From Leucoraja ocellata (taxonomy: Eukaryota), in contig JAWMAR010000073.1 in assembly GCA_036785375.1 (NCBI GenBank), positions 372,001-436,000 of the forward strand: a stretch of DNA of 64,000 nt, read 5' to 3'. A program made the translations under genes and the position numbers. The notes below the pieces were generated by a model. That model was not told where the DNA came from and ran no database searches. It saw nothing but the letters and a program-made list of their open reading frames with translations. Below, one piece after another: positions 1 through 64,000 of this stretch (position 1 is the stretch's first letter; each line of letters begins with the position of its first letter).

Positions 1-190
1 CACTGATGTAGAGCAGCTGACACCTAGAGCAGCGGATGCAATAGATGAGGTTGGAGGAGGGGCAGGTGAACCTCTGCCGCACCTGGAAAGACTGCTTGGG
101 TCCTTGAATGGAGTCAAGGGGGGGGGGAGGTTTGGGTGGGAAGGGACAAATTGACCAGCGAGTTACGGAGGGAGCGGTCTCTGCGGAAAG
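1..190 (-). mobile_element. Penelope-like element fragment (GIY-YIG region)
   Basis: Minus strand reads NLIYCIRCSRCQLLYI, the same sequence as the copies at 27880-28990 and 39943-40820. Confidence 0.8.
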
Positions 191-592
191 CCTTTAGTGC
201 GGCTTTTTTTCGTTTGAAATAGTCCATGCCCTTCCCCGCCAGGTCGCTGTGACAAGACTCCAAAAGGATCTTCAATGTGCTGGGCTTCATGCTCTCGTGG
301 CTCAAAAGCATGGCACAGATAACACGTTGCGGCTTGACCACGGATTTTTGAACAATGCTTGAGGAGCCAAACTTGAGAAATGCTTCACCATACGCGCGCT
401 TCTTGGCAGACACGATTCACAACACACACAGTTTGTGTGCGTATACGTACGCGCATATGCAAACAAAATACTTTGTGTAGTATGTACCTTTGTTAGGTTC
501 CTAAACATGGGCTCAACAAATTGATATGTTATTTATGACCCCTTCATGACCCCTGGAAAAACCCCGAACAACTCCCAGGTTAAGAATCACTG
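191..592 (-). mobile_element. hAT (Charlie/Buster-like) DNA transposon, 5' end with transposase N-terminal relic
   Basis: ORF 114-413 reads KKRAYGEAFLKFG...PQRVICAMLLSHESMKPSTLK...H...YFKRK, a degenerate BED finger of Buster/ZBED5-type transposases. Terminus CAGTGATTCTTAACCTGG at 575-592, next to ctag. Confidence 0.75.
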
Positions 593-2329
593 CCCTAGTC
601 TCATGTGCCAATCCGTGATCTGACTTCATCTGCCTTACCTATCAGGCATTTTGCAACGATATAAATGCACGTTAAACCAACAATCTACTCTTACTCCCTA
701 CTGTGCTCCTGTCCGCTGTATCTACAGAACTTGGTCTCTACGTTCTGTATTTGCGTCAACCGTCTCATTACCCCATCTACCTGCCAGACAAGTTTAATTC
801 TGTCTTTCTACTGTAACTGTATCAGAGGAGAGCAGCAATCGCCACCAGGCCTGTGACACCATGATTGGCCCTGATGCACTGTTGTGATAGAAGTCTATAG
901 ACTACCTACCTAGCTACCTATCCGCATTTGCCTGCACGTGGTCTATATCCTCCATTCCCTGCAGTGTTGAGGATTGAACCAGGGTCAATGGAACTATGAA
1001 GTGGCTTCATTAACTGCTGCACCACTACATTCAGCCCTTTTCCTTGCATAAAATGTTCATTTTATATTTTTTATCAAACTTCATCTTTTAAATGTATCTT
1101 GCAAATTGTAGGTGGATATATATTCCATATTTTTTGTTTTTCTGATTTGATCTGATATCTAGATGAAAGTATGGATTGCTGCAATTAAAGTAATGCTGCT
1201 TTTAAGTCGGTCTTTGTAATTAAATATATTTAATCTCAGTGACTGGCCCAATGCCTATCTTTTATACCTGTTGTTCTCAGTAGAAAGACAGTTACTGAAA
1301 TGGCTTCTTTAGTTGTCATGGCAGCAGCAGGTTTGACACAGACTAGAATAGCGTGGCTTTGCCTTCACTTTGCACTGATCTACTGTGGGTGTGTGAGTTC
1401 AGACAGCATAGTTTGTCACTGGATCACCGACTCACAGCACTGTTCTGACTGCTCACTCATCCTCAAACTACTTTTTCATGGAGCCAGCGGGAGGAAGGCG
1501 TGTTGCTGCGGTGCTCAAAACTCAGTGTAACATTTCAAATTCACCCGTACTTATGAATATTGTTTTTTTTAATTATTGTTGACTCTGTTAGGTAACAGTT
1601 ATTCGATTGCTGGCTCATTTAAAAAACTTCTGACAGTCTCGGTGCTTGTGTTTTATGTGATTATTGCGAGGCTTTTTTTAATGATATTAAGCTGTTATTT
1701 TTCCTTGTGTTGATAGATAAGTTTAACTTTTATAGTTGCACTAATTGATTTGCATCAGTATGCAAGATCGTGTATGTTGGCATAATGTCCACACCCACCA
1801 CTAGTGGAGAACACCTGTTTCCGTTCTTGGCTGTTTTATGATCTGGGTTGGTTATCAAGTCATACGGCACGGAAGTGCAGTCGGTCCAATGATCAGTGAT
1901 GTTGATGCTAGGGTCTTGCTGCTGAAGTTGGACTTTGGAGTATCGTGTGTGACGTTGGTCAAGTGTTAGATGAAGTTATGCCAGGACAGAGCGTGTGGCT
2001 GTGCTCGTTAACGATTAGAGCCATGCACCCTTACCTCCGGCTCTGCTGGGAACTGCCCGTCCTTGTGTGAAATGGCAAGTTTTATACATCAGATGGTGTT
2101 CTTAACAACTAAGCCTTTGTATTCCATTTGCCCCAACCGGCATGAAACTGAAGCACAGGTCGTGTGGGTCGATTTCCTCCACTCCTTTAAAAGAGGTGGT
2201 GAGATCCTTGTCAGTGCCTATCAGAACAATTTATTTCCCTATACACCTGCACCTATACATTAATGCATGCCCATCAACTTCACTTTGTTATTTTTTTCAT
2301 TAATCTACACCAAAGGGCAATTTGCAGGT

Positions 2330-2465
2330 CAGTGTGAAGAAGGATCTCGACCCGAAACGTCGCCCATTCCTTCTCTCCAGAGATGCTGCCTCACCCGCTG
2401 AGTTACTCCAGCATTTTGTGTCTACCTTCGATTTAAACCAGCATCTGCAGTTCTTCCTTACACGC
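2330..2465 (+). mobile_element. Penelope-derived short repeat (pseudo-LTR-like) with degenerate hammerhead core
   Basis: gtgaagaaggatctcgacccgaaacgtc...gctgagttactccagcattttgtgtc...catctgcagttc, which recurs many times in the window. Confidence 0.7.
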
Positions 2466-2917
2466 TCAATGAGGTGAAGTTGAGCCAGGAGCTGGCGCCA
2501 GTATTGGGGAAGGAACCAAGCAAAGTGCCAGTTATTGCTCTTCCCCTGAGCAACAAACCACTGGAGAAAGTCAGCAGGTCAGGCGGCATTTGGGGAGGAA
2601 AATGGACAGACAGTTTTGGTCTGGGCCCTTCTTCAGACCGATGGACTTGTGATGGCCATCCTGACTTGTTGCGTTCCTCCAGCAGTTAGTTTTTTGCTCA
2701 GGATTCCAACATCTGCTGCCCCTTGTTTCTCCATTGCTATTGTTGCCCTGGTGATGCGTGGCCAGCATGGACAAGGGAACCTATGGAACCTGAGCTGCCA
2801 GAGCTCTTGTAGTGGGAGGTGCTGTGAATTTTGTACACTTTGCAATGTGGCATTAAGTCTGGAATTAAGTGTGCCTTGAACCCGAACAAGGGGGTTTAAT
2901 CTGTTGTTTGTTCTCAG

Positions 2918-3138
2918 GAGGCAGCTGAGGGAACTGCGGCAGGGTTGCCAGAGCAAGCAGCAGGAGTACGAGGAATACAAACAGAAGCTGAGGGGATTGG
3001 AAATATTCTACCAAGAACAAATACGCCAGCAACAATGCTACATTGAGGAACTGCGCCAACGCATGCAAGCAACGCAGTCAACAGCAGAACAAGAGCTTAC
3101 AGATGATCAGGAGCAGCTGAAGCTGCGGATTGAGGAAA
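2918..3138 (+). CDS. STARD9: STARD9 (KIF16A) internal coding exon, coiled coil
   Basis: Acceptor ttctcag|G, donor A|gtacgt. Encodes RQLRELRQGCQSKQQEYEEYKQKLRGLEIFYQEQIRQQQCYIEELRQR...KLRIEE. Phase 2 to 1, in frame with the next exon. Confidence 0.85.
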
Positions 3139-3174
3139 GTACGTAGTCTCACCCTTCTCCACTCGCTCACGGTT

Positions 3175-3700
3175 GACAATAGACAACAGGCAATAAGTGC
3201 AAGAGTAGGCCATTCGGCCCTTCAAGCCAACACCACCATTCAATGTGATCATGGCTGATCATCCACATTCAGTAACCTGTTCCTGCCTTCTCCCCATATC
3301 CCTTGACTCCGTTACCTTTTAGAGCTCCATCTAACTCTCTCTTGAAAGCATCCAAGGAATTGGCCTCCAATGCCTTCCTAAGCAGAGAATTCCACAGATT
3401 CACAACTCTCTGGGTGAATTTTTTTTCCTCATCTCCCTTCTAAATGGCTTACCCCTTATTTAAACTGTAGCCCCTGGCTCTGGACTCCCCCAACATGTTT
3501 CCTGCCTCTAGCGTGTCTAATCCCTTAATAATCTTATATGTTTCAATAAGATAACCTCTCATCCTTCTAAATTCCCGTGTATACATGCCCAGTCGGACCA
3601 TTCTTTCAACATATCCCGCCATCCTGGGAATTAACCTTGTAAACCTACACTGCACTCCCTCAATAACAAGAATGTCCTTAACGGTAGATAAATCTCCAGG
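3175..3700 (-). mobile_element. CR1 LINE 3' fragment
   Basis: ORF 3449-3706 IEGVQCRFTRLIPRMAGY...RRMRGYLIETYKIIKG, the CR1 ORF2 C-terminus, plus 3'UTR. Confidence 0.8.
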
Positions 3701-3729
3701 GCCCAATACTAAACTAGAGAGTTTCCCAC

Positions 3730-5238
3730 AATGTAGGAACTAGGGAGCACTGGTTGAAATTTACGAGTCGTCCTTAAACACAGCAGAGGTGCCAGAAGAC
3801 TGGAGGGTGGCAAATGTTGTGCCTCTTTTCAAGAAGGGCTGCAGGGAAAATGCTGGGAACTATAGGCCGGTGAGCTTAAAATTCTGTACTTAGTAAGTTA
3901 CTGGAGAGTATTCTGAGGGATAGGATATACAGGCATTTGGATGGGCATGGCTGATGAGGGATAGTCAGCATGGTTTTGAACGTGGGAGGTGGTGTCTCAC
4001 AATCTGATTGATTTTTTTGAAGGCGTGATCAAAAAGATTGATGAGGGCAGAGCTGTAGATGTTGCGTACATGGACTTCATTTCAGTGAGGCGTTCGACAA
4101 GGTGCTGCATGGTAGGCTGCTCTGGAAGGTTAGATCACGTGGGATCCAAGGAGAAATAGCTGAATGGATAGCAAATTGGCTCCATGGAAGGAAGCAGAGG
4201 GTGATGGTGGATGGTTGCTTCTCAGACTGGATGCCTGTGACTAGTGGTGTGCCTCAGGGTTCGGTGCTGGGCCCATTACTGTTTGTCATCTGCATCAATG
4301 ATTAGGATGAGAACTTTACATGGAAAGATTAGCAAGTTTGCTGATGATACAAAAGTTAGTGGCTTTGCAGATAGTGAAGAAGGTTGTGAACGATTGCAGC
4401 CGGATCTGGATTGATTGGCCAGGTGGGCGGAGGAATGGTTGATAGAATTTAATACAGAGAAGTGTGAGGTGTTGCATTTTGGGACGTCGAACAAATGCAG
4501 GACCTACACAATAAATGATAAGCCTCTGGGTTATGTTGTAGAGCAGAGGGATCTAGGAGTACAAGTGCATGGTTTCTTGAAGGTCGAGTGGCAGGTAGAT
4601 AAGGTGGTCAAAAAGGCCTTCTTCAGTCAGAGTATTGAGTATAGAAGTTGGGAAGTCATGTTGCAGTTGTATATGACGTTTGTGAGAGCGCATTTAGAAT
4701 ATTGTGTTCAGTCCTGGGCACCATGTTATAGGAAAGATATTGTCAATCTTGAAACGGTTCAGAAAAGATTTACGAGGATGTTGCCAGGACTAGAGCTATA
4801 GGGAACGGTTGAGTAGGCTGGGTCTCTATTCCATGGAGCACAGGAGGATAAGGGGTGATCTTATAGAAGTTTATACGATCATGAGAGGAATAAATCTGCA
4901 CAGAGTCTTTTGCCCAGAGTAGGGGAATCGAGGACCAGAGGACATAAGTTCACGTTGAAGAGGAAAAGATTTAATAGGAATCGGAGGGGCAACTTTTTCT
5001 CACAACGGATGGTGGGTGTATGGAAAAAGCTGCCAGAGAAGGTAGTTGAAGAAACGTTTGGAATTTCCATGGGGAAATTGTTTAAGAAACATTTAGACAG
5101 GTACATGGATAGGACAGGTTTGGAAGGATATGGACCAAGCGCAGGCAAGTGGGACAAGTGTAGCTGGGACATTGTTGGCTGGTGTGAACGAGTTGGGCCG
5201 AAGAGCCCGTTTCCACACTGTATCATTCTTTGACTATG
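3730..5238 (+). mobile_element. CR1 LINE, 5'-truncated and frameshifted RT
   Basis: [62 protein letters not shown]. Confidence 0.9.
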
Positions 5239-6188
5239 AGCCAGCTTTTGTTTTAATGCATAGTTCATTCCCACCCCCTATTAACTTGCATTAAGAAAGC
5301 CTTTCTGTCTTACACCTTGTCATATTGCTTCCAGGTCCATCTGCATCCTTGTCCTTGCTGCCTCTGTGTTTGTTAACTGGTCATTGATCAGTTGGGGTGG
5401 TCATCCAGAAGAATGGGAGAACTAAACAATTGTGGGTCAAAGAGGTGCTCTCTAAATTGTATAGCCTCCCAGTGTCGGGGGTGGGGGGGTTGGGAGGAAA
5501 ACCCTGATGGGAGACTGCAGCCAGTGCTTTGAGGGACACAGACCTGTAATTAAGAGAGTCACTGAGATGATGGCATTCAGGAAGGAAAGAGCCAGAGAGG
5601 GAGAGGTGGGATAATTTGATCATAATCTTTAGAGGAAGCAAACCTACTACACGATGTCGCAGAAAATCGCCACCCCCTCCAAGAGCCAGCCTCTCCTGCC
5701 TCAGTGTTCCCAATTGCTCTTTGGCAACTGTGGAATTAAATGTGCTGGGGCACCCGTGGTACAAAGCTAAAACAGTACAGGAACAGGACCTTTGGCCCAC
5801 AATGTCTGCATCAAACAGGATGCTGTTAAACTAACCCCCTGTCTGCACCCATCCCTCTGTGTAAATATAACTTACCCTGCACATCTCCTTTAAAATAACT
5901 TCTGTACTCTTATACTCATGTTGAAAATATGTTGAAGAAGTGGCTCATCTTTCTAGACCAGTAGACTTGAATGACATATAACCCTTCATTAAAACTGACA
6001 GTAGCTGTGTACACGATTGTTAACCATTCCCATGTTTTATTCTTATCCCCCACCTGATGAATCGTGAATAAGGAGAAACCAAGGCAGAAATTGCTGAATC
6101 AAAACCAACAACAGTGTTTCTGTCATCACAGATGTTGTCAGGATGGATATGTTTCTAACATTCGATTATTATTATTTTTTTCCCCCAG

Positions 6189-6720
6189 ACAAGCAACATC
6201 TAGCAAATGAAGAAAACCGCTTGGTTTGCCTGGAACAGCAGAGACAAGAGCTGGGGACACAGACTGACTCGGCATCATTTGCTGAGTGTGGAGTCCAGAT
6301 CTGTCTGCAAATGGAAGAGATTCCATTAATTGAGCAGGACCGAAAGCGATTGATGCAGCTGGAGCTTCTGCAAAGGCTCTCATTGAGGAAAGCTGAGCGG
6401 AGTATCCGCAAGAAGAGAGTCAAGTATCAGCTGGAGAGAATCGCTGAGAAACACAAGCTTTTAGAGGCAAAGACAAAATTGCGATACTTGGAAGCTGCAA
6501 GTTTACTCAGCAGGAAGCAATGTGGACAATTGACAGTGGGCAAAGCCAGCACTTTACAATCTGGCCTGAATCCTAAACTGACATGGTGGAGCAAATCATT
6601 CCCTCCAAGCTCCTCACCCACGAGAAGACGTTCATTATCCATTCCCTCTCTCACTAGGAGACATTCAGATTCAAGTGACCGGGTATCACACATGTACCCA
6701 CAGTATGCACCATTTTACAG
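6189..6720 (+). CDS. STARD9: STARD9 internal coding exon
   Basis: Acceptor tcccccag, donor AG|gtatgc. Encodes RKRLMQLELLQRLSLRKAERSIRKKRVKYQLERIAEKHKLLEAK, a STARD9-like coiled coil. Phase 1 to 2. Confidence 0.9.
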
Positions 6721-6944
6721 GTATGCTTTCGTGGTATTGTCAATTGGTTTGTTTGCAGCTTGTGAGTAGAGAACTACCTAATAGGATTTCATATTGGTCA
6801 GCCTTCTGCTTGGTAACAAGCACACGGTCTTTTATTCAATCAAACTACATTTAAATAGTAAGAAATGCAATAAAAGCAGACTCGATCCACATCCTCACCA
6901 TCAGGTCACGGGAAATTGATTTACTATCATTCAGCAAAATTGGA

Positions 6945-7300
6945 AGCTTGCAGTAACTTTAACAACATCCAACATCTCAAAGTGCTTTACAGTTTGTGAA
7001 GTACTTTTAAAGATGTTTACCTTGATGTCTGTGTAATTAGGTCATAGCTCATTTGCACACAGCAAGCAGTGAGATAATAATTAGTAACCTGGTTGTGATG
7101 TTGCCTCAGGGATGAACATTGGCCTGATCAGAGGGATGTGGGAATTTATTTTGCATCCTCCTGCACCTTCAGTTTGATGTCTCAGCTGAAGAAAGACACC
7201 TCCAGTCCTGCAGAACATGGCTGTGGCTGTGTGGCACAGTGTTTTATGTGCAAGTCTCTGAGCCAACAACTGCCCCAGTGGCAACACTGAGCTCTCATGA
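6945..7300 (-). mobile_element. Old DeuSINE (SacSINE1/AmnSINE1-like) remnant
   Basis: Blocks caaagtgctttacag...tgaagtactttt, atttgcacacagcaag, tgatgttg...agggatgaacattggcc and gtttgatgtctca...gaaagacacctcc match the reverse complement of the Deu-SINE consensus as I recall it. Confidence 0.55.
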
Positions 7301-7498
7301 CCCCAATAAGAATGTCAAGTGGCAGTTCTGAGAAACACCGGGGCTAAGTAGCTTTATTTTTTTTTAAAAGCATAATTATCAACCTAAACAGACTGAATCA
7401 CAAGTCTATGGGAAATTAAGGGATTTAATTTTTTTTTAAATAAGTTTGACTGACTAACAATTTTAATTGCATTTAATATTTTCCAATGATTTTTACAG

Positions 7499-10400
7499 TG
7501 ATTTCCTGAAGACAAAAAGTTTGGCTACCTCAACTCAAATGAAGAAGATTCACCGCAAAGCACAGAAATCTCTTTCAGTGGGATCTTTACCCAAAATGGC
7601 ATTCCCCATGACAAGGAAGCAAGCTTTAAAAGGGGGGAGCAAAATAATTTCACCGGTTTGGAACCAATTACAACAGAAATGCAAAGTTGCTGAGCACGAG
7701 GACGTCAGAGCTGTAAAGCCGTTAATTAAAAACAGCCCAGGGCAGTCAAAAACAATTGAAATCGGCAGCGACCAACTAGAGGTCCAAGTCAGTATTGTCT
7801 CTGAGACTACGATGCGAAGGTCAGACTGGATGGCATGTTCAGGAGATGGCCAAAGAATCTCAGATAAGATGCTTGGATTAACAGATGAGGATGTGAAGAA
7901 GGATGTCTCATGGAAATGTGCACTTGAGAGCACTGGTAATAGTTCATCACCCACAACCGTATGTAATAGGACACCAGCCAAGCAATTGTTCAGGACTAAA
8001 AGTTTCTGTACAGTGACCGAGGGCCAGGGGGCTTCAATGGTCGACCTTGCCCAACATTGGGAAAATGTGCCTCTCCTTTGCAATGCTAGGAAGTGGAATA
8101 GCGTTGAAATACTGAATGCCAATGTCACGGCAGTTTCTGATGATTCACCAAGGGACTGGTTGGGAGAGGAGGAGCCGTCAGACAATGATAGCTTGTACTC
8201 TGTGGACTCTCTCTCAGCCGCATATGCAAAGGCTATAACGGAGCAGTTACAGAAAGAGGAAACAGAGGAACAGCAATCCAAACAGCAGGCGAACTGTAGT
8301 GAAAGTGATGATAGTGAAATGTCTCAGGATTCACTGGCAGACAGGGATGTACACTCACCTGATGCATTCCAAGGCAGTGCACACTGTGTTGGGGCACCCT
8401 TATCTCACATAAAGACATCAAGCCACACACTTGCAAGCAGAAGGAAAAGTGTTTCTGTGGACAGCCTCACTGATATGGGTGAAGCTGGTGTTCTTTTTGC
8501 GATGGATTCACCTGGGTTAACAGCTTCTGATGAAATGCCAGCAGAGAGATACTGGAATCTACCCTGGAATGAAGTTGATGAAAAAGAAACCTCTCAGAAT
8601 AATAAAGTGCTGATTGAAGAAAAGGACAGTGTTGGGGCTCTGAGACTAAACGAGCAGAGTTTTAATTTGGGCAGTAACACAAAGTTGAAGGTCATGACCT
8701 TAGATAACAATACACATTTGGAAAATTTGAAACCTAATAGAAATGACATGGATCCTCTGATCATGGCGACTGCTTGGTCATTCTGTGAGTCTAGTTCCAA
8801 GACTAATGTAGAGACTGTTTCATCTGATGCTTCAGTTCTGGCAGTCTCATCAGTTGAAACTGATTGCTATGGAAAAGCAGGTACTGAATTAATGAAAGCA
8901 TCTGAAGCAAGTAAGATCCCCCCTGTGTTTAATTGTGATCTATTCCAGCCTAATGTCGTGTATAACTTGCACATGCTAACTGTGCCTGCAACTTGTAGAG
9001 AGAATCATACACCATGGGCTGAGAACAATCAAGGAATGTTGGATAGGGAAGAGGATTCAGCTCAAACGCAGGAAATCTTCCTCAGTCCATGTGCAACTGT
9101 TGGAGAAACAGTGCTAAACTCACCACGTGCTGATCATAACATGGCTTATGTTACTGGAGTGCTTTCAACTGCAGAAATGAACACCAAACATTTATTGACA
9201 AGTATTTCAGCAGGAATATCCAATTCGTCAGACAGTGTATATTCTGCACAACACTCCAGTTCACTAATGGAATCTGAAGAATTTATACTGTCGTCCACAT
9301 GCAGTTCCACAACATGTTTGAAACCTAAAACCTTTAGTACAAATGCTGATATTGCCATGAAGGGCGCTGATTCAGAATTGGAGGTAACAGAAAGACAATG
9401 CAAGGTTACAGAACCAGAAATAAGCTGCAGACAATCCCAACACAATCAGTTGAGAGACAGTGACTATCACAAAAATGATCAAATACATGGCAGTGCCTCC
9501 AAGATGAAAGCAGCCAAGCTCAATACCTCATGCAACTTTGAGAAGAAATCCTTTTCTGAAACTGAACAATTTATTTCACCTGGAGAAGAGTTACATTGCC
9601 ATAGGCAATCAAACAATGAGACTGAATTGCATCGAGTTACTAAACCTTCATTACAGCAACTTGACCCCATAATGTTGGAAAAATATGCTACAAATGTGGA
9701 AAAAGCCCCAGGCACCCAAAGAATATCTTCCAATTATAGGTGGTCCTCTTTTACTGGAGAAAATAATGACTTAGACAATAATTTGTCTGTGGAGACAGAG
9801 ATTCTGGGACCGTTAACACAAAATTTAACCAGATCAGTGTTGGGAAGTGTGTTGCAAGGCAATGGTTGTGATAGCGTTCACTCAGTTTCAATGAAGAATG
9901 GAATGAGTCAAACAGAAGAATCCTCGTCAGAACATGAAGCTGGAAAACATTTTGTAATGTGGCAGCATCCGGGTGCAGGATGCACTGCAACTAAAGGCAG
10001 CGAAGGGTATCCATTTACCAAGTTTATAATGGAGCAACAGTCTGTTGCTCAAACTCATATTTTGATGAATGATGACAAATATACTTCAACAGATGCTTTC
10101 ATGTACAGCCAAATGGATTCTGAAACCAAGTTCAGTGAACTCAGAACCCTTGATGCATATTTGTGCATGAAGGATAGCACAGTTTGTTCTAAAGATGCCC
10201 AGTTAAGAACCAGTGAGCCACAGGTCCAAAGTGTAATATCTGATGACACGGAAGACTTTGTATTGAAAGACCAAACTACTGAGATTGCACTGAGTGCTAT
10301 TTTAAACAATCCTGACATTGAAGACTGTTTGAACAATGAAAGCACACCGTTTTTTGGTGGTTCACAGGAGCAGAAAGGCATCTTACCCAGAGAAAAAGGC

Positions 10401-13400
10401 AATATTTTAAATGTGCCTGTTTCTGGACAAAATGCTGCCAGTTGTGTTAGTAAGCAGCCTGCAGAAGGTGCTGTTGAAAGCGGGATTTGGAATAGATTTC
10501 ATCAGGATTCTAATATGCTGGCAAACTCAAACAAACATACAAACAAACTCAACTTTTCTGATGCATCTGTTTCAAGAGGTCACCTCCTACAGAACTTTAT
10601 CAAAAAGACTGAACAGTTTAAGAAACAAGGTGAGAGTGGGTTTGAAATATTATTGTGTTCCAACACACAAAGAAGTCCAGTGACAAAGAACATAGTGCAC
10701 CGGATGGAATTAGTCAATCCACAGGTAACCGGACTTGGATTCCAAACTGAAATTGACAGATCTACTCCTAATAAAGAACCAGGTATTGACCAAAATAATA
10801 TTGCTACTGAGTTACGATTACAAGAACCCAACAGAAGTGCAGAAAGGTTCATAGATGATAATGTCTCTTGTCCTGTGTCTTTCCCATGTGGGTTTGAAGA
10901 CTCTGGCACAATTAGTGTTGGCAAGGATAATGCTAATCCAGCAAAAAGTATCAAGATAAAAAATAATGCACCTCCAGGAGGCATATCTAAAATTGATCCT
11001 GGTCTTCCCCTAGGCTTGATAGAAAAATCATTAACTGTGGAGAGTGATGAAGGTGCATCTAAAATTGCTTCTAGTCTTTCTGAAGAATTCTTGGCAAGTT
11101 CAGTAACTGTGAGAAGCATTGGCTTTTATAAGGAGTCGAAAAAATGGGAGGTCACCATTGAAGAGCACACTGATTGCGATGGACCTTCCAAAAATGCTGC
11201 TCAGACAATCAGTGGTGGAAGAGGAGAGATGCTTGATGGAGATGTTGAAAGTGATCAGAAGGAAACCGCTTATGCAGAATTAATTGAAAGGGATAACGTT
11301 GCATATGATTGTCCAGAGCAGAACAAATCAAACGAGAACAGTGTTGTGAATGGTGGAGCAGTGCAGGTTCCCAACAACTCTGGGGCAACGGATGTTCAGA
11401 GGACATTTGTACAGATCAGAAGATTCAATGTGGCAGAAATGGATGCATGTACTGGAACAACTAATGTTGATTTAGCAGATTTAGCCCTTTCTGGTCTACA
11501 GGACATCAGAAGCACATGTAGAGCTGGTTTTGGAAATGAACTAAATGAAATGATAGTCCCTCCTTGTGCGCATAGTGAGACATTGGGCAATGACCCTGCT
11601 GGAGATGGGAGAGCAGTTGAAAAATACACAGAAGCAGAAGGTCAACAGATATCTGAGGACTTCACTGCTCCCAAGTATTGTGCCAAACAATCTTGCATCA
11701 AAAATATTATTAAAGAAAATGATTGTACGGTTGGTAGAACAGCTGCAGAGAGATCTCGAGTGGCTGATTGTGTTGGTACTGAGTCTAGCAGCATAGCAGA
11801 TGCATCCAGGGTCCTGTTTCAGAATGAGACCAATGATACAGGGGGTGAAGCAGAACAGGCCAAGCAAGAGAACTCCAGAGAAGCTCAAACATTTTTAATG
11901 GAAAACAGGGACTATCAAACTCTTCGTCTAGAGGTGGTGCAAAGCATACAGACAGACTCACATCAGACACAATCAAAGAGTGGATATGAATCTCACCAGA
12001 AAAGAGAATTGATTCAAAAGAATAATCCAGATCGTGAAATTGAAGGCAAAATGAGTAATACTTTAAAACACCACAGAATTGAAACTCTAGATCTTAATCA
12101 TTTGCTGTTCAAAGTGGTTGACTGTAGCGCAGATAGGCGAGAGAGCACTGAAACTGTAAGTGCTTCTCCGAGAGAAGTTGTCACTAATATCAACAAATTT
12201 ATGGAGGCAATGAATGAAAACTATGATGACATCAAAGACTCAGCTAAAAGTAAAAAAGTGCAGGAGACCAGAGGTGGAGCTGAGCAAAGTGGATGTCTTT
12301 CCCTTATTCACAATGATGGAAGAACCAAAGTGGTGACATCTCAGGCGGGGGAAAGATCAATAACATGTGTGAGGGCTGACAACAAATCCAAGTCAAATCA
12401 TTCTCACCAAATGCCACCCCTGAGGTCTGGTGATGATACTAAAATTACTGATAAAATAATGGACATACATGTGGCCAAACCTCAATTAAACAAGGACATT
12501 CCGTGTGAAGAAAAAATGCAGAGTTTCAGCAGGACTGAAACTGGACATTCCAGAAATCCTTGCAAAATTAGTGGAACCTGCACGCTCGTCAATCAGGAAA
12601 TACTTAACTGCCAGGTTTCTCAAGGCATGGCACAGAGAAGTGAATTGAAACATATAGATGTGCGCACACAGTCCCCGCACCTGCAACAGAAAGGTGCCAC
12701 AGGCGCAGGAGATAAATTTGAACATGAAACAGAGGAGCATTCCTCTTCAAAGATTCACAAATCTGTTAAATCAATGAATTCTAATGACGAAGAACACAAT
12801 TTAACCTCAGAGGAATTAATGGTGGTAAAAAGATCTGAGACATTTCAAAAGGTGGAACAGTTTGACTCGATTCTGTGTCAAGAGATTACTGACCAGTGTG
12901 AAGCCAGTTTAGCGGCTGCACTGTGGGATAAGGCTGATCATTCATTAGGAGGTCAGGAGCATTTACAAGTGGCAGGAATAGAGAAGTGTGGAACCATGGA
13001 TTCAGGAGCATCCCCGGGTAATGGTACACCAGGTGGTGCTGGTGCTGATTGCAATGTAAACAATGTGACCTGCAGTCAGCATTTTGACCAATTTCCTTTG
13101 AAGAAGCATGGATTGTCTACAAAAGCCATTCTTCAGCCAGAGCTGGCTGACAGCAGGACAATAACTGATGGTTGCGTGTGTTCCAAGGGCAATGTTTTAC
13201 TGCAGCACAGTGAACAGAGTTCATCACAGCCAACAGGACAAACCTACAACAAAGCTGCCTACCAGCCAAGCAAGCATGCAGTTGAAGGGGAGGGTACAAA
13301 TAGTGGAGTGGTGGCACCGCAGTCTTGTCTTGGCCCAGAGGTGACTGGAGGAGATCGCCATGTTTACCAACCCACCAGCAGCACAGAAGAGTGTTCAACA

Positions 13401-16400
13401 CCTGCGGGTTCGGATGATGCGCAGCCAAGTCAGAGGATAGTGTTAAAAGAGGTGATAGGTAAATGTGTGATGTGGTGCCACCCCGATGGAATGCATGCTT
13501 CTGATGCGACTGATTTTCAGGATCAGCAACACACAACAAAATGGTTTGCTAACTCGAATCAGGCCATGTTTAGTCCACAACCGTTGAGGCAGACTGGAAC
13601 TGAGAAGCTTGTACATGCAAAGCAGAAGCCTCCTGCTAAAAATACAACTTGTACATGTGAAAATATTACAAATTCAGATACTGTAGATGCCATGACATTT
13701 CTCAATATTTGCAAAGAACCCATCATTTTACACGATCAGAACGCAGGTAATTTAGCAGCTGGCTTTAATATTGATCCACTTACACTGATTTTCAAAGGTG
13801 CCTTGGAAACTGATGACACTGCTGTCAAACAAAACGCACCGACGGTGGGCAACTTACTACCATGGAGTCAAGTGTTGCAAAATCAAACTGAATTTCATGA
13901 AGGTTCTTTGCAAGGTTGGGGAGGAAATCTAGTTTCTGAGAAATCTCAAGCAGCTCCAGGTTCATGTACTCATCAGCGTGAAGAGTTGGATGTGAGCAAG
14001 TATCCATCGTCCAGAGCAGTCTCATTGAAAGATGAAGACAAGCAGAGCCCAAATAAACAGAGCTTCCATGTCCACAAAGCAACAAGTGAAACTTCCTCAA
14101 TACATGATGACAGTAAAGCTGCCATTGTGCCTAGCTTGGCTAGATTAAGCTCCTTAGAAAGTAGGGTGGATGCTGAGCTGCTAAATACCCACCCTGTGAC
14201 AAAGAAGCAGGTTCTCGATCAGCATGGAGATCAGCCATTTGTCCAACAGCAACCTGCAAGCACTGCTGGTCCCCCAGCATCGAATCCACGAAAAGCAGAA
14301 ATAAAATGCCTTGATGTCCAGTTCTCTAATGGTGACTTGATAAATACATCCATTCTGCAAAGTTCCATGAGATCATATGGTCGGCATAAACAGGCGGAGT
14401 TGCATTGGAGAAGGGAAGAGGATAACTCAGTGTGTTTGACTGAGAGAGATCCTGTTGGGTCGGAGCTGACTGACTATCGTCCAGACTTGTGTGCCATGTC
14501 GGAAGGTCCATTGGCCATTCATTCAGTTAAATATGAAGAAAAGTCTATGGTGGCTGAATTTATGGCCCTACCTCAAACCATCAGCTGCATTGAAAACTAC
14601 AATGATAAAGGGATACGTGACTCAAAAAATGAAGATTTAATTAGGAAGGTAGGAAGTGCTTTTAAAGATTGTGAAGAAGTACAAGCAATGATGAAGCAAG
14701 AACGATCTAATTTTAAGGAGGTGTCTTCTGCTGCAGATTCCCATGATAAAGATCAAGGACTCTTAACTGATGTAAATGAGGAAAGCAAGTCAAATGTTGG
14801 CACCAAGACACACAAGGACAGATGTATAATGTTGACTCCCTGTGTCCATGAAAACCTTAAACAAGAAAAGCCAGTACTGTTGCAACATAGTCAGGATTAT
14901 AAAACCCCAGAACCTGAACTTAGAACTGAACCTATCTTGCAAAGAAAGGATCTGAACAATGCCTGTGTTACCCTTGAAGTCACTAAAACAGACAACAAAA
15001 TGTGTTCTCAACTTGATGATCCGCTGGTCACCCAGGCAGATTGCAGTGGGTTGAGTACTGATGTATGTGAACGGGATGCAGATTCATTCGTCGAGTGCAA
15101 ACAGATTGCAGGGTTGGGCTCACAGTCTCATGAAAGCAATAGATGTACAGTAACGGATGGAACTTGTCATTCTGCGGATTCCTCAGTGATTTCAGATTCT
15201 TGCCACAGTGCTTGTTCGGGATGGTCTTCAGTAACTCAAGTCAATGAGCTTGATCCTGAAGAAGCTGGGTCTTCTGCTTCATCAGAGTTATTCGATGGTT
15301 CAGACACAAGGTGTGCCACACAAATGATGGGTGGGTCAAAGAAGAAATCTCATAAGCTTAAAAGAATAAAACCAAAGCCAAATGTAGATGAAACTAAGGA
15401 TTCGTCAAGTTCAGGTGAAGAAATTGACATTGAATTCCTTTCACTTAACAAGCTCAGGAACAGACACTGCAGGAGAGGTCTCAATAAATCACTCTTGAAT
15501 GTCTGCAAATGCAAAGATTCAATGAATATCGATCATTTTAATGCTGGAAACTGTCTATTAAGCTTTAAAACAGAGCCCAGGGCATCACTATTGAGGCAGA
15601 AATTCACAGCACCAGTTCTCCAAGTGTCTTCATCCAGTGTTAATCTTGTAATGGAAGATTCTAGTGAACACTGCCTTAATCCAGTATTAATTGCTAAACC
15701 TTCAGATGGATTAACCCCAAGAGCTGCTTCATGTGAAACTATGTATCAAGCAAAGGATGTGGACATAAAACATGATGAATCCAAGCAGAGACGTTGGCAT
15801 CGGATTGTTGGCGAGAGTGTTTCAAGGGGTGCAGATTCACATGGGGCGGCTTGCACCACTGAAACATATAATTCCCCAGTCACTTTACTTTGTAATCAAG
15901 GCCAAATAATCCAGTCAGACAAGCAGCTAAATAATGACTGCACCTCACTAACTATTGATAATGGTCTATACAGCGCTCCTGAAGGAAAACTCAAAGCCCA
16001 GGAATTATCAGAGAAGGAGCTGAACTTCAGTGAAGAAAACCATCCAATGCACTTTACTAACATCCATCAACAATGCAACAGGTCAGGCGGAGCCTGTTGG
16101 ATGCAGTGTACGTTGGGAAATGCGAGCAGTGTGCGTTGGGTTCAGCCAGCAGTAAGTAGTCTGAATAATGTGAGATGTCCCAGTGACAACAATGTTGAAA
16201 GTTGCCACTGTAATTCGCATTACTGTGCCAATGTAAGAACAATGTGCAGTACATTAAACAACATGGATGAGTCCCAAGAGGGGGGTTTGGCAACTATGTA
16301 CCCTGAGAGTGAAGACCTTGATGGAGATAGCTGTGCAATGCCATGTAGCCCACCAATGGCACCTTCATTCAGCCAGGTGTCACAGTTTCCAAGTTCTAAT

Positions 16401-18706
16401 TCTGAAGTGGGAAACATAAGATTGCAAGTTGATGAAACCTCGTTCCTGCACCCAAGAGACGTGGAATCTTGTGTAAAGTCGTTCCCTAATGCGCCTGCAC
16501 AACTCACCCACAACAAAGAAACACAAACATCAGATGAAATGAGACCCCAGAAGCTGCCGAGACTTCAGAGGGACCACATCCAAACTCCGACACAGTCAGA
16601 TATGGGTCAACAATTTCAGCCAAGGATGGAGAACATTTCTGTCCATCGTTCAAAGTTTTGCCATAACACTGCAGAGCAATTGGGAAATAGCCACACAAAC
16701 AAGGACCATACGGATGCGGATTTACTCACCAACAAAAACACCAGTAAATTGGGAGCGGTCAGAATGGTGGATGGATATACACAGACAGCAATTGATGCAG
16801 CCACTCAGACAGAAATTATAGACAAATACAGCCATGAAATTCAAAGCCAAGAAGTGCAGAGGCCTCCAGAAGTGAATGTCATTGTAAAAGTCATTGGTTC
16901 AGATGTCAATGTAAGTCATGAACGCAACAACCTGACATTAATATTACAGGAACAAAAGCTGAACGGTAGTGCGCAAGACATCCATGCCCTTCACACTGCT
17001 CTGAGCCAATCAGTTTGTTGTTCTTCTCCCTCAGAAAATGACAATCCATCTTTTAGGACCTCAAGTCCTGCCTTGCCAACTTCGCAGAAATTGACAGCAG
17101 GCTCTTCACATACTGTTTTGTCCAGCCCAGGTTTGTCACCAATTACAGCATCTTCACAGATATCAACACACAGTGACCAAGCACAGGGCACAAGCATCGG
17201 CACTTTGGAAAGCACATCAGAGTGTTCAAAGGTGGAAACAATTGACCCCATATACTCTGAAGACAGAGACGTGAAACAGTTTGCTCAAGATCGTGAAGCT
17301 GAAGTGTCTACTAATGTAACTCCAGCTGTCCTAGTGGATCGAGCGTCATCTCCTATTAAAACAGTGGAAGCTGGGCTGGGTAACTACCGATCTCGCAGCA
17401 AGTCCGTTCTCTGCCCTCAAGGGGAAGGGGCTTTTGCCGTACAATGCATTGACTATGGGCGTAAAAAGCCAAGACCAGTATCTTGGTTTGGCTTTAACGA
17501 GAAACAGCAAAGCAAGATTTGCTTCACGGAAATCAAACCCGCAGCTGAACAAATATTGGAAATAAATAACAAAGGTCCCAAGGTTCATTCAAATGAGTGG
17601 AGTAAATTTACAACACAGAGTTTGAAAAAGTCATTTAAACTAATAAATAAGACGGATCTCCAGAGAGATCTTCACACTGAAGTGTCCCCTATGGGCACTG
17701 CAACAGCAGAATCCTCCAAAGGTCATTGTGTGAACATTTCCAGTGTTGCGGGCTACTACAATTGGCAGAGTGCAAAGGAATCGACAGGACACGTTTTTAA
17801 AGAGTCACCAACTTGTACAGAGGGAATTGGACCACACTTGGCATTTCAAAAGGTTCGAGCACTCTGTACTTCAAACCCAGGAGGAAGAAGGCAGATGAAT
17901 GCTTTCACTTCTCAGCCAACTTGCCAGAGTAATCCGTTGGCATCCCTTCCTCCTGCTCAAATCAATGATAAAACCGTGTGGCCATCTAGAAGAATATTTC
18001 ACCGATCTCCCAGTGCGCCTTCCAATCAACATCATCCTTTGTCCAAAGATGGGGTCGACTTTAAGGGAAAAAAGGCCAGCAAGTTATACAGCCAAATAAG
18101 GTGTGACTCCATGAATCATAATATTTCTGAGAGAGGGACCTCTATAATGAGTAAAGTAACAAATGAATTCACCACTGAAGATGCCCGATCCATGATTTCA
18201 AGTGAATGCAACACAGATTTGCTGCTGAATGAGTTTCCTTCCATAACTAGTTGTAGCAGTTCACAAGCATCTGATTCGAGACTCCAGGCAGTGAGCTGTA
18301 GGGGTCCAGAGGACTTACCTTGGCACAACAAGTTCCAAAACTGGTCAGGAGTTCACTATCACCCTCCACCAGTGGCAAGCCTGATGAGCACAGTCACCGG
18401 CAGTTCACACCGGCAGACTGAGCAAGAGCAAAAGCAAAAGCAAGGCGGCAGTGACATGACAGAAACAACGGGCCTCAAGCCAGGAGATTGCGAGGGAAGG
18501 CGGAAGGAAATTGAAAGCTTGCGCCAAGAGCGTGCTCAGATCCTGTCGGGATTAAACCTGGAATTAAACCAGCACCAGTTGACGGTAGAGCTTGCCGAAG
18601 CAAAGCTGAACTATGGCCTGGGGGAAACAGATGCTTTGTTAAGGATACTCCAGAGTGGAACAGCAGAGGACCAGAACGTTTGCATCAGGCAGCAACTTTA
18701 CGACAG
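7499..18706 (+). CDS. STARD9: STARD9 giant internal exon (11,208 bp, 3736 codons)
   Basis: Lies in the 3747-aa ORF 7467-18710. Branch point tgactaac (7451-7458), acceptor ttttacag, donor AG|gtgagc. STARD9-like motifs DSLYSVDSLSAAYAKA, SDDSEMSQDSL, DEMPAERYW, SECNTDLLL, PEDLPWHNKFQNWSGV, LTVELAEAKLNYGLGETDALLRILQSGT. Confidence 0.93.
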
Positions 18707-19732
18707 GTGAGCCAAGGAAGTAGTTTAACAGCTGAAGAATCTGTGGTGTGATTAGAAATCGAGTCGAGTGTCACCCAGAACCAATTAATCAGGGACCTCC
18801 TGCTGGCCAGCTTGGTTTCATAATTGACTCCCAGATAGGTTTTGGATATCCACACCATTATTAAAACTATATGTTCCTGCTTCTGTAACATTAGCTCCAT
18901 CTTGTTTAATTGTTTGTGCCACTGAAACCTTTATTACTTCTGGACTTGACCATTCCATGCATTCCTGTTTGGCCTCACTCATGTGTAGTCTATGGATCTA
19001 TTTGAGGCAGAAGAGTACATGGTCCAAACATCACAGCAACAGACAGAAGCAAACTCTTTTTATTCCCTTCTGTCTTCCCTCTTTATAACAAAAGCCCTCA
19101 AAACCTGGTAATGTCTTTGCAAATCTTTTCGCTCACTGTCCAGTTTAATGACATCCTTCCTAAAAATGTGTAACCAGAATCCTGTATTCAGTACCCTGAC
19201 CGATGAAGGCACGCATGCCAGACGCTGCCTTCTGCACCCTGCCTGACCTGTGCGTCTACTTTCAGGAACCGTGCCACTGTTCAGATTCTCGCTTGCTGTA
19301 CTATGAACTTAGATCACTGTAAACAGCACAATGTTAATCCTTTCTCCTGCTTATCTAATTTTCGCCCACGGACCCTGGTCCACTTATTTATCTGACGGCT
19401 CTGTTTGAGGATGTTGCTTCTCAATCTCCAAATAGGCACAAAAACAAACAAGGGATTTGTTTTGTAATCATGCTAAACTCCATGTTGCGGCAGTGACAGA
19501 GAGTGGCTGTCGCCATGGACCCTCTTGTTTAAATGCCTGAGGCCAGAGAGGTTTTGTTCATGACCAAAGGCATCGATCTAAGTAAATGTTGGGCTAGCTA
19601 ATAATTAGGCACTCGTTAACTCTGCTGAAGCAACAACTGTATTATTCACTTCACGTGCATTAATGTTTATTCTGATCCATTAAAAAGCTGGAAACTGATC
19701 TATATTCATTATTTCCATGAACATTGTAAAAG

Positions 19733-19936
19733 ACACATGAAAACCATAGAACTCCTGAGGCAGGAGAGAGATGTGAAGATGCAGAAGTTCAGGAGGACTC
19801 GTAGCCTTAGTCCACAGAAACACTTTGCCTTGCATCACCAAAAACATCCAGCCGCATTGAATCATGAACAAGATCTGCCGAGCAAACGGCGGACGTATCT
19901 CCAGCGGTTACGTCAGGACATGGTGGAGAACACACG
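19733..19936 (+). CDS. STARD9: STARD9 coding exon
   Basis: HMKTIELLRQER...RTRSLSPQKH...DLPSKRRTYLQRLRQDMVENTR. Acceptor tgtaaaag, donor CG|gtgagt. Phase 2 to 2. Confidence 0.88.
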
Positions 19937-20074
19937 GTGAGTGGCTTACATCATGGAATTTTCTGCATGTACCGTCCAGCATCTGTGGGGTAAAGTGTCT
20001 TACATTGACTATACCCAGAACTTCCATTCAATCTGTCACATCTACTTGTGTGTAATAGAATCGATTGCTAAATG

Positions 20075-20570
20075 TTAAGTCAAGTCAAGTTTATTCATCA
20101 CATACACATACGAGATGTGCAGTGAAATGAAAAGTGGCAATGCTCGTGGACTTTGTGCAAAAAGACAAACCAAACAAACTACAAACAGAATGTAACAGAA
20201 TCACATATTCTTTTTCATATTCAATATTGTGGGCGGAAGGAAAAAGGGAAAAAAACAGCAATTAAAAAAAAAAAGCAGTCGAGTGGTTCAGTAGGTTAAT
20301 CCCTGGTGAGATAGTAGTTTACAGTCCTAATGGCCTCTGGGAAGAAACTCCCTCTCATCCTCTTCGTTCTCACAGCATGGCAACGGAGGCGTTTGCCTGA
20401 CCGTAGCAGCTGGAACAGGCCGTTGCAGGGGTGGAAGGGGTCTCCCATGATTTTATTGGCTCTGGAGTTGCACCTCCTGATGTATAGTTCCTGCAGGGGG
20501 GCGAGTGAGGTTCCCATAGTGCGTTCGGCCGAACGCACTACTCTCTGCAGAGCCTTCTTGTCCTGGAGCA
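20075..20570 (-). mobile_element. Rex/Babar-type LINE 3' end
   Basis: ORF 20296-20571 DKKALQRVVRSAER...DPFHPCNGLFQLLRSGKRLR...SFFPEAIR, then AATAAA and a (cttga)n tail. Confidence 0.8.
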
Positions 20571-20589
20571 CACCAGAGGATGACTAATA

Positions 20590-23085
20590 AAGTAAAATGG
20601 AAAGTAGACTTTATAAAGATGCATCAGGTATGAAATGCAGGACTTTATGCCAAATCGTTGCATATGGTCAGGGTATTAAGAATAAAAGTCAGGAAGGCAT
20701 GTTGCAGCTTTATAAAGCCCAATAAGGCTACATTTGGAGTGTCCTGTGCAATTCTGGTCAGTCTATCACAGTGGCTTTGGAGACGGGGCAGAGAAGATTA
20801 ACCAGGATGCTGCTTAGATTAGAGGTTATTAGCTGTAAGGAGAGGTTGGACAACATTGGATTGTTTTCCTTGGCGTGTTGGAGGCTGAGGGTGACCTGGC
20901 AAAACTATGTACAATAATGGGGGATGTAGATAGGATGGGAATGTCAAAGAATAGGTTTAGGTGAAGGAGGGAGGTTTGAAAGGAAATTGACTGGGCAAAC
21001 TTATTACGCAGAGTGGTGAGTTCTGGGAACATGCTGCCATGAGGTTGGGAACGCAAATGTTTCACAGGCATTTAGATCGGCTCACGAACAAATGGAATCA
21101 AGAATACGGACTATGCAACCTATTCAGACTCTGCTCATAATGTGATTTCTCCATTCCATGTTAAATTCCTCTGCATCCAGATTGCAGAATCCTATTTGCC
21201 TGTGAATCACCTTGAGATTCACAGGCAATCTCAGGATTCAACTCTGCTTTCTCCAGGTTGATATATACACAACTCATTGGTATTTTCTGCAATCAACTTT
21301 CTTCCTTTCAAACAATCGCCAGCTTTGGAAACCTCAGAACTAAGTAAATACGCTGATGATCAAGTTTGTGGATAACACACAAATTGGATAGAGGAGGGTT
21401 GTCAAAAGGTACAGCAGGATATCGATCAGTTGAAAATGTGTGTGGAGAAATGGCAGATGGTGTTTAATCTAGACAAGTGTGAGGAGGTGCATTTGGGGGG
21501 GGGGGGAGGTGGTTAAATTCAAGAGGAAAGCATACAGTGAATGGCAAAAGCCGGGGGAGTATTGATACACAGAAGGATCGTGGGGTGCAGGTCCACTGCT
21601 CCCTGACAATGAGTTCCTTCATCAGTTAGGCCGGGCATAGAGTACAAGGAACATGGAAGCCATGTTCCAGCTGCAGCCAACTTTGCTTTGGTCACATTTG
21701 GAGTATTGTGTGGAGTTTTGGTCGCTGAATTCCAGAAAGGATGTGGAGGCTTTGGAGAGGGTGAAGAAGTTGCTGGCTGTAGGGGTGGAGGTTGATGGTG
21801 AGCTGATACTCAGCAGGTCAGGCAGCATTGGTGGAGAGAGGGACGGCTAATGTTTTAACTTGACCTTGTGCTTTGGCTCTGTTTCTCTCACGCTGCCTGT
21901 TCAGGGGAGTCTTTGCAACACCTCATTTTTGTGCATCAATCCTGCTCACCCCTGGTTTCAGCCTGTCTGCACCTTCCCGTTCCTGGTGACTGTCCTTGTG
22001 CTGGCACTTCCTCTAAGCCTCTCAACTTGGCTTTCTATAAAAGCTGCTGCATATTCATCTCCCTGCCTGTGCTTCCTAATATTATAACACGTCAAAGTGC
22101 CAAGTAAATATCCAACAGTTAAATACTCGCTGGGACCATCATCGTACTTAGTGTCAGGGGCAGTGGCAAAGATGATGAGGCAACTGTTCATAAAACAGTA
22201 CAGCACAGGAACGGGCCCTTCTGCCCACAATGTTTGTGCTGAACATGATGCCTGGCTGAACTGATCTGATTGTCCTGCACATGATCCATATTCCTCTACT
22301 CACTGCATATCCATGAACTAATCTAAAAGCCTCGTAATTGCCATTGTAGTATGTGCCCCTCACCATCCCTCGCAATTCATTCCAGGCCCCCACCACCCTC
22401 AGTGTAAAAATACAACTTGCCCCGCACACCTCCATTCAACTTTCCCACTCTCACCTTATAGCTGTGTCCTCTAATGTTGGACATTTCCACCCTATCTTTG
22501 CCATTTAGAATTTTATATAATTCTATTGCCGCCCCTCAAACTCCAACGTTCCAGAGTAAAAATCCAAGTCTATCCAACCTCTCCCTGTATCTGAAACCTT
22601 CTAATCCAGGAAGCATCTGGTAAACCTCCTTGGCGCCCTCTCCCTCTCCAAAGCTTCCACATCTTTCCTCTAATGGGGCGACCAGAACTGCACGCAGTGC
22701 TCCAAAATCCTACAGAGCTGGATCACGATTTCCTGACTCTTTTATTCAATGCCTCCAACAATGAAGGGAACCATACCCTATGGCTCTTTCCCACCCTATA
22801 AACTTGTACTGCCACCTTTAGTGAACTGTGAATTTGGTCTCGAAGATCCCTCTGCACATCAATGCTGTTACGGGTTTTGTCATTACTGTATTCTCTGTCC
22901 TTACATTCAACCTCCCAAAGTGCGACAACTCACACTAGCTCAGCTTAAATTCCATCTGCCATCTCTCCATCCATTCCTGCAGATGATGTACAACCTGCTG
23001 TATCTAATGACAGTCTTCCTCACTGTCTGCAATTCCTCCAATTTTGGTATCATCAGTAAATTTACTTATCAACCCATCTACATTT
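20590..23085. mobile_element. Cluster of decayed CR1 fragments in both orientations
   Basis: HLEYCVEFWS...DVEALERV on + (21653-21850), YADD-like at about 21350, and TLRVVGAWNEL on - (22154-22435). Confidence 0.7.
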
Positions 23086-23454
23086 ACGTTGCCCGAAACG
23101 TTGCCTATTTCTTTCGCTCCATAGATGCTGCCTCACCTGCTGAGTTTCTCCAGCATTTTTGTCTACATTTACGTACAGGTCATTTATACATACCACAAAC
23201 AGTAGACCCATTCCTAGATTGATTTCCAGCAATCAATGACTTATTTTCTGATTCATCTTTGTAGCCTTTTCTTTGCACCATTAGACAGCAAAACATATGT
23301 TAGTTTTAGAGAGTTGAACTGTTACTGAAGCTCTGGGTTAATTGGTGGAAATTGGAGATTGTCTACTCTTCACCTTTGTTCCAGCAGCAATCACAATTTT
23401 ACCAACATTGTTTAAACCTAAAGAGAACGGTTAATGATTTGTTGAATCTTGCAG

Positions 23455-23638
23455 GACTCGTGCAGTCGCGAAGGCCCCGCTGGAAAGTCCTTCTGAGATA
23501 GAGTCTCTGCTTAGAGATTATCAGAAGGCTCGTGAGGAAACAAAAGCAGAAATAGCAAAGGCAAGAGACAAATTGCGTGCGAGGGCTGAGAAGGAGAAAT
23601 GCCGTTTACAGCAGGAAATGATCCTACAATTGTTGAAG
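23455..23638 (+). CDS. STARD9: STARD9 coding exon
   Basis: Acceptor cttgcag, donor AAG|gtaact. Encodes PSEIESLLRDYQKAREETKAEIAKARDKLRARAEKEKCRLQQEMILQLLK. Phase 2 to 0. Confidence 0.9.
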
Positions 23639-24289
23639 GTAACTTTCAGAAACATTATTCAGCATTATAATGAGGGAATAATGTAAAACTGTGTGTTATT
23701 AGGCATTTTTATAGTTGAGTCTAGAACTTTGAAAATGTGAACTTTAGGTGTTTGAAAAAAAGGGTTTAGTTTAATCTTAGAAATATTGTTAAATTAGTAC
23801 CATTAATGAAAATATTCAAGCAAGACAGTGCCAGGATGTCTGGGGTTATGAGGAGAAAGCTGGAGAATGGGATAGAAGGGAGAGATAGATCAGCCATGAT
23901 TGAATGGTGGGCCGAATGGCCTAATTCTGCTCCCATCACATGACCAAACACATTATGTAAGCAAATTTTGTGGCTTAAAAGATTCAATTAGAGAAAATGA
24001 ATTTGTAACTGCTAATTATTTGATGTAGAAAATCAAAAATCAAATTTGGAATAGTTCCAATTCCAAATGTTGGTAATTTCAGGCTTGTCTGAAAGCAACA
24101 TGTGAGCCGTGTACCATCTCACTTACGTTCCTAATCACTAGGGTAAAGGCAGGGTGTGGGAACATGTTTGTGGGCAATACTTGAGAGAGTTTGTTTAAAC
24201 AATCTGCAGCATGCTTGGTGAAGGAATGTGTTTGCAAGTATTCGGTTGCTCTGAATATTGGGTTGTGTTTGTTATAACTGTCCTCTCAG

Positions 24290-24424
24290 GAGGAAGAGCG
24301 GATCAGGAAGTTGGCCAACAGAAGCAGTTTGCGCACCGGCTCAAATCTCAGCCTCTCGTCCAATCCCACATCTGGTTACAGCAGCAGCACCACCGCTTCG
24401 CCTGACATCAACCCCCAGACCAAG
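24290..24424 (+). CDS. STARD9: STARD9 coding exon
   Basis: Acceptor ctctcag, donor AAG|gtgaga. Encodes EEERIRKLANRSSLRTGSNLSLSSNPTSGYSSSTTASPDINPQTK. Phase 0 to 0. Confidence 0.88.
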
Positions 24425-25986
24425 GTGAGAACACACTCCCTGTGACAAGAACTCAACATTCTCAATCTTGTGTTGGTGCTGTGGATAAAATGCCCATTAT
24501 TGGTTCATCCTCTGTATCTGACAACCCCAGCACCTCAGTGAACAGTCTGTAATCAATACAACAGCTGAAAGGAAGACAGTCTATACTGGAACTTCATAGC
24601 CAATGAGGTGTAATTACTGTGGTTGTTTAGAGAGTATGGTGGCACATGGCAAGATCAGAAACTAGATATGTGTGGGAAGGAACTGCAGATGCTGGTTTAA
24701 ACCGAAGATAGACACAAAAAGCCGGAGTAACTCAGCGGATTAGACAGCATCTCTGGAGAAAAGGAATGGGTGACGTTTTGGGTCGAGACCCTTCTTCAGA
24801 CTAGACTTCAAACTAGGTAATCTATTTCAATTGTTGTGAAATAAACTTTGGCCAAATGCTCATGGAGGATCGTTGCATCTGTTTAAATTGTGCACATTTT
24901 ACATCCACCTTAAAGATGCTGCAGTACACACTGCAAAAAATATATCTTATGTTGGAAATATAAGATTAGTGCGTTCTTTAAACTACAAAGTGAAAAGTTA
25001 AACAACGCAGAAGTCATGGATTTTGTGTTCCAGTGCCTGTTGTTTTGTGTGTAAGATGCAACCAGCACATTTGTAAACGAGCAGCACCTTGTGACCATGG
25101 ACAGAATTGAAAGATGGGTGTTGTGTTTAATTGTTGCAATTTTTCACAGATGATTGAGTTTTTTGAGCAGGCAACAATGAAGATTAATGAAGTCATATAT
25201 GAACTTTAATAAGGCAAGTTCCTGCATGGTAGGCTGGATGGAAAGTTAAGGTTCATGGGATCCAAGGTCAACTGGCTATTGGACCAAAACTGACTTGGTG
25301 ACTGGAGGCAGGGGATAGTTTACTGATTGTAGGTCTGTGACCAATCATGTACTACAAGGACTGCCACAAGAAGTGGTGGAATCAGATACAATTGCTGTTT
25401 AAGAGTCATTTGGACAGACACAGAGAAATATGGCTCTAATGCGGGCAAGTGGGTTTAGTGGAGGTGGGCAAGAGGGTCAGCATGGACATGTGGGTTGAAG
25501 GGCACGTTTCAGTACTGTACCACTCAACAACTCTAGTGTGAAAGTAAAGCAGATTTGTTTATTGCATCAGTCTCCTTTGAGCCACCATCCGCAGGTGATG
25601 GAAACTTGAAACACTATGTTGGGGGAATGTTGTGTTTAGAAACTGTAAGAGATTTTTTAAATGAATTTGCGTGTATGCTGCCGGCAAAACTATTCTCTAC
25701 GGACAAACCACATTACAGTTGTACACAGCCGGGCAAGTGAGGAGGATCTCACTGAATCGTGACTGTGCCTCAGTGATCGGGTAACTCTGTGTGAAAGCTT
25801 TTAACTAACGAGACTGATCAGTAAATAATGAGATATTCAGCCTAAAGGAGTTTCACAAGGATCTTAATATCCCTTTACATTAGCCATTCTGTGCAGATAA
25901 TTTGATTTCAAATTTCCAATAACTATCTTGAATAAATCACGTTGTATGGAGCAAGTTTTTATTGAATAAAATCTGTTTAATAACAG

Positions 25987-26080
25987 CAGAGCAAAAGCCG
26001 TGCAGATCCTGGGATGGCCAGCAACAGATGCACAGCTTGTGGCAACTCACAGTTTAAAGACACTGAAGTCACTCAACATG
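25987..26080 (+). CDS. STARD9: STARD9 short coding exon
   Basis: Acceptor taacag (tandem cagcag), donor G|gtgagt. Open frame QSKSRADPGMASNRCTACGNSQFKDTEVTQH. Supplies the phase 0 to 1 change needed for the next exon. Confidence 0.72.
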
Positions 26081-26809
26081 GTGAGTAACACTGAACATGT
26101 CCCCTAAACTTCAGCTCATCAAGATCGTGCTGCGCATGTTGTAACTCCTCCTAAGTTCCATTCACCAACATTTCCGCTCACAGCGATTTAACAAGGCCCT
26201 GTTTCGAGATGCCTCATGCACAAGCATCCATGTGTTCAGGCCCCGCCACAGTTCTTGTGTCCGTGTGAATTTGTGTGTCTAATTGGACTGATTGAGTTGA
26301 TTTGAGAATCATTGCTTTGATTGTCTTGTGGAATGAAGGGAAATGAGTGGATGTAAGTTTTTGATAAGGTTGCCAAATCAAACGTTATTGTGGAAAATAA
26401 ACCATCTTGTGGCAGGTGATATAATAGTGTGTGGTGGCTGTTAAACAGGGAGCAGGGAGGGGGCATAAATGAGGTAAGCCTTCAATAATCTACTAAACAA
26501 ATGTTCAGCATCTGGCTCATTGGATTTCCTGTTCAATGTTTAAACTCACTGGGAACTCATTCCCATGCACCTCAAACACACCAGGTTCACTGAAACATGG
26601 ATTATACTTCTGTATAACAGCTGACAAATGAGTGTCATGGTATTGATGGTCATAATATCAGTCAGGAGGAATTACCAGTCGGGTACCATCAAAACCCATA
26701 AGCTTTTTGGCATTTTACTGTCTTTACTTTTTACAATGTAAATGAATGACTTGGGTGAACCACCAAAGGGTTGGTTGCTATATTTGCTGAGGCACCAAGT
26801 AAATTGTGA

Positions 26810-27156
26810 AGAGTCGGGAAGCTCCAACGTCGCGGTAGGTTCGACCAGCCCCGATCATCCAGCGCGGGGGAGCTGACATCCCCCCTAATGCAGGAGCTGA
26901 ACGCCTCAACGCGGAGGGCCCAAACGGCGCTGGTTATGGGAGTCAAGATCATCCCGTCAACGGAGGTCTCGAGGCCCCCGACCGAGGAAGAACAAATAGG
27001 AGTTGAACTTTATTTTGCCTTCATGTTCATGGTAAAATGTGTTTTTGAGTCTGGTGCTTTTAATTGTATGACTGACCTGGCCAGTGAAATTCCTCGTATG
27101 TTGCAAAACATACTTGCCGAATAAAGTGTGATTCTGATTCTGAAAGTGTGATTCTG
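26810..27156 (+). mobile_element. Non-autonomous retroelement (GC-rich body, stem-loop, AATAAA, attctg tail)
   Basis: Reverse-complement homologue of 29127-29375. Ends gtatgtt-gcaa-aacatac, aataaa, (attctg)n. Confidence 0.7.
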
Positions 27157-27264
27157 AAGAAATAAGGAGGCTAAGGTAGGATATGTGGGCATCTGATGAA
27201 GTAGTTCATGGTAGGCTGATCCAGAAGATTTTAGACACATAGGATCCACAGTGAGGGAATCCCA

Positions 27265-27690
27265 GCAAGCTGCTACATTGTGATTCTCACAGTAATCACA
27301 TCTTCCCTCCCCACCCCTCTCTCCTTTCTGTAGGGACCACGCTCAGTGATGACCGTGGTATGCTCACCCCTCCCTGACCCCTGGCACGTTCTCCTGCAGC
27401 TGTAGGAGGTATGACCCCGTCTCTACATCTCCTCCCTCACCTCCATTCACGGACCTGACTGGCACTTCCAGATTCACCTGCACCTCTTCCAATCTCGTCT
27501 ACTGTATTTGGAGCTCATAATGTGGCCTCCTACATTGGTGAGACCAAGCGTAGACTAGGTGACCACTTTGCCTAGCATTTGCCTTCACCATTATACCTCT
27601 CCACTCTCAATCCTGTTGCAAGTGTCTTGACCCACAATGTTGACTATCCCTCCGCCTCCATAGATGCTGCCTGACCTGTTGAGTTCCTCC
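27265..27690 (+). mobile_element. Decayed Penelope-like element
   Basis: ttcacctgcacctcttccaatctcgtctactgtat...ggtgagaccaagcgtagactaggtgacc, the GIY-YIG region. Confidence 0.75.
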
Positions 27691-27879
27691 ATAGGGGGAA
27701 TGGTTTAAAAATCTGTTTAAGACAGCAGAGTGAATGATCTTCAATGCTAACAAGTCTTTGGAACTCTAGAGAGGTGGAAGCAGAATATTTAAATATTTTT
27801 GAATAACCTTAAGGTATGGGTGGTAGTTTCTTCATAATCAAGGAGGCCAAGCATTATTGAGGAGAGGATGTCATTGCAG

Positions 27880-28990
27880 ATAGCTACAAAATGCTGCAGT
27901 AACCCAGTGGGACAGGCAGCATCTCTGGGGAGAAAGAATGGCTGACATTTCGGGTTGAGACCCTTCTTCAGACTGACGTCAGGGAGGGGGATAGATAGAT
28001 AAGGTCGTGTGAAGGTGTGAAAACAGGGAAAAGGGAATAGAGTTCAAGGAAAATGGAGAATTGTTGACTGAATGAAGGTAACAAAGAGAACTGGGAAGGG
28101 GGAGGGATGGAGAGAGAGAGAGAGAGAGAGGGAACGCAAGGGTTACTTGAAGTTAGAGAAGTCAATGTTCCTACTGCCCAAACTGCCCAAGCAAAATATG
28201 AGGTGCTGTTCCTCCAATTTGCGCTCGGCCTCCATCTGACAATGGTGGAGGCCCAGGACAGAAAGGTCAGTGTGGGAATGGGAGGGGGAGTTAAAGTGTC
28301 CAGCAACCAGGAGATCAGGTAGTTTCAGGCAAACTGAGCGGAGGTGTTCAGCGAAACGATCATCGAGCCTGCGCTTGTTCTTGCCGATATACAGGAGTCC
28401 ACACCTGCAACAGCGGGTACAGTAGATGAGGTTGGAGGAGGTGCAAGTGAACCTCTGCCTCACCTAGAAACACTGTCAGGGTCATTGGATGGAGTGGAGA
28501 GGGGAGGTAAAGGGACATGTATCTGGGGAGGGGATGGTTTGGGTGGGAAGGGACGAGTTGACAGAGGGAAAGCGGAAAGGGGTGAAGATGGGAAGATGTG
28601 GCTGGTGGTGAGATCCCCTTGGAGGTGGCGAAAATGGCAGAGGATTACGTGCTGTATGCAACGGCTGCTGGGGTGGAAGGTGAGGACTAGGGGGACTCTG
28701 GCCCTGTTACAACTGGAGGAAGGGGGAGCAAGAGTGGAGCTGCGGGATTTCGAGGAGAACCTAGTGAGGGCCTCGTCTATAATGGAAGAGGGCAAGCCCC
28801 GTTCCCTAAAGCCTGGTATGGAAAACCTCATCTTGGTCGCAGATGCGGCGTAGACGGAGGAATTGAGAGTTGAGAGTAGGGGATAGTGTTCACAGGAAGC
28901 AGTGCGGGAAGAGGTGTAGCCTAGATAGCTGTGGGTCAGTGGGCTTAGAATAGTTGTCAGTTGATTGTCTGTCTCCTGTGATGGAGACGG
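27880..28990 (-). mobile_element. Penelope-like element (RT C-terminus, GIY-YIG endonuclease, 3' repeat with hammerhead core)
   Basis: ORFs 28460-28831 (FRERGLPSSIIDEAL...RVPLVLTFHP) and 28143-28463 (FTCTSSNLIYCTRCCRCGLLYIGKNKRRLDDRFAEHLRSV...VAGHFN...RKLEEQHLIF). Confidence 0.9.
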
Positions 28991-29126
28991 TGATCGTCAG
29001 TGTATCGTGTCCTTCCCCTTGGTATCTGTTACTATTCTCCACATGTCTCTGTGACGGAATACCCATCAGTTGCTCGCCCTATAACAGCCTTTTTTCCCTC
29101 CAATAATTGAATATCTTTCCCTCCAT

Positions 29127-29375
29127 CAGAATCACACTTTATTCACCAAGTATGTTTTGCAACATACGAGGAACATACCAGGTCAGTCATACAATTAAAA
29201 GTACCAGATCACCCTAAAACACATTTTAACATGAACATCCACCACAGTGACTCCTACACATCCCTCGCTGTGATGGAAGGCAAAATAAAGTTCAAGTCCT
29301 TCCTTTTGTTCTTCCTCGGTCGGAGGCCTCGAGCCCCAGTTGACGGGTCGATCTTGACTCCCGTAGCCGGCGGCG
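29127..29375 (-). mobile_element. Non-autonomous retroelement, same family as 26810-27156
   Basis: Shares the ccgaccgaggaagaacaaa segment, the gtatgttgcaaaacatac stem-loop and the aataaagtgtgattctga end. Confidence 0.7.
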
Positions 29376-31047
29376 TTCTGCCTATTATAAACAAATACCC
29401 ATGTTGGGATACCAACCAACAGATTCTAAAAATATGTTTTAAGTGATTCAATGGATGTAAGCATACAGCATTTGTCGAATAAATTAATTTAGAGGGGATT
29501 TAAAGGAAAAAACGAAAAGTTATAGATTTCGTAGGTTCGCTTCAAGAGAGTTTATTGCATGATATCATGGAGAGATGGCAGCAGTAAACTACCCACCAAT
29601 TCACAGCGGAATTAACTGAGTTATATTGTGCAGAAAACAACGTGTTTACTGTTGTTAGATACTATTCTACGAAAATATCCTATCAACTACACAGTACCAA
29701 TTGTTTCATTAGTCATAACATACTGTTCGCTTATGTTAATCTTATTCAACAACAGATGATTAATACAATTCAAACACAATACAAGGGAATCTTGATATAA
29801 TTCTATCTCATCTTTCAAGTCACCATCTCCATCCCAAGCTAATCATAAGCCTCCCATTTACTGCAACGTATCTACGCTGCTAGCGGTAGGGGGAGCGGGT
29901 GATCTACTGTAACTTCTCAGAAATGTCAACAAACTTTGTTATTTGCTCCCATTTCATTTTTACATTCACCATCCACAATTTGTCACATTCCCAGACCGGA
30001 GGTAATAGGTCTAACCTTACTTTGCCGATTCCCGCGAACCTCTTCTGCACCTGGTCAAGCGAGAGCTGCCAATTGTCACATCCAAAACACCCTTTCCTTA
30101 CCTTGTTCAATTCCAATTAAATAAAGGAGGATATACATTTTTCTTCCACAGCATTGCTTGTTGTACGCCTTCTTTGTCTTGAAAATCAAAAATACTGCAA
30201 ATGGTAATGATTTGTGGAGAGTGAAGCAGTTAATGAGACCTTTCATCAGAATTAGTAAAGTGGGAAGAGAAGTTGCAGAAGAGACTAGCGGAAGGAAGGT
30301 AGGATAGGACATGGGGAATATCCCTGATAGCATGAGAACACAATGTCATTCTGATGTGTACGAAGCGGTCTAATGACAGATCAATGATGGCCACTAGGGA
30401 GGGGCATGAACAATGTTCTGCACTGGTTTCTCCTCGTGACCTACATCTCAGATTTTATGTCCTGCGTTTTTTCTCTCCCCAATTGCCCCAAACCAAGTGG
30501 CTCAGTATCACCATGATAACCCCCGTCTCACTTCATCGCTAATCTTTTATTTGTCTTATCCCACTAATCCACATTTTCAGGTCACTTAAAACCAACTCTT
30601 AGCTGTTGATTTCCACTTCTGACCAAGCCTTTGACCTGTTTCTCTTTTCTTTGAACTGTTTCTCTCTGCAGTCAAGGCCTAACTTGCTGGGTGTTTCTTG
30701 CATTTTCTCCTTTCAATGCTGTTTACCCTGTTTTAGAATCACCTGCAGAATATTGGCTGTAAGATCCTGGCCAGTGAATTCATTACAAGATTTCTTTCCT
30801 GCTCTGAGGTCACTTGGATGGTGGTTTGCAAGAGGGAAGGCTAATATGGATTTAGCGATGAGAGAATGGGATAAGGAGACAAAGTGTAACCACTGCTGCT
30901 GATACGGAGTGGTCTAGAGGCTGCAGGAGAGGGTAATACTTTACTGAATAGTAAGCAAAATAAAATTCATGTGCCGTGGTACATGTGATAATAAAGAACC
31001 ATTGCACCAATGAATGACATTTAATGTGATTTGTTTTTTTGCTGCAG

Positions 31048-31172
31048 CTTCCTGTCCACTTGCGCTCTCAATTGCAGGAAAAATAACAACAAGCAGCTGT
31101 CACCATAGTTCAACCTTTCTCAAAAAGTATCAAGATTTGGCTATTCTGACTGTAGCTTCTTTAACAGCAGAG
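31048..31172 (+). CDS. STARD9: STARD9 coding exon, start of START region
   Basis: Acceptor tttttgctgcag, donor GAG|gtgagt. Encodes ...STFLKKYQDLAILTVASLTAE. Phase 1 to 0. Confidence 0.85.
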
Positions 31173-31802
31173 GTGAGTGTTTACATGTTCTTGAAATTAT
31201 TGATGACTAATGATTGATTAATGTCCAATAATCCTGTTGGAAAGCTATTCATGCTGCCCCATACAATCCTTCCCTTCAATGGGTTATTTCCTGTGTTTGC
31301 CCCGTGTACTTCAGTTGGCTACCCAACACCAGCACTGGATTTCAGCCTCACCAATGCCTCAGAAAGGCAGGAGTGACTGCATACTGGTTCATTCAGAGCA
31401 GGTTCTGGTAACTCTTCATATCCCACTATCCCCAGTATCAGCATCACTCTAAAGTGGGAGCATGGTAACAGCACTACAAGATAGGATGAAGCAGGCCTAA
31501 CCTGTGAAAGGGCCAACGTTCCCAGTGCCCACCCCATGCACCACCTCTTCACTGATGTTCAGGATGGCCAACCTTGACTGATGGCAAGCCTTCTCCTTGT
31601 GCCCAGTTAAAGCCCTGTCCTGGGTCTGCAGGGGAGGGAGCTCCAGGAATGTGACCCGTGGGTGAATCCCAAGGCTGAGACATTTCAACATCACGGTGCT
31701 GCCCTTGTTGGCAATCGCAAAGGAGTGACCTGTGTACATTTTAAAATCTTTGATTTACATTGTCTACAAAGCACAGAATAATGAAAATCCCAATCTTTTC
31801 AG

Positions 31803-31867
31803 ATCACAAGTGCATCTGTGAACCATCCTGGAGACCACCTCACTGGTGAAGCAGCAGCTGGCTGGAG
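31803..31867 (+). CDS. STARD9: STARD9 coding exon (START domain)
   Basis: Acceptor cttttcag, donor AG|gtacat. Encodes ITSASVNHPGDHLTGEAAAGW. Phase 0 to 2. Confidence 0.85.
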
Positions 31868-32169
31868 GTACATGAATTCATCAAGATAACAAATGTACAG
31901 CATTGACGTGATTCACCCCAGGTTTAAAGACATTTTTACAAGAATTGCCACTGGCGCAGGTTGGCCCGAAGCATCTTTGCACTGTTGTTACTGTTGTACT
32001 GTAAGACGTGCTAATCTAAACACAGGAAGCTCCCAGAAGCATGATTTCACAGTAACTCAATGAAGCTTTGGTGATTCAGTTGATAAAACTGCTAGCCAGT
32101 ATTTCTCTGCTTCAGTGAAGTGCCCTGGGATATTGTATTACCATCTGGGGTGAACCTCAGCATTGTTTG

Positions 32170-33555
32170 ATAGAATGAAGGGCAAGGCTGGTAGGAGTAA
32201 GGGACCCTGGCCTGGATGACGAGAGAAATTGTGGCTGTGTTCTGCAAAAAGGAGGCGTGGGTCAGGTGTAAGCAGCTGGGATCAAGTGTATTCCTGGAGG
32301 AGTGTATGAACTGGGGACCAGGGTGGTGGTAGTGCTGTTGTTTGTCTGACTGAAGGCCTGTGACTAGTGTTACACTTCAGGAATCAGTGCTGGGCCCACT
32401 GCAGTTTGTCATGGAGTGATAGTGTGGAAACAGGCCCTTTGGTCCAACTTGCCCACACCAGCCAACATGTCTCATGTTGCACTAGTCCCACATGCCAGCA
32501 TTGGGTCCATATCCCTCCAAACCTGTCCTATCCATGTACCTGTCTAACGGCTTCTTAAATGTTGGGATAGTTCCTGCCTCAACTACCTCCTCTGGCAGCT
32601 TGTTCCATACATTCACCACCCTTTGTGTGATAGAGTTACCCCTCAGATTCCTATTAAATCTTTTCCTCTTCACCTTAAACCTATGTCCTACGGACATCTC
32701 ATTTGTCATCTCATTTGAAACAAAATTAATAAGTTTGCAGAAGATACCAAAATGGTTGGTATTGCAGAAAGTAGAACAAATTACAGCGGGATCTCATTCA
32801 GCTAGATGTTTAATGGTGTTTGGATAAGTGTGAGGAGTTGCATTTTGGGAAGTCAAACCTGGCAAGGAACTTCACAGTGAACAGTAGGGTCCTGGGCTGT
32901 GTTATAGAGCAGAGGGATCTAGGAGTACAAGTACATAGTCTCCTGAAAATGGCATCACAGGTACATAGGGTAGAGAAGAAGCTTTTTACCATATTGGCTG
33001 TCAGTCAGATAATTGAGTATAACATTTGGAGTGTTAAGTTACAGTTGTACAATATGTTGGTGAGGCTGCATTTGGAGTACAGTCTCCAGTTTTGGTCACT
33101 CTGCTATAGTAAATATGCCCCATTAAGCCGGAAAGAGTGCAGAAAGGATTTACGAGCATGAGGGTCTGAGCAATGGGGAGAGGATGCGCAGGCTGGGACT
33201 TTATTCCTAGTTCAGGAGGCTGAGCGCTGGTCGTATGGAGGTGTATAAATCATGAGGGGAGTGGATTGGGTGGAAGTGCAAGCATCTTTTTCCCAAGGTA
33301 GGGAATCAAGAATTAGAGGACATCGCTGTAAGAGGAAAATGATTTAATAGCAACCTGAGAGGCAAATTTTGCCTACAGCAGGTGATGGGTAAATAGAACA
33401 AGCAGCCAGAGGAAGTGAAGGTATATTAACATAATTTAAAACATTTGGACAAGTAAATAGATAGGAAAGGTGTGGAAGGATATCGGCCAAGCACAGGCAT
33501 GTGGAACGAGCTGAGATGGGGCATCTTGTTCAGCATGGGTGGGTTGGGCCAAATC
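32170..33555 (+). mobile_element. Decayed CR1 with an inverted CR1 3' fragment nested at about 32413-32700
   Basis: DKCEELHFG...EQRDLGVQVH...HLEYSLQFWS on +. RFNRNLRGNSITQRVVNVWNKLPEEVV on -. The octamer tttgtcat flanks the insert on both sides. Confidence 0.8.
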
Positions 33556-33675
33556 TGAAACTGCAACTTACTCGGCCTATCTCTGCACAAAAACAGAAAC
33601 AATGCTTTGTGCGGTATTTTGAATCTTAAAAATTACATAGTCATGTACTTTCAGTTTTCTTTCTGTTTCCATTAG

Positions 33676-33881
33676 ATACCATGGCATGGAAAAAGATGTC
33701 CTGATGTTTTATAAGCGGTACCTTTCCTCCACCAAGCATGGCTTTATGGGAGTTGGCGTGATTGAGAAGCCACTGGACACTGTGTGGCGGTTGGTGAAGG
33801 ATAACAGCAAGAGGCAGCTCTATGACGAGGCATTAAAAACGGTGAAAATACACCAACAACTGGGACACGGCATTGAGCTCG
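33676..33881 (+). CDS. STARD9: STARD9 coding exon (START domain)
   Basis: Encodes YHGMEKDVLMFYKRYLSSTKHGFMGVGVIEKPLDTVWRLVKDNSKRQLYDEALK...IEL. Acceptor ccattag, donor G|gtaaga. Confidence 0.92.
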
Positions 33882-35159
33882 GTAAGATGCACTGATCTCC
33901 TCCAGAGCTTCTGGTCTTTAGTCATTTACTTTCTTGATTTGATTGATCTTAACCCCTTTCAAAATATACCACTAAATCTTCCTGGCAATTCCTTCCAAGC
34001 TCTTTACCCAGTGTCTGTGGGTTTCCTCAGGAGTAATGAGAGTTCCTTCACACATGAATGTTAGCAAGTTACATCCCATGTACCTTGATTCAGGTTGGTT
34101 CAACGTGAGCTTCAGTTATCTAAGTCTACTTCAATTTGTAATTGATGAACCTCTTTGATATTGGTATTGATTATCCAGTGTACAGTAAAAAGGTTTGTTT
34201 TCAAATGAGAACTCCTGATGGACATCTCTAAATAGTAACTTTGAGAAAGATGAATGAGCTTTTTCTTTACCCAGATCTTTTTGTCAGCCAGTGCAACTCG
34301 TGCCTACATCCTCAATGTCAATAAATACCCACTAAGCAGTTGGCTGGGTGCTCATGTTTGATCAGATTAACTTTTATATTCTGTTTAAGAAGGAACTGCA
34401 GATGCTGGAAAATCGAAGGTAGACAAAAATGCTGGAGGAACTCAGCGAGTGAGGCAGCATCTATGGAGCGAAGGAAATAGGCAACATTTTGGGTCTGATT
34501 AGTTAATCAGATTTAAAAGTTGCTAAACCAATATTTTAACCAGTGTAATGATTTTAGCAAGGTTCCACGATGGCAAGCTGGTCAAAAAAGAAAGAGTGAA
34601 TGTGATCCAAGTCCGAGTGGCAAAATAGCTCCGGACTTTGCTCAATGGCAGTCATTTCAGGGGAGATGAGCTGAGTGTTTTGTGGCTGTTATAAATGGAG
34701 TTCCATAAGGCTCAGCATTTCTTTGTTTTTTGTTCTTATGACTAATGCCTTGAACTCAGGTGTAGATTAGACAATGAAGAAATTTGCAGAAGATACAGAA
34801 AGTGACCTTGTTGATTTTAAGGTATCTTAAGGCTGCAGGAAGAGATATACCTTTGGGCCGTCAGGCAAAAAATGGCAAATAGAAATTAATTCTGATAGTG
34901 AGAGAATACTGTTGAAGAGTTACTGGTACAACAGGCCTCACACCCCTTCAATTGTATTATGTCCACTAATCCTTGCAAGTCCCAGGGCAGATCAGTAAGA
35001 TAGTTGTAATAGCAAAGGGGGTGCTTTATTTGATGAGCAATTGGGTATAACAGCCATTATTGTTGTAAATAATATTCAACTAAGGAAGCAGTAGAGGTGA
35101 ATGGCGTTTCCTTTGTGTGAAATATTTTTTTAGGACTGCTCCTTTTAGTATTTATTTTA

Positions 35160-35345
35160 GCAGCACAATGACGCAGATGGTAGAATTGCTATCTCAGCAT
35201 CAGAGACCTGGTTTGATCCTGACCTCAGTTGTTGACTGGGTGGTGTTTGCATGTTCACCCTGTGACCACGCGGGCTTACTCAATGTGTTCCATTTTCCTC
35301 CCACATCCCAAAGATGGGTGGGTTTGTTGCCTCAAATATGTAGGG
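35160..35345 (+). mobile_element. tRNA-derived V-SINE (HE1-like)
   Basis: tRNA-like head gacgcagatggtagaattgct...ggtttgatcctgacc, followed by the V-domain gtttgcatgttcaccctgtgacc...ttcctcccacatcccaaaga. Confidence 0.7.
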
Positions 35346-36424
35346 AAGGTCATGAAATTGGGATAACAGAATTAAAATTTTCAATGAAAGTAATTTTTTA
35401 GTTGAAACTTGGGTAATGAACAATGTGCTGGGAAATGTAGGCAGGCTGCTGAAATGGACAAACATTTCCCTGAGATTTGCCTGAAAGGTTGTGTTCTGTA
35501 AGAAAAACGAGGAGCGACCATAAAAGATCAATGGTACACTTTAAACAAAGTGCACAGCGAGAGACCTGGGTTCAAATTGAGAGAAATATTAAACAGGCAC
35601 ATGAGATTATTTTCTGTCGTAACAGAAGCTGAGACGACAAATGAAACAAGTTATGTTGAACCTTTAAAATACTGGTTAGAGCTCAACCAGTGTTCTGCCC
35701 AACTTTGAAGGCCCTGGATATTTAACCACTGTTCCAGGGATATAGTCTTGAATAACATATAAAAACTGCTACGTCAAATGAGGTTTGAAATCATAAGGTA
35801 AGTGAAGATAAAGTGACTGATCAGTGGCAGAAGATACAGATACAAGGTAAATTAACCACGGGTTAGCAATGCTAACAGTTATGCATGGAATGTTCTGCCT
35901 GAATGAGTATTGAAAGTAGAAGTCAAATTCGGTCTGATGAGCAATATAATTTTCTTTGTGGTTTTGCACTGTAACAGGTAACCAATGTTTGAATTATTTG
36001 GTGGAAAGCATCTTAGCTATGTAGAAAAGAACTGCAGATGCCGGTTTAAATTGAAGGTAGACACACAATGCTGGAGTAACTCAGCAGGACAGGCAGCATC
36101 TCTGGAGAGAAGAAATAGGTGACGTTTCAGGTCGAGATCCTTCTTCCGACTGATGTTCTTCTCCCCATCACTTGTCATTAGCAAGAGGCCATCAAGCTTC
36201 GGGTGTTTAGAGGAGAACCAGGATAAATATTAGTGCATCAACAAACTGATACCACTTTAATCCACCACGCTTCACAGGGTTTTTCATGCAGAGTATTTAC
36301 GATGGGCAACTCTTCACCTGGATATGAAGGATGGCTGTATGTTGTGAATGTTCTGTAAATCTGTAAACCAACTGCTTTACAATCTTATGCTGTTTCATTT
36401 GATTATCTTCCCTCCTTCTTCAAG

Positions 36425-36498
36425 TTTACCTTGTGATTGACACCTGCCGTCTCAACCAGCCCAGGGACTTCTGCTGCATCAGTGTGGAGGCTAAAAAG
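36425..36498 (+). CDS. STARD9: STARD9 coding exon (START domain)
   Basis: Encodes VYLVIDTCRLNQPRDFCCISVEAKK, with the START-type PRDF motif. Donor AAG|gtacag. Confidence 0.92.
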
Positions 36499-37137
36499 GT
36501 ACAGTCAACCACAGTGGGTTGAATCCTTCTGGCATTGATTTCTTTTTTGTTGTGTTTTAAGTAATGGCATTGTTATATCTGTGATCCTTGCATTTGAACT
36601 CTTAACATCTTCAAATGATCCATATTACAACCTATGATTGTGATTCTTCTTTGCTGCAGCCATCTACCCTGCTAATTACACACTGATTTGTGCTTTGAAT
36701 CTATCCAAGGCCTATGCTGCCTTCTCTGCTTATATATTTGTAGACTACACATGCACTCTGCATAATAGATGGTGTGGCTGTATGTCCATAATCAGCCATT
36801 CCTCACTCTCTACATCACCATAACTAGTTTGCCATGAGAGCTATAGTGGCTCAATTTACAACAACCCCAGTTAACACAGCATGTGTTCCTAAAAATTAAA
36901 ATAAACAATACCATCTTATATCTTTATAGACTGCAACCCATTGGGGAATTGGCTAATGTGTTATTGATCATGATTGAGTAGCAGACAGCTGCAAACAGAA
37001 CTTGCTGTGAATAATCTCACTCCCATTAACACTGGATGTCTCTGTTTACTACATGGTAGAATCACAACTTATACTTTAGCGACATGGAGAATGTGCAATG
37101 CAATACGCTCAGAGTCTGCATCACTTTCTTTCTCTAG

Positions 37138-37296
37138 AATAAGCAGTACATTTTGGCGATGCAATCCATCTATGAGGAATCAATGCCTCGACCTGTGAAG
37201 GAGATGGTACGAGGTGAAATGCTGCCCAGTGGCTGGATCCTGCAGCCTGACAACCACAATGGGAAAGAGATAACAAGACTTATCTACCTGACTCAG
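37138..37296 (+). CDS. STARD9: STARD9 coding exon (START domain)
   Basis: Encodes NKQYILAMQSIYEESMPRPVKEMVRGEMLPSGWILQP...TRLIYLTQ. Acceptor tctctag, donor CAG|gtaaag. Confidence 0.93.
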
Positions 37297-37377
37297 GTAA
37301 AGTAGATGTGACAATGTGACTAAGGTTGACACCCATGTTACAAATTAAGCTGAGCTTTCTCGTTCTTTATTTTTCAG

Positions 37378-37479
37378 GTTGATCTTGGTGCTCCTGCTCT
37401 TCCTCCCAACCTGTTGGAGTCACTCGCCAAGCAGCAGCCTTTGTGTATCGCCAACCTAACCTGCTTACTCTCCTGCTGA
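37378..37479 (+). CDS. STARD9: STARD9 terminal coding exon
   Basis: Follows an 81-bp intron. Encodes VDLGAPALPPNLLESLAKQQPLCIANLTCLLSC, stop TGA at 37477-37479. Confidence 0.92.
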   Translation, partial: VDLGAPALPPNLLESLAKQQPLCIANLTCLLSC

Positions 37480-37879
37480 CATGGTTATAAAGATCAGTGC
37501 CACACCCAGTGAAGGATGGAGCAGAGCAGCTGATTTGAACCAGAACACAGTTACCTATCTGGCTGAGGTCAGGTCATACAGTGGTAATATAAACATCTTG
37601 AGCAATCTTAGGATATTTCTGCATTATTGCAAACCTCTCAAAGATAAATACATCACTTTCCAATGGACAAGTTGAGCTACTTCTCAGCAAGTTAACTACG
37701 AGCTGTTCTATGTTTTTTAAGTAAAATGTACAGTTAAAATTTTTATTTTTGTATGCAAAAATCAAAGGTCCAAATTGAACTTTATTTATAAACTGGGTGA
37801 AGCCTTTTATATGAAACATTTTATATACAATTATTTCTATAATAATTAGTTTATATTGGATTTTCAAACAAAAATAAGC

Positions 37880-37885
37880 ATTAAA
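37880..37885 (+). promoter_or_regulatory. Candidate STARD9 polyadenylation signal (ATTAAA)
   Basis: ATTAAA about 400 nt after the stop, at the end of an AU-rich 3'UTR, followed by T/GT-rich sequence. Confidence 0.45.
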
Positions 37886-38834
37886 TATTTTGTGAATATT
37901 ATTCTGTGAATTATTGTTTTATGTGCTTTTCAGCTGCAATGCTTTGCAAAGAGAAAGTGTCCTAATTCCTCCAGTTCAAGCCAATTCAGCAAAAGAAATG
38001 AACTGCTCCACAAGGTAGAACAGTACATCACAGAAACAGGGCTTTTGGCTCACCATGTCGCCAATATCAAATGCTTCTTAAATGCCACTATTGTATCTGC
38101 TTCCATCACCTCTCCTGGCAGTGCATTCTCTCTTTATAAAATACTTGCCTCAAATCTCACCTTAAACATGCCTTCAAATATTTAGCATCTCCACCTTGGG
38201 GGAAAAAATGCTCTATCTATCCTCTCACTGAATATACTTCCACCGGTCTATTTTATAGCCTTTGACGTTCTAGAGAGATTGAACAAACAATCCAAGTTTT
38301 GTCCAATCTCTCTTTACAGCTAGTACTCCCTAATCCACGCAACATATTGTGAATCTCTTCTGCATCCTCTCGAAAACCTCCACACAATATTTCAAATGTG
38401 TACTAGCCAATGTTTGATACAGCTGCACCATGACTTGCCTATACTCAGTGTTCTGACTGATAAAGGCAAGTATGCCGCATGGCTTCTTTACTAACATAAT
38501 GCTTTTGTTGCCACTTTCAAGGAGCCATGGACTTGCAACCCAAGATCCCTCTACACTTTTCTCTTGAGGTACAAAGCATCAAAGAAAATGTTGTCCATTA
38601 CAAGTCAGAAAAATCCTAATAGTCTGGGTCTAAATTTACTACCAACAAACTACGGCCTCTAAAAATATATCAATTGTGGAATCTCATCCTTCTTAACCAA
38701 ATAAATTCTTAAATTTATTCAATCACTCCTTTCAGTGCACAAGTTTAAACTAAATATTCTAATTTCACATTTGTTTAGATTTTAATCTGAAAGCTTCGCA
38801 AGCTGACCATCGTGTGAGACACAGTGAAACTTAA

Positions 38835-39180
38835 GGGCCTGTCCTACTTAGGCGACTGTCATAGTTGCAGCAGGTTGCTGAAAAACCACTAGACCCCTCC
38901 CACGACAATGTCTACAACAACCTACCAGCTGGTCGACGTCAAGCTACTGACCCATTAGGACATCCACCTACGACCCTGTCGGTGACAACTGAAGGCAATT
39001 CAGTCGCCGGTTGACGTAGGTAGTCGCCAATGGAATTCACCAAGGGTCAAACTAGGCTCCTTGGTGTTAACCCTCTGTCGCCAGAAATTTTTGAACATGT
39101 TGCAAATCCAGCTACGACTCTTTGGGCGACTGAGGAGTCTACTCCTGACAATGTGGCGACAGCCTAAGTGGGACAGGCCC
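38835..39180. mobile_element. PIF/Harbinger-like MITE in the STARD9-CDAN1 intergenic gap
   Basis: TIRs gggcctgtcctacttaggc and gcctaagtgggacaggccc. Preceded by taa. Internal gtcgcc/ggcgac/tacgac repeats. Confidence 0.75.
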
Positions 39181-39338
39181 TTTCCTCTCATGACCCATGG
39201 ACAGGGCAGAAACAGTTCTCCATTTTGTGGCAGCCCAAAGTCTGGCCAACTGTAAACAATGAACAGGAGCCAGTTAATTGTTAACTTTAAAATCAAGGCC
39301 AAACATCAGATTACTTACACAATTAAAAAAGTGGTTCG

Positions 39339-39344
39339 TTTATT
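39339..39344 (-). promoter_or_regulatory. Candidate CDAN1 polyadenylation signal (AATAAA on minus strand)
   Basis: tttatt on + at 39339-39344, about 165 nt downstream of the CDAN1 stop. Confidence 0.55.
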
Positions 39345-39508
39345 AGCTAGTCCAATGTGAACTACAAAATATTCATTTGAATATTTGATTAAATTTACCA
39401 ACTGATAACTTTCAATAAAATATACAAACAAATTACACATGAATTGTAAAATACTGTAAAAATAGACCACGTCTTTCCTCTTTCTATGTCATAATCCAAG
39501 CCTGTGCT

Positions 39509-39598
39509 TTACTCATTTGCCTTCTGTTCTTCCACTTTATCTGTTTTTGGCAGTTCTGAACACATTTTAAGTGCAGATTCTATCACACTTCTGAAATC
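39509..39598 (-). CDS. CDAN1: CDAN1 terminal coding exon
   Basis: Encodes DFRSVIESALKMCSELPKTDKVEEQKANE, stop TAA. Follows a 119-bp intron. Confidence 0.82.
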   Translation of the reverse strand, partial: DFRSVIESALKMCSELPKTDKVEEQKANE

Positions 39599-39717
39599 CT
39601 GAAAGAAAGACATTTTAAAATTCAAGACTAGTTTTTTTTACTAATACATAAATACTTTAGATTTTGCTAAGAGATGCCACTGAATCTCTGTATCTATTGT
39701 AAATCAAAATCTGTTAC

Positions 39718-39825
39718 CTGGGGCCAGTGCAGTTGTGAAAGGTCCTTCCAGCAACGCTCTATCTCCACAGCTTTCATCAACCCCTGCATAATGAGACCGT
39801 GAAGCAGGAAGGAGAGCTTACTCCA
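39718..39825 (-). CDS. CDAN1: CDAN1 penultimate coding exon
   Basis: Encodes WSKLSFLLHGLIMQGLMKAVEIERCWKDLSQLHWPQ. Splice sites cacag and gtaaca. Confidence 0.88.
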
Positions 39826-39942
39826 CTGTGACTAGAGGGAGAAGAAACTGGTAAAAAAAAACTTTGAAAGAGAAACTGATTTTATTTGTACCAATATTTT
39901 TGTTCCTTGTTAAATATACAGAAATCGGCAAACCTGCTATCA

Positions 39943-40820
39943 TTCTTCAGGGAACGGGGGTTCCCCTCCCCCACTATAGATGAGGCTCGCACCAGGGTCT
40001 CCTCCATACCCTGTAACACTGCTCTCTCTCCCCATCCCCCCAACAAGGGCAGAGTCCCCCTGGTCCTCTCCTTTCACCCCACTAGCCGGCACATACAACA
40101 AATAGTCCTCTGTCAGTTTCGCCACCTCCAACGTGACCCCACATCTCCCCCCGGTCTGCCTTCCGCAAAGACCGCTCCCTCCGCAACTCCCTTGTCAATT
40201 CTTCCCTTCCCTCCCGCTCCACCTCTTCCCTAGGCACTTTCCCTTGCAACCGCAAGAGATGCTACACCTGTCGCTTTACCTCCCCCCTCGACTCCATTCA
40301 AGGACCCAAGCAGTCGTTCCAGGTGCGACAGAGGTTCACCTGCACCTCGTCTATTGCATCCGCTGCTCTAGATGTCAGCTGATCTATATCGGTGAGACCA
40401 AGCGTAGACTTGGCGATCATTTAGCTGAATACCTCCGCTCGGTCTGCACTAACCAACCTGATCTCCCGGTGGCTCAGCACTTCAACTCCCCCTCCCATTC
40501 CGTATCCGACCTCTCTGTCCTGGGCCTCCTCCACGGCCAGAGTGAGCAACACTGGAAATTGGAGGAACAGCACCTCATATTCCGCTTGGGGAGTTTGCAT
40601 CCTGGTGGTATCAACATTGATTTCTCACAATTCTGTTAACCCTTGCTGTCTCCTCCCCTTCCTACCTCGGGCTCTCCTCCTCCTTTTTCCTTTCTTCTCC
40701 CCAGCCTCCCCCACCCCCTATCAATCTGAAGAAGGGCTTTGGCCTGAAACGTTGCCTATCTCCTTCGCTCCATAGATGCTGCTGCACCCGCTGAGTTTCT
40801 CCAGCATTTTTGCCTACCTG
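39943..40820 (+). mobile_element. Penelope-like element (GIY-YIG endonuclease, 3' repeat with hammerhead core)
   Basis: FFRERGFPSPTIDEAR...RVPLVLSFHP and VYCIRCSRCQLIYIGETKRRLGDHLAEYLRSV...VAQHFN...KLEEQHLIFRLGSLHPGGINIDF. Confidence 0.9.
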
Positions 40821-42380
40821 TTGCAATAGATTATGTTCTTCTCAAAAAAACAAACTTGAGTTGTCTGGCAGTAAGTACTACACCATTCTTCAGAAGCAGA
40901 AAGAAGACAAACAGGAACGTAACAGATTGAAAAGTGTTCGTATGACCTTTTAAAATAGGTATCCGAGTCTTTTCAATAACCATACAATTAATTTCCTCTG
41001 AACCTTGGGATTCATCATAGTTTAATTCTAAAAGCAAGGATTGCTGGCCATTGTTGCACAACTAGGAGATCACAGAGCTTTGCAAGCCTTTTCAACATTC
41101 AATAACTCCATTTCCCCACCCTAAAGATCTTGATTCCTTTAAATATCCCCAAAGCTATTGATCTCAAGCAAGTTTGTGTATACACAACTGAACCTTCTAG
41201 AGCAATTTCTCATTCAAGTAAAAAAAACAATGAATGTGCCTCTCATTCTGCATAACATCCAGCTGTTTCCCTTCCAAACTGCTTGTTGTACCTACAGGTT
41301 AACTGAGATTCAGAACCTTAACTTGAGGACCAAACATGCAACCTTGAAACATAGAAAATGCAGCCACTAATCCCAAAGTGATCCCAAAGACATCCACTGA
41401 CATGTCCACCATCTGCCCAGTCTCATTGACTGAGATATAGTATGTCTCAGCACCATATTGTCTCAAACAACCTTGTTGGGCACATTTAACAAATTGCGCC
41501 CCATCTAAAACCACATACATGAAGACAATCCCAGTTATATTGGGAATGTTCAAATCCTCACTCCTGTAACCATACTGCATTTAGATGTATCTGTTCCTCT
41601 AATCCCGGCTGGCTGTTTCTGCCACCTTCCTCTGAGTGGCTATCCCTCTGCAACAATAAACAATAGGAGGGGAATGACCACAGAAGACCCCTGCACCACC
41701 TGCCAACAGTTCACACATTTCCTTTCTCTCTATACCTATGTATGACCAACTGCTTCAATACACTATCTAGCACATTTTCCACATGGCTCTGCACAGTCTG
41801 ACAGGATCTGCAGCTGGACACACTTTCCATGGTATAGTTACCAGGAACATTGGTAGTTCCCTGATCTCTCACCTTCCTGCAGGAGTAGTTTATACCTGCC
41901 CTACCTTCCATGTCATTTATTCCCAGTCCCTTCTGCTAAGAAATGAAACTGAAGCCTAATGTCACAAAGCAAGAACCAATAAAAAAATTCTGACCTCATA
42001 CGGAAAAAGTAGCATTTTCTGGATATTTTTGGTGCGACCTATACATACATAATTTGATTGAGGTTCACTCACTCACTCCCTGCAGACAGTGTACCCTGAG
42101 GGAGAGAGCTAAATCTCTGCTTCAGGAACCCTGTAGAAAGAAAATGAAGTCTGTCTGTCTGATAGTAAACGCACATTTTGCTGTAATTATTCAGCAAAGT
42201 TTGGCCTTCACCAATATTTATAACTGAGCTTGGTCCAAATCCCGTAAAATCACATCCCTAATCCAATCAAAGAAGTGGTCACAATCCACGGACATAAGGC
42301 ATAAGCCCACAAATATAATGAATACAATTGTTGATCAAATGAATAAAGACAATGGGGCAAGAGCAGTCAACAAAGGTTAC

Positions 42381-42574
42381 CTTTCGATTTCCTGTCCGCA
42401 CTGTATAGGCAATGTTCTTCTCACTAAACATCAGCTGAAGGGGTACACGAACATGGAAATCGTCCTTCCACAAAGCAAGGAGTAATGTGACCAATTGGTG
42501 GACAGATGCATAATGAGAAGGCTCTTCCCAGTCATTCTCCTCAGGAGGATCAGATAATGGAACTTCCCCTGCAA
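42381..42574 (-). CDS. CDAN1: CDAN1 coding exon
   Basis: Encodes VAGEVPLSDPPEE...LVTLLLALWKDDFHVRVPLQLMFSEKNIAYTVRTGNRK. Phase 1 to 0. Confidence 0.9.
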
Positions 42575-42664
42575 CTACAAAAAATGAGAGCATTCAGAAA
42601 ATAGAACTATAGAACTGCAAATGCTGGTTTACAAATTCACCTGGGTGGATCTTAAGCTAACTAA

Positions 42665-43842
42665 ACTTAATTTACGGATGACACTACCGCAGTGGGCCAG
42701 ATATCAAATAATGGCAAGACGGAGTACAGGAAGGAGATTGAGAACCTCATAACCTGGTGTCAAGACAACAACTTTCTTCTCAATGTCAGCAAGAAAAAGG
42801 AACTAGTGGTTGTCTTTAGGATGTGAAGCGATAAATATACACTGTCAGTGACGAAGTAGAGATAGATGGTTGAAATCTGCAAGATTTTGGGAGTAAATAT
42901 CACCAGCAATGTATTGTGGGCTAGCCATATCCAAGCAATGGCCAAGAGCGCACACCAATGCCTTTAGTTTAGTTTAATTACGGCACAGAAACAGGTCCTT
43001 TGGCCCACAGAGTCCGCCCCAAACAGCAATCCCCGTACACTAGCACAATCCTACACACAATTTACAATTTTTATCAAAGCCAAACTGACCTACAAACCTG
43101 TACGTCTTTGGAGTGTGGAAGGAAACCTGAGCACCCAGGAAAATCCGTGCAGTCACAGGGAGAACATACAAACTCCATATGGAAAGCACCCCCAGCCAGG
43201 ATCGAACCCGGGTCTCTGGCACTGTAAGGCAGCCCAGGGTGCCCTCCGCTTCCTTAGAAGGCTTAGGAAATTCGGCATGTTCTTACAACTCTTACCAACT
43301 TTAATAGATGCGCCATAAAAAGCATTTTATTGGGACGCATCACAGCATGGTTTGGGATCCATCCAAGATCACAAAAAATTGCAGATTTTGCAGGGAATTG
43401 CAGGATTGTGGACACAGCCCACACCATCACACAAACCAATCTTCCTTCCAATGACTCCATCTACACTTCATGCTGCCACAGCAAGTCCACCACATAATCA
43501 AGAACGAGTCTCATCCTGTTCACTCCCTCTTCTCCCCTCTCCCATCAGACAAGAGGTACAGAAGTGTGAAATCACATACCTCCAGTTTCTTCCCAGCTGT
43601 TATCTGGCAACTAAACCATCCTATCATTAACTGGAGAGCTGTCCGGACCTACAACTTACCTCTTTGGAGACCCTCGGACTATCTTTAATCAGTCTTTATC
43701 TTGCACTAAATGTTATCCCCTTGATCCTGTATCTGGATAGTTCGACTGTAATCATGTATAGTCTTTTCAGCTGATTGGATTGCACCCAACCAAAAGCATT
43801 TCACTGTATCTCGGTACACGTGACAATAAACTAAACTAAACT
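42665..43842 (+). mobile_element. Decayed Rex/Babar LINE with a V-SINE nested at about 42965-43235 (minus strand)
   Basis: EYRKEIENLITWCQDNNFLLNVSKKKELVV and HPVHSLFSPLPSDKRYRS. Ends gtgacaataaactaaactaaac. Confidence 0.78.
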
Positions 43843-44735
43843 TGTAGAACAAGAGCAACGATCCTGCAAGTTCTCTGAAAACAAAGTATAAGATTTCACC
43901 TATGAACATGTAAAAAAAATTACCTTGTTTATTAAAGCGTATAGTCATAGTACCTCTCCAATTAGCCTCACAAACACTTAGAAGAAAGTCAAATACAGTA
44001 AGCAAAAAACAAAGTGCTGGAGGAACTAAGCGGGCCAGGCAGCATCTTTGGACTGAAATAGACAACGTTTTGGGTGGGGACCTTTTTAGTCTGAATTTCT
44101 CCAGCAATTTGGTTTTAATCGCTCAAGGTTACAGTCTCTTGTGTCTTCAAATATAGTGAGCTTCTGGTTCAATGACAAACACAATAAAAACCTTAGTCCT
44201 CAAGATACATTTGTATGATCACATCACAGTTCAAAGTCCAGGCCAAGGCAGAAGCAGTTGCACCCAGACTGTCACTTACCTCCTGTCTGGTTAATTGAAG
44301 CATTATCCCAATGCTGCCATTATCTTCGAGAAATATAAATCACAATCCCAAACCGCAAGTGAACTCAAGTGGGAGGATGTTACCTGTGAACTTCCCAATA
44401 TTTACCCGTCTTAAATAACCTTGAAACAAGTCTAATTTTTAATTGTGGTTTTGTGGGTTTCACTGTTGTGTAAATTGGCTACCATACTGGTTGTGAAAAA
44501 GGGCAGAAATGCATCTCCAAAAATGCCCCAACAATGGGACTGACACGTCATCAATCATATATTTCTCTTTAGTTGCATATCACTGGTTTCACCAGCAAAA
44601 TCAAAATTCCAGTAACTAATTCCAGTAACAACATAAACTACAAAACTAGCTTTGCATTAAAGTTTACACGAGGAGGTGGAAAACATACAGGACACTGGAA
44701 GAAAATAAACTTTGTCACTTTTACCAGTTGCTTAC

Positions 44736-44799
44736 CTAATAAAGATGCGAGCTCCACGGTGTACTTGGCAAGGGCCTGTTCAATTACCGGACAGATGTA
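44736..44799 (-). CDS. CDAN1: CDAN1 coding exon
   Basis: Encodes YICPVIEQALAKYTVELASLL. Splice sites cttacag and gtaagc. Confidence 0.9.
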
Positions 44800-45223
44800 C
44801 TGTAAGAAAAAAGGCTACAATCCATCACAAGGGCCACCTCTTCAGTGTTGAGCATCGGAATAAAGTGATGAACTTAGAATGTTAAGCCATTTGGAGATTT
44901 CCAAAATAGATCTTACCAGCATCCATCCTCCTCACAAACACATCAGCAGACCTCCCCACTCTTTTCTCTTGTGTTCTTTTACCATCCTGACCAATTCTGC
45001 TCTGCCTATAGTCTCCTTTCTGACGATTGCCCAAAAGAGTTACAAGAAATCACTAAGTGCTTTGCTCCATGCAGACACTGACAGACTGATGACTCTTCAC
45101 CCGTAACACCCTCCCTTATTTTCAGAGAACACGTAAGTACCTATATTCCCTGCCGTAGTGTGAATGGAAGGCAATTCACTGATTGCAAATTTAAAAGAAT
45201 CTGCCCTTGAAAAACGTGCCTAC

Positions 45224-45331
45224 CTGTCTACATGTCAGCGTTTGGCTTAATCTTCTTAATAAACTGTCAAGTTCCTGGTGGTCCACTGTTTCGTCCCTAT
45301 TCCTGGGACCCAATGTTACACTCAGCAGCTC
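45224..45331 (-). CDS. CDAN1: CDAN1 coding exon
   Basis: Encodes ELLSVTLGPRNRDETVDHQELDSLLRRLSQTLTCRQ. 108 bp, phase 0 to 0. Confidence 0.9.
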
Positions 45332-45965
45332 CTTTGAAAAGGACAAAAAACAATTAGGCTATGGGTGGTGAAAATTGAAAAAAATCATATCAGGATCATG
45401 AATTTATTTTCCCTATTAGACCAATGCATATTTGAAACTTCAAAGCGACCAGCACACAGGCTTTGATTAGTTGGGAAAATGTCTCAGGCTTACAAGACTG
45501 AAGTTGTGATCTTCTTGTTCTTGGCCATTGCTGTCCACTCAGATTTTCCCATAGTATTCAGAAATATTCCAATCTCTTGGGTAGCTTTCATGCTTTGAAC
45601 TCAAGCCAGTGAATCTCAGCAAAATTTATGCACGGAGAACGTTGCCTGTGACCCTAACCTTTGCCTTATTTCTAACTTAACACAGCATGACATCTGCCAT
45701 CCCTAGACAGCCACCATAGTTACTCAGCTTTCCAGGACAAAGCTATAACATTTCTCAAGTATGAGTCCTGTTGAGAACAAAACTCACAAAATGAGAATAT
45801 CGAGACACTGGGGAGCATAAACAAGGAGACACAAGTATTTTCCTCCAAGGCGCATAAGGCTACATTACTGACCAGAGTGAAACATTAGGCAGTGAGAGCG
45901 CTCTGGCACATTTACTTTTCCGGTTCGAATCAGCACTCATCAAACAGTTCTCCTTTCCACAGCAG

Positions 45966-46120
45966 GTACACAAAAATGCTGGAGAAACTCAGCGGGTGCA
46001 GCAGCATCCATAGAGCAAAGGAAATAGGCAACGTTTCGGACCGAAACCCTTCTTCAGACTGAGTTTCTCCAGCATTTCTGTGTACCTTCGATTTTCCAGC
46101 ATCTGCAGTTCCTTCTTAAA
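45966..46120. mobile_element. Penelope mini-insertion with inverted ends and a 16-bp target-site duplication
   Basis: ctcctttccacagcag at 45950-45965 and 46121-46136. Hammerhead core on the minus strand at 46033-46057. Confidence 0.8.
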
Positions 46121-46674
46121 CTCCTTTCCACAGCAGCCTGATCTGCTGTATGTTTCCAATATCTGCAATTAACACTATATTACTTTTTTTCAATCCTCTA
46201 CTGCTTAATAAAATCAGTAGCCAACTGCAGGAATCCAAACCAGGGGCAAGCAATTCTAATCAATTAAAACTAATTAGGCCAATATATCGCAGATAGCTGC
46301 TCCAATCACACATCACCAGGAAAATGAATATAAATTATAGTCTCATAAAATAACACAAATAAAAATTCCATATGATATACTCAATTTATCAGGCTCCAAT
46401 AGAAATGAAGATGGAAAAACTGCACACGTTTTGTTTGTTGTTAATCAACAACATTAACTTTTGCAGTATCCCTTCGTCTAAAGTCAATGGTTATATTTTA
46501 AGGTGGAGATTGACAGATTCTGAATTAGTAAGGGTGTCGGGGGTTATGGGGTGAAGGCAGGAGAATGGGGTTGAGAAGGAAAGATAGATCAGCCATGATT
46601 GAATGGCAGAGCAGACTTGAAGGGCCGAATGGCCTTATTCTATGAACCACCTCATTAAGACTAATGGAACATAC

Positions 46675-46835
46675 CTTAAACTCGCTGGCTACCTTGGAAG
46701 GAGAGGGTGCATTGTGTTTACAGTCCGGAGGGCAACCACCCGTTGTTCCGGAAACTTCAGTTGCATTTGCCGATTGCATGGTTCGAGATTTCTTCAGTCT
46801 TTCAAAGCTGAGGGTCATTTCTTTCTTAATTAAAA
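46675..46835 (-). CDS. CDAN1: CDAN1 coding exon
   Basis: Encodes LIKKEMTLSFERLKKSR...GCPPDCKHNAPSPSKVASEFK. Donor gtatgt. Phase 1 to 0. Confidence 0.9.
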
Positions 46836-47159
46836 CTGATGACAAAACAGAAAGAGAGCCTGACGTAGAGAGCAAACCAATTGGCACTGCCACCGGATGC
46901 TGCACTTTAAGCAATGCACCAACATAACACACATTTGTTATTCACCAGCACCCGACAGTGATTGCTGCTGAGGCTACAGATTAAATCAAGGCATATTTTC
47001 AATATCCTTTGTTAGTTGTTATTGGTGCAGTCAATTAATGAGCTAATGTGCAGTAATTTAATGAATATGCTACTATTGAGACACAAGAGACTGTAGATGG
47101 TAGAACCTTGCGCAAAACACAAAGTGCTGGAGTGACTCAGCATTAGTGGAGGGAGTGTT

Positions 47160-47445
47160 TAGTTTAAAGATATAGCATCAAAATAAGCCTTTTACCACAT
47201 CAACTACTGATCACCCGTTCACACTAGTTCTACATTATCACTTTTGCATCCACTCCCTAGACACCAGGGGCAATTTTACAAAGATCAATTAACCAACAAA
47301 CCCACACGTCTTTGGGATGTGGGAGGAAACCGGAGCACCTGGAGGAACCCACACGGTCACAGGGAGAATGTGTAAAATCCACACAGTTAACACTGGAGGT
47401 CCGGATCAAGCCTGGGTGTCTGGTGCTGTGCTACCAGCTGCCCCT
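47160..47445 (-). mobile_element. V-SINE
   Basis: tctttgggatgtgggaggaaaccggagcacctggaggaacccacacggtcacagggagaatg, the reverse complement of the V-domain. Confidence 0.7.
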
Positions 47446-47892
47446 TTCAATCTGAAGGCTTCTGATCCAAAACGTTGTCTGTCCATTCTCTCCACAGATG
47501 CTGCCTCGCCTTCTGATTTCCTCCTGCACTTTCTGGTTAATATGCCAACATCATCGCTTCAAGTCAACATGTTAACATTATCACTTAATTGTGTAAACTT
47601 GTCAATCACATTGACGTGATAAATTGGGGGTCACTTTATCCGGCCCCCAATCCCAGCCAACACCATCTATCCCGAGCCTGGAGATTGTTCAGCAAAACCC
47701 TACCTCATCCATGCTGCCCCAAATATTAGTCAAACACCTTTGGGAGAGAAGAGGAGAATAGAGAGGCCGTGTTAGGTGGTAACGGGAGGTTAGAAGAGGG
47801 GGATAGGGAGACCGGTGGATGCAGGGTCAGTAGTAAATCCTCTCTGCCCCCACCCCCTCCCTTGGAGAAAGACCAGCTGTGCTCCTCCGTAC

Positions 47893-47971
47893 CTGTGATG
47901 TTGGTGGACAGCCACGTGCAGGCTTTCTCCGTTGCAAGGCGAGTTGCTATATCTTCTGCTGTCCTCAACAC
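47893..47971 (-). CDS. CDAN1: CDAN1 coding exon
   Basis: Encodes VLRTAEDIATRLATEKACTWLSTNIT. Phase 0 to 1. Confidence 0.92.
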
Positions 47972-49775
47972 CTGCGTAGACAATGGCTGGTTCACAAAGG
48001 CAAAAGCAATAATGCAACCGACATACAGCAGTGAGCAATCAATAAGGGTTAGGGAGCAGATAGAGCTGGGGTGTGGGGAGTAAACCCGATGGGAGAAGGC
48101 ATCCAAGTGAAAGAACGTCTAACAGCCACTTGATATGGGAGAGCTGCCCCTCTGTTATCCTTTCACAAGAGACAAGCTGACAGGGCTGTAATTTCCCTCG
48201 AGGCTCAGTACGAGGGCGTAATGTTCCGAATAAATTGATGGGGAAATTCCAGAGTACAAATTATAACTAGTAAAGCTTTATAAATCAAAGTTCTTGACCC
48301 CCCCTGCCCACCGTCAGGAGCTTTATGGCTAACCCTAGATGATCACCACGGGTGAGGATATGGCAGGGTCACGAGAGAGTTATAATGCAATGGGGCTGAG
48401 TTACAGGCAAAGACTACAATACCAAGTAAATTATTTCCCCTTTAGCAAATGACCAAAACCATGCATGTTGTTGCTCCCACCCAGCGCAATCAGTGGGAGC
48501 TAATGCTGCACAAATACATTTGTGTTTATTGTGTGTTTTGTTGTTTATTATTATATGTATGACTGCAGGCAATACAATTTTGTTCAGACCGAAAGGTCTG
48601 AATGACAAATAAAGGAATCTAATCTAATCTAATCTAATCAACCTCCTCCGTGTCTAATTCACTCTATAATGGCCTGTCCTGTGGACTGGGGAGTCTGCTT
48701 GCTCTCCATGCCACTCTCTACTTTCTCCTCAGAGTTAACTGTTAGCCATCGTGATAAAACTTCCTCCTGCTGCTGCCGTGACCACAGCAATGTCAGTTTA
48801 TTCTCATGGTCCGTCCCCCACTTCTCTGAGCATCTCATCCTTGAATAAAATTCTTGTTTGTTACCACCCACCTAAGTTTGCCAGCTGGATAGATTGTCAG
48901 AGGGGCTGCTGAGAGATTGTTTCCCAAGACTGAAAACTGGATCAAGAGATCAAAAACTCAGGATAAGACTTATCAGATAGGACAGATATAAAGAGATACT
49001 TATTTATGAGGAGGATAGTAAATGTTTGGAATTCTCAATCATGGGCACTCAGACATTGAGTGTTTCCAAGACTGAGATCAACAGGCTTCTCGACACTCAA
49101 GGGAATGGGAGCACAGAAACATAGGAAATAGGAGCAGTAGTAGGTCATTTGTCCCTAGGAACCTGCACCACCATTTAATCTGACCATGATTGATCATCCA
49201 CATTCAGTTCCCTGTTCCCGCTTTCTTCCCTCATCCTTATTTTTCAAGTCCTCGGAACAATGTCCAACTCCATCTTGAATATATTTAATGATTCGGCTTC
49301 AACAGGGTATGGGAATAGGTTGGGAAATGGAGTGAGGCTATGAGTGGGGTTACATAGGGGTTTCAGAGCTTCCATTACATTTTCATATGCACGCTGATAA
49401 GATCCAATTTTACCTCGCCTCCACCCTTCCCAATTGTCTCCGCAGGAGTCTCTATACCATTCAACTATTCTGTTCTCGATAAAGATGAAATGCCTCCAAC
49501 TAAAGATAGGGAATATCAAGGCCAGCAGCATCACATTGCTTCACAAACTGCCCACTGGAAATGGACTTGTTGCCAGGTGCCAGATGACCTAGGGCTGATG
49601 AACAATGAATATCTCTCTGGTTTCAGACACACAATTTGTTGACCTTTGAACTGAAAACTTAGGAACTGCCTATTATGTTGGCGTTGGTATCCTGTGTACC
49701 CGAGAAATGAAGTGTCCCCACCCTCCCACTCCAGGTAACACCACTCTCGGAGTGGAATTCAGTAGTTGAACAAAC

Positions 49776-49839
49776 CGAGGCAGATGTCTCTCCTGGAAGC
49801 AGCACCTGAATTGCTTCAGGTCCCTTTCTGCTACAGAAT
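49776..49839 (-). CDS. CDAN1: CDAN1 coding exon
   Basis: Encodes FCSRKGPEAIQVLLPGETSAS. Acceptor ttttcag, weak donor gtttgt. Confidence 0.88.
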
Positions 49840-50339
49840 CTGAAAAGTAAAATGAAGAAAATGAACATTACAGGCTGTTTCTGGGTAACGAATGGGTTCC
49901 GTTTTTACAACGTTTCTAAGTCAATTCGATAACCATCCCTCCACAGTAGTGTAATAAATGCCATCAAAGCACTGATACAAAAGAACAATTACAAAGAGTG
50001 AAGAGAGGGAGGAAACTATTTGCTGTTTATAAGAATGAACATATAAACGTACACCAGACTTTTGAATTTAAGGAAATTAGGGGAGCGTATTCATACGTGG
50101 AGGTATATATGAATAAGCTCCCATAATATCCTTAAATTCAAATTAACAATGACGGTGATATGGATTCCGAACTGGCTTACTGATAGCAGACAGCGATGGA
50201 AGGATATCGTTCAGGCTGGAGGTCTGTGACTAAATCCGCATGGATCAGCAGTGGGACCTCGGTACCTCGGTACATGAGACAATAAACTAAACTACACTAA
50301 ACCCTTAACGGCATTGATGTTTGGTTTCATTACATACAT

Positions 50340-52660
50340 TTCTGTAACAGGAATGCAACTGTTGCTTTATCGCAGAACTACCTGTATCAGAAAATAGCTG
50401 AAGGAGAGCTGCAGTTTATTGACCGATGGATTGTAATTGATTATGCAACCACAAAGAAAATCAAAATACAATTCTGGGGAGAACAGCCTTGACCCTGCTA
50501 ATGTCTAAATTCCCTCACAGGGACTCATTCCCCACACCTGCTCTGTATTTCTGTTTATCCATTACAAAGGTCTATCGGCACAAACCCTGTCTGATTCACA
50601 GTGACCTTACATCAACTGGCATTTAAACCACTCCCACATGTCAGACTTGCCCAATATCAACTGCTCCTAACATTATAATTGACCATACTTCAATTTAGCA
50701 CCTTCCTGCAAGGTATAGACTTATCCCTATTCAAATCAATCTTAACACTTATGGATTTGTGATCACTAGCCCCAGAATGCTCTTCCACTGAGACAACGGT
50801 CAGCTGGCCATGCTCATTTCCCAACACAAGGTCAAGTATGTTCTCTTCTCAGGTTGGACACACACTGTTTCAAGAAGCCCTCCTAGATACACCTAACAAA
50901 TTCTTCTCTGTCTAAGCCTTTGACACTGAGCAGGCCTCAGTCAACATTGGGGAAGTCCCCCACGAATACAATCCTGTTGCTTTGGCCTTTTTCGGTAATC
51001 TGTCTACAAATCAGTTTCTCTATCTCCCGCGTGCTGTTGGGGGTCTATCATACATTCCCATTACAGTACAAACACCTTTCTTATTTTTAAGTTCTACTCA
51101 TTTCACCTCAGTGGACCACCTCTCCAATATGTCCTCTCTGAGTACCACCACGCCAGTCTCTCTGATTAGGAAAGTAACTCCTGCACCTCTTTCCCCTTTC
51201 CCTCACGTCTGAAACATCAAAACACTGTAACATTAAGTTGCCAGTCGTGTTGTTCTCTCAACTACGTTTCCACAATGGCCACAACATCATGGTCCCATGT
51301 ACTGATGCAAGCTCTAGGTTCATCTGCTTTCCCCACAATACTCACTTCAGCCAACCCATCAACGTCACCATATTCCTTCACTCTCCCTGCCTTCATTTGA
51401 GACTTACGGTCCTATCCTCTACCTTCCCATTAGTCCTTTCAATTTTTGACCTACTACTTTAGTTTAAGCTCTCCTGAGTAGCACTAACAAACCTCCCTGC
51501 AAGGATATTGGTTCCTCTTCAGTCCAGATGCAACCTGTCTCTCTTGTAAAGGCCATCTCTGCCGCAGAACAGATCCCAATGGTCTAAAAATGTGAAACCC
51601 TGCCCTGCATCAACATTTATATGTCCCATCTTCCTATTCCTACCCTCACTAGCAGGTGGCATTTGGGAGAAATCCCAACATTATTAACCTTGAGGTCTTG
51701 CTTTTTATTCTTTTGCTAACTCCCGACATTCACTCCGCAGGAACATATCCTTTTTCCTATTTATGTTATTTGTGCCAACGTGCACAATGACTTCCGACTG
51801 CTCGCCCTTCCTGAGAATGCTCTAGACATCCTGGGCCCTGGTACCGGGGGGGGGGGGGGGGGCACAGAATCTACTGCCTGCTCCCTAACTAATGAGTCTC
51901 CTATCATTATGGTTCTGTCTGACTTTTCCTTTCCCCACTGTGCTTCAGAGCCAGGCTCCAGAGCCACATGCCTGACCGCTGCTCTGTTTTACCACCACTG
52001 GCCTACTCAACAGTATCCACAGTAGCAAACCTGTTGTCGACAGGAATGGTCCCAGCTGTAAGGTGAGAGGGGGAAAGTTTAATGGAGACGTACGGGGCAA
52101 GATTTTTTACTCAGAGAGTGGTGGAGGCTTGGAACACATTGCCAAAGGTGCGAGTGGAAGCAGATACAATTGTGGCGTTTAAGAGTCTTTTGTATAAGCA
52201 AATGGAAATGTAGGGAATAGAGGGATATAGATCATGTGCAGGCAGACGAGATCAGTTCAGCTAGGGATCGCATTCGGCTCAAACATTATGGGCTGAAGTT
52301 CCTGTACTGTACTGTTTTCTGTTCTATGTCCACAAGGAGCTGCAGCTGAACGCTCTATCTGCAGGTATAGTCAGTCCTCAAGGGCATTGGTAATCCCCCT
52401 GACTTCCAACAGGAGGAGCATCCACTATCCCACCTGCCATCTCCATTGCACCAAGACGGTCGTACACACAAAAATACACCAAATAGACCTCTACCGTAAC
52501 CTGCCAAAACCCTCTGCTCAGCCATTTACCCTCAAACACGGCATTTCACCGCAACACACAGCCTTTCTCCCAACATGGCCGCTCGCAATAGGCATGTCTC
52601 CGTGCATCTCGCAGTGCCAATCAAATGGCTGTTTTTTTAAGTCCCGCCTCTCACTTTAGA
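50340..52660 (-). mobile_element. 5' half of a decayed CR1 (5'UTR, ORF1 with GDSL esterase motif, endonuclease), interrupted by a + strand CR1 3' end at about 52055-52330
   Basis: ORF 51761-51967 TIMIGDSLVRE, an SGNH/GDSL esterase motif known from CR1 ORF1. APE-like GDFPNVD at about 50940-50960. Confidence 0.6.
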
Positions 52661-53229
52661 AAAAAAACTTTAGATTTTGCAACCACCAACTTTGTTCTCA
52701 ATTTTTGAAGATAAAAAGAATAATAGATAATTGATTACCAGAAGACCAAAATCAGTTTCTGCATTAGACTGTAGTAAATTACAAAGAATCCGGAAGAAAA
52801 GTCAAAACGCCCAGCAGGTCAGGAAGCATCCAGGCAAAGATAAACAGTTAATGGTTCAGATATAACGAAAGATCTTTAACCTGAAGCGCTACCTCTGTTT
52901 ATCATACCACGGATGCTACCTGACCTGCTGCATGTTTCCACATCATCTATTTTTTAGTTTTCCTTTATCTGCTGTTTATTTTAGTTTTCAGGAGATCTTT
53001 AGCTATCCAGCTGAACACATCATTAAAATTCCATCCCTCAGGGAAGAAGCAGGAAATTGGGCTTCACCTCACGTCTGATAGGCTGCATCATTGGATACAC
53101 CTCTGCATTTGTTTATAGAATCATACAACACAAGGTGTAATTGAGGCCATTGTGACGTGCCCATCCAATTGGACTATTGTCTTGATCTTTTTTTCAGATC
53201 TCTGTAAATATTTAATTTATGCTGACCTA

Positions 53230-53450
53230 CTATTCCCTGTATACTAGTTCTATCCTACACTCTAGGGTCAAATCATAAAAGCCAATTAACCTACAAACCT
53301 GCACATCTTTGGGATGTGGGAGGAAACTGGAGCACCCAGAGAAAACCCATGCAGTCACAGGGAGAACGTACAAACTCCGTACTGGCATCTCCCGTAGTTA
53401 GGATTGAACCTGGGTCGCTGAAAGGCAGCAGCTTTAGCGCTGCCACCCTA
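53230..53450 (-). mobile_element. V-SINE
   Basis: gggatgtgggaggaaactggagcacccagagaaaacccatgcagtcacagggagaacgtacaaactcc...ggattgaacctgggtcgctg. Confidence 0.72.
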
Positions 53451-53703
53451 TTCAAATGTACATCCAATAATTTTGAAAGTTGTTACTGATTCCACTGTCT
53501 TTTTGGGCAATACTCTTCATCGTGCAACGAGAGAGCACTCGATGGAAGGATTCAGGTATATCCCATCAGCAACTAGGGTGCCCTCAGATGCCAATTTAGC
53601 TTGTTCTATGAAGTGATTAAACCTTCACCACAATTCCTCTTTCAAAGCAGGAAGGAGATTGGTTGCTCGACAAACATGCACAACAAATCTAACAGACACT
53701 TAC

Positions 53704-53853
53704 TCTTTTCCTTTGGCCACTGCCTGTCTGCCTTCTTCACAGAGCTGATGGGTTACAGCTTCAAGCAGTTTGGGGAGGTTAGACTCCTCGTCCTTCATTT
53801 CACTGTGTAACTTTGCTGTCCCACGTCTGACCAACTCAGACACTAGCGTTGCC
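53704..53853 (-). CDS. CDAN1: CDAN1 coding exon
   Basis: Encodes ATLVSELVRRGTAKLHSEMKDEESNLPKLLEAVTHQLCEEGRQAVAKGK. Splice sites ttcctag and gtaagt. Phase 2 to 2. Confidence 0.9.
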
Positions 53854-54074
53854 CTAGGAAACGGAGTAAAGGCCATCATTTAAAATTACTTTTACTGCTG
53901 TTTAACAAAATAAGGACAGCACCCAAAACATATCAACCTAGTCCTCTTATTTTTGTTGTGAAGTCATGTCCAAAGTGTGGTGGAGTATTGTGTCCTGACG
54001 AAATGCTGGAATAGAAACTTATAGCACAGAACGGGCCATTTTTACTTCAATGCCAACTGTGATGCCAGATGATG

Positions 54075-54447
54075 TTACAATGATACAATTTATTTGTTGT
54101 CATTTGAACCTCATTGAGGTTCAAACAAAATTTGGTTTCTGCAGTCATACACACAAGAAAAAGAACCAACACAGAACACAATTTACACAAACATCCATCA
54201 CAGTGAATCTCCTCCTCACTGTGATGGAAGGCAAAGTCTTATCTCTCCCCCTGCACTCCTCATTCTCCTCCCGATGTCAGAGTCAAAGCCCCCGGCGGGC
54301 GATGGTAAGTAAGTCCTGCGGCCATTAAAGCCGCACCGGGCGATGCAAGGCCACGCTCCGGCTCTTGGTGTTGGAGCCCACAGCGGGCGCTAGCAAGTCC
54401 CGCAGCCATTTAAAGCCGCACCGGGCGATTTAAGGCCCTGCTCCAGG
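54075..54447 (-). mobile_element. Non-autonomous retroelement of the stem-loop family, with a GC-rich duplicated unit
   Basis: ccatcacagtga...tcactgtgatgg hairpin, tttgaacctc-att-gaggttcaaa hairpin, and two copies of gccatt(t)aaagccgcaccgggcgat. Confidence 0.65.
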
Positions 54448-55140
54448 TAATTTTCAATTGTTGATCCAATGCTATGCCTTCTGTCCAGATAACTGCCCAA
54501 ATCCCTTTTAAATGTTATAATATTATCTGTCTCCAGAACCATCTCTGACTATAAAACCGTCATCCTTTGTATCAAAAAAGTAACCCTCAGATCTCTTTCA
54601 AAATGTTCACCTTAATGCTACGTTCTTTACTTTTGGTTCCTCATTCCCTGGGAAAAGATTCTAACTATTTATCCTGTCTCTGCCCCTTATAATTTTGTAA
54701 ACCACTATCAGGTCACTCCTTAACATTTCAGTAAGAGTATGCCTTCTGTTCCTGCACTCTCTTCATTGCTCACACATCCTTCCTGTGGAGTGGTGACCAG
54801 AACTGTGCACACTACTCTTAGTAACCACTAAGGTTGCAACATGATGTCCCAGCTTTTCTAAGTAATATCTCAGCCTATGAAGACAAGTACACTAAATGAT
54901 ATATTCACTATCCTATCACCCGTGTCACCACTAGTTATGAACTTGCACCACAAGGTTCCTCGGTATATCAACACTCCTCAGATTCCTTCCATGTACTCTA
55001 CATGCCCTGCCACAATTTGACCTCCCAAAATGTATTCCATCACACATGTCTGGATTAAATTCCTTTTGTCACTGCTCTGCTCAACTTTCCAACTGAGAGT
55101 TCTTTGCTTCAAGTACATATAATAATACCGTACTCGGTTA

Positions 55141-55880
55141 TAGGGTGATTTCACCAAAGGTCAAATGAGCGTAGATCCCCCCTCACGTGACCGAAAATTT
55201 TAACTGGAGGACATCTCTCAGTTTGGTACATGTAAGTGAATGGGGAAACACGCACTTTCCCACCCGTTAAAAACATGGAAAACGGCCGATTTTTGAGCTG
55301 AAATTTTCTGTGCTAGTCGGGGTGACCGTGAAGCACAGCGACATAAATTTTCAGGCAAAAAAAAAGATAGTAAGTAAGGTAATTACAAGAGGGAACTGAA
55401 GGTAGAAAGCGGCGGAAGTGAACAGCTGACATTTGCCGTGGTGATTTTAAGATCCAAAATATCGGGAATTATCGCGTTTGCTCGCTGAATTTCATCAAAA
55501 CTAAGGCATTATTAACTTACTTTTGATGAAATTCAGCGAGCAAACGCGATAATTCCCGATATTTTGGATCTTAAAATCACCACGGCAAATGTCAGCTGTT
55601 CACTTCCGCCGCTTTCTACCTTCAGTTCCCTCTTGTAATTACCTCACTTTCTATCTTTTTTTTTGCCTGAAAATTTAGGTCGCTGTGCTTCACGGTCACC
55701 CCGACTAGCACAGAAAATTTCAGCTCAAAAATCGGCCGTTTTCCATGTTTTTAACGGGTGGGAAAGTGCGTGTTTCCCCATTCACTTACATGTACCAAAC
55801 TGAGAGATGTCCTCCAGTTAAAATTTTCGGTCACGTGAGGGGGGATCTACGCTCATTTGACCTTTGGTGAAATCACCCTA
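55141..55880. mobile_element. Fold-back MITE / 740-bp near-perfect palindrome
   Basis: Arm 55141-55505 is the reverse complement of arm 55516-55880, with about 4 mismatches by eye. 10-nt spacer gcattattaa. Ends tatagggtg...caccctata. Confidence 0.92.
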
Positions 55881-56313
55881 TACTGGACAATCGGCAATGA
55901 CGGGCACCATTCCACTCCTCTTCCCCATGGTGCATTATATTGAAGGTTTACTGTATATTAATAACCCTGCAGGCAGACATGCAATTGTTAAATGCATTTA
56001 AGGTTGCATATTTTGGTGGGAAATACATGGGAGCAGAGATCTGGATACTGCATGTGCACATATCATTTACGATAGAGGTGCAAGCTTGCCAAAGCATAAC
56101 ATTTTATTCCTCAAAGTGCAAACAGCCTGTGCAGTGGCTTCCCACAGATCATCCTACATCCTGGTTGCCTTTACATCAGGTCTTTGCGATTCTGTCCTGA
56201 CATGCTGTTGAGCAAACAGTTGATGCTGATTTATAAGGAATGCGAGTTATTATTAGCAAAAGAAACCTCACAGTAATGTTCTGCCCCTAATGTAACTGTT
56301 TTATTTCACTTAC

Positions 56314-56417
56314 TTAATATGCTTCACACAATTAGATCCAACTCGTTCAGCCACAAACTCCACTGTTTTGCGAAGTGAGGGGGGTTGATTATGAAAAAAG
56401 GCTTCCTCCAACTCTGC
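56314..56417 (-). CDS. CDAN1: CDAN1 coding exon (Codanin-1 C domain)
   Basis: Encodes [35 protein letters not shown], the hallmark codanin-1 segment. Confidence 0.95.
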
Positions 56418-57684
56418 CTAAACAAGAAACAAAAATGTATATACAGATTAGTTTGTTATATACACCATGGTGCAATGAAATTCCTTGTTCGCATGTAGCT
56501 CATAAATCAGAATGTACATACAGAAATGCTAAATACAATGATAAATAAGGTTATAGTACAATTGGAAATAGCACAACAAAATTAATTACAACAGTGGCAT
56601 AACCAAATATAGTTAAAGTAGATACAAGATAAATTATATATATTTGGTGTGATGCAAAATTCTTCCAATTTAGTTAATACCACACTCAATGAACAATACA
56701 ATCTATTCACTAAGTTGAATGCCTGCTGTGATAGTTTACCAGTTAATGCATTCACTGTTCACATGATACAATGTCCTTACAGAACACATTATCTGTTAGT
56801 CTGTGTTAACTAATATCAGTTGCAGCAGTGAGTTTGCTAAATTGATCACGGGGACCTCAAGGAATTGTGTCATTCAAGGCAATGCTGGAAACATTAATAC
56901 TAAATCATGAGGATGGAACATTCACTTAGGTTCTGGGAAATTGACAGAGCCCAGCTTGAGCCAGGGGAGAACAAGCAACAGTCTCTAACCTTCCATAGCA
57001 GTGAAAGTTTACCAAGACAAAGAGAAAACAATGCGGTCGAATAGGGAGCAGGAAATAAGAGAGATCTTTATATTTCCAGAACAAAATGAATCAAAGTTGC
57101 TCTGAGAAATTTAAAGCTATTAAAGTCTATCGTGAATAAACCCAATATTCCAAATATTTCACTATTGAAATATCTGGCATCAGTTATATTCAGTCAATCA
57201 GTTATATTCAGGTTAGTCCACGTATGTATGAACTGAATCTGAGCCTATCAGAGTATAATATCATGGGGTAGAGGTGATCTGACTGAAATGTAATGGATTT
57301 GATCGTGTGGCTGCTGAGTGTATGTTTTCCTCTGTTGAGCTATTAGGACTAGGGGAAGCAGGGTTTCAGAATAAGGATTCACTCATTCAAAATTGAGATG
57401 GTTGAGATTTTTAGGAGAAATTTATTCTCAGACAGTTGTACCTCTTTGGAATTGTTCACCCAAAAGAGGTGTGGAGGCGGGAAGCAAGATAATGCCAGAT
57501 GTTTAAACTACAAGGGAGTCAGGGGGTATCGGGAGAGTGGGGGAAGAAGGCGAGACCAAGACTGGCATAGACGTGATCATACTGAATAGTGGAGCAGTCT
57601 CAAGGGACTTTTTGTTATGTTCTTATTAATGAATGCAGGCAGCACGTACTCTGCAGATGTCAGATGCAAGAAGCAAGGTATTAC

Positions 57685-57818
57685 CTGGAGTTTCTGCTGT
57701 GACTGTGATGAATCTGGCACTACAGGCTCTGCTGAAGTTGGTGTGATCTTTCTCATATATCCTCCATTTTTTATCCCATTACCAACTACATAGGAAGCCA
57801 ACAACTTGCGTAACTCAC
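57685..57818 (-). CDS. CDAN1: CDAN1 coding exon
   Basis: Encodes ELRKLLASYVVGNGIKNGGYMRKITPTSAEPVVPDSSQSQQKLQ. Canonical AG/GT. Phase 1 to 0. Confidence 0.92.
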
Positions 57819-58404
57819 CTGCAATACAAAGCCACATGAAGTCTCATCACAATTAAGATTAATGAATACATCATTAGCAGATAGAGACCACACAAGGCCA
57901 AAGATAAGCATCTTCTTACGTGGCTTGCTCTTCTGTATAGTATACGTCCAAAGTATTATCTCAGTTGTTTTATCTCCACAAGCACTGCCTGAGCTGTTGA
58001 GCATTTCCTACACCCATAACCTGCATTCCACCACAGCTTTAATATAATAACAAGGAACTGCAGATGCTGCTTTATACCAAAGACAGAGAGAGGTGTCAGA
58101 GATAGTCCAGATGAATTTGAGTGTAAGGTGGAAGTTACTGGTGAAATTAATTACATTAACATGGTGCAGGAGGCAGCCCTATGCATCATCGATGTAGCAT
58201 AGATAGAGTTGGGAGATGGTGCCAGTGTATGCCTGAAACAAGGACTGCTCAATGTAAAAGACAAAAAGGCAGGCTTAGCTGGGGCCGATGTGAGTGCCCA
58301 TGGCTACACCTTTAACTTGGAGAAAGTGAGAGGAGTCAAGAGAGATGGTGCTGAGGCTCAGGGCAAATTCTGCCAGACAGAGGAGAGTTTAGTAAATGGA
58401 AATT

Positions 58405-59102
58405 GATTGGGTCCCTCCTCACCTTGCCTCACCTGGATTCTCACCGATTTCCCTCCCTCCCCCTCCCCCTCCATTCACAATTTGCAACTCTTCAAGCTGT
58501 CTGTTCGCACCTTCCGATTTAATCTCTGGCCTTTGTTTCAACCACGTCTATCAAAAGCTCCCTCCCTTTGTCCACCCATTAGGTGCCGCTCTTTGTTCAA
58601 GAAGGAACTAGATGTTGGAAAATCGAAGGTACATATTCATATTCCGCATATCCCTCATATTCCGCTTGGGGAGCCTGCATCCGGGGGCATGAACATTGAA
58701 TTTTCCCAATTTTGTTAGCCCTTGCTGTCTCCTCCTCTTCCTTAGCCCTCGAGCTGTCTCCTCCCATCCCCCAGCCCTCGGGCTCCTCCTCCTCCTTTTT
58801 CCTTCCTTCTCCCCGCCACCCCCTATCAGTCTGAAGAAGGGTTTTGGCCCAAAATGTTACCCATTTCCTTCGATCCATAGATGCTGCTGCACCCGCTGAG
58901 TTTCTCCAGCTTTTTTGTGTACCTTCGAGGTGCCACTCTTTGTCTTGCTTCACCTCTCACTCAGCTCCCCCCCACCCCGCAATCAGTCTGACCCAAAAAA
59001 TTACCTAGGTATGTTCTCCAGAAAGGCTGCCTGACCTGCAGAGTTTCTCCAGCACTTTGTGTCCTTTTGTACAAACCAGCATCTGCAGTTCCTTGTTTCT
59101 AC
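58405..59102 (+). mobile_element. Penelope 3' repeat with a younger Penelope insertion nested at 58597-58927
   Basis: Duplicated target aggtgcc(g/a)ctctttgt at 58581-58596 and 58928-58943. Inner copy has IFRLGSLHPGGMNIEFSQF and inverted tcgaaggtaca / tgtaccttcga ends. Confidence 0.78.
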
Positions 59103-60120
59103 TTATTTTCCTGTAACCCTAATGTGAATAATTTGTGCCCCTAGATTTGTTACTTTACCCATTGAAAACATTTCCAAAGAAATGTGGCCTTATTCTTCCC
59201 AGCAGAATGTATTCTACCGATAATATGTCTTCTGAGTTGGGAATCATTTCTCCACAGCCCACAAAAGCAAACCTTAGAGCAACTGGCTATGAAAGGCCTA
59301 TTGTAAATCTGAAAACGCATCATTCACCCAAGGGCATGCAAATCAAAGGTGGATTTTTAAAAACCTGCGTAACAGAAGGAATGTGAAGCTAAGGGAGGTA
59401 AATGGGTTTGAATAACCAATCAGCCAAGATCAATTTAAATGTTGCACAAGTTCAGAGTACTGAATGCCTTTTTCCAATTATCAAAGAGGAAAGATTACAC
59501 ATAAAGGGCACATAAGAAAGGAGGAATCTCAACTTCATCAGTAATCAAAAATAAATTCTAGCGATCATGTTCCCTTGCCATTTACTTTCTGACGTGTTAT
59601 AGATCACCCTGCATATTGACCAGGGATGTTCCAGTTTTAAAGGGTCTCGATCCAAAATGTCAGTCATTCCTTCTCTCCAGAGATGCTGCCTGACCCGCTG
59701 AGTTACTCCAGCATTTTGTGTCTATCTTCAGTTTAAACCAGCATCTACAGTTCCTTCCTACACGTGCTCCAGTTTAGTCTATTTAGTTATCTGTGAGGAA
59801 GCAGGGAACGGTAAATCCGAATGAGCACCCCACTGTCATCGGAGATCTCATCAGTAAGCGTGCAGAGGTCAAATGCCAAATAAGTCAATTCAAGTGCTCC
59901 CCAACCAGAAAGCATGGATTAACTGTGAGAGCCACTCCCTAGTGAAGACCAAGTCTGAAGTGTTCAAGTTGCCCAACCTGTACAGAAAATGTAGGTATGA
60001 CTTTTGCAATAATCCAAGAGACAATTCCAGGCCCAGCTGCAGGCTTGTATGCTGCAACAAACTATGCAGCAAAGCCAGGCCAAATCACTGGCAATATCAC
60101 ACCCTTCCTCAACAAGCTCA

Positions 60121-61062
60121 ATTTGATTTGATTTGATTCCTTTATTGCCATTCAGACATTTTGGTGTGAACGAAATTTCGTTGCCTGCAGTCATACACAA
60201 TAAATAACAAAACATACAATAAACACAAATTAACATCCACCACAGTGAGTTCACCAAGCACCTCCTCACTGTGATGGAGGCAAAAGTCTCAGTCTCTGTC
60301 TCTTCCCTCCTTGTTCTCCCTCTGCGCTGAGGCGATCGATCCAGGCCGAAGATGCCGCCCTCCAGTCCAGCGGACCTCCGTAGTGATGTCGCCGCTGCCG
60401 AAAGTCGGAACGCCGTCTCCGCTCCGAGTCGGGCCACCGCTGCCTCAGCTCCGAGTCCCGCAGCCTCAGCGAGTCGGGCCACCACTGCCTCCGCTCCGAG
60501 TCCCGCTGTCTCAGCTCCGAGTCCCGCTGCCTCAGCGAGTCGGGCCACCACTGCCTCCGCTCCGAGTCCCGCTGTCTCAGCTCCGAGTCCCGCTGCCTCA
60601 GCTCCGAGTCCCGCAGCCTCAGCGAGTCGGGCCACCACTGCCTCCGCTCCGAGTCCCGCTGTCTCAGCTCTGAGTCCCGCTGCCTCAGCTCCGAGTCCCG
60701 CTGCCTCAGCTCCGAGTTGGGCCACTGTCGAAAGCTGGAACGCCGCATCAGCGAGTTGGGCTGCCGCCGCCACAGCCCCGAAGTCGGCCAGCCTCGGGTT
60801 GTAAGTCCTGGCTAGTTCTGCCTCCGGAGCCTCGAGGTCGGTCGCAGTTGGAGACCGCCAGCTCCGCCATTAGGCCTCAGCGCAGACGGAAGCAGAGAAG
60901 GGGGATACGACAAGAAAAAGTCGCATTCCCCCGAAGGCAGAGACAAAAAAACATGTTTCACCCCCCCATAACATAACCTAATAAACTAAAATTTGACTAA
61001 AACAAGACAAAACAGACGGACTGCAGGCGAGCCGCAACTGTTCAACAGCGCCACCGCCATTT
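60121..61062 (-). mobile_element. Apparently full-length non-autonomous retroelement (about 940 bp) inserted into a decayed Rex-type LINE (about 59850-62260)
   Basis: 5' end aaaatggcggtggcgc, a LINE-like 5' leader. 3' stem-loop, AATAAA and (atcaa)n tail. The flanks continue as Rex-like RT relics (EYRKELKGLVSWHHDNNLSL). Confidence 0.7.
60415..60730. repeat. GC-rich minisatellite, 21/24-bp units with higher-order structure
   Basis: Units gctccgagtcccgc(t/a)g(c/t)ctca alternate with gcgagtcgggccaccactgcctcc. Confidence 0.9.
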
Positions 61063-62880
61063 TAAACAGAATGCCATCACCTGCCCTGACAGCTCATGTG
61101 TGACTGTACATATGGTCACCGTCAGAGACGTCACATCAGCCTTCCTGACAGCAAACGCAACTTGCACAGCCATGTTTTCAGGACCTGCGTGGACCAGCCG
61201 GTAGGAGTATTCGTGGACATATTTAATCTCTCCCCACACCATTCTGAGGTTATTACCTGCCATACGACGACCATTATTATCCCAGTGCTAAATAAAAACT
61301 AAGTGGTGGGTCTCGATGGTTACCCTCCAGTGGCTATTATCCCACCATCAGCCTACCAGACTGGAATTCACTTACCACTACATGTCCAGGGCAGACACTA
61401 TCCCCCTGCACCTTCCATTCATCCCTGGAGCATCTGGATAACAAATACACCTATTTCAGACTGCTATTTATTGACTATAGCTCTGCCTTCAACACCATAA
61501 TTCCAACCAAGTAATTTCCAAACTCCTAGAGCTAAGTCAGCGACCCTCTATGCAACCTTATCCTTGATTTCCTAACCAATAGACTGTAATCATTAAGTCC
61601 TCCATAACAATTCCCAATATTTGTGCCCCATCAGGCTGTGTCCTCAGCCCCTAACTATACTCACTGTATACTCTCAGCTGTGCAGCCAAACTCTGCTCTA
61701 ACTTCATTTACAAGTTAGCAGGTGACACGACAACAGTGGGTGAGATGGAGTACAGGAAGGAGCTAAAGGGCTTAGTATCTTGGCATCATGACAATAACCT
61801 CTCCCTCGATACCGGCAAAATAAAGGAACTGATCAGCAACTTCAGGAAGCTGGATGGAGTACATGCTCAATCTGTATCAAAAGTGCTGTCTTGGAGATGG
61901 TCGACAGCTTCAAGTTTCTAAGGGAAAATATCACCAACAGTTTGTGGTCAAGGACCACTCGCAGCCCAGTCATTCCATTTTCTCCCCACTCCCACCAGGC
62001 AGAAGATAAAAAAGCTTGAAAACACATACCACTAGATTCCAGAACAGCTGCTTCCTTCCTTTTATCATACTATTGAACAGATCTCTCATAAGCAAAGGAT
62101 ACATTCCCAAACTCCCAATCCCTTTCTTGTGGCTGTGACACGATATTCTACATCTCTTTTGCAGTACTTGATGTACATGTATGACGTGATTTGCTGGGAT
62201 AGCCCACAAAACAATGTTTTTCATTGTATTTCAGTACACATGACAATAATAAAACTATACCAATAATCATGAAATCATCTTTTAAACTATCTGCGAATAT
62301 AACAAACCCCTCATTTCACCTTTCTCCAGGTTAACAACATCTTTGAAAAAATGTCAATAGGCAAGATGTCAACATGAAAAACAGATAATATTTAAACAAT
62401 TAGCTGAGTTAGAGAACAATCGAAAGAAAAATAGCATGAATATTTCAGGTCAATTACTTTACACTGGGAATAATTCCAATTTAAAAATTCAGTAATTCTA
62501 ATATACACTTTTTTTCTTACAGGCACTGCCTGATCTGGCACACACTATAATATTTTTTGTTTTTATTTCATAATGTCCAGCAGCAACAGTTATGTTAGTT
62601 TTGGAATTAAGTGACTGAGACATATTTTTAATTAGGCATTGCTTTTCTAGGCATTCCCCGCCTAAATTCTTTAGGTTGGATAATTCAATGCTTATTAAAT
62701 TAAAAATCATTTAGATGATTTTCAGATACCTCTCAATCCCTTCCAAATAATGCACCTTCCAGGAATGTCTCTTAAATCTGTTTCAACTTTAAACTTGCAG
62801 AGCCAAGCAATTTTCATCCATGTTAAACCTATTTACTGCTCTTTTCCCACCACGCCCACCAACATCCAGAATATACTCAC

Positions 62881-62935
62881 TCAGGTATGGGCAACAGAGA
62901 TAGAGCAGCTGTTGGTCAACCAATGGAACAGAATC
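62881..62935 (-). CDS. CDAN1: CDAN1 (codanin-1) coding exon, most 5' exon seen in the window
   Basis: Minus-strand tttag|GAT...CTG A|gtgagt. Encodes DSVPLVDQQLLYLCCPYL, the codanin-1 motif VDQQLLYxCCPY. Confidence 0.92.
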
Positions 62936-64000
62936 CTAAAAAAATAGGAAAAGCGTACAGTAAGTCAGTAGACCAAGGTGTTTTCCAGAGAACATGCAAT
63001 TGTAATTGACGACGCGCCTTAGTGGTTTTGGCTTTTTTGTGATTAAATTTGACAATATCTATAAAATTCACTTTCCAAGGAAGTTCAAAATAGAGAATTA
63101 GCTGTTCTTCCTCGAGAGAAGGTTGATATGTGGTCAGATATAAAATTTTCGACAATTCTACAAGCAAGCTGGTATATTTGGATATGAAGGTACTAGAATT
63201 TAAAACCCTTAAGGAGAGTGGTCAGTTTGTCCTTTGAATATACACTTGGCAACAACAGATTTGTTAATGTCAAAGTAACAACATTGTTATTTTTACAGAG
63301 ATAAAAGAATATTGAATTAAGAACATAAAAAAGTTGAATCTTTTACCTCAGAGCCATTTTACTGTTTCAATTCTGTATCCCGTGATTTCCTTTACGTCTA
63401 AATATACAGTGATCCCTCTCCTCAATATACTCAGCTTACCACAACCCTCGAGTATGGAATTTTCAACCTGTCAGTTTCCAAAATAACTTTTAAGTCGTTC
63501 TCTAGGTCCTGAGCAAAATCGTGTCATACCCAATTTGGCACATATGATATATAGTGTTCCCTAATTGATCAATCACTTTGTATTCAATTAGTGTTATGGA
63601 AACACGCGCTGCAGCAGAACTACCTATGTTACTGTCATGTTCTCTCTAATCATTGTGATTCCCCACCTCGTGTCCCTCTCCTCTGTCACATCTGAATCTT
63701 CTGTGGAACATTAAGCTGCCAGCCCTGTCCTTCCCTCAAATTGTGTCCACGATTGTAATATTATGTTAATTCCAAGTGATGATCTATGCTCGAATCTCAT
63801 CTGATTTACCCGAGGCTCCTTGAATTAAAATAAATGCAGTTAAAGACAAAGATGGTAAAATTTGAGAACACTGCATGAGATGAGATATTGAAGATTTGAT
63901 CAGTGGAGAAAAAAAAGGCAGATATTGCCAATTGAGATTGAGGGAGTATAATGCATAGGAAAAAACTTTAAAGTGAAATTAGGAGGACAAAAAGGGATCA

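What the first reader, a model, noticed from the sequence alone, without database searches (positions are those of the whole stretch)
40726..40755. Minimal hammerhead ribozyme cores dispersed by Penelope-like retroelements
Seen: the 3' repeat of this GIY-YIG element reads CTGAAGA-A-GGGC-TTTG-GCCT-GAAAC-GTT. That is the hammerhead core CUGANGA, stem II, GAAA, then a tiny palindromic (A)ACGT(T) helix III. The CUGAAGA/GAAA core is also intact on the minus strand at 46033-46057 and 27948-27971. Core-mutated or partial copies lie at about 2334, 23092, 24775, 36122, 58831 and 59641. Two subfamilies differ in the stem II loop (tctcga vs tttcgg) and the predicted cleavage triplet (GUC vs GUU). Established: Penelope-like elements carry minimal type I hammerheads that are thought to cleave as dimers. 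Inference: the window holds an autonomous plus non-autonomous ribozyme-bearing retroelement system. The 46033-46057 copy is in sense orientation within CDAN1 pre-mRNA.
Basis: partly seen in the sequence, partly recalled or inferred. Interest (0 to 1): 0.7.

Follow-up and report, generated by a model that had tools for sequence, protein, structure and literature searches.

The report
Skate Penelope hammerhead, decayed copy
This is a worn copy of a small hammerhead-type RNA motif carried by a very common jumping gene in a skate genome, of a kind already known; it is likely idle here, but the shapes of its many genomic copies suggest that the element is copied from uncut RNA using two fixed start points at once.

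Summary
The motif is real: a minimal type I hammerhead in the terminal repeat of a Penelope-like element (Neptune-type by linker motif) in a skate. Genome-wide, 173,287 copies have an intact core and 67,932 are fully intact; about 1.5 million remnants are estimated. Intact tandem elements with a 1,221-aa RT/GIY-YIG ORF exist elsewhere in the genome. The focal copy is 5'-truncated, antisense in a CDAN1 intron, and has lost one of its two helix I pairs and G10.1-C11.1. Dispersed copies decay neutrally (core 5.7%, tail 6.1%). Only the family masters show hammerhead-compatible change, with no two-sided covariation. Short copies are abortive products, not a separate non-autonomous family: 109 of 152 begin just upstream of the core, and starts at the cut site are not enriched. 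In 61 of 67 head-to-head insertions one arm ends at +94 and the other at +130, which points to coupled use of two reverse-transcription starts. This scan noted the same motif before in other shark and skate genomes; their reported cut footprint was not reproduced here. Known kind, modest interest.

The parts
39940..40819 (+). 5'-truncated Penelope-like element (end of RT thumb, Zn-linker, GIY-YIG, pyrimidine-rich 3' UTR, hammerhead, short tail); antisense in the CDAN1 intron between exons 42381-42590 and 39706-39828
   Evidence: 85% identical to unit positions 3096-3854 and 93% to positions 1-87 of the intact 3946-bp unit; exons
40106..40639 (+). Endonuclease remnant, frameshifted upstream of the YIG half
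   Evidence: Pfam GIY-YIG E=0.0068, below the gathering score; compared with the intact ORF
40721..40725 (+). Decayed TCAGT (G2.2>A): 5' strand of helix I and likely transcription initiator
   Evidence: clustering of copy starts
40726..40753 (+). Minimal hammerhead: CUGANGA, bulged A, 4-bp stem II (G10.1-U11.1 here), GAAA, ACGU half of helix III, GUU triplet; predicted cut after 40753
40754..40819 (+). Tail ending at the short (+94) end class
45950..45965 (.). 16-bp target-site duplication, left copy
45964..46062 (-). Hammerhead plus short tail, sense in a CDAN1 intron; C11.3>U weakens stem II
46059..46120 (+). Second, head-to-head arm of the same insertion, ending at the long (+130) end class
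46121..46136 (.). 16-bp target-site duplication, right copy
27878..27977 (-). Older-family hammerhead plus tail; helix III and helix I damaged
28156..28993 (-). ORF remnant upstream of the 27971 copy, showing that the GUC type also sits on a coding element
   Evidence: 69% to unit 2902-3817
2329..2453 (+). Solo copy, C3 changed, long tail
23091..23168 (+). Solo copy truncated inside stem II, about 13-bp target-site duplication
24676..24803 (-). Solo copy, G12 changed, long tail, 7-bp duplication
34382..34497 (-).
36054..36154 (-). Solo copy, U4 changed
44002..44092 (-). Old decayed copy, sense in CDAN1
58653..58928 (+). Copy with ORF end and 3' UTR; G12 and 15.2 changed
58087..58388 (-). Decayed RT-core fragment of a related family
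59640..59757 (+). Solo copy lacking the 5' core, 8-bp duplication

Best explanation
The feature is a decayed minimal type I hammerhead motif in the terminal repeat of a 5'-truncated Penelope-like retrotransposon, likely inactive at this locus, and its dispersed copies were likely reverse-transcribed from uncut RNA. Shown: the family has young tandem arrays with an intact RT + GIY-YIG ORF; the motif lies about 165 nt upstream of the start codon; genomic 3' ends fall at two sites about +94 and +130 from C3; most short copies begin just upstream of C3; head-to-head insertions pair one +94 arm with one +130 arm inside one target-site duplication. Inferred: transcription starts at the TCAGT just ahead of the core (about 60%). 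The protein primes reverse transcription internally in the tail and runs to the RNA's 5' end, giving roughly 95- and 130-nt solo copies; priming at the downstream repeat gives longer, truncated copies like the focal one. When both target strands are primed, each uses a different start site and the two cDNAs join by microhomology (about 60%). The ribozyme, with a 2-bp helix I and a competing fold, would cut only as a dimer with protein help and only in source elements (about 65%); cutting would not be needed for insertion.
For: Intact ORF of 1233 aa stop-to-stop in 8 loci, and identical 3946-bp tandem units. RVT_1 and GIY-YIG domains. Across six family majorities, all 5 variable positions within the 32-nt motif are ones a hammerhead tolerates: two in loop II, N17, and U-A/U-G at 10.4-11.4 and at 2.1-1.1 (P=0.0006-0.02 depending on how many sites count as tolerated). 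Neutral decay in copies. 109 of 152 copies start at the 5' edge, about 14 times the rate inside the motif. Only 1 of 229 starts at the cut. 61 of 67 pairs are long+short, P=5e-13; in the sampled stretches alone 21 of 27, P=0.003. The anole Penelope has two internal RT starts, extends both strands, has a protein-assisted hammerhead and uses uncut RNA (PMC11167929).
Against: No cleavage or start-site data for this species. Helix I has only 2 pairs beside the core, and the modelled hammerhead dimer (-7.1 kcal/mol) is far less stable than two monomers in an alternative fold (-23.8). No two-sided covariation above shuffles. The tail is nearly as invariant among families as the core, so the constraint could come from promoter or protein binding. 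The 5' starts spread over about -6 to +2 rather than one base, and 9 of the 55 'unique' flanks match all of TCAGT and may be old UTRs. The closest biochemistry is from a Poseidon-clade element, not a Neptune-type one.
Confidence: 0.75

Rival explanations
1. The motif is no longer a ribozyme even in source elements; it is kept as an internal promoter or protein-binding site, or simply as part of the sequence needed for reverse-transcription initiation.
For: 2-bp helix I and a competing fold; no cut footprint; tail about as conserved as the core among families; D. virilis Penelope has an internal promoter with an ACGT-containing downstream element (PMC2377424 passage); Naiads proliferate without hammerheads (PMC8557442).
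Against: All 5 family-level changes inside the motif are hammerhead-tolerated, two of them pair-preserving; a 2-bp helix I has precedent in D. virilis (PMC4209133); the anole motif cuts once protein is added.
Confidence: 0.25
2. The short copies form a self-propagating non-autonomous (SINE- or retrozyme-like) family that is cut and circularised by the ribozyme.
For: Short copies outnumber UTR-bearing ones 109 to 43; units within an array share the variants that separate it from other arrays, as re-copying of one template would give; 33-nt tandem cores exist at two duplicated loci; tandem retrozymes are reported from one chondrichthyan (bioRxiv 10.64898/2026.07.22.740005).
Against: Copies carry the intact cut site inside and do not start at it; flanks are unique or fold-back; the one recurrent short structure is a passenger in a terminal-inverted-repeat element; shared array variants are equally explained by tandem source elements.
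Confidence: 0.12
3. The pile-up of 5' ends just before CUGA reflects a reverse-transcriptase stall at the pyrimidine tract, or a splice acceptor (pyrimidine tract plus CAG), not a transcription start.
For: A pyrimidine tract and CAG precede the core in every family; in D. virilis an intron ends at helix I; the ends are spread over several bases.
Against: Flanks are plain target DNA where this could be checked: L146 and L110 sit in other repeats with duplicated target, and several window solos have duplications; no RNA splice joint at this place among the 15 best-supported joints shown, though 129 were not shown.
Confidence: 0.3
4. The sense copy at 46057 cuts or regulates CDAN1 pre-mRNA.
For: It lies in sense between exons 46657-46830 and 45224-45364, with the core letters and both helix I pairs kept.
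Against: Stem II is weakened and the modelled dimer is +4.1 kcal/mol; no intact partner in the window's part of the transcript; copies in general are under no selection.
Confidence: 0.04

Closest known systems
Minimal type I hammerheads (min-HHR) of metazoan PLE pseudo-LTRs (Cervera and De la Pena 2014, PMC4209133)
   Same: Core letters, a bulged base between 9 and 10.1, G10.1-C11.1, palindromic 15.2-16.2 with no loop III, position in the terminal repeat, mostly solo dispersed copies.
   Different: Stem II is 4 bp (7-8 in the Schistosoma families) and helix I is 2 bp (4-5 there; 2 in D. virilis). 67,932-173,287 intact motifs against about 4,000 (coelacanth) and 9,000 (Xenopus), counted with a different descriptor. 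Cartilaginous fish are not named in the parts read.
PAc, Poseidon element of Anolis carolinensis (Frangieh et al. 2024, PMC11167929)
   Same: Tandem arrays, hammerhead at the repeat-ORF junction, two 3' ends about 30-40 nt apart, copies made through the cut site.
   Different: Here the start codon is about 165 nt downstream of C3 rather than inside stem II, and the protein has a CX4CxxC linker (Neptune/Nematis type). The paper reports no difference in start site between strands; here the two arms of one insertion almost always use different sites.
Neptune-clade EN+ Penelope-like elements (as defined in Craig et al. 2021, PMC8557442)
   Same: DKG motif, C-terminal GIY-YIG with CCHH, CX2-5CxxC linker, partial tandems, inverted 5' copies, tail at one end only.
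   Different: About 500 aa of Pro/His-rich sequence in the N-terminal half; clade assigned by motif only, no tree was built.
Non-LTR retrozymes (bioRxiv 10.64898/2026.07.22.740005)
   Same: Type I hammerheads derived from PLE repeats.
   Different: Retrozymes are tandem units with a ribozyme in each; these copies are solo or head-to-head and look like abortive insertions.

Membership tests
EN+ Penelope-like element | Single ORF with RT and C-terminal GIY-YIG | tested here: met
   1221-aa ORF, RVT_1 E=1.6e-6 and GIY-YIG E=0.013; both reach the curated cut-off in shorter family members; the focal copy holds only the EN end
EN+ Penelope-like element | Tandem or partial-tandem units giving pseudo-LTRs, inverted 5' copies, optional tail | tested here: met
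EN+ Penelope-like element | CCHH motif in EN and DKG motif before RT | tested here: met
   Read in the translation against the definitions
Neptune/Nematis clades | CX2-5CxxC linker between RT and EN | tested here: met
   CX4CxxC in the intact ORF; definition
Neptune clade | Placement in an RT phylogeny | not tested
   No reference PLE proteins were fetched
Penelope/Poseidon clade | No Zn-linker | tested here: not met
   The linker is present
Minimal type I hammerhead | Core C3-A9, G12-A15.1, U16.1, H17 | tested here: met
   Focal copy and all six family majorities
Minimal type I hammerhead | Stem II with G10.1-C11.1 and a bulged base at 9/10.1 | tested here: met
   Met in the family majorities (the oldest, 6-copy cluster shows CpG decay at 11.1); the focal copy has G-U at 10.1-11.1
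Minimal type I hammerhead | Palindromic 15.1-16.1 allowing a dimeric helix III | tested here: met
   ACGU in all six majorities
Minimal type I hammerhead | Helix I | tested here: inconclusive
   2 pairs, two mismatches, then 1-3 pairs; the focal copy keeps 1 of the 2 proximal pairs
Minimal type I hammerhead | Compensatory covariation | tested here: inconclusive
   One-sided changes only; 1 two-sided cell, 282 of 500 shuffles reach it; the families are too close for power
Minimal type I hammerhead | Self-cleavage as dimer or with protein | not testable with these tools
   Needs biochemistry; no genomic cut footprint
Rfam hammerhead families | Covariance-model match | tested here: not met
   No hammerhead among the 8 hits at E<=10
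Non-LTR retrozyme | Tandem non-coding units each with a hammerhead | tested here: not met
   None among the 17 window copies; only 2-3 short core repeats at two duplicated loci elsewhere

The most novel reading that the evidence does not exclude
The skate genome is a million-copy fossil record of the Penelope insertion reaction: the RNA starts 2-3 bases ahead of the hammerhead core, is copied uncut, and one ribonucleoprotein primes the two target strands from two different, fixed internal start sites, one per strand. This would explain both the head-to-head inversions and the one-sided tail of all Penelope-like elements, and a still-intact element is at hand to test it.
Probability: 0.45. Interest if true: 0.62.

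Novelty: new member of a known kind. Interest (0 to 1): 0.33.

Why it matters
The ribozyme class and its link to Penelope-like elements are published, so the motif itself is ordinary. What could matter is scale and mechanism. At least 67,932 structurally complete minimal hammerheads sit in one vertebrate genome and decay neutrally, which suggests they are harmless without their protein. The long+short rule of head-to-head insertions and the fixed 5' edge give sharp predictions about a retrotransposition pathway that is still poorly resolved. Young identical arrays with an open 1,221-aa ORF make those predictions testable.

Tried and rejected
Rfam scan: no hammerhead hit. The loose core pattern alone is not above chance. 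Cut-site footprint, prompted by two earlier scan notes, was not found. Raw counts were 306 starts at 1.1, 165 at 1.2 and 152 at N17. Of 30 loci read at 1.1, 14 rows were GC fold-backs, 8 were GCC microhomology joins and only 8 were other starts; about 5-6 of 10 at 1.2 were clean, and most of 10 at N17 were one-base deletions or microhomology joins. Among the first 50 of 1,286 fold-back loci, 2 join at the cut-site GC, 5 at TA and 11 at ACGT (hand count), so junctions follow microhomology. No RNA holder on record was listed. In three raw RNA runs of a related organism (1-5% of each read), the motif and tail are deeply covered, the ORF start barely, and no read ends pile up at the cut; these libraries are unsuited to see such ends. 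Whether the CDAN1 insertions are present or spliced out in relatives remains open. A splice-gated helix I was considered: no RNA joint supports it. A type III topology using the upstream GUC was rejected because no stem I is possible. Orientation bias in the window: 5 of 17 copies are sense, P=0.07, not significant, and the gene extent at the left end is assumed. Poseidon was my first label; I dropped it because of the Zn-linker. Lunse et al. 2017 was not held.

Full report
Setting. The window is from a skate or ray. An exon at 57580-57843 hits codanin-1 of Amblyraja and Rhinoraja best. Mapping those proteins back puts 12 CDAN1 exons on the minus strand from 62935 down to 39512, with more beyond the window's right end. 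A START-domain exon at 37138-37296 and a 3747-aa open frame at 7467-18710 fit STARD9 on the plus strand; that gene name is inferred from these features and from recalled synteny. The genome is 3.44 Gb.

Observation. A profile built from 127 distinct core-bearing copies finds 17 copies in the window and 351 in 820,000 bases of stretches picked by position alone, about 1.5 million if extrapolated. Whole-genome exact counts: 117,783 for a narrow core pattern, control 0; 173,287 for a wider one, control 445; 67,932 for a pattern that also demands stem II, ACGU, the triplet and both helix I pairs, control 0. The loose pattern is not significant in the window, the tight one is. Rfam has no match, as expected for a motif without helix III.

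The element. The focal motif ends an 880-bp piece (39940-40819) that is 85% identical to the 3' fifth of an intact unit found elsewhere. A search with an RT piece gave many identical hits in long open frames. Of 10 stretches fetched around nine such places, 8 held the 1233-aa stop-to-stop frame, one a 1246-aa variant and one the continuation of an array. The unit is 3946 bp, the C8 array has no difference between its units, and other arrays differ from it by 7 to 23 changes. The 1221-aa protein has RVT_1 and GIY-YIG, DKG, CCHH and a CX4CxxC linker, which places it with Neptune/Nematis rather than Poseidon by the definitions in PMC8557442. The window itself holds no autonomous copy: the focal EN is frameshifted, and the only RT-core motifs are a decayed fragment at 58087-58388.

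The ribozyme. Clustering 384 copies gave six clusters of 5 or more, 328 copies in all. Within the 32-nt motif their majorities differ at five places: two loop II bases, 11.4 (A or G opposite U), N17 (C or U) and 1.1 (A or G opposite U). All are tolerated by a hammerhead (P=0.0006 to 0.02), which suggests selection on the fold in source elements. There is no two-sided covariation: on 14 natural copies and 8 pairs, 88% of cells pair, but the single two-sided change is matched by 282 of 500 shuffles. Helix I is 2 bp, then two mismatches, then 1-3 bp. Monomers fold into an alternative hairpin that buries G8-A9 and the 5' side of stem II. The modelled hammerhead dimer is -7.1 kcal/mol for the young family, against -23.8 for two monomers; it is -0.3 for the focal copy, +4.1 for 46057 and +4.0 for 27971 (nearest-neighbour energies ignore core contacts). 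The focal copy has lost G2.2 and C11.1 and lies antisense to CDAN1, so it is likely idle. That GUU cuts more slowly than GUC is recalled, not tested.

Selection on copies. In 173 copies from the sampled stretches (one of the 100 stretches, L203, lay where hits were already listed), non-CpG divergence is 98 of 1719 in the core and 262 of 4271 in the tail (5.7% and 6.1%, P=0.55). The catalytic G12, which sits in a CpG, is changed in 41 of 165, no less than tail CpGs (66 of 342). Only 15 of 211 copies keep every element. Dispersed copies therefore decay neutrally.

Ends of copies. Of 152 sampled copies with core start and tail, 55 have unique DNA upstream, 54 an inverted arm and 43 a PLE 3' UTR (heuristic classes). 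So up to 109 of 152 stop within a few bases of TCAGT, about 14 times the per-base rate inside the motif (48 of 229 over 23 nt). Where checkable the flank is plain target with a duplication (L146, L110; five window copies). TCA(+1)GT matches the initiator consensus (recalled); an Inr-like motif in a rotifer pLTR and solo pLTRs are noted in PMC3846280. I infer that the RNA starts there. The 3' ends fall in two groups near +94 and +130, matching the two internal RT starts and the tail described for the anole element. Starts at the predicted cut are not enriched: 1 of 229 in the sample, and the genome-wide excess (306 against 165 and 152) dissolves into microhomology joins when loci are read. Copies were thus made through the cut site, as found in vitro for the anole element.

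Head-to-head insertions. Of 80 such pairs, 67 could be classed: 61 have one long and one short arm, 5 two short and 1 two long; 13 were unclassed. Unpaired arms in the sampled stretches are 83 short, 70 long and 14 unclassed, so about half of pairs would be mixed by chance (P=5e-13; sampled stretches only 21 of 27, P=0.003). Three of the five short-short pairs are one event carried inside a terminal-inverted-repeat element. 57 of 80 pairs share a word of 7 or more bases in their outer flanks, as a target-site duplication would give. The one-sided tail is known as a description (PMC8557442), and such palindromes were read as self-priming on an antisense template (PMC3846280). My inference is coupled priming of both target strands, one start site each, followed by a microhomology join; the anole protein is predicted to be a dimer and extends both strands.

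RNA. No holder on record as RNA was listed. In three raw RNA runs of a related organism, depth over the motif and tail is 1,300-5,900 per direction against 0-50 over the ORF start, and 94% (one run) and 71% (two runs) of laid reads run on into unrelated sequence, as expected for passengers in host transcripts. No begin or end pile-up lies at the cut or at TCAGT. These libraries are poor at showing either.

Literature seen. PMC4209133: parts 1-2 of 4; two supplementary files searched for shark and skate terms with no hit, file 1 not searched, and it may list such species. PMC11167929: whole main text and passages. bioRxiv 10.64898/2026.07.22.740005: part 1 of 5 and passages, supplements not seen; it includes one unnamed chondrichthyan. 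Passages only: PMC8557442, PMC6765202, PMC6155905, PMC2377424, PMC3846280. Lunse et al. 2017 was not held and is known here only through the review. Four searches listed no paper on skate PLE hammerheads or on a long+short rule; subscription papers and Repbase are not covered. Eight earlier notes of this scan describe the same motif in other shark or skate genomes; six mention the fixed 5' start and two a cut footprint. None is on record for this genome.

Verdict. A real, decayed member of a known ribozyme-retroelement kind. The identity is about 90% sure, idleness of the focal copy about 90%, a live ribozyme in source elements about 65%, the start-site and coupled-priming readings about 60% each. 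Interest 0.33.

Noticed in passing
window 55375-55646: Near-perfect inverted repeat with arms of about 115 bp in a CDAN1 intron; it gives a spurious MIR8562 hit. Probably a small terminal-inverted-repeat transposon.
   Followed up: no
window 38834-39181; L087, L109, L141, L142: Element with terminal inverted repeats (AGGGCCTGTCC...). A related family carries a head-to-head hammerhead pair as a passenger, seen in 4 of the fetched loci.
   Followed up: partly
window 7467-18710: Single open frame of 3747 aa, likely the giant STARD9 exon; no Pfam hit.
   Followed up: no
window 60266-60811: GC-rich tandem repeat with open frames on both strands in a CDAN1 intron.
   Followed up: no
L201:985-1080 and L202:988-1050: Two or three hammerhead cores in direct tandem at 33-nt spacing in a duplicated locus, a natural cis-dimer candidate. 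Single-cell reads of a relative show a 33-nt back-joint in another register.
   Followed up: partly
L149: Four copies of a tail unit, each beginning at GAAAC and preceded by the end of another tail, perhaps repeated re-priming.
   Followed up: no
L234: Seven extra bases inserted exactly at the predicted cut site in an otherwise complete copy.
   Followed up: no
L096, L100: Units inside one array share the variants that separate them from other arrays, including a 39-bp insertion in L100.
   Followed up: partly
L091:5895-9557: The intact ORF has about 500 aa of Pro/His-rich sequence in its N-terminal half, where most variants between arrays lie.
   Followed up: no
window, all 17 copies: 5 of 17 copies lie in sense to their host gene and 12 in antisense (P=0.07).
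   Followed up: partly
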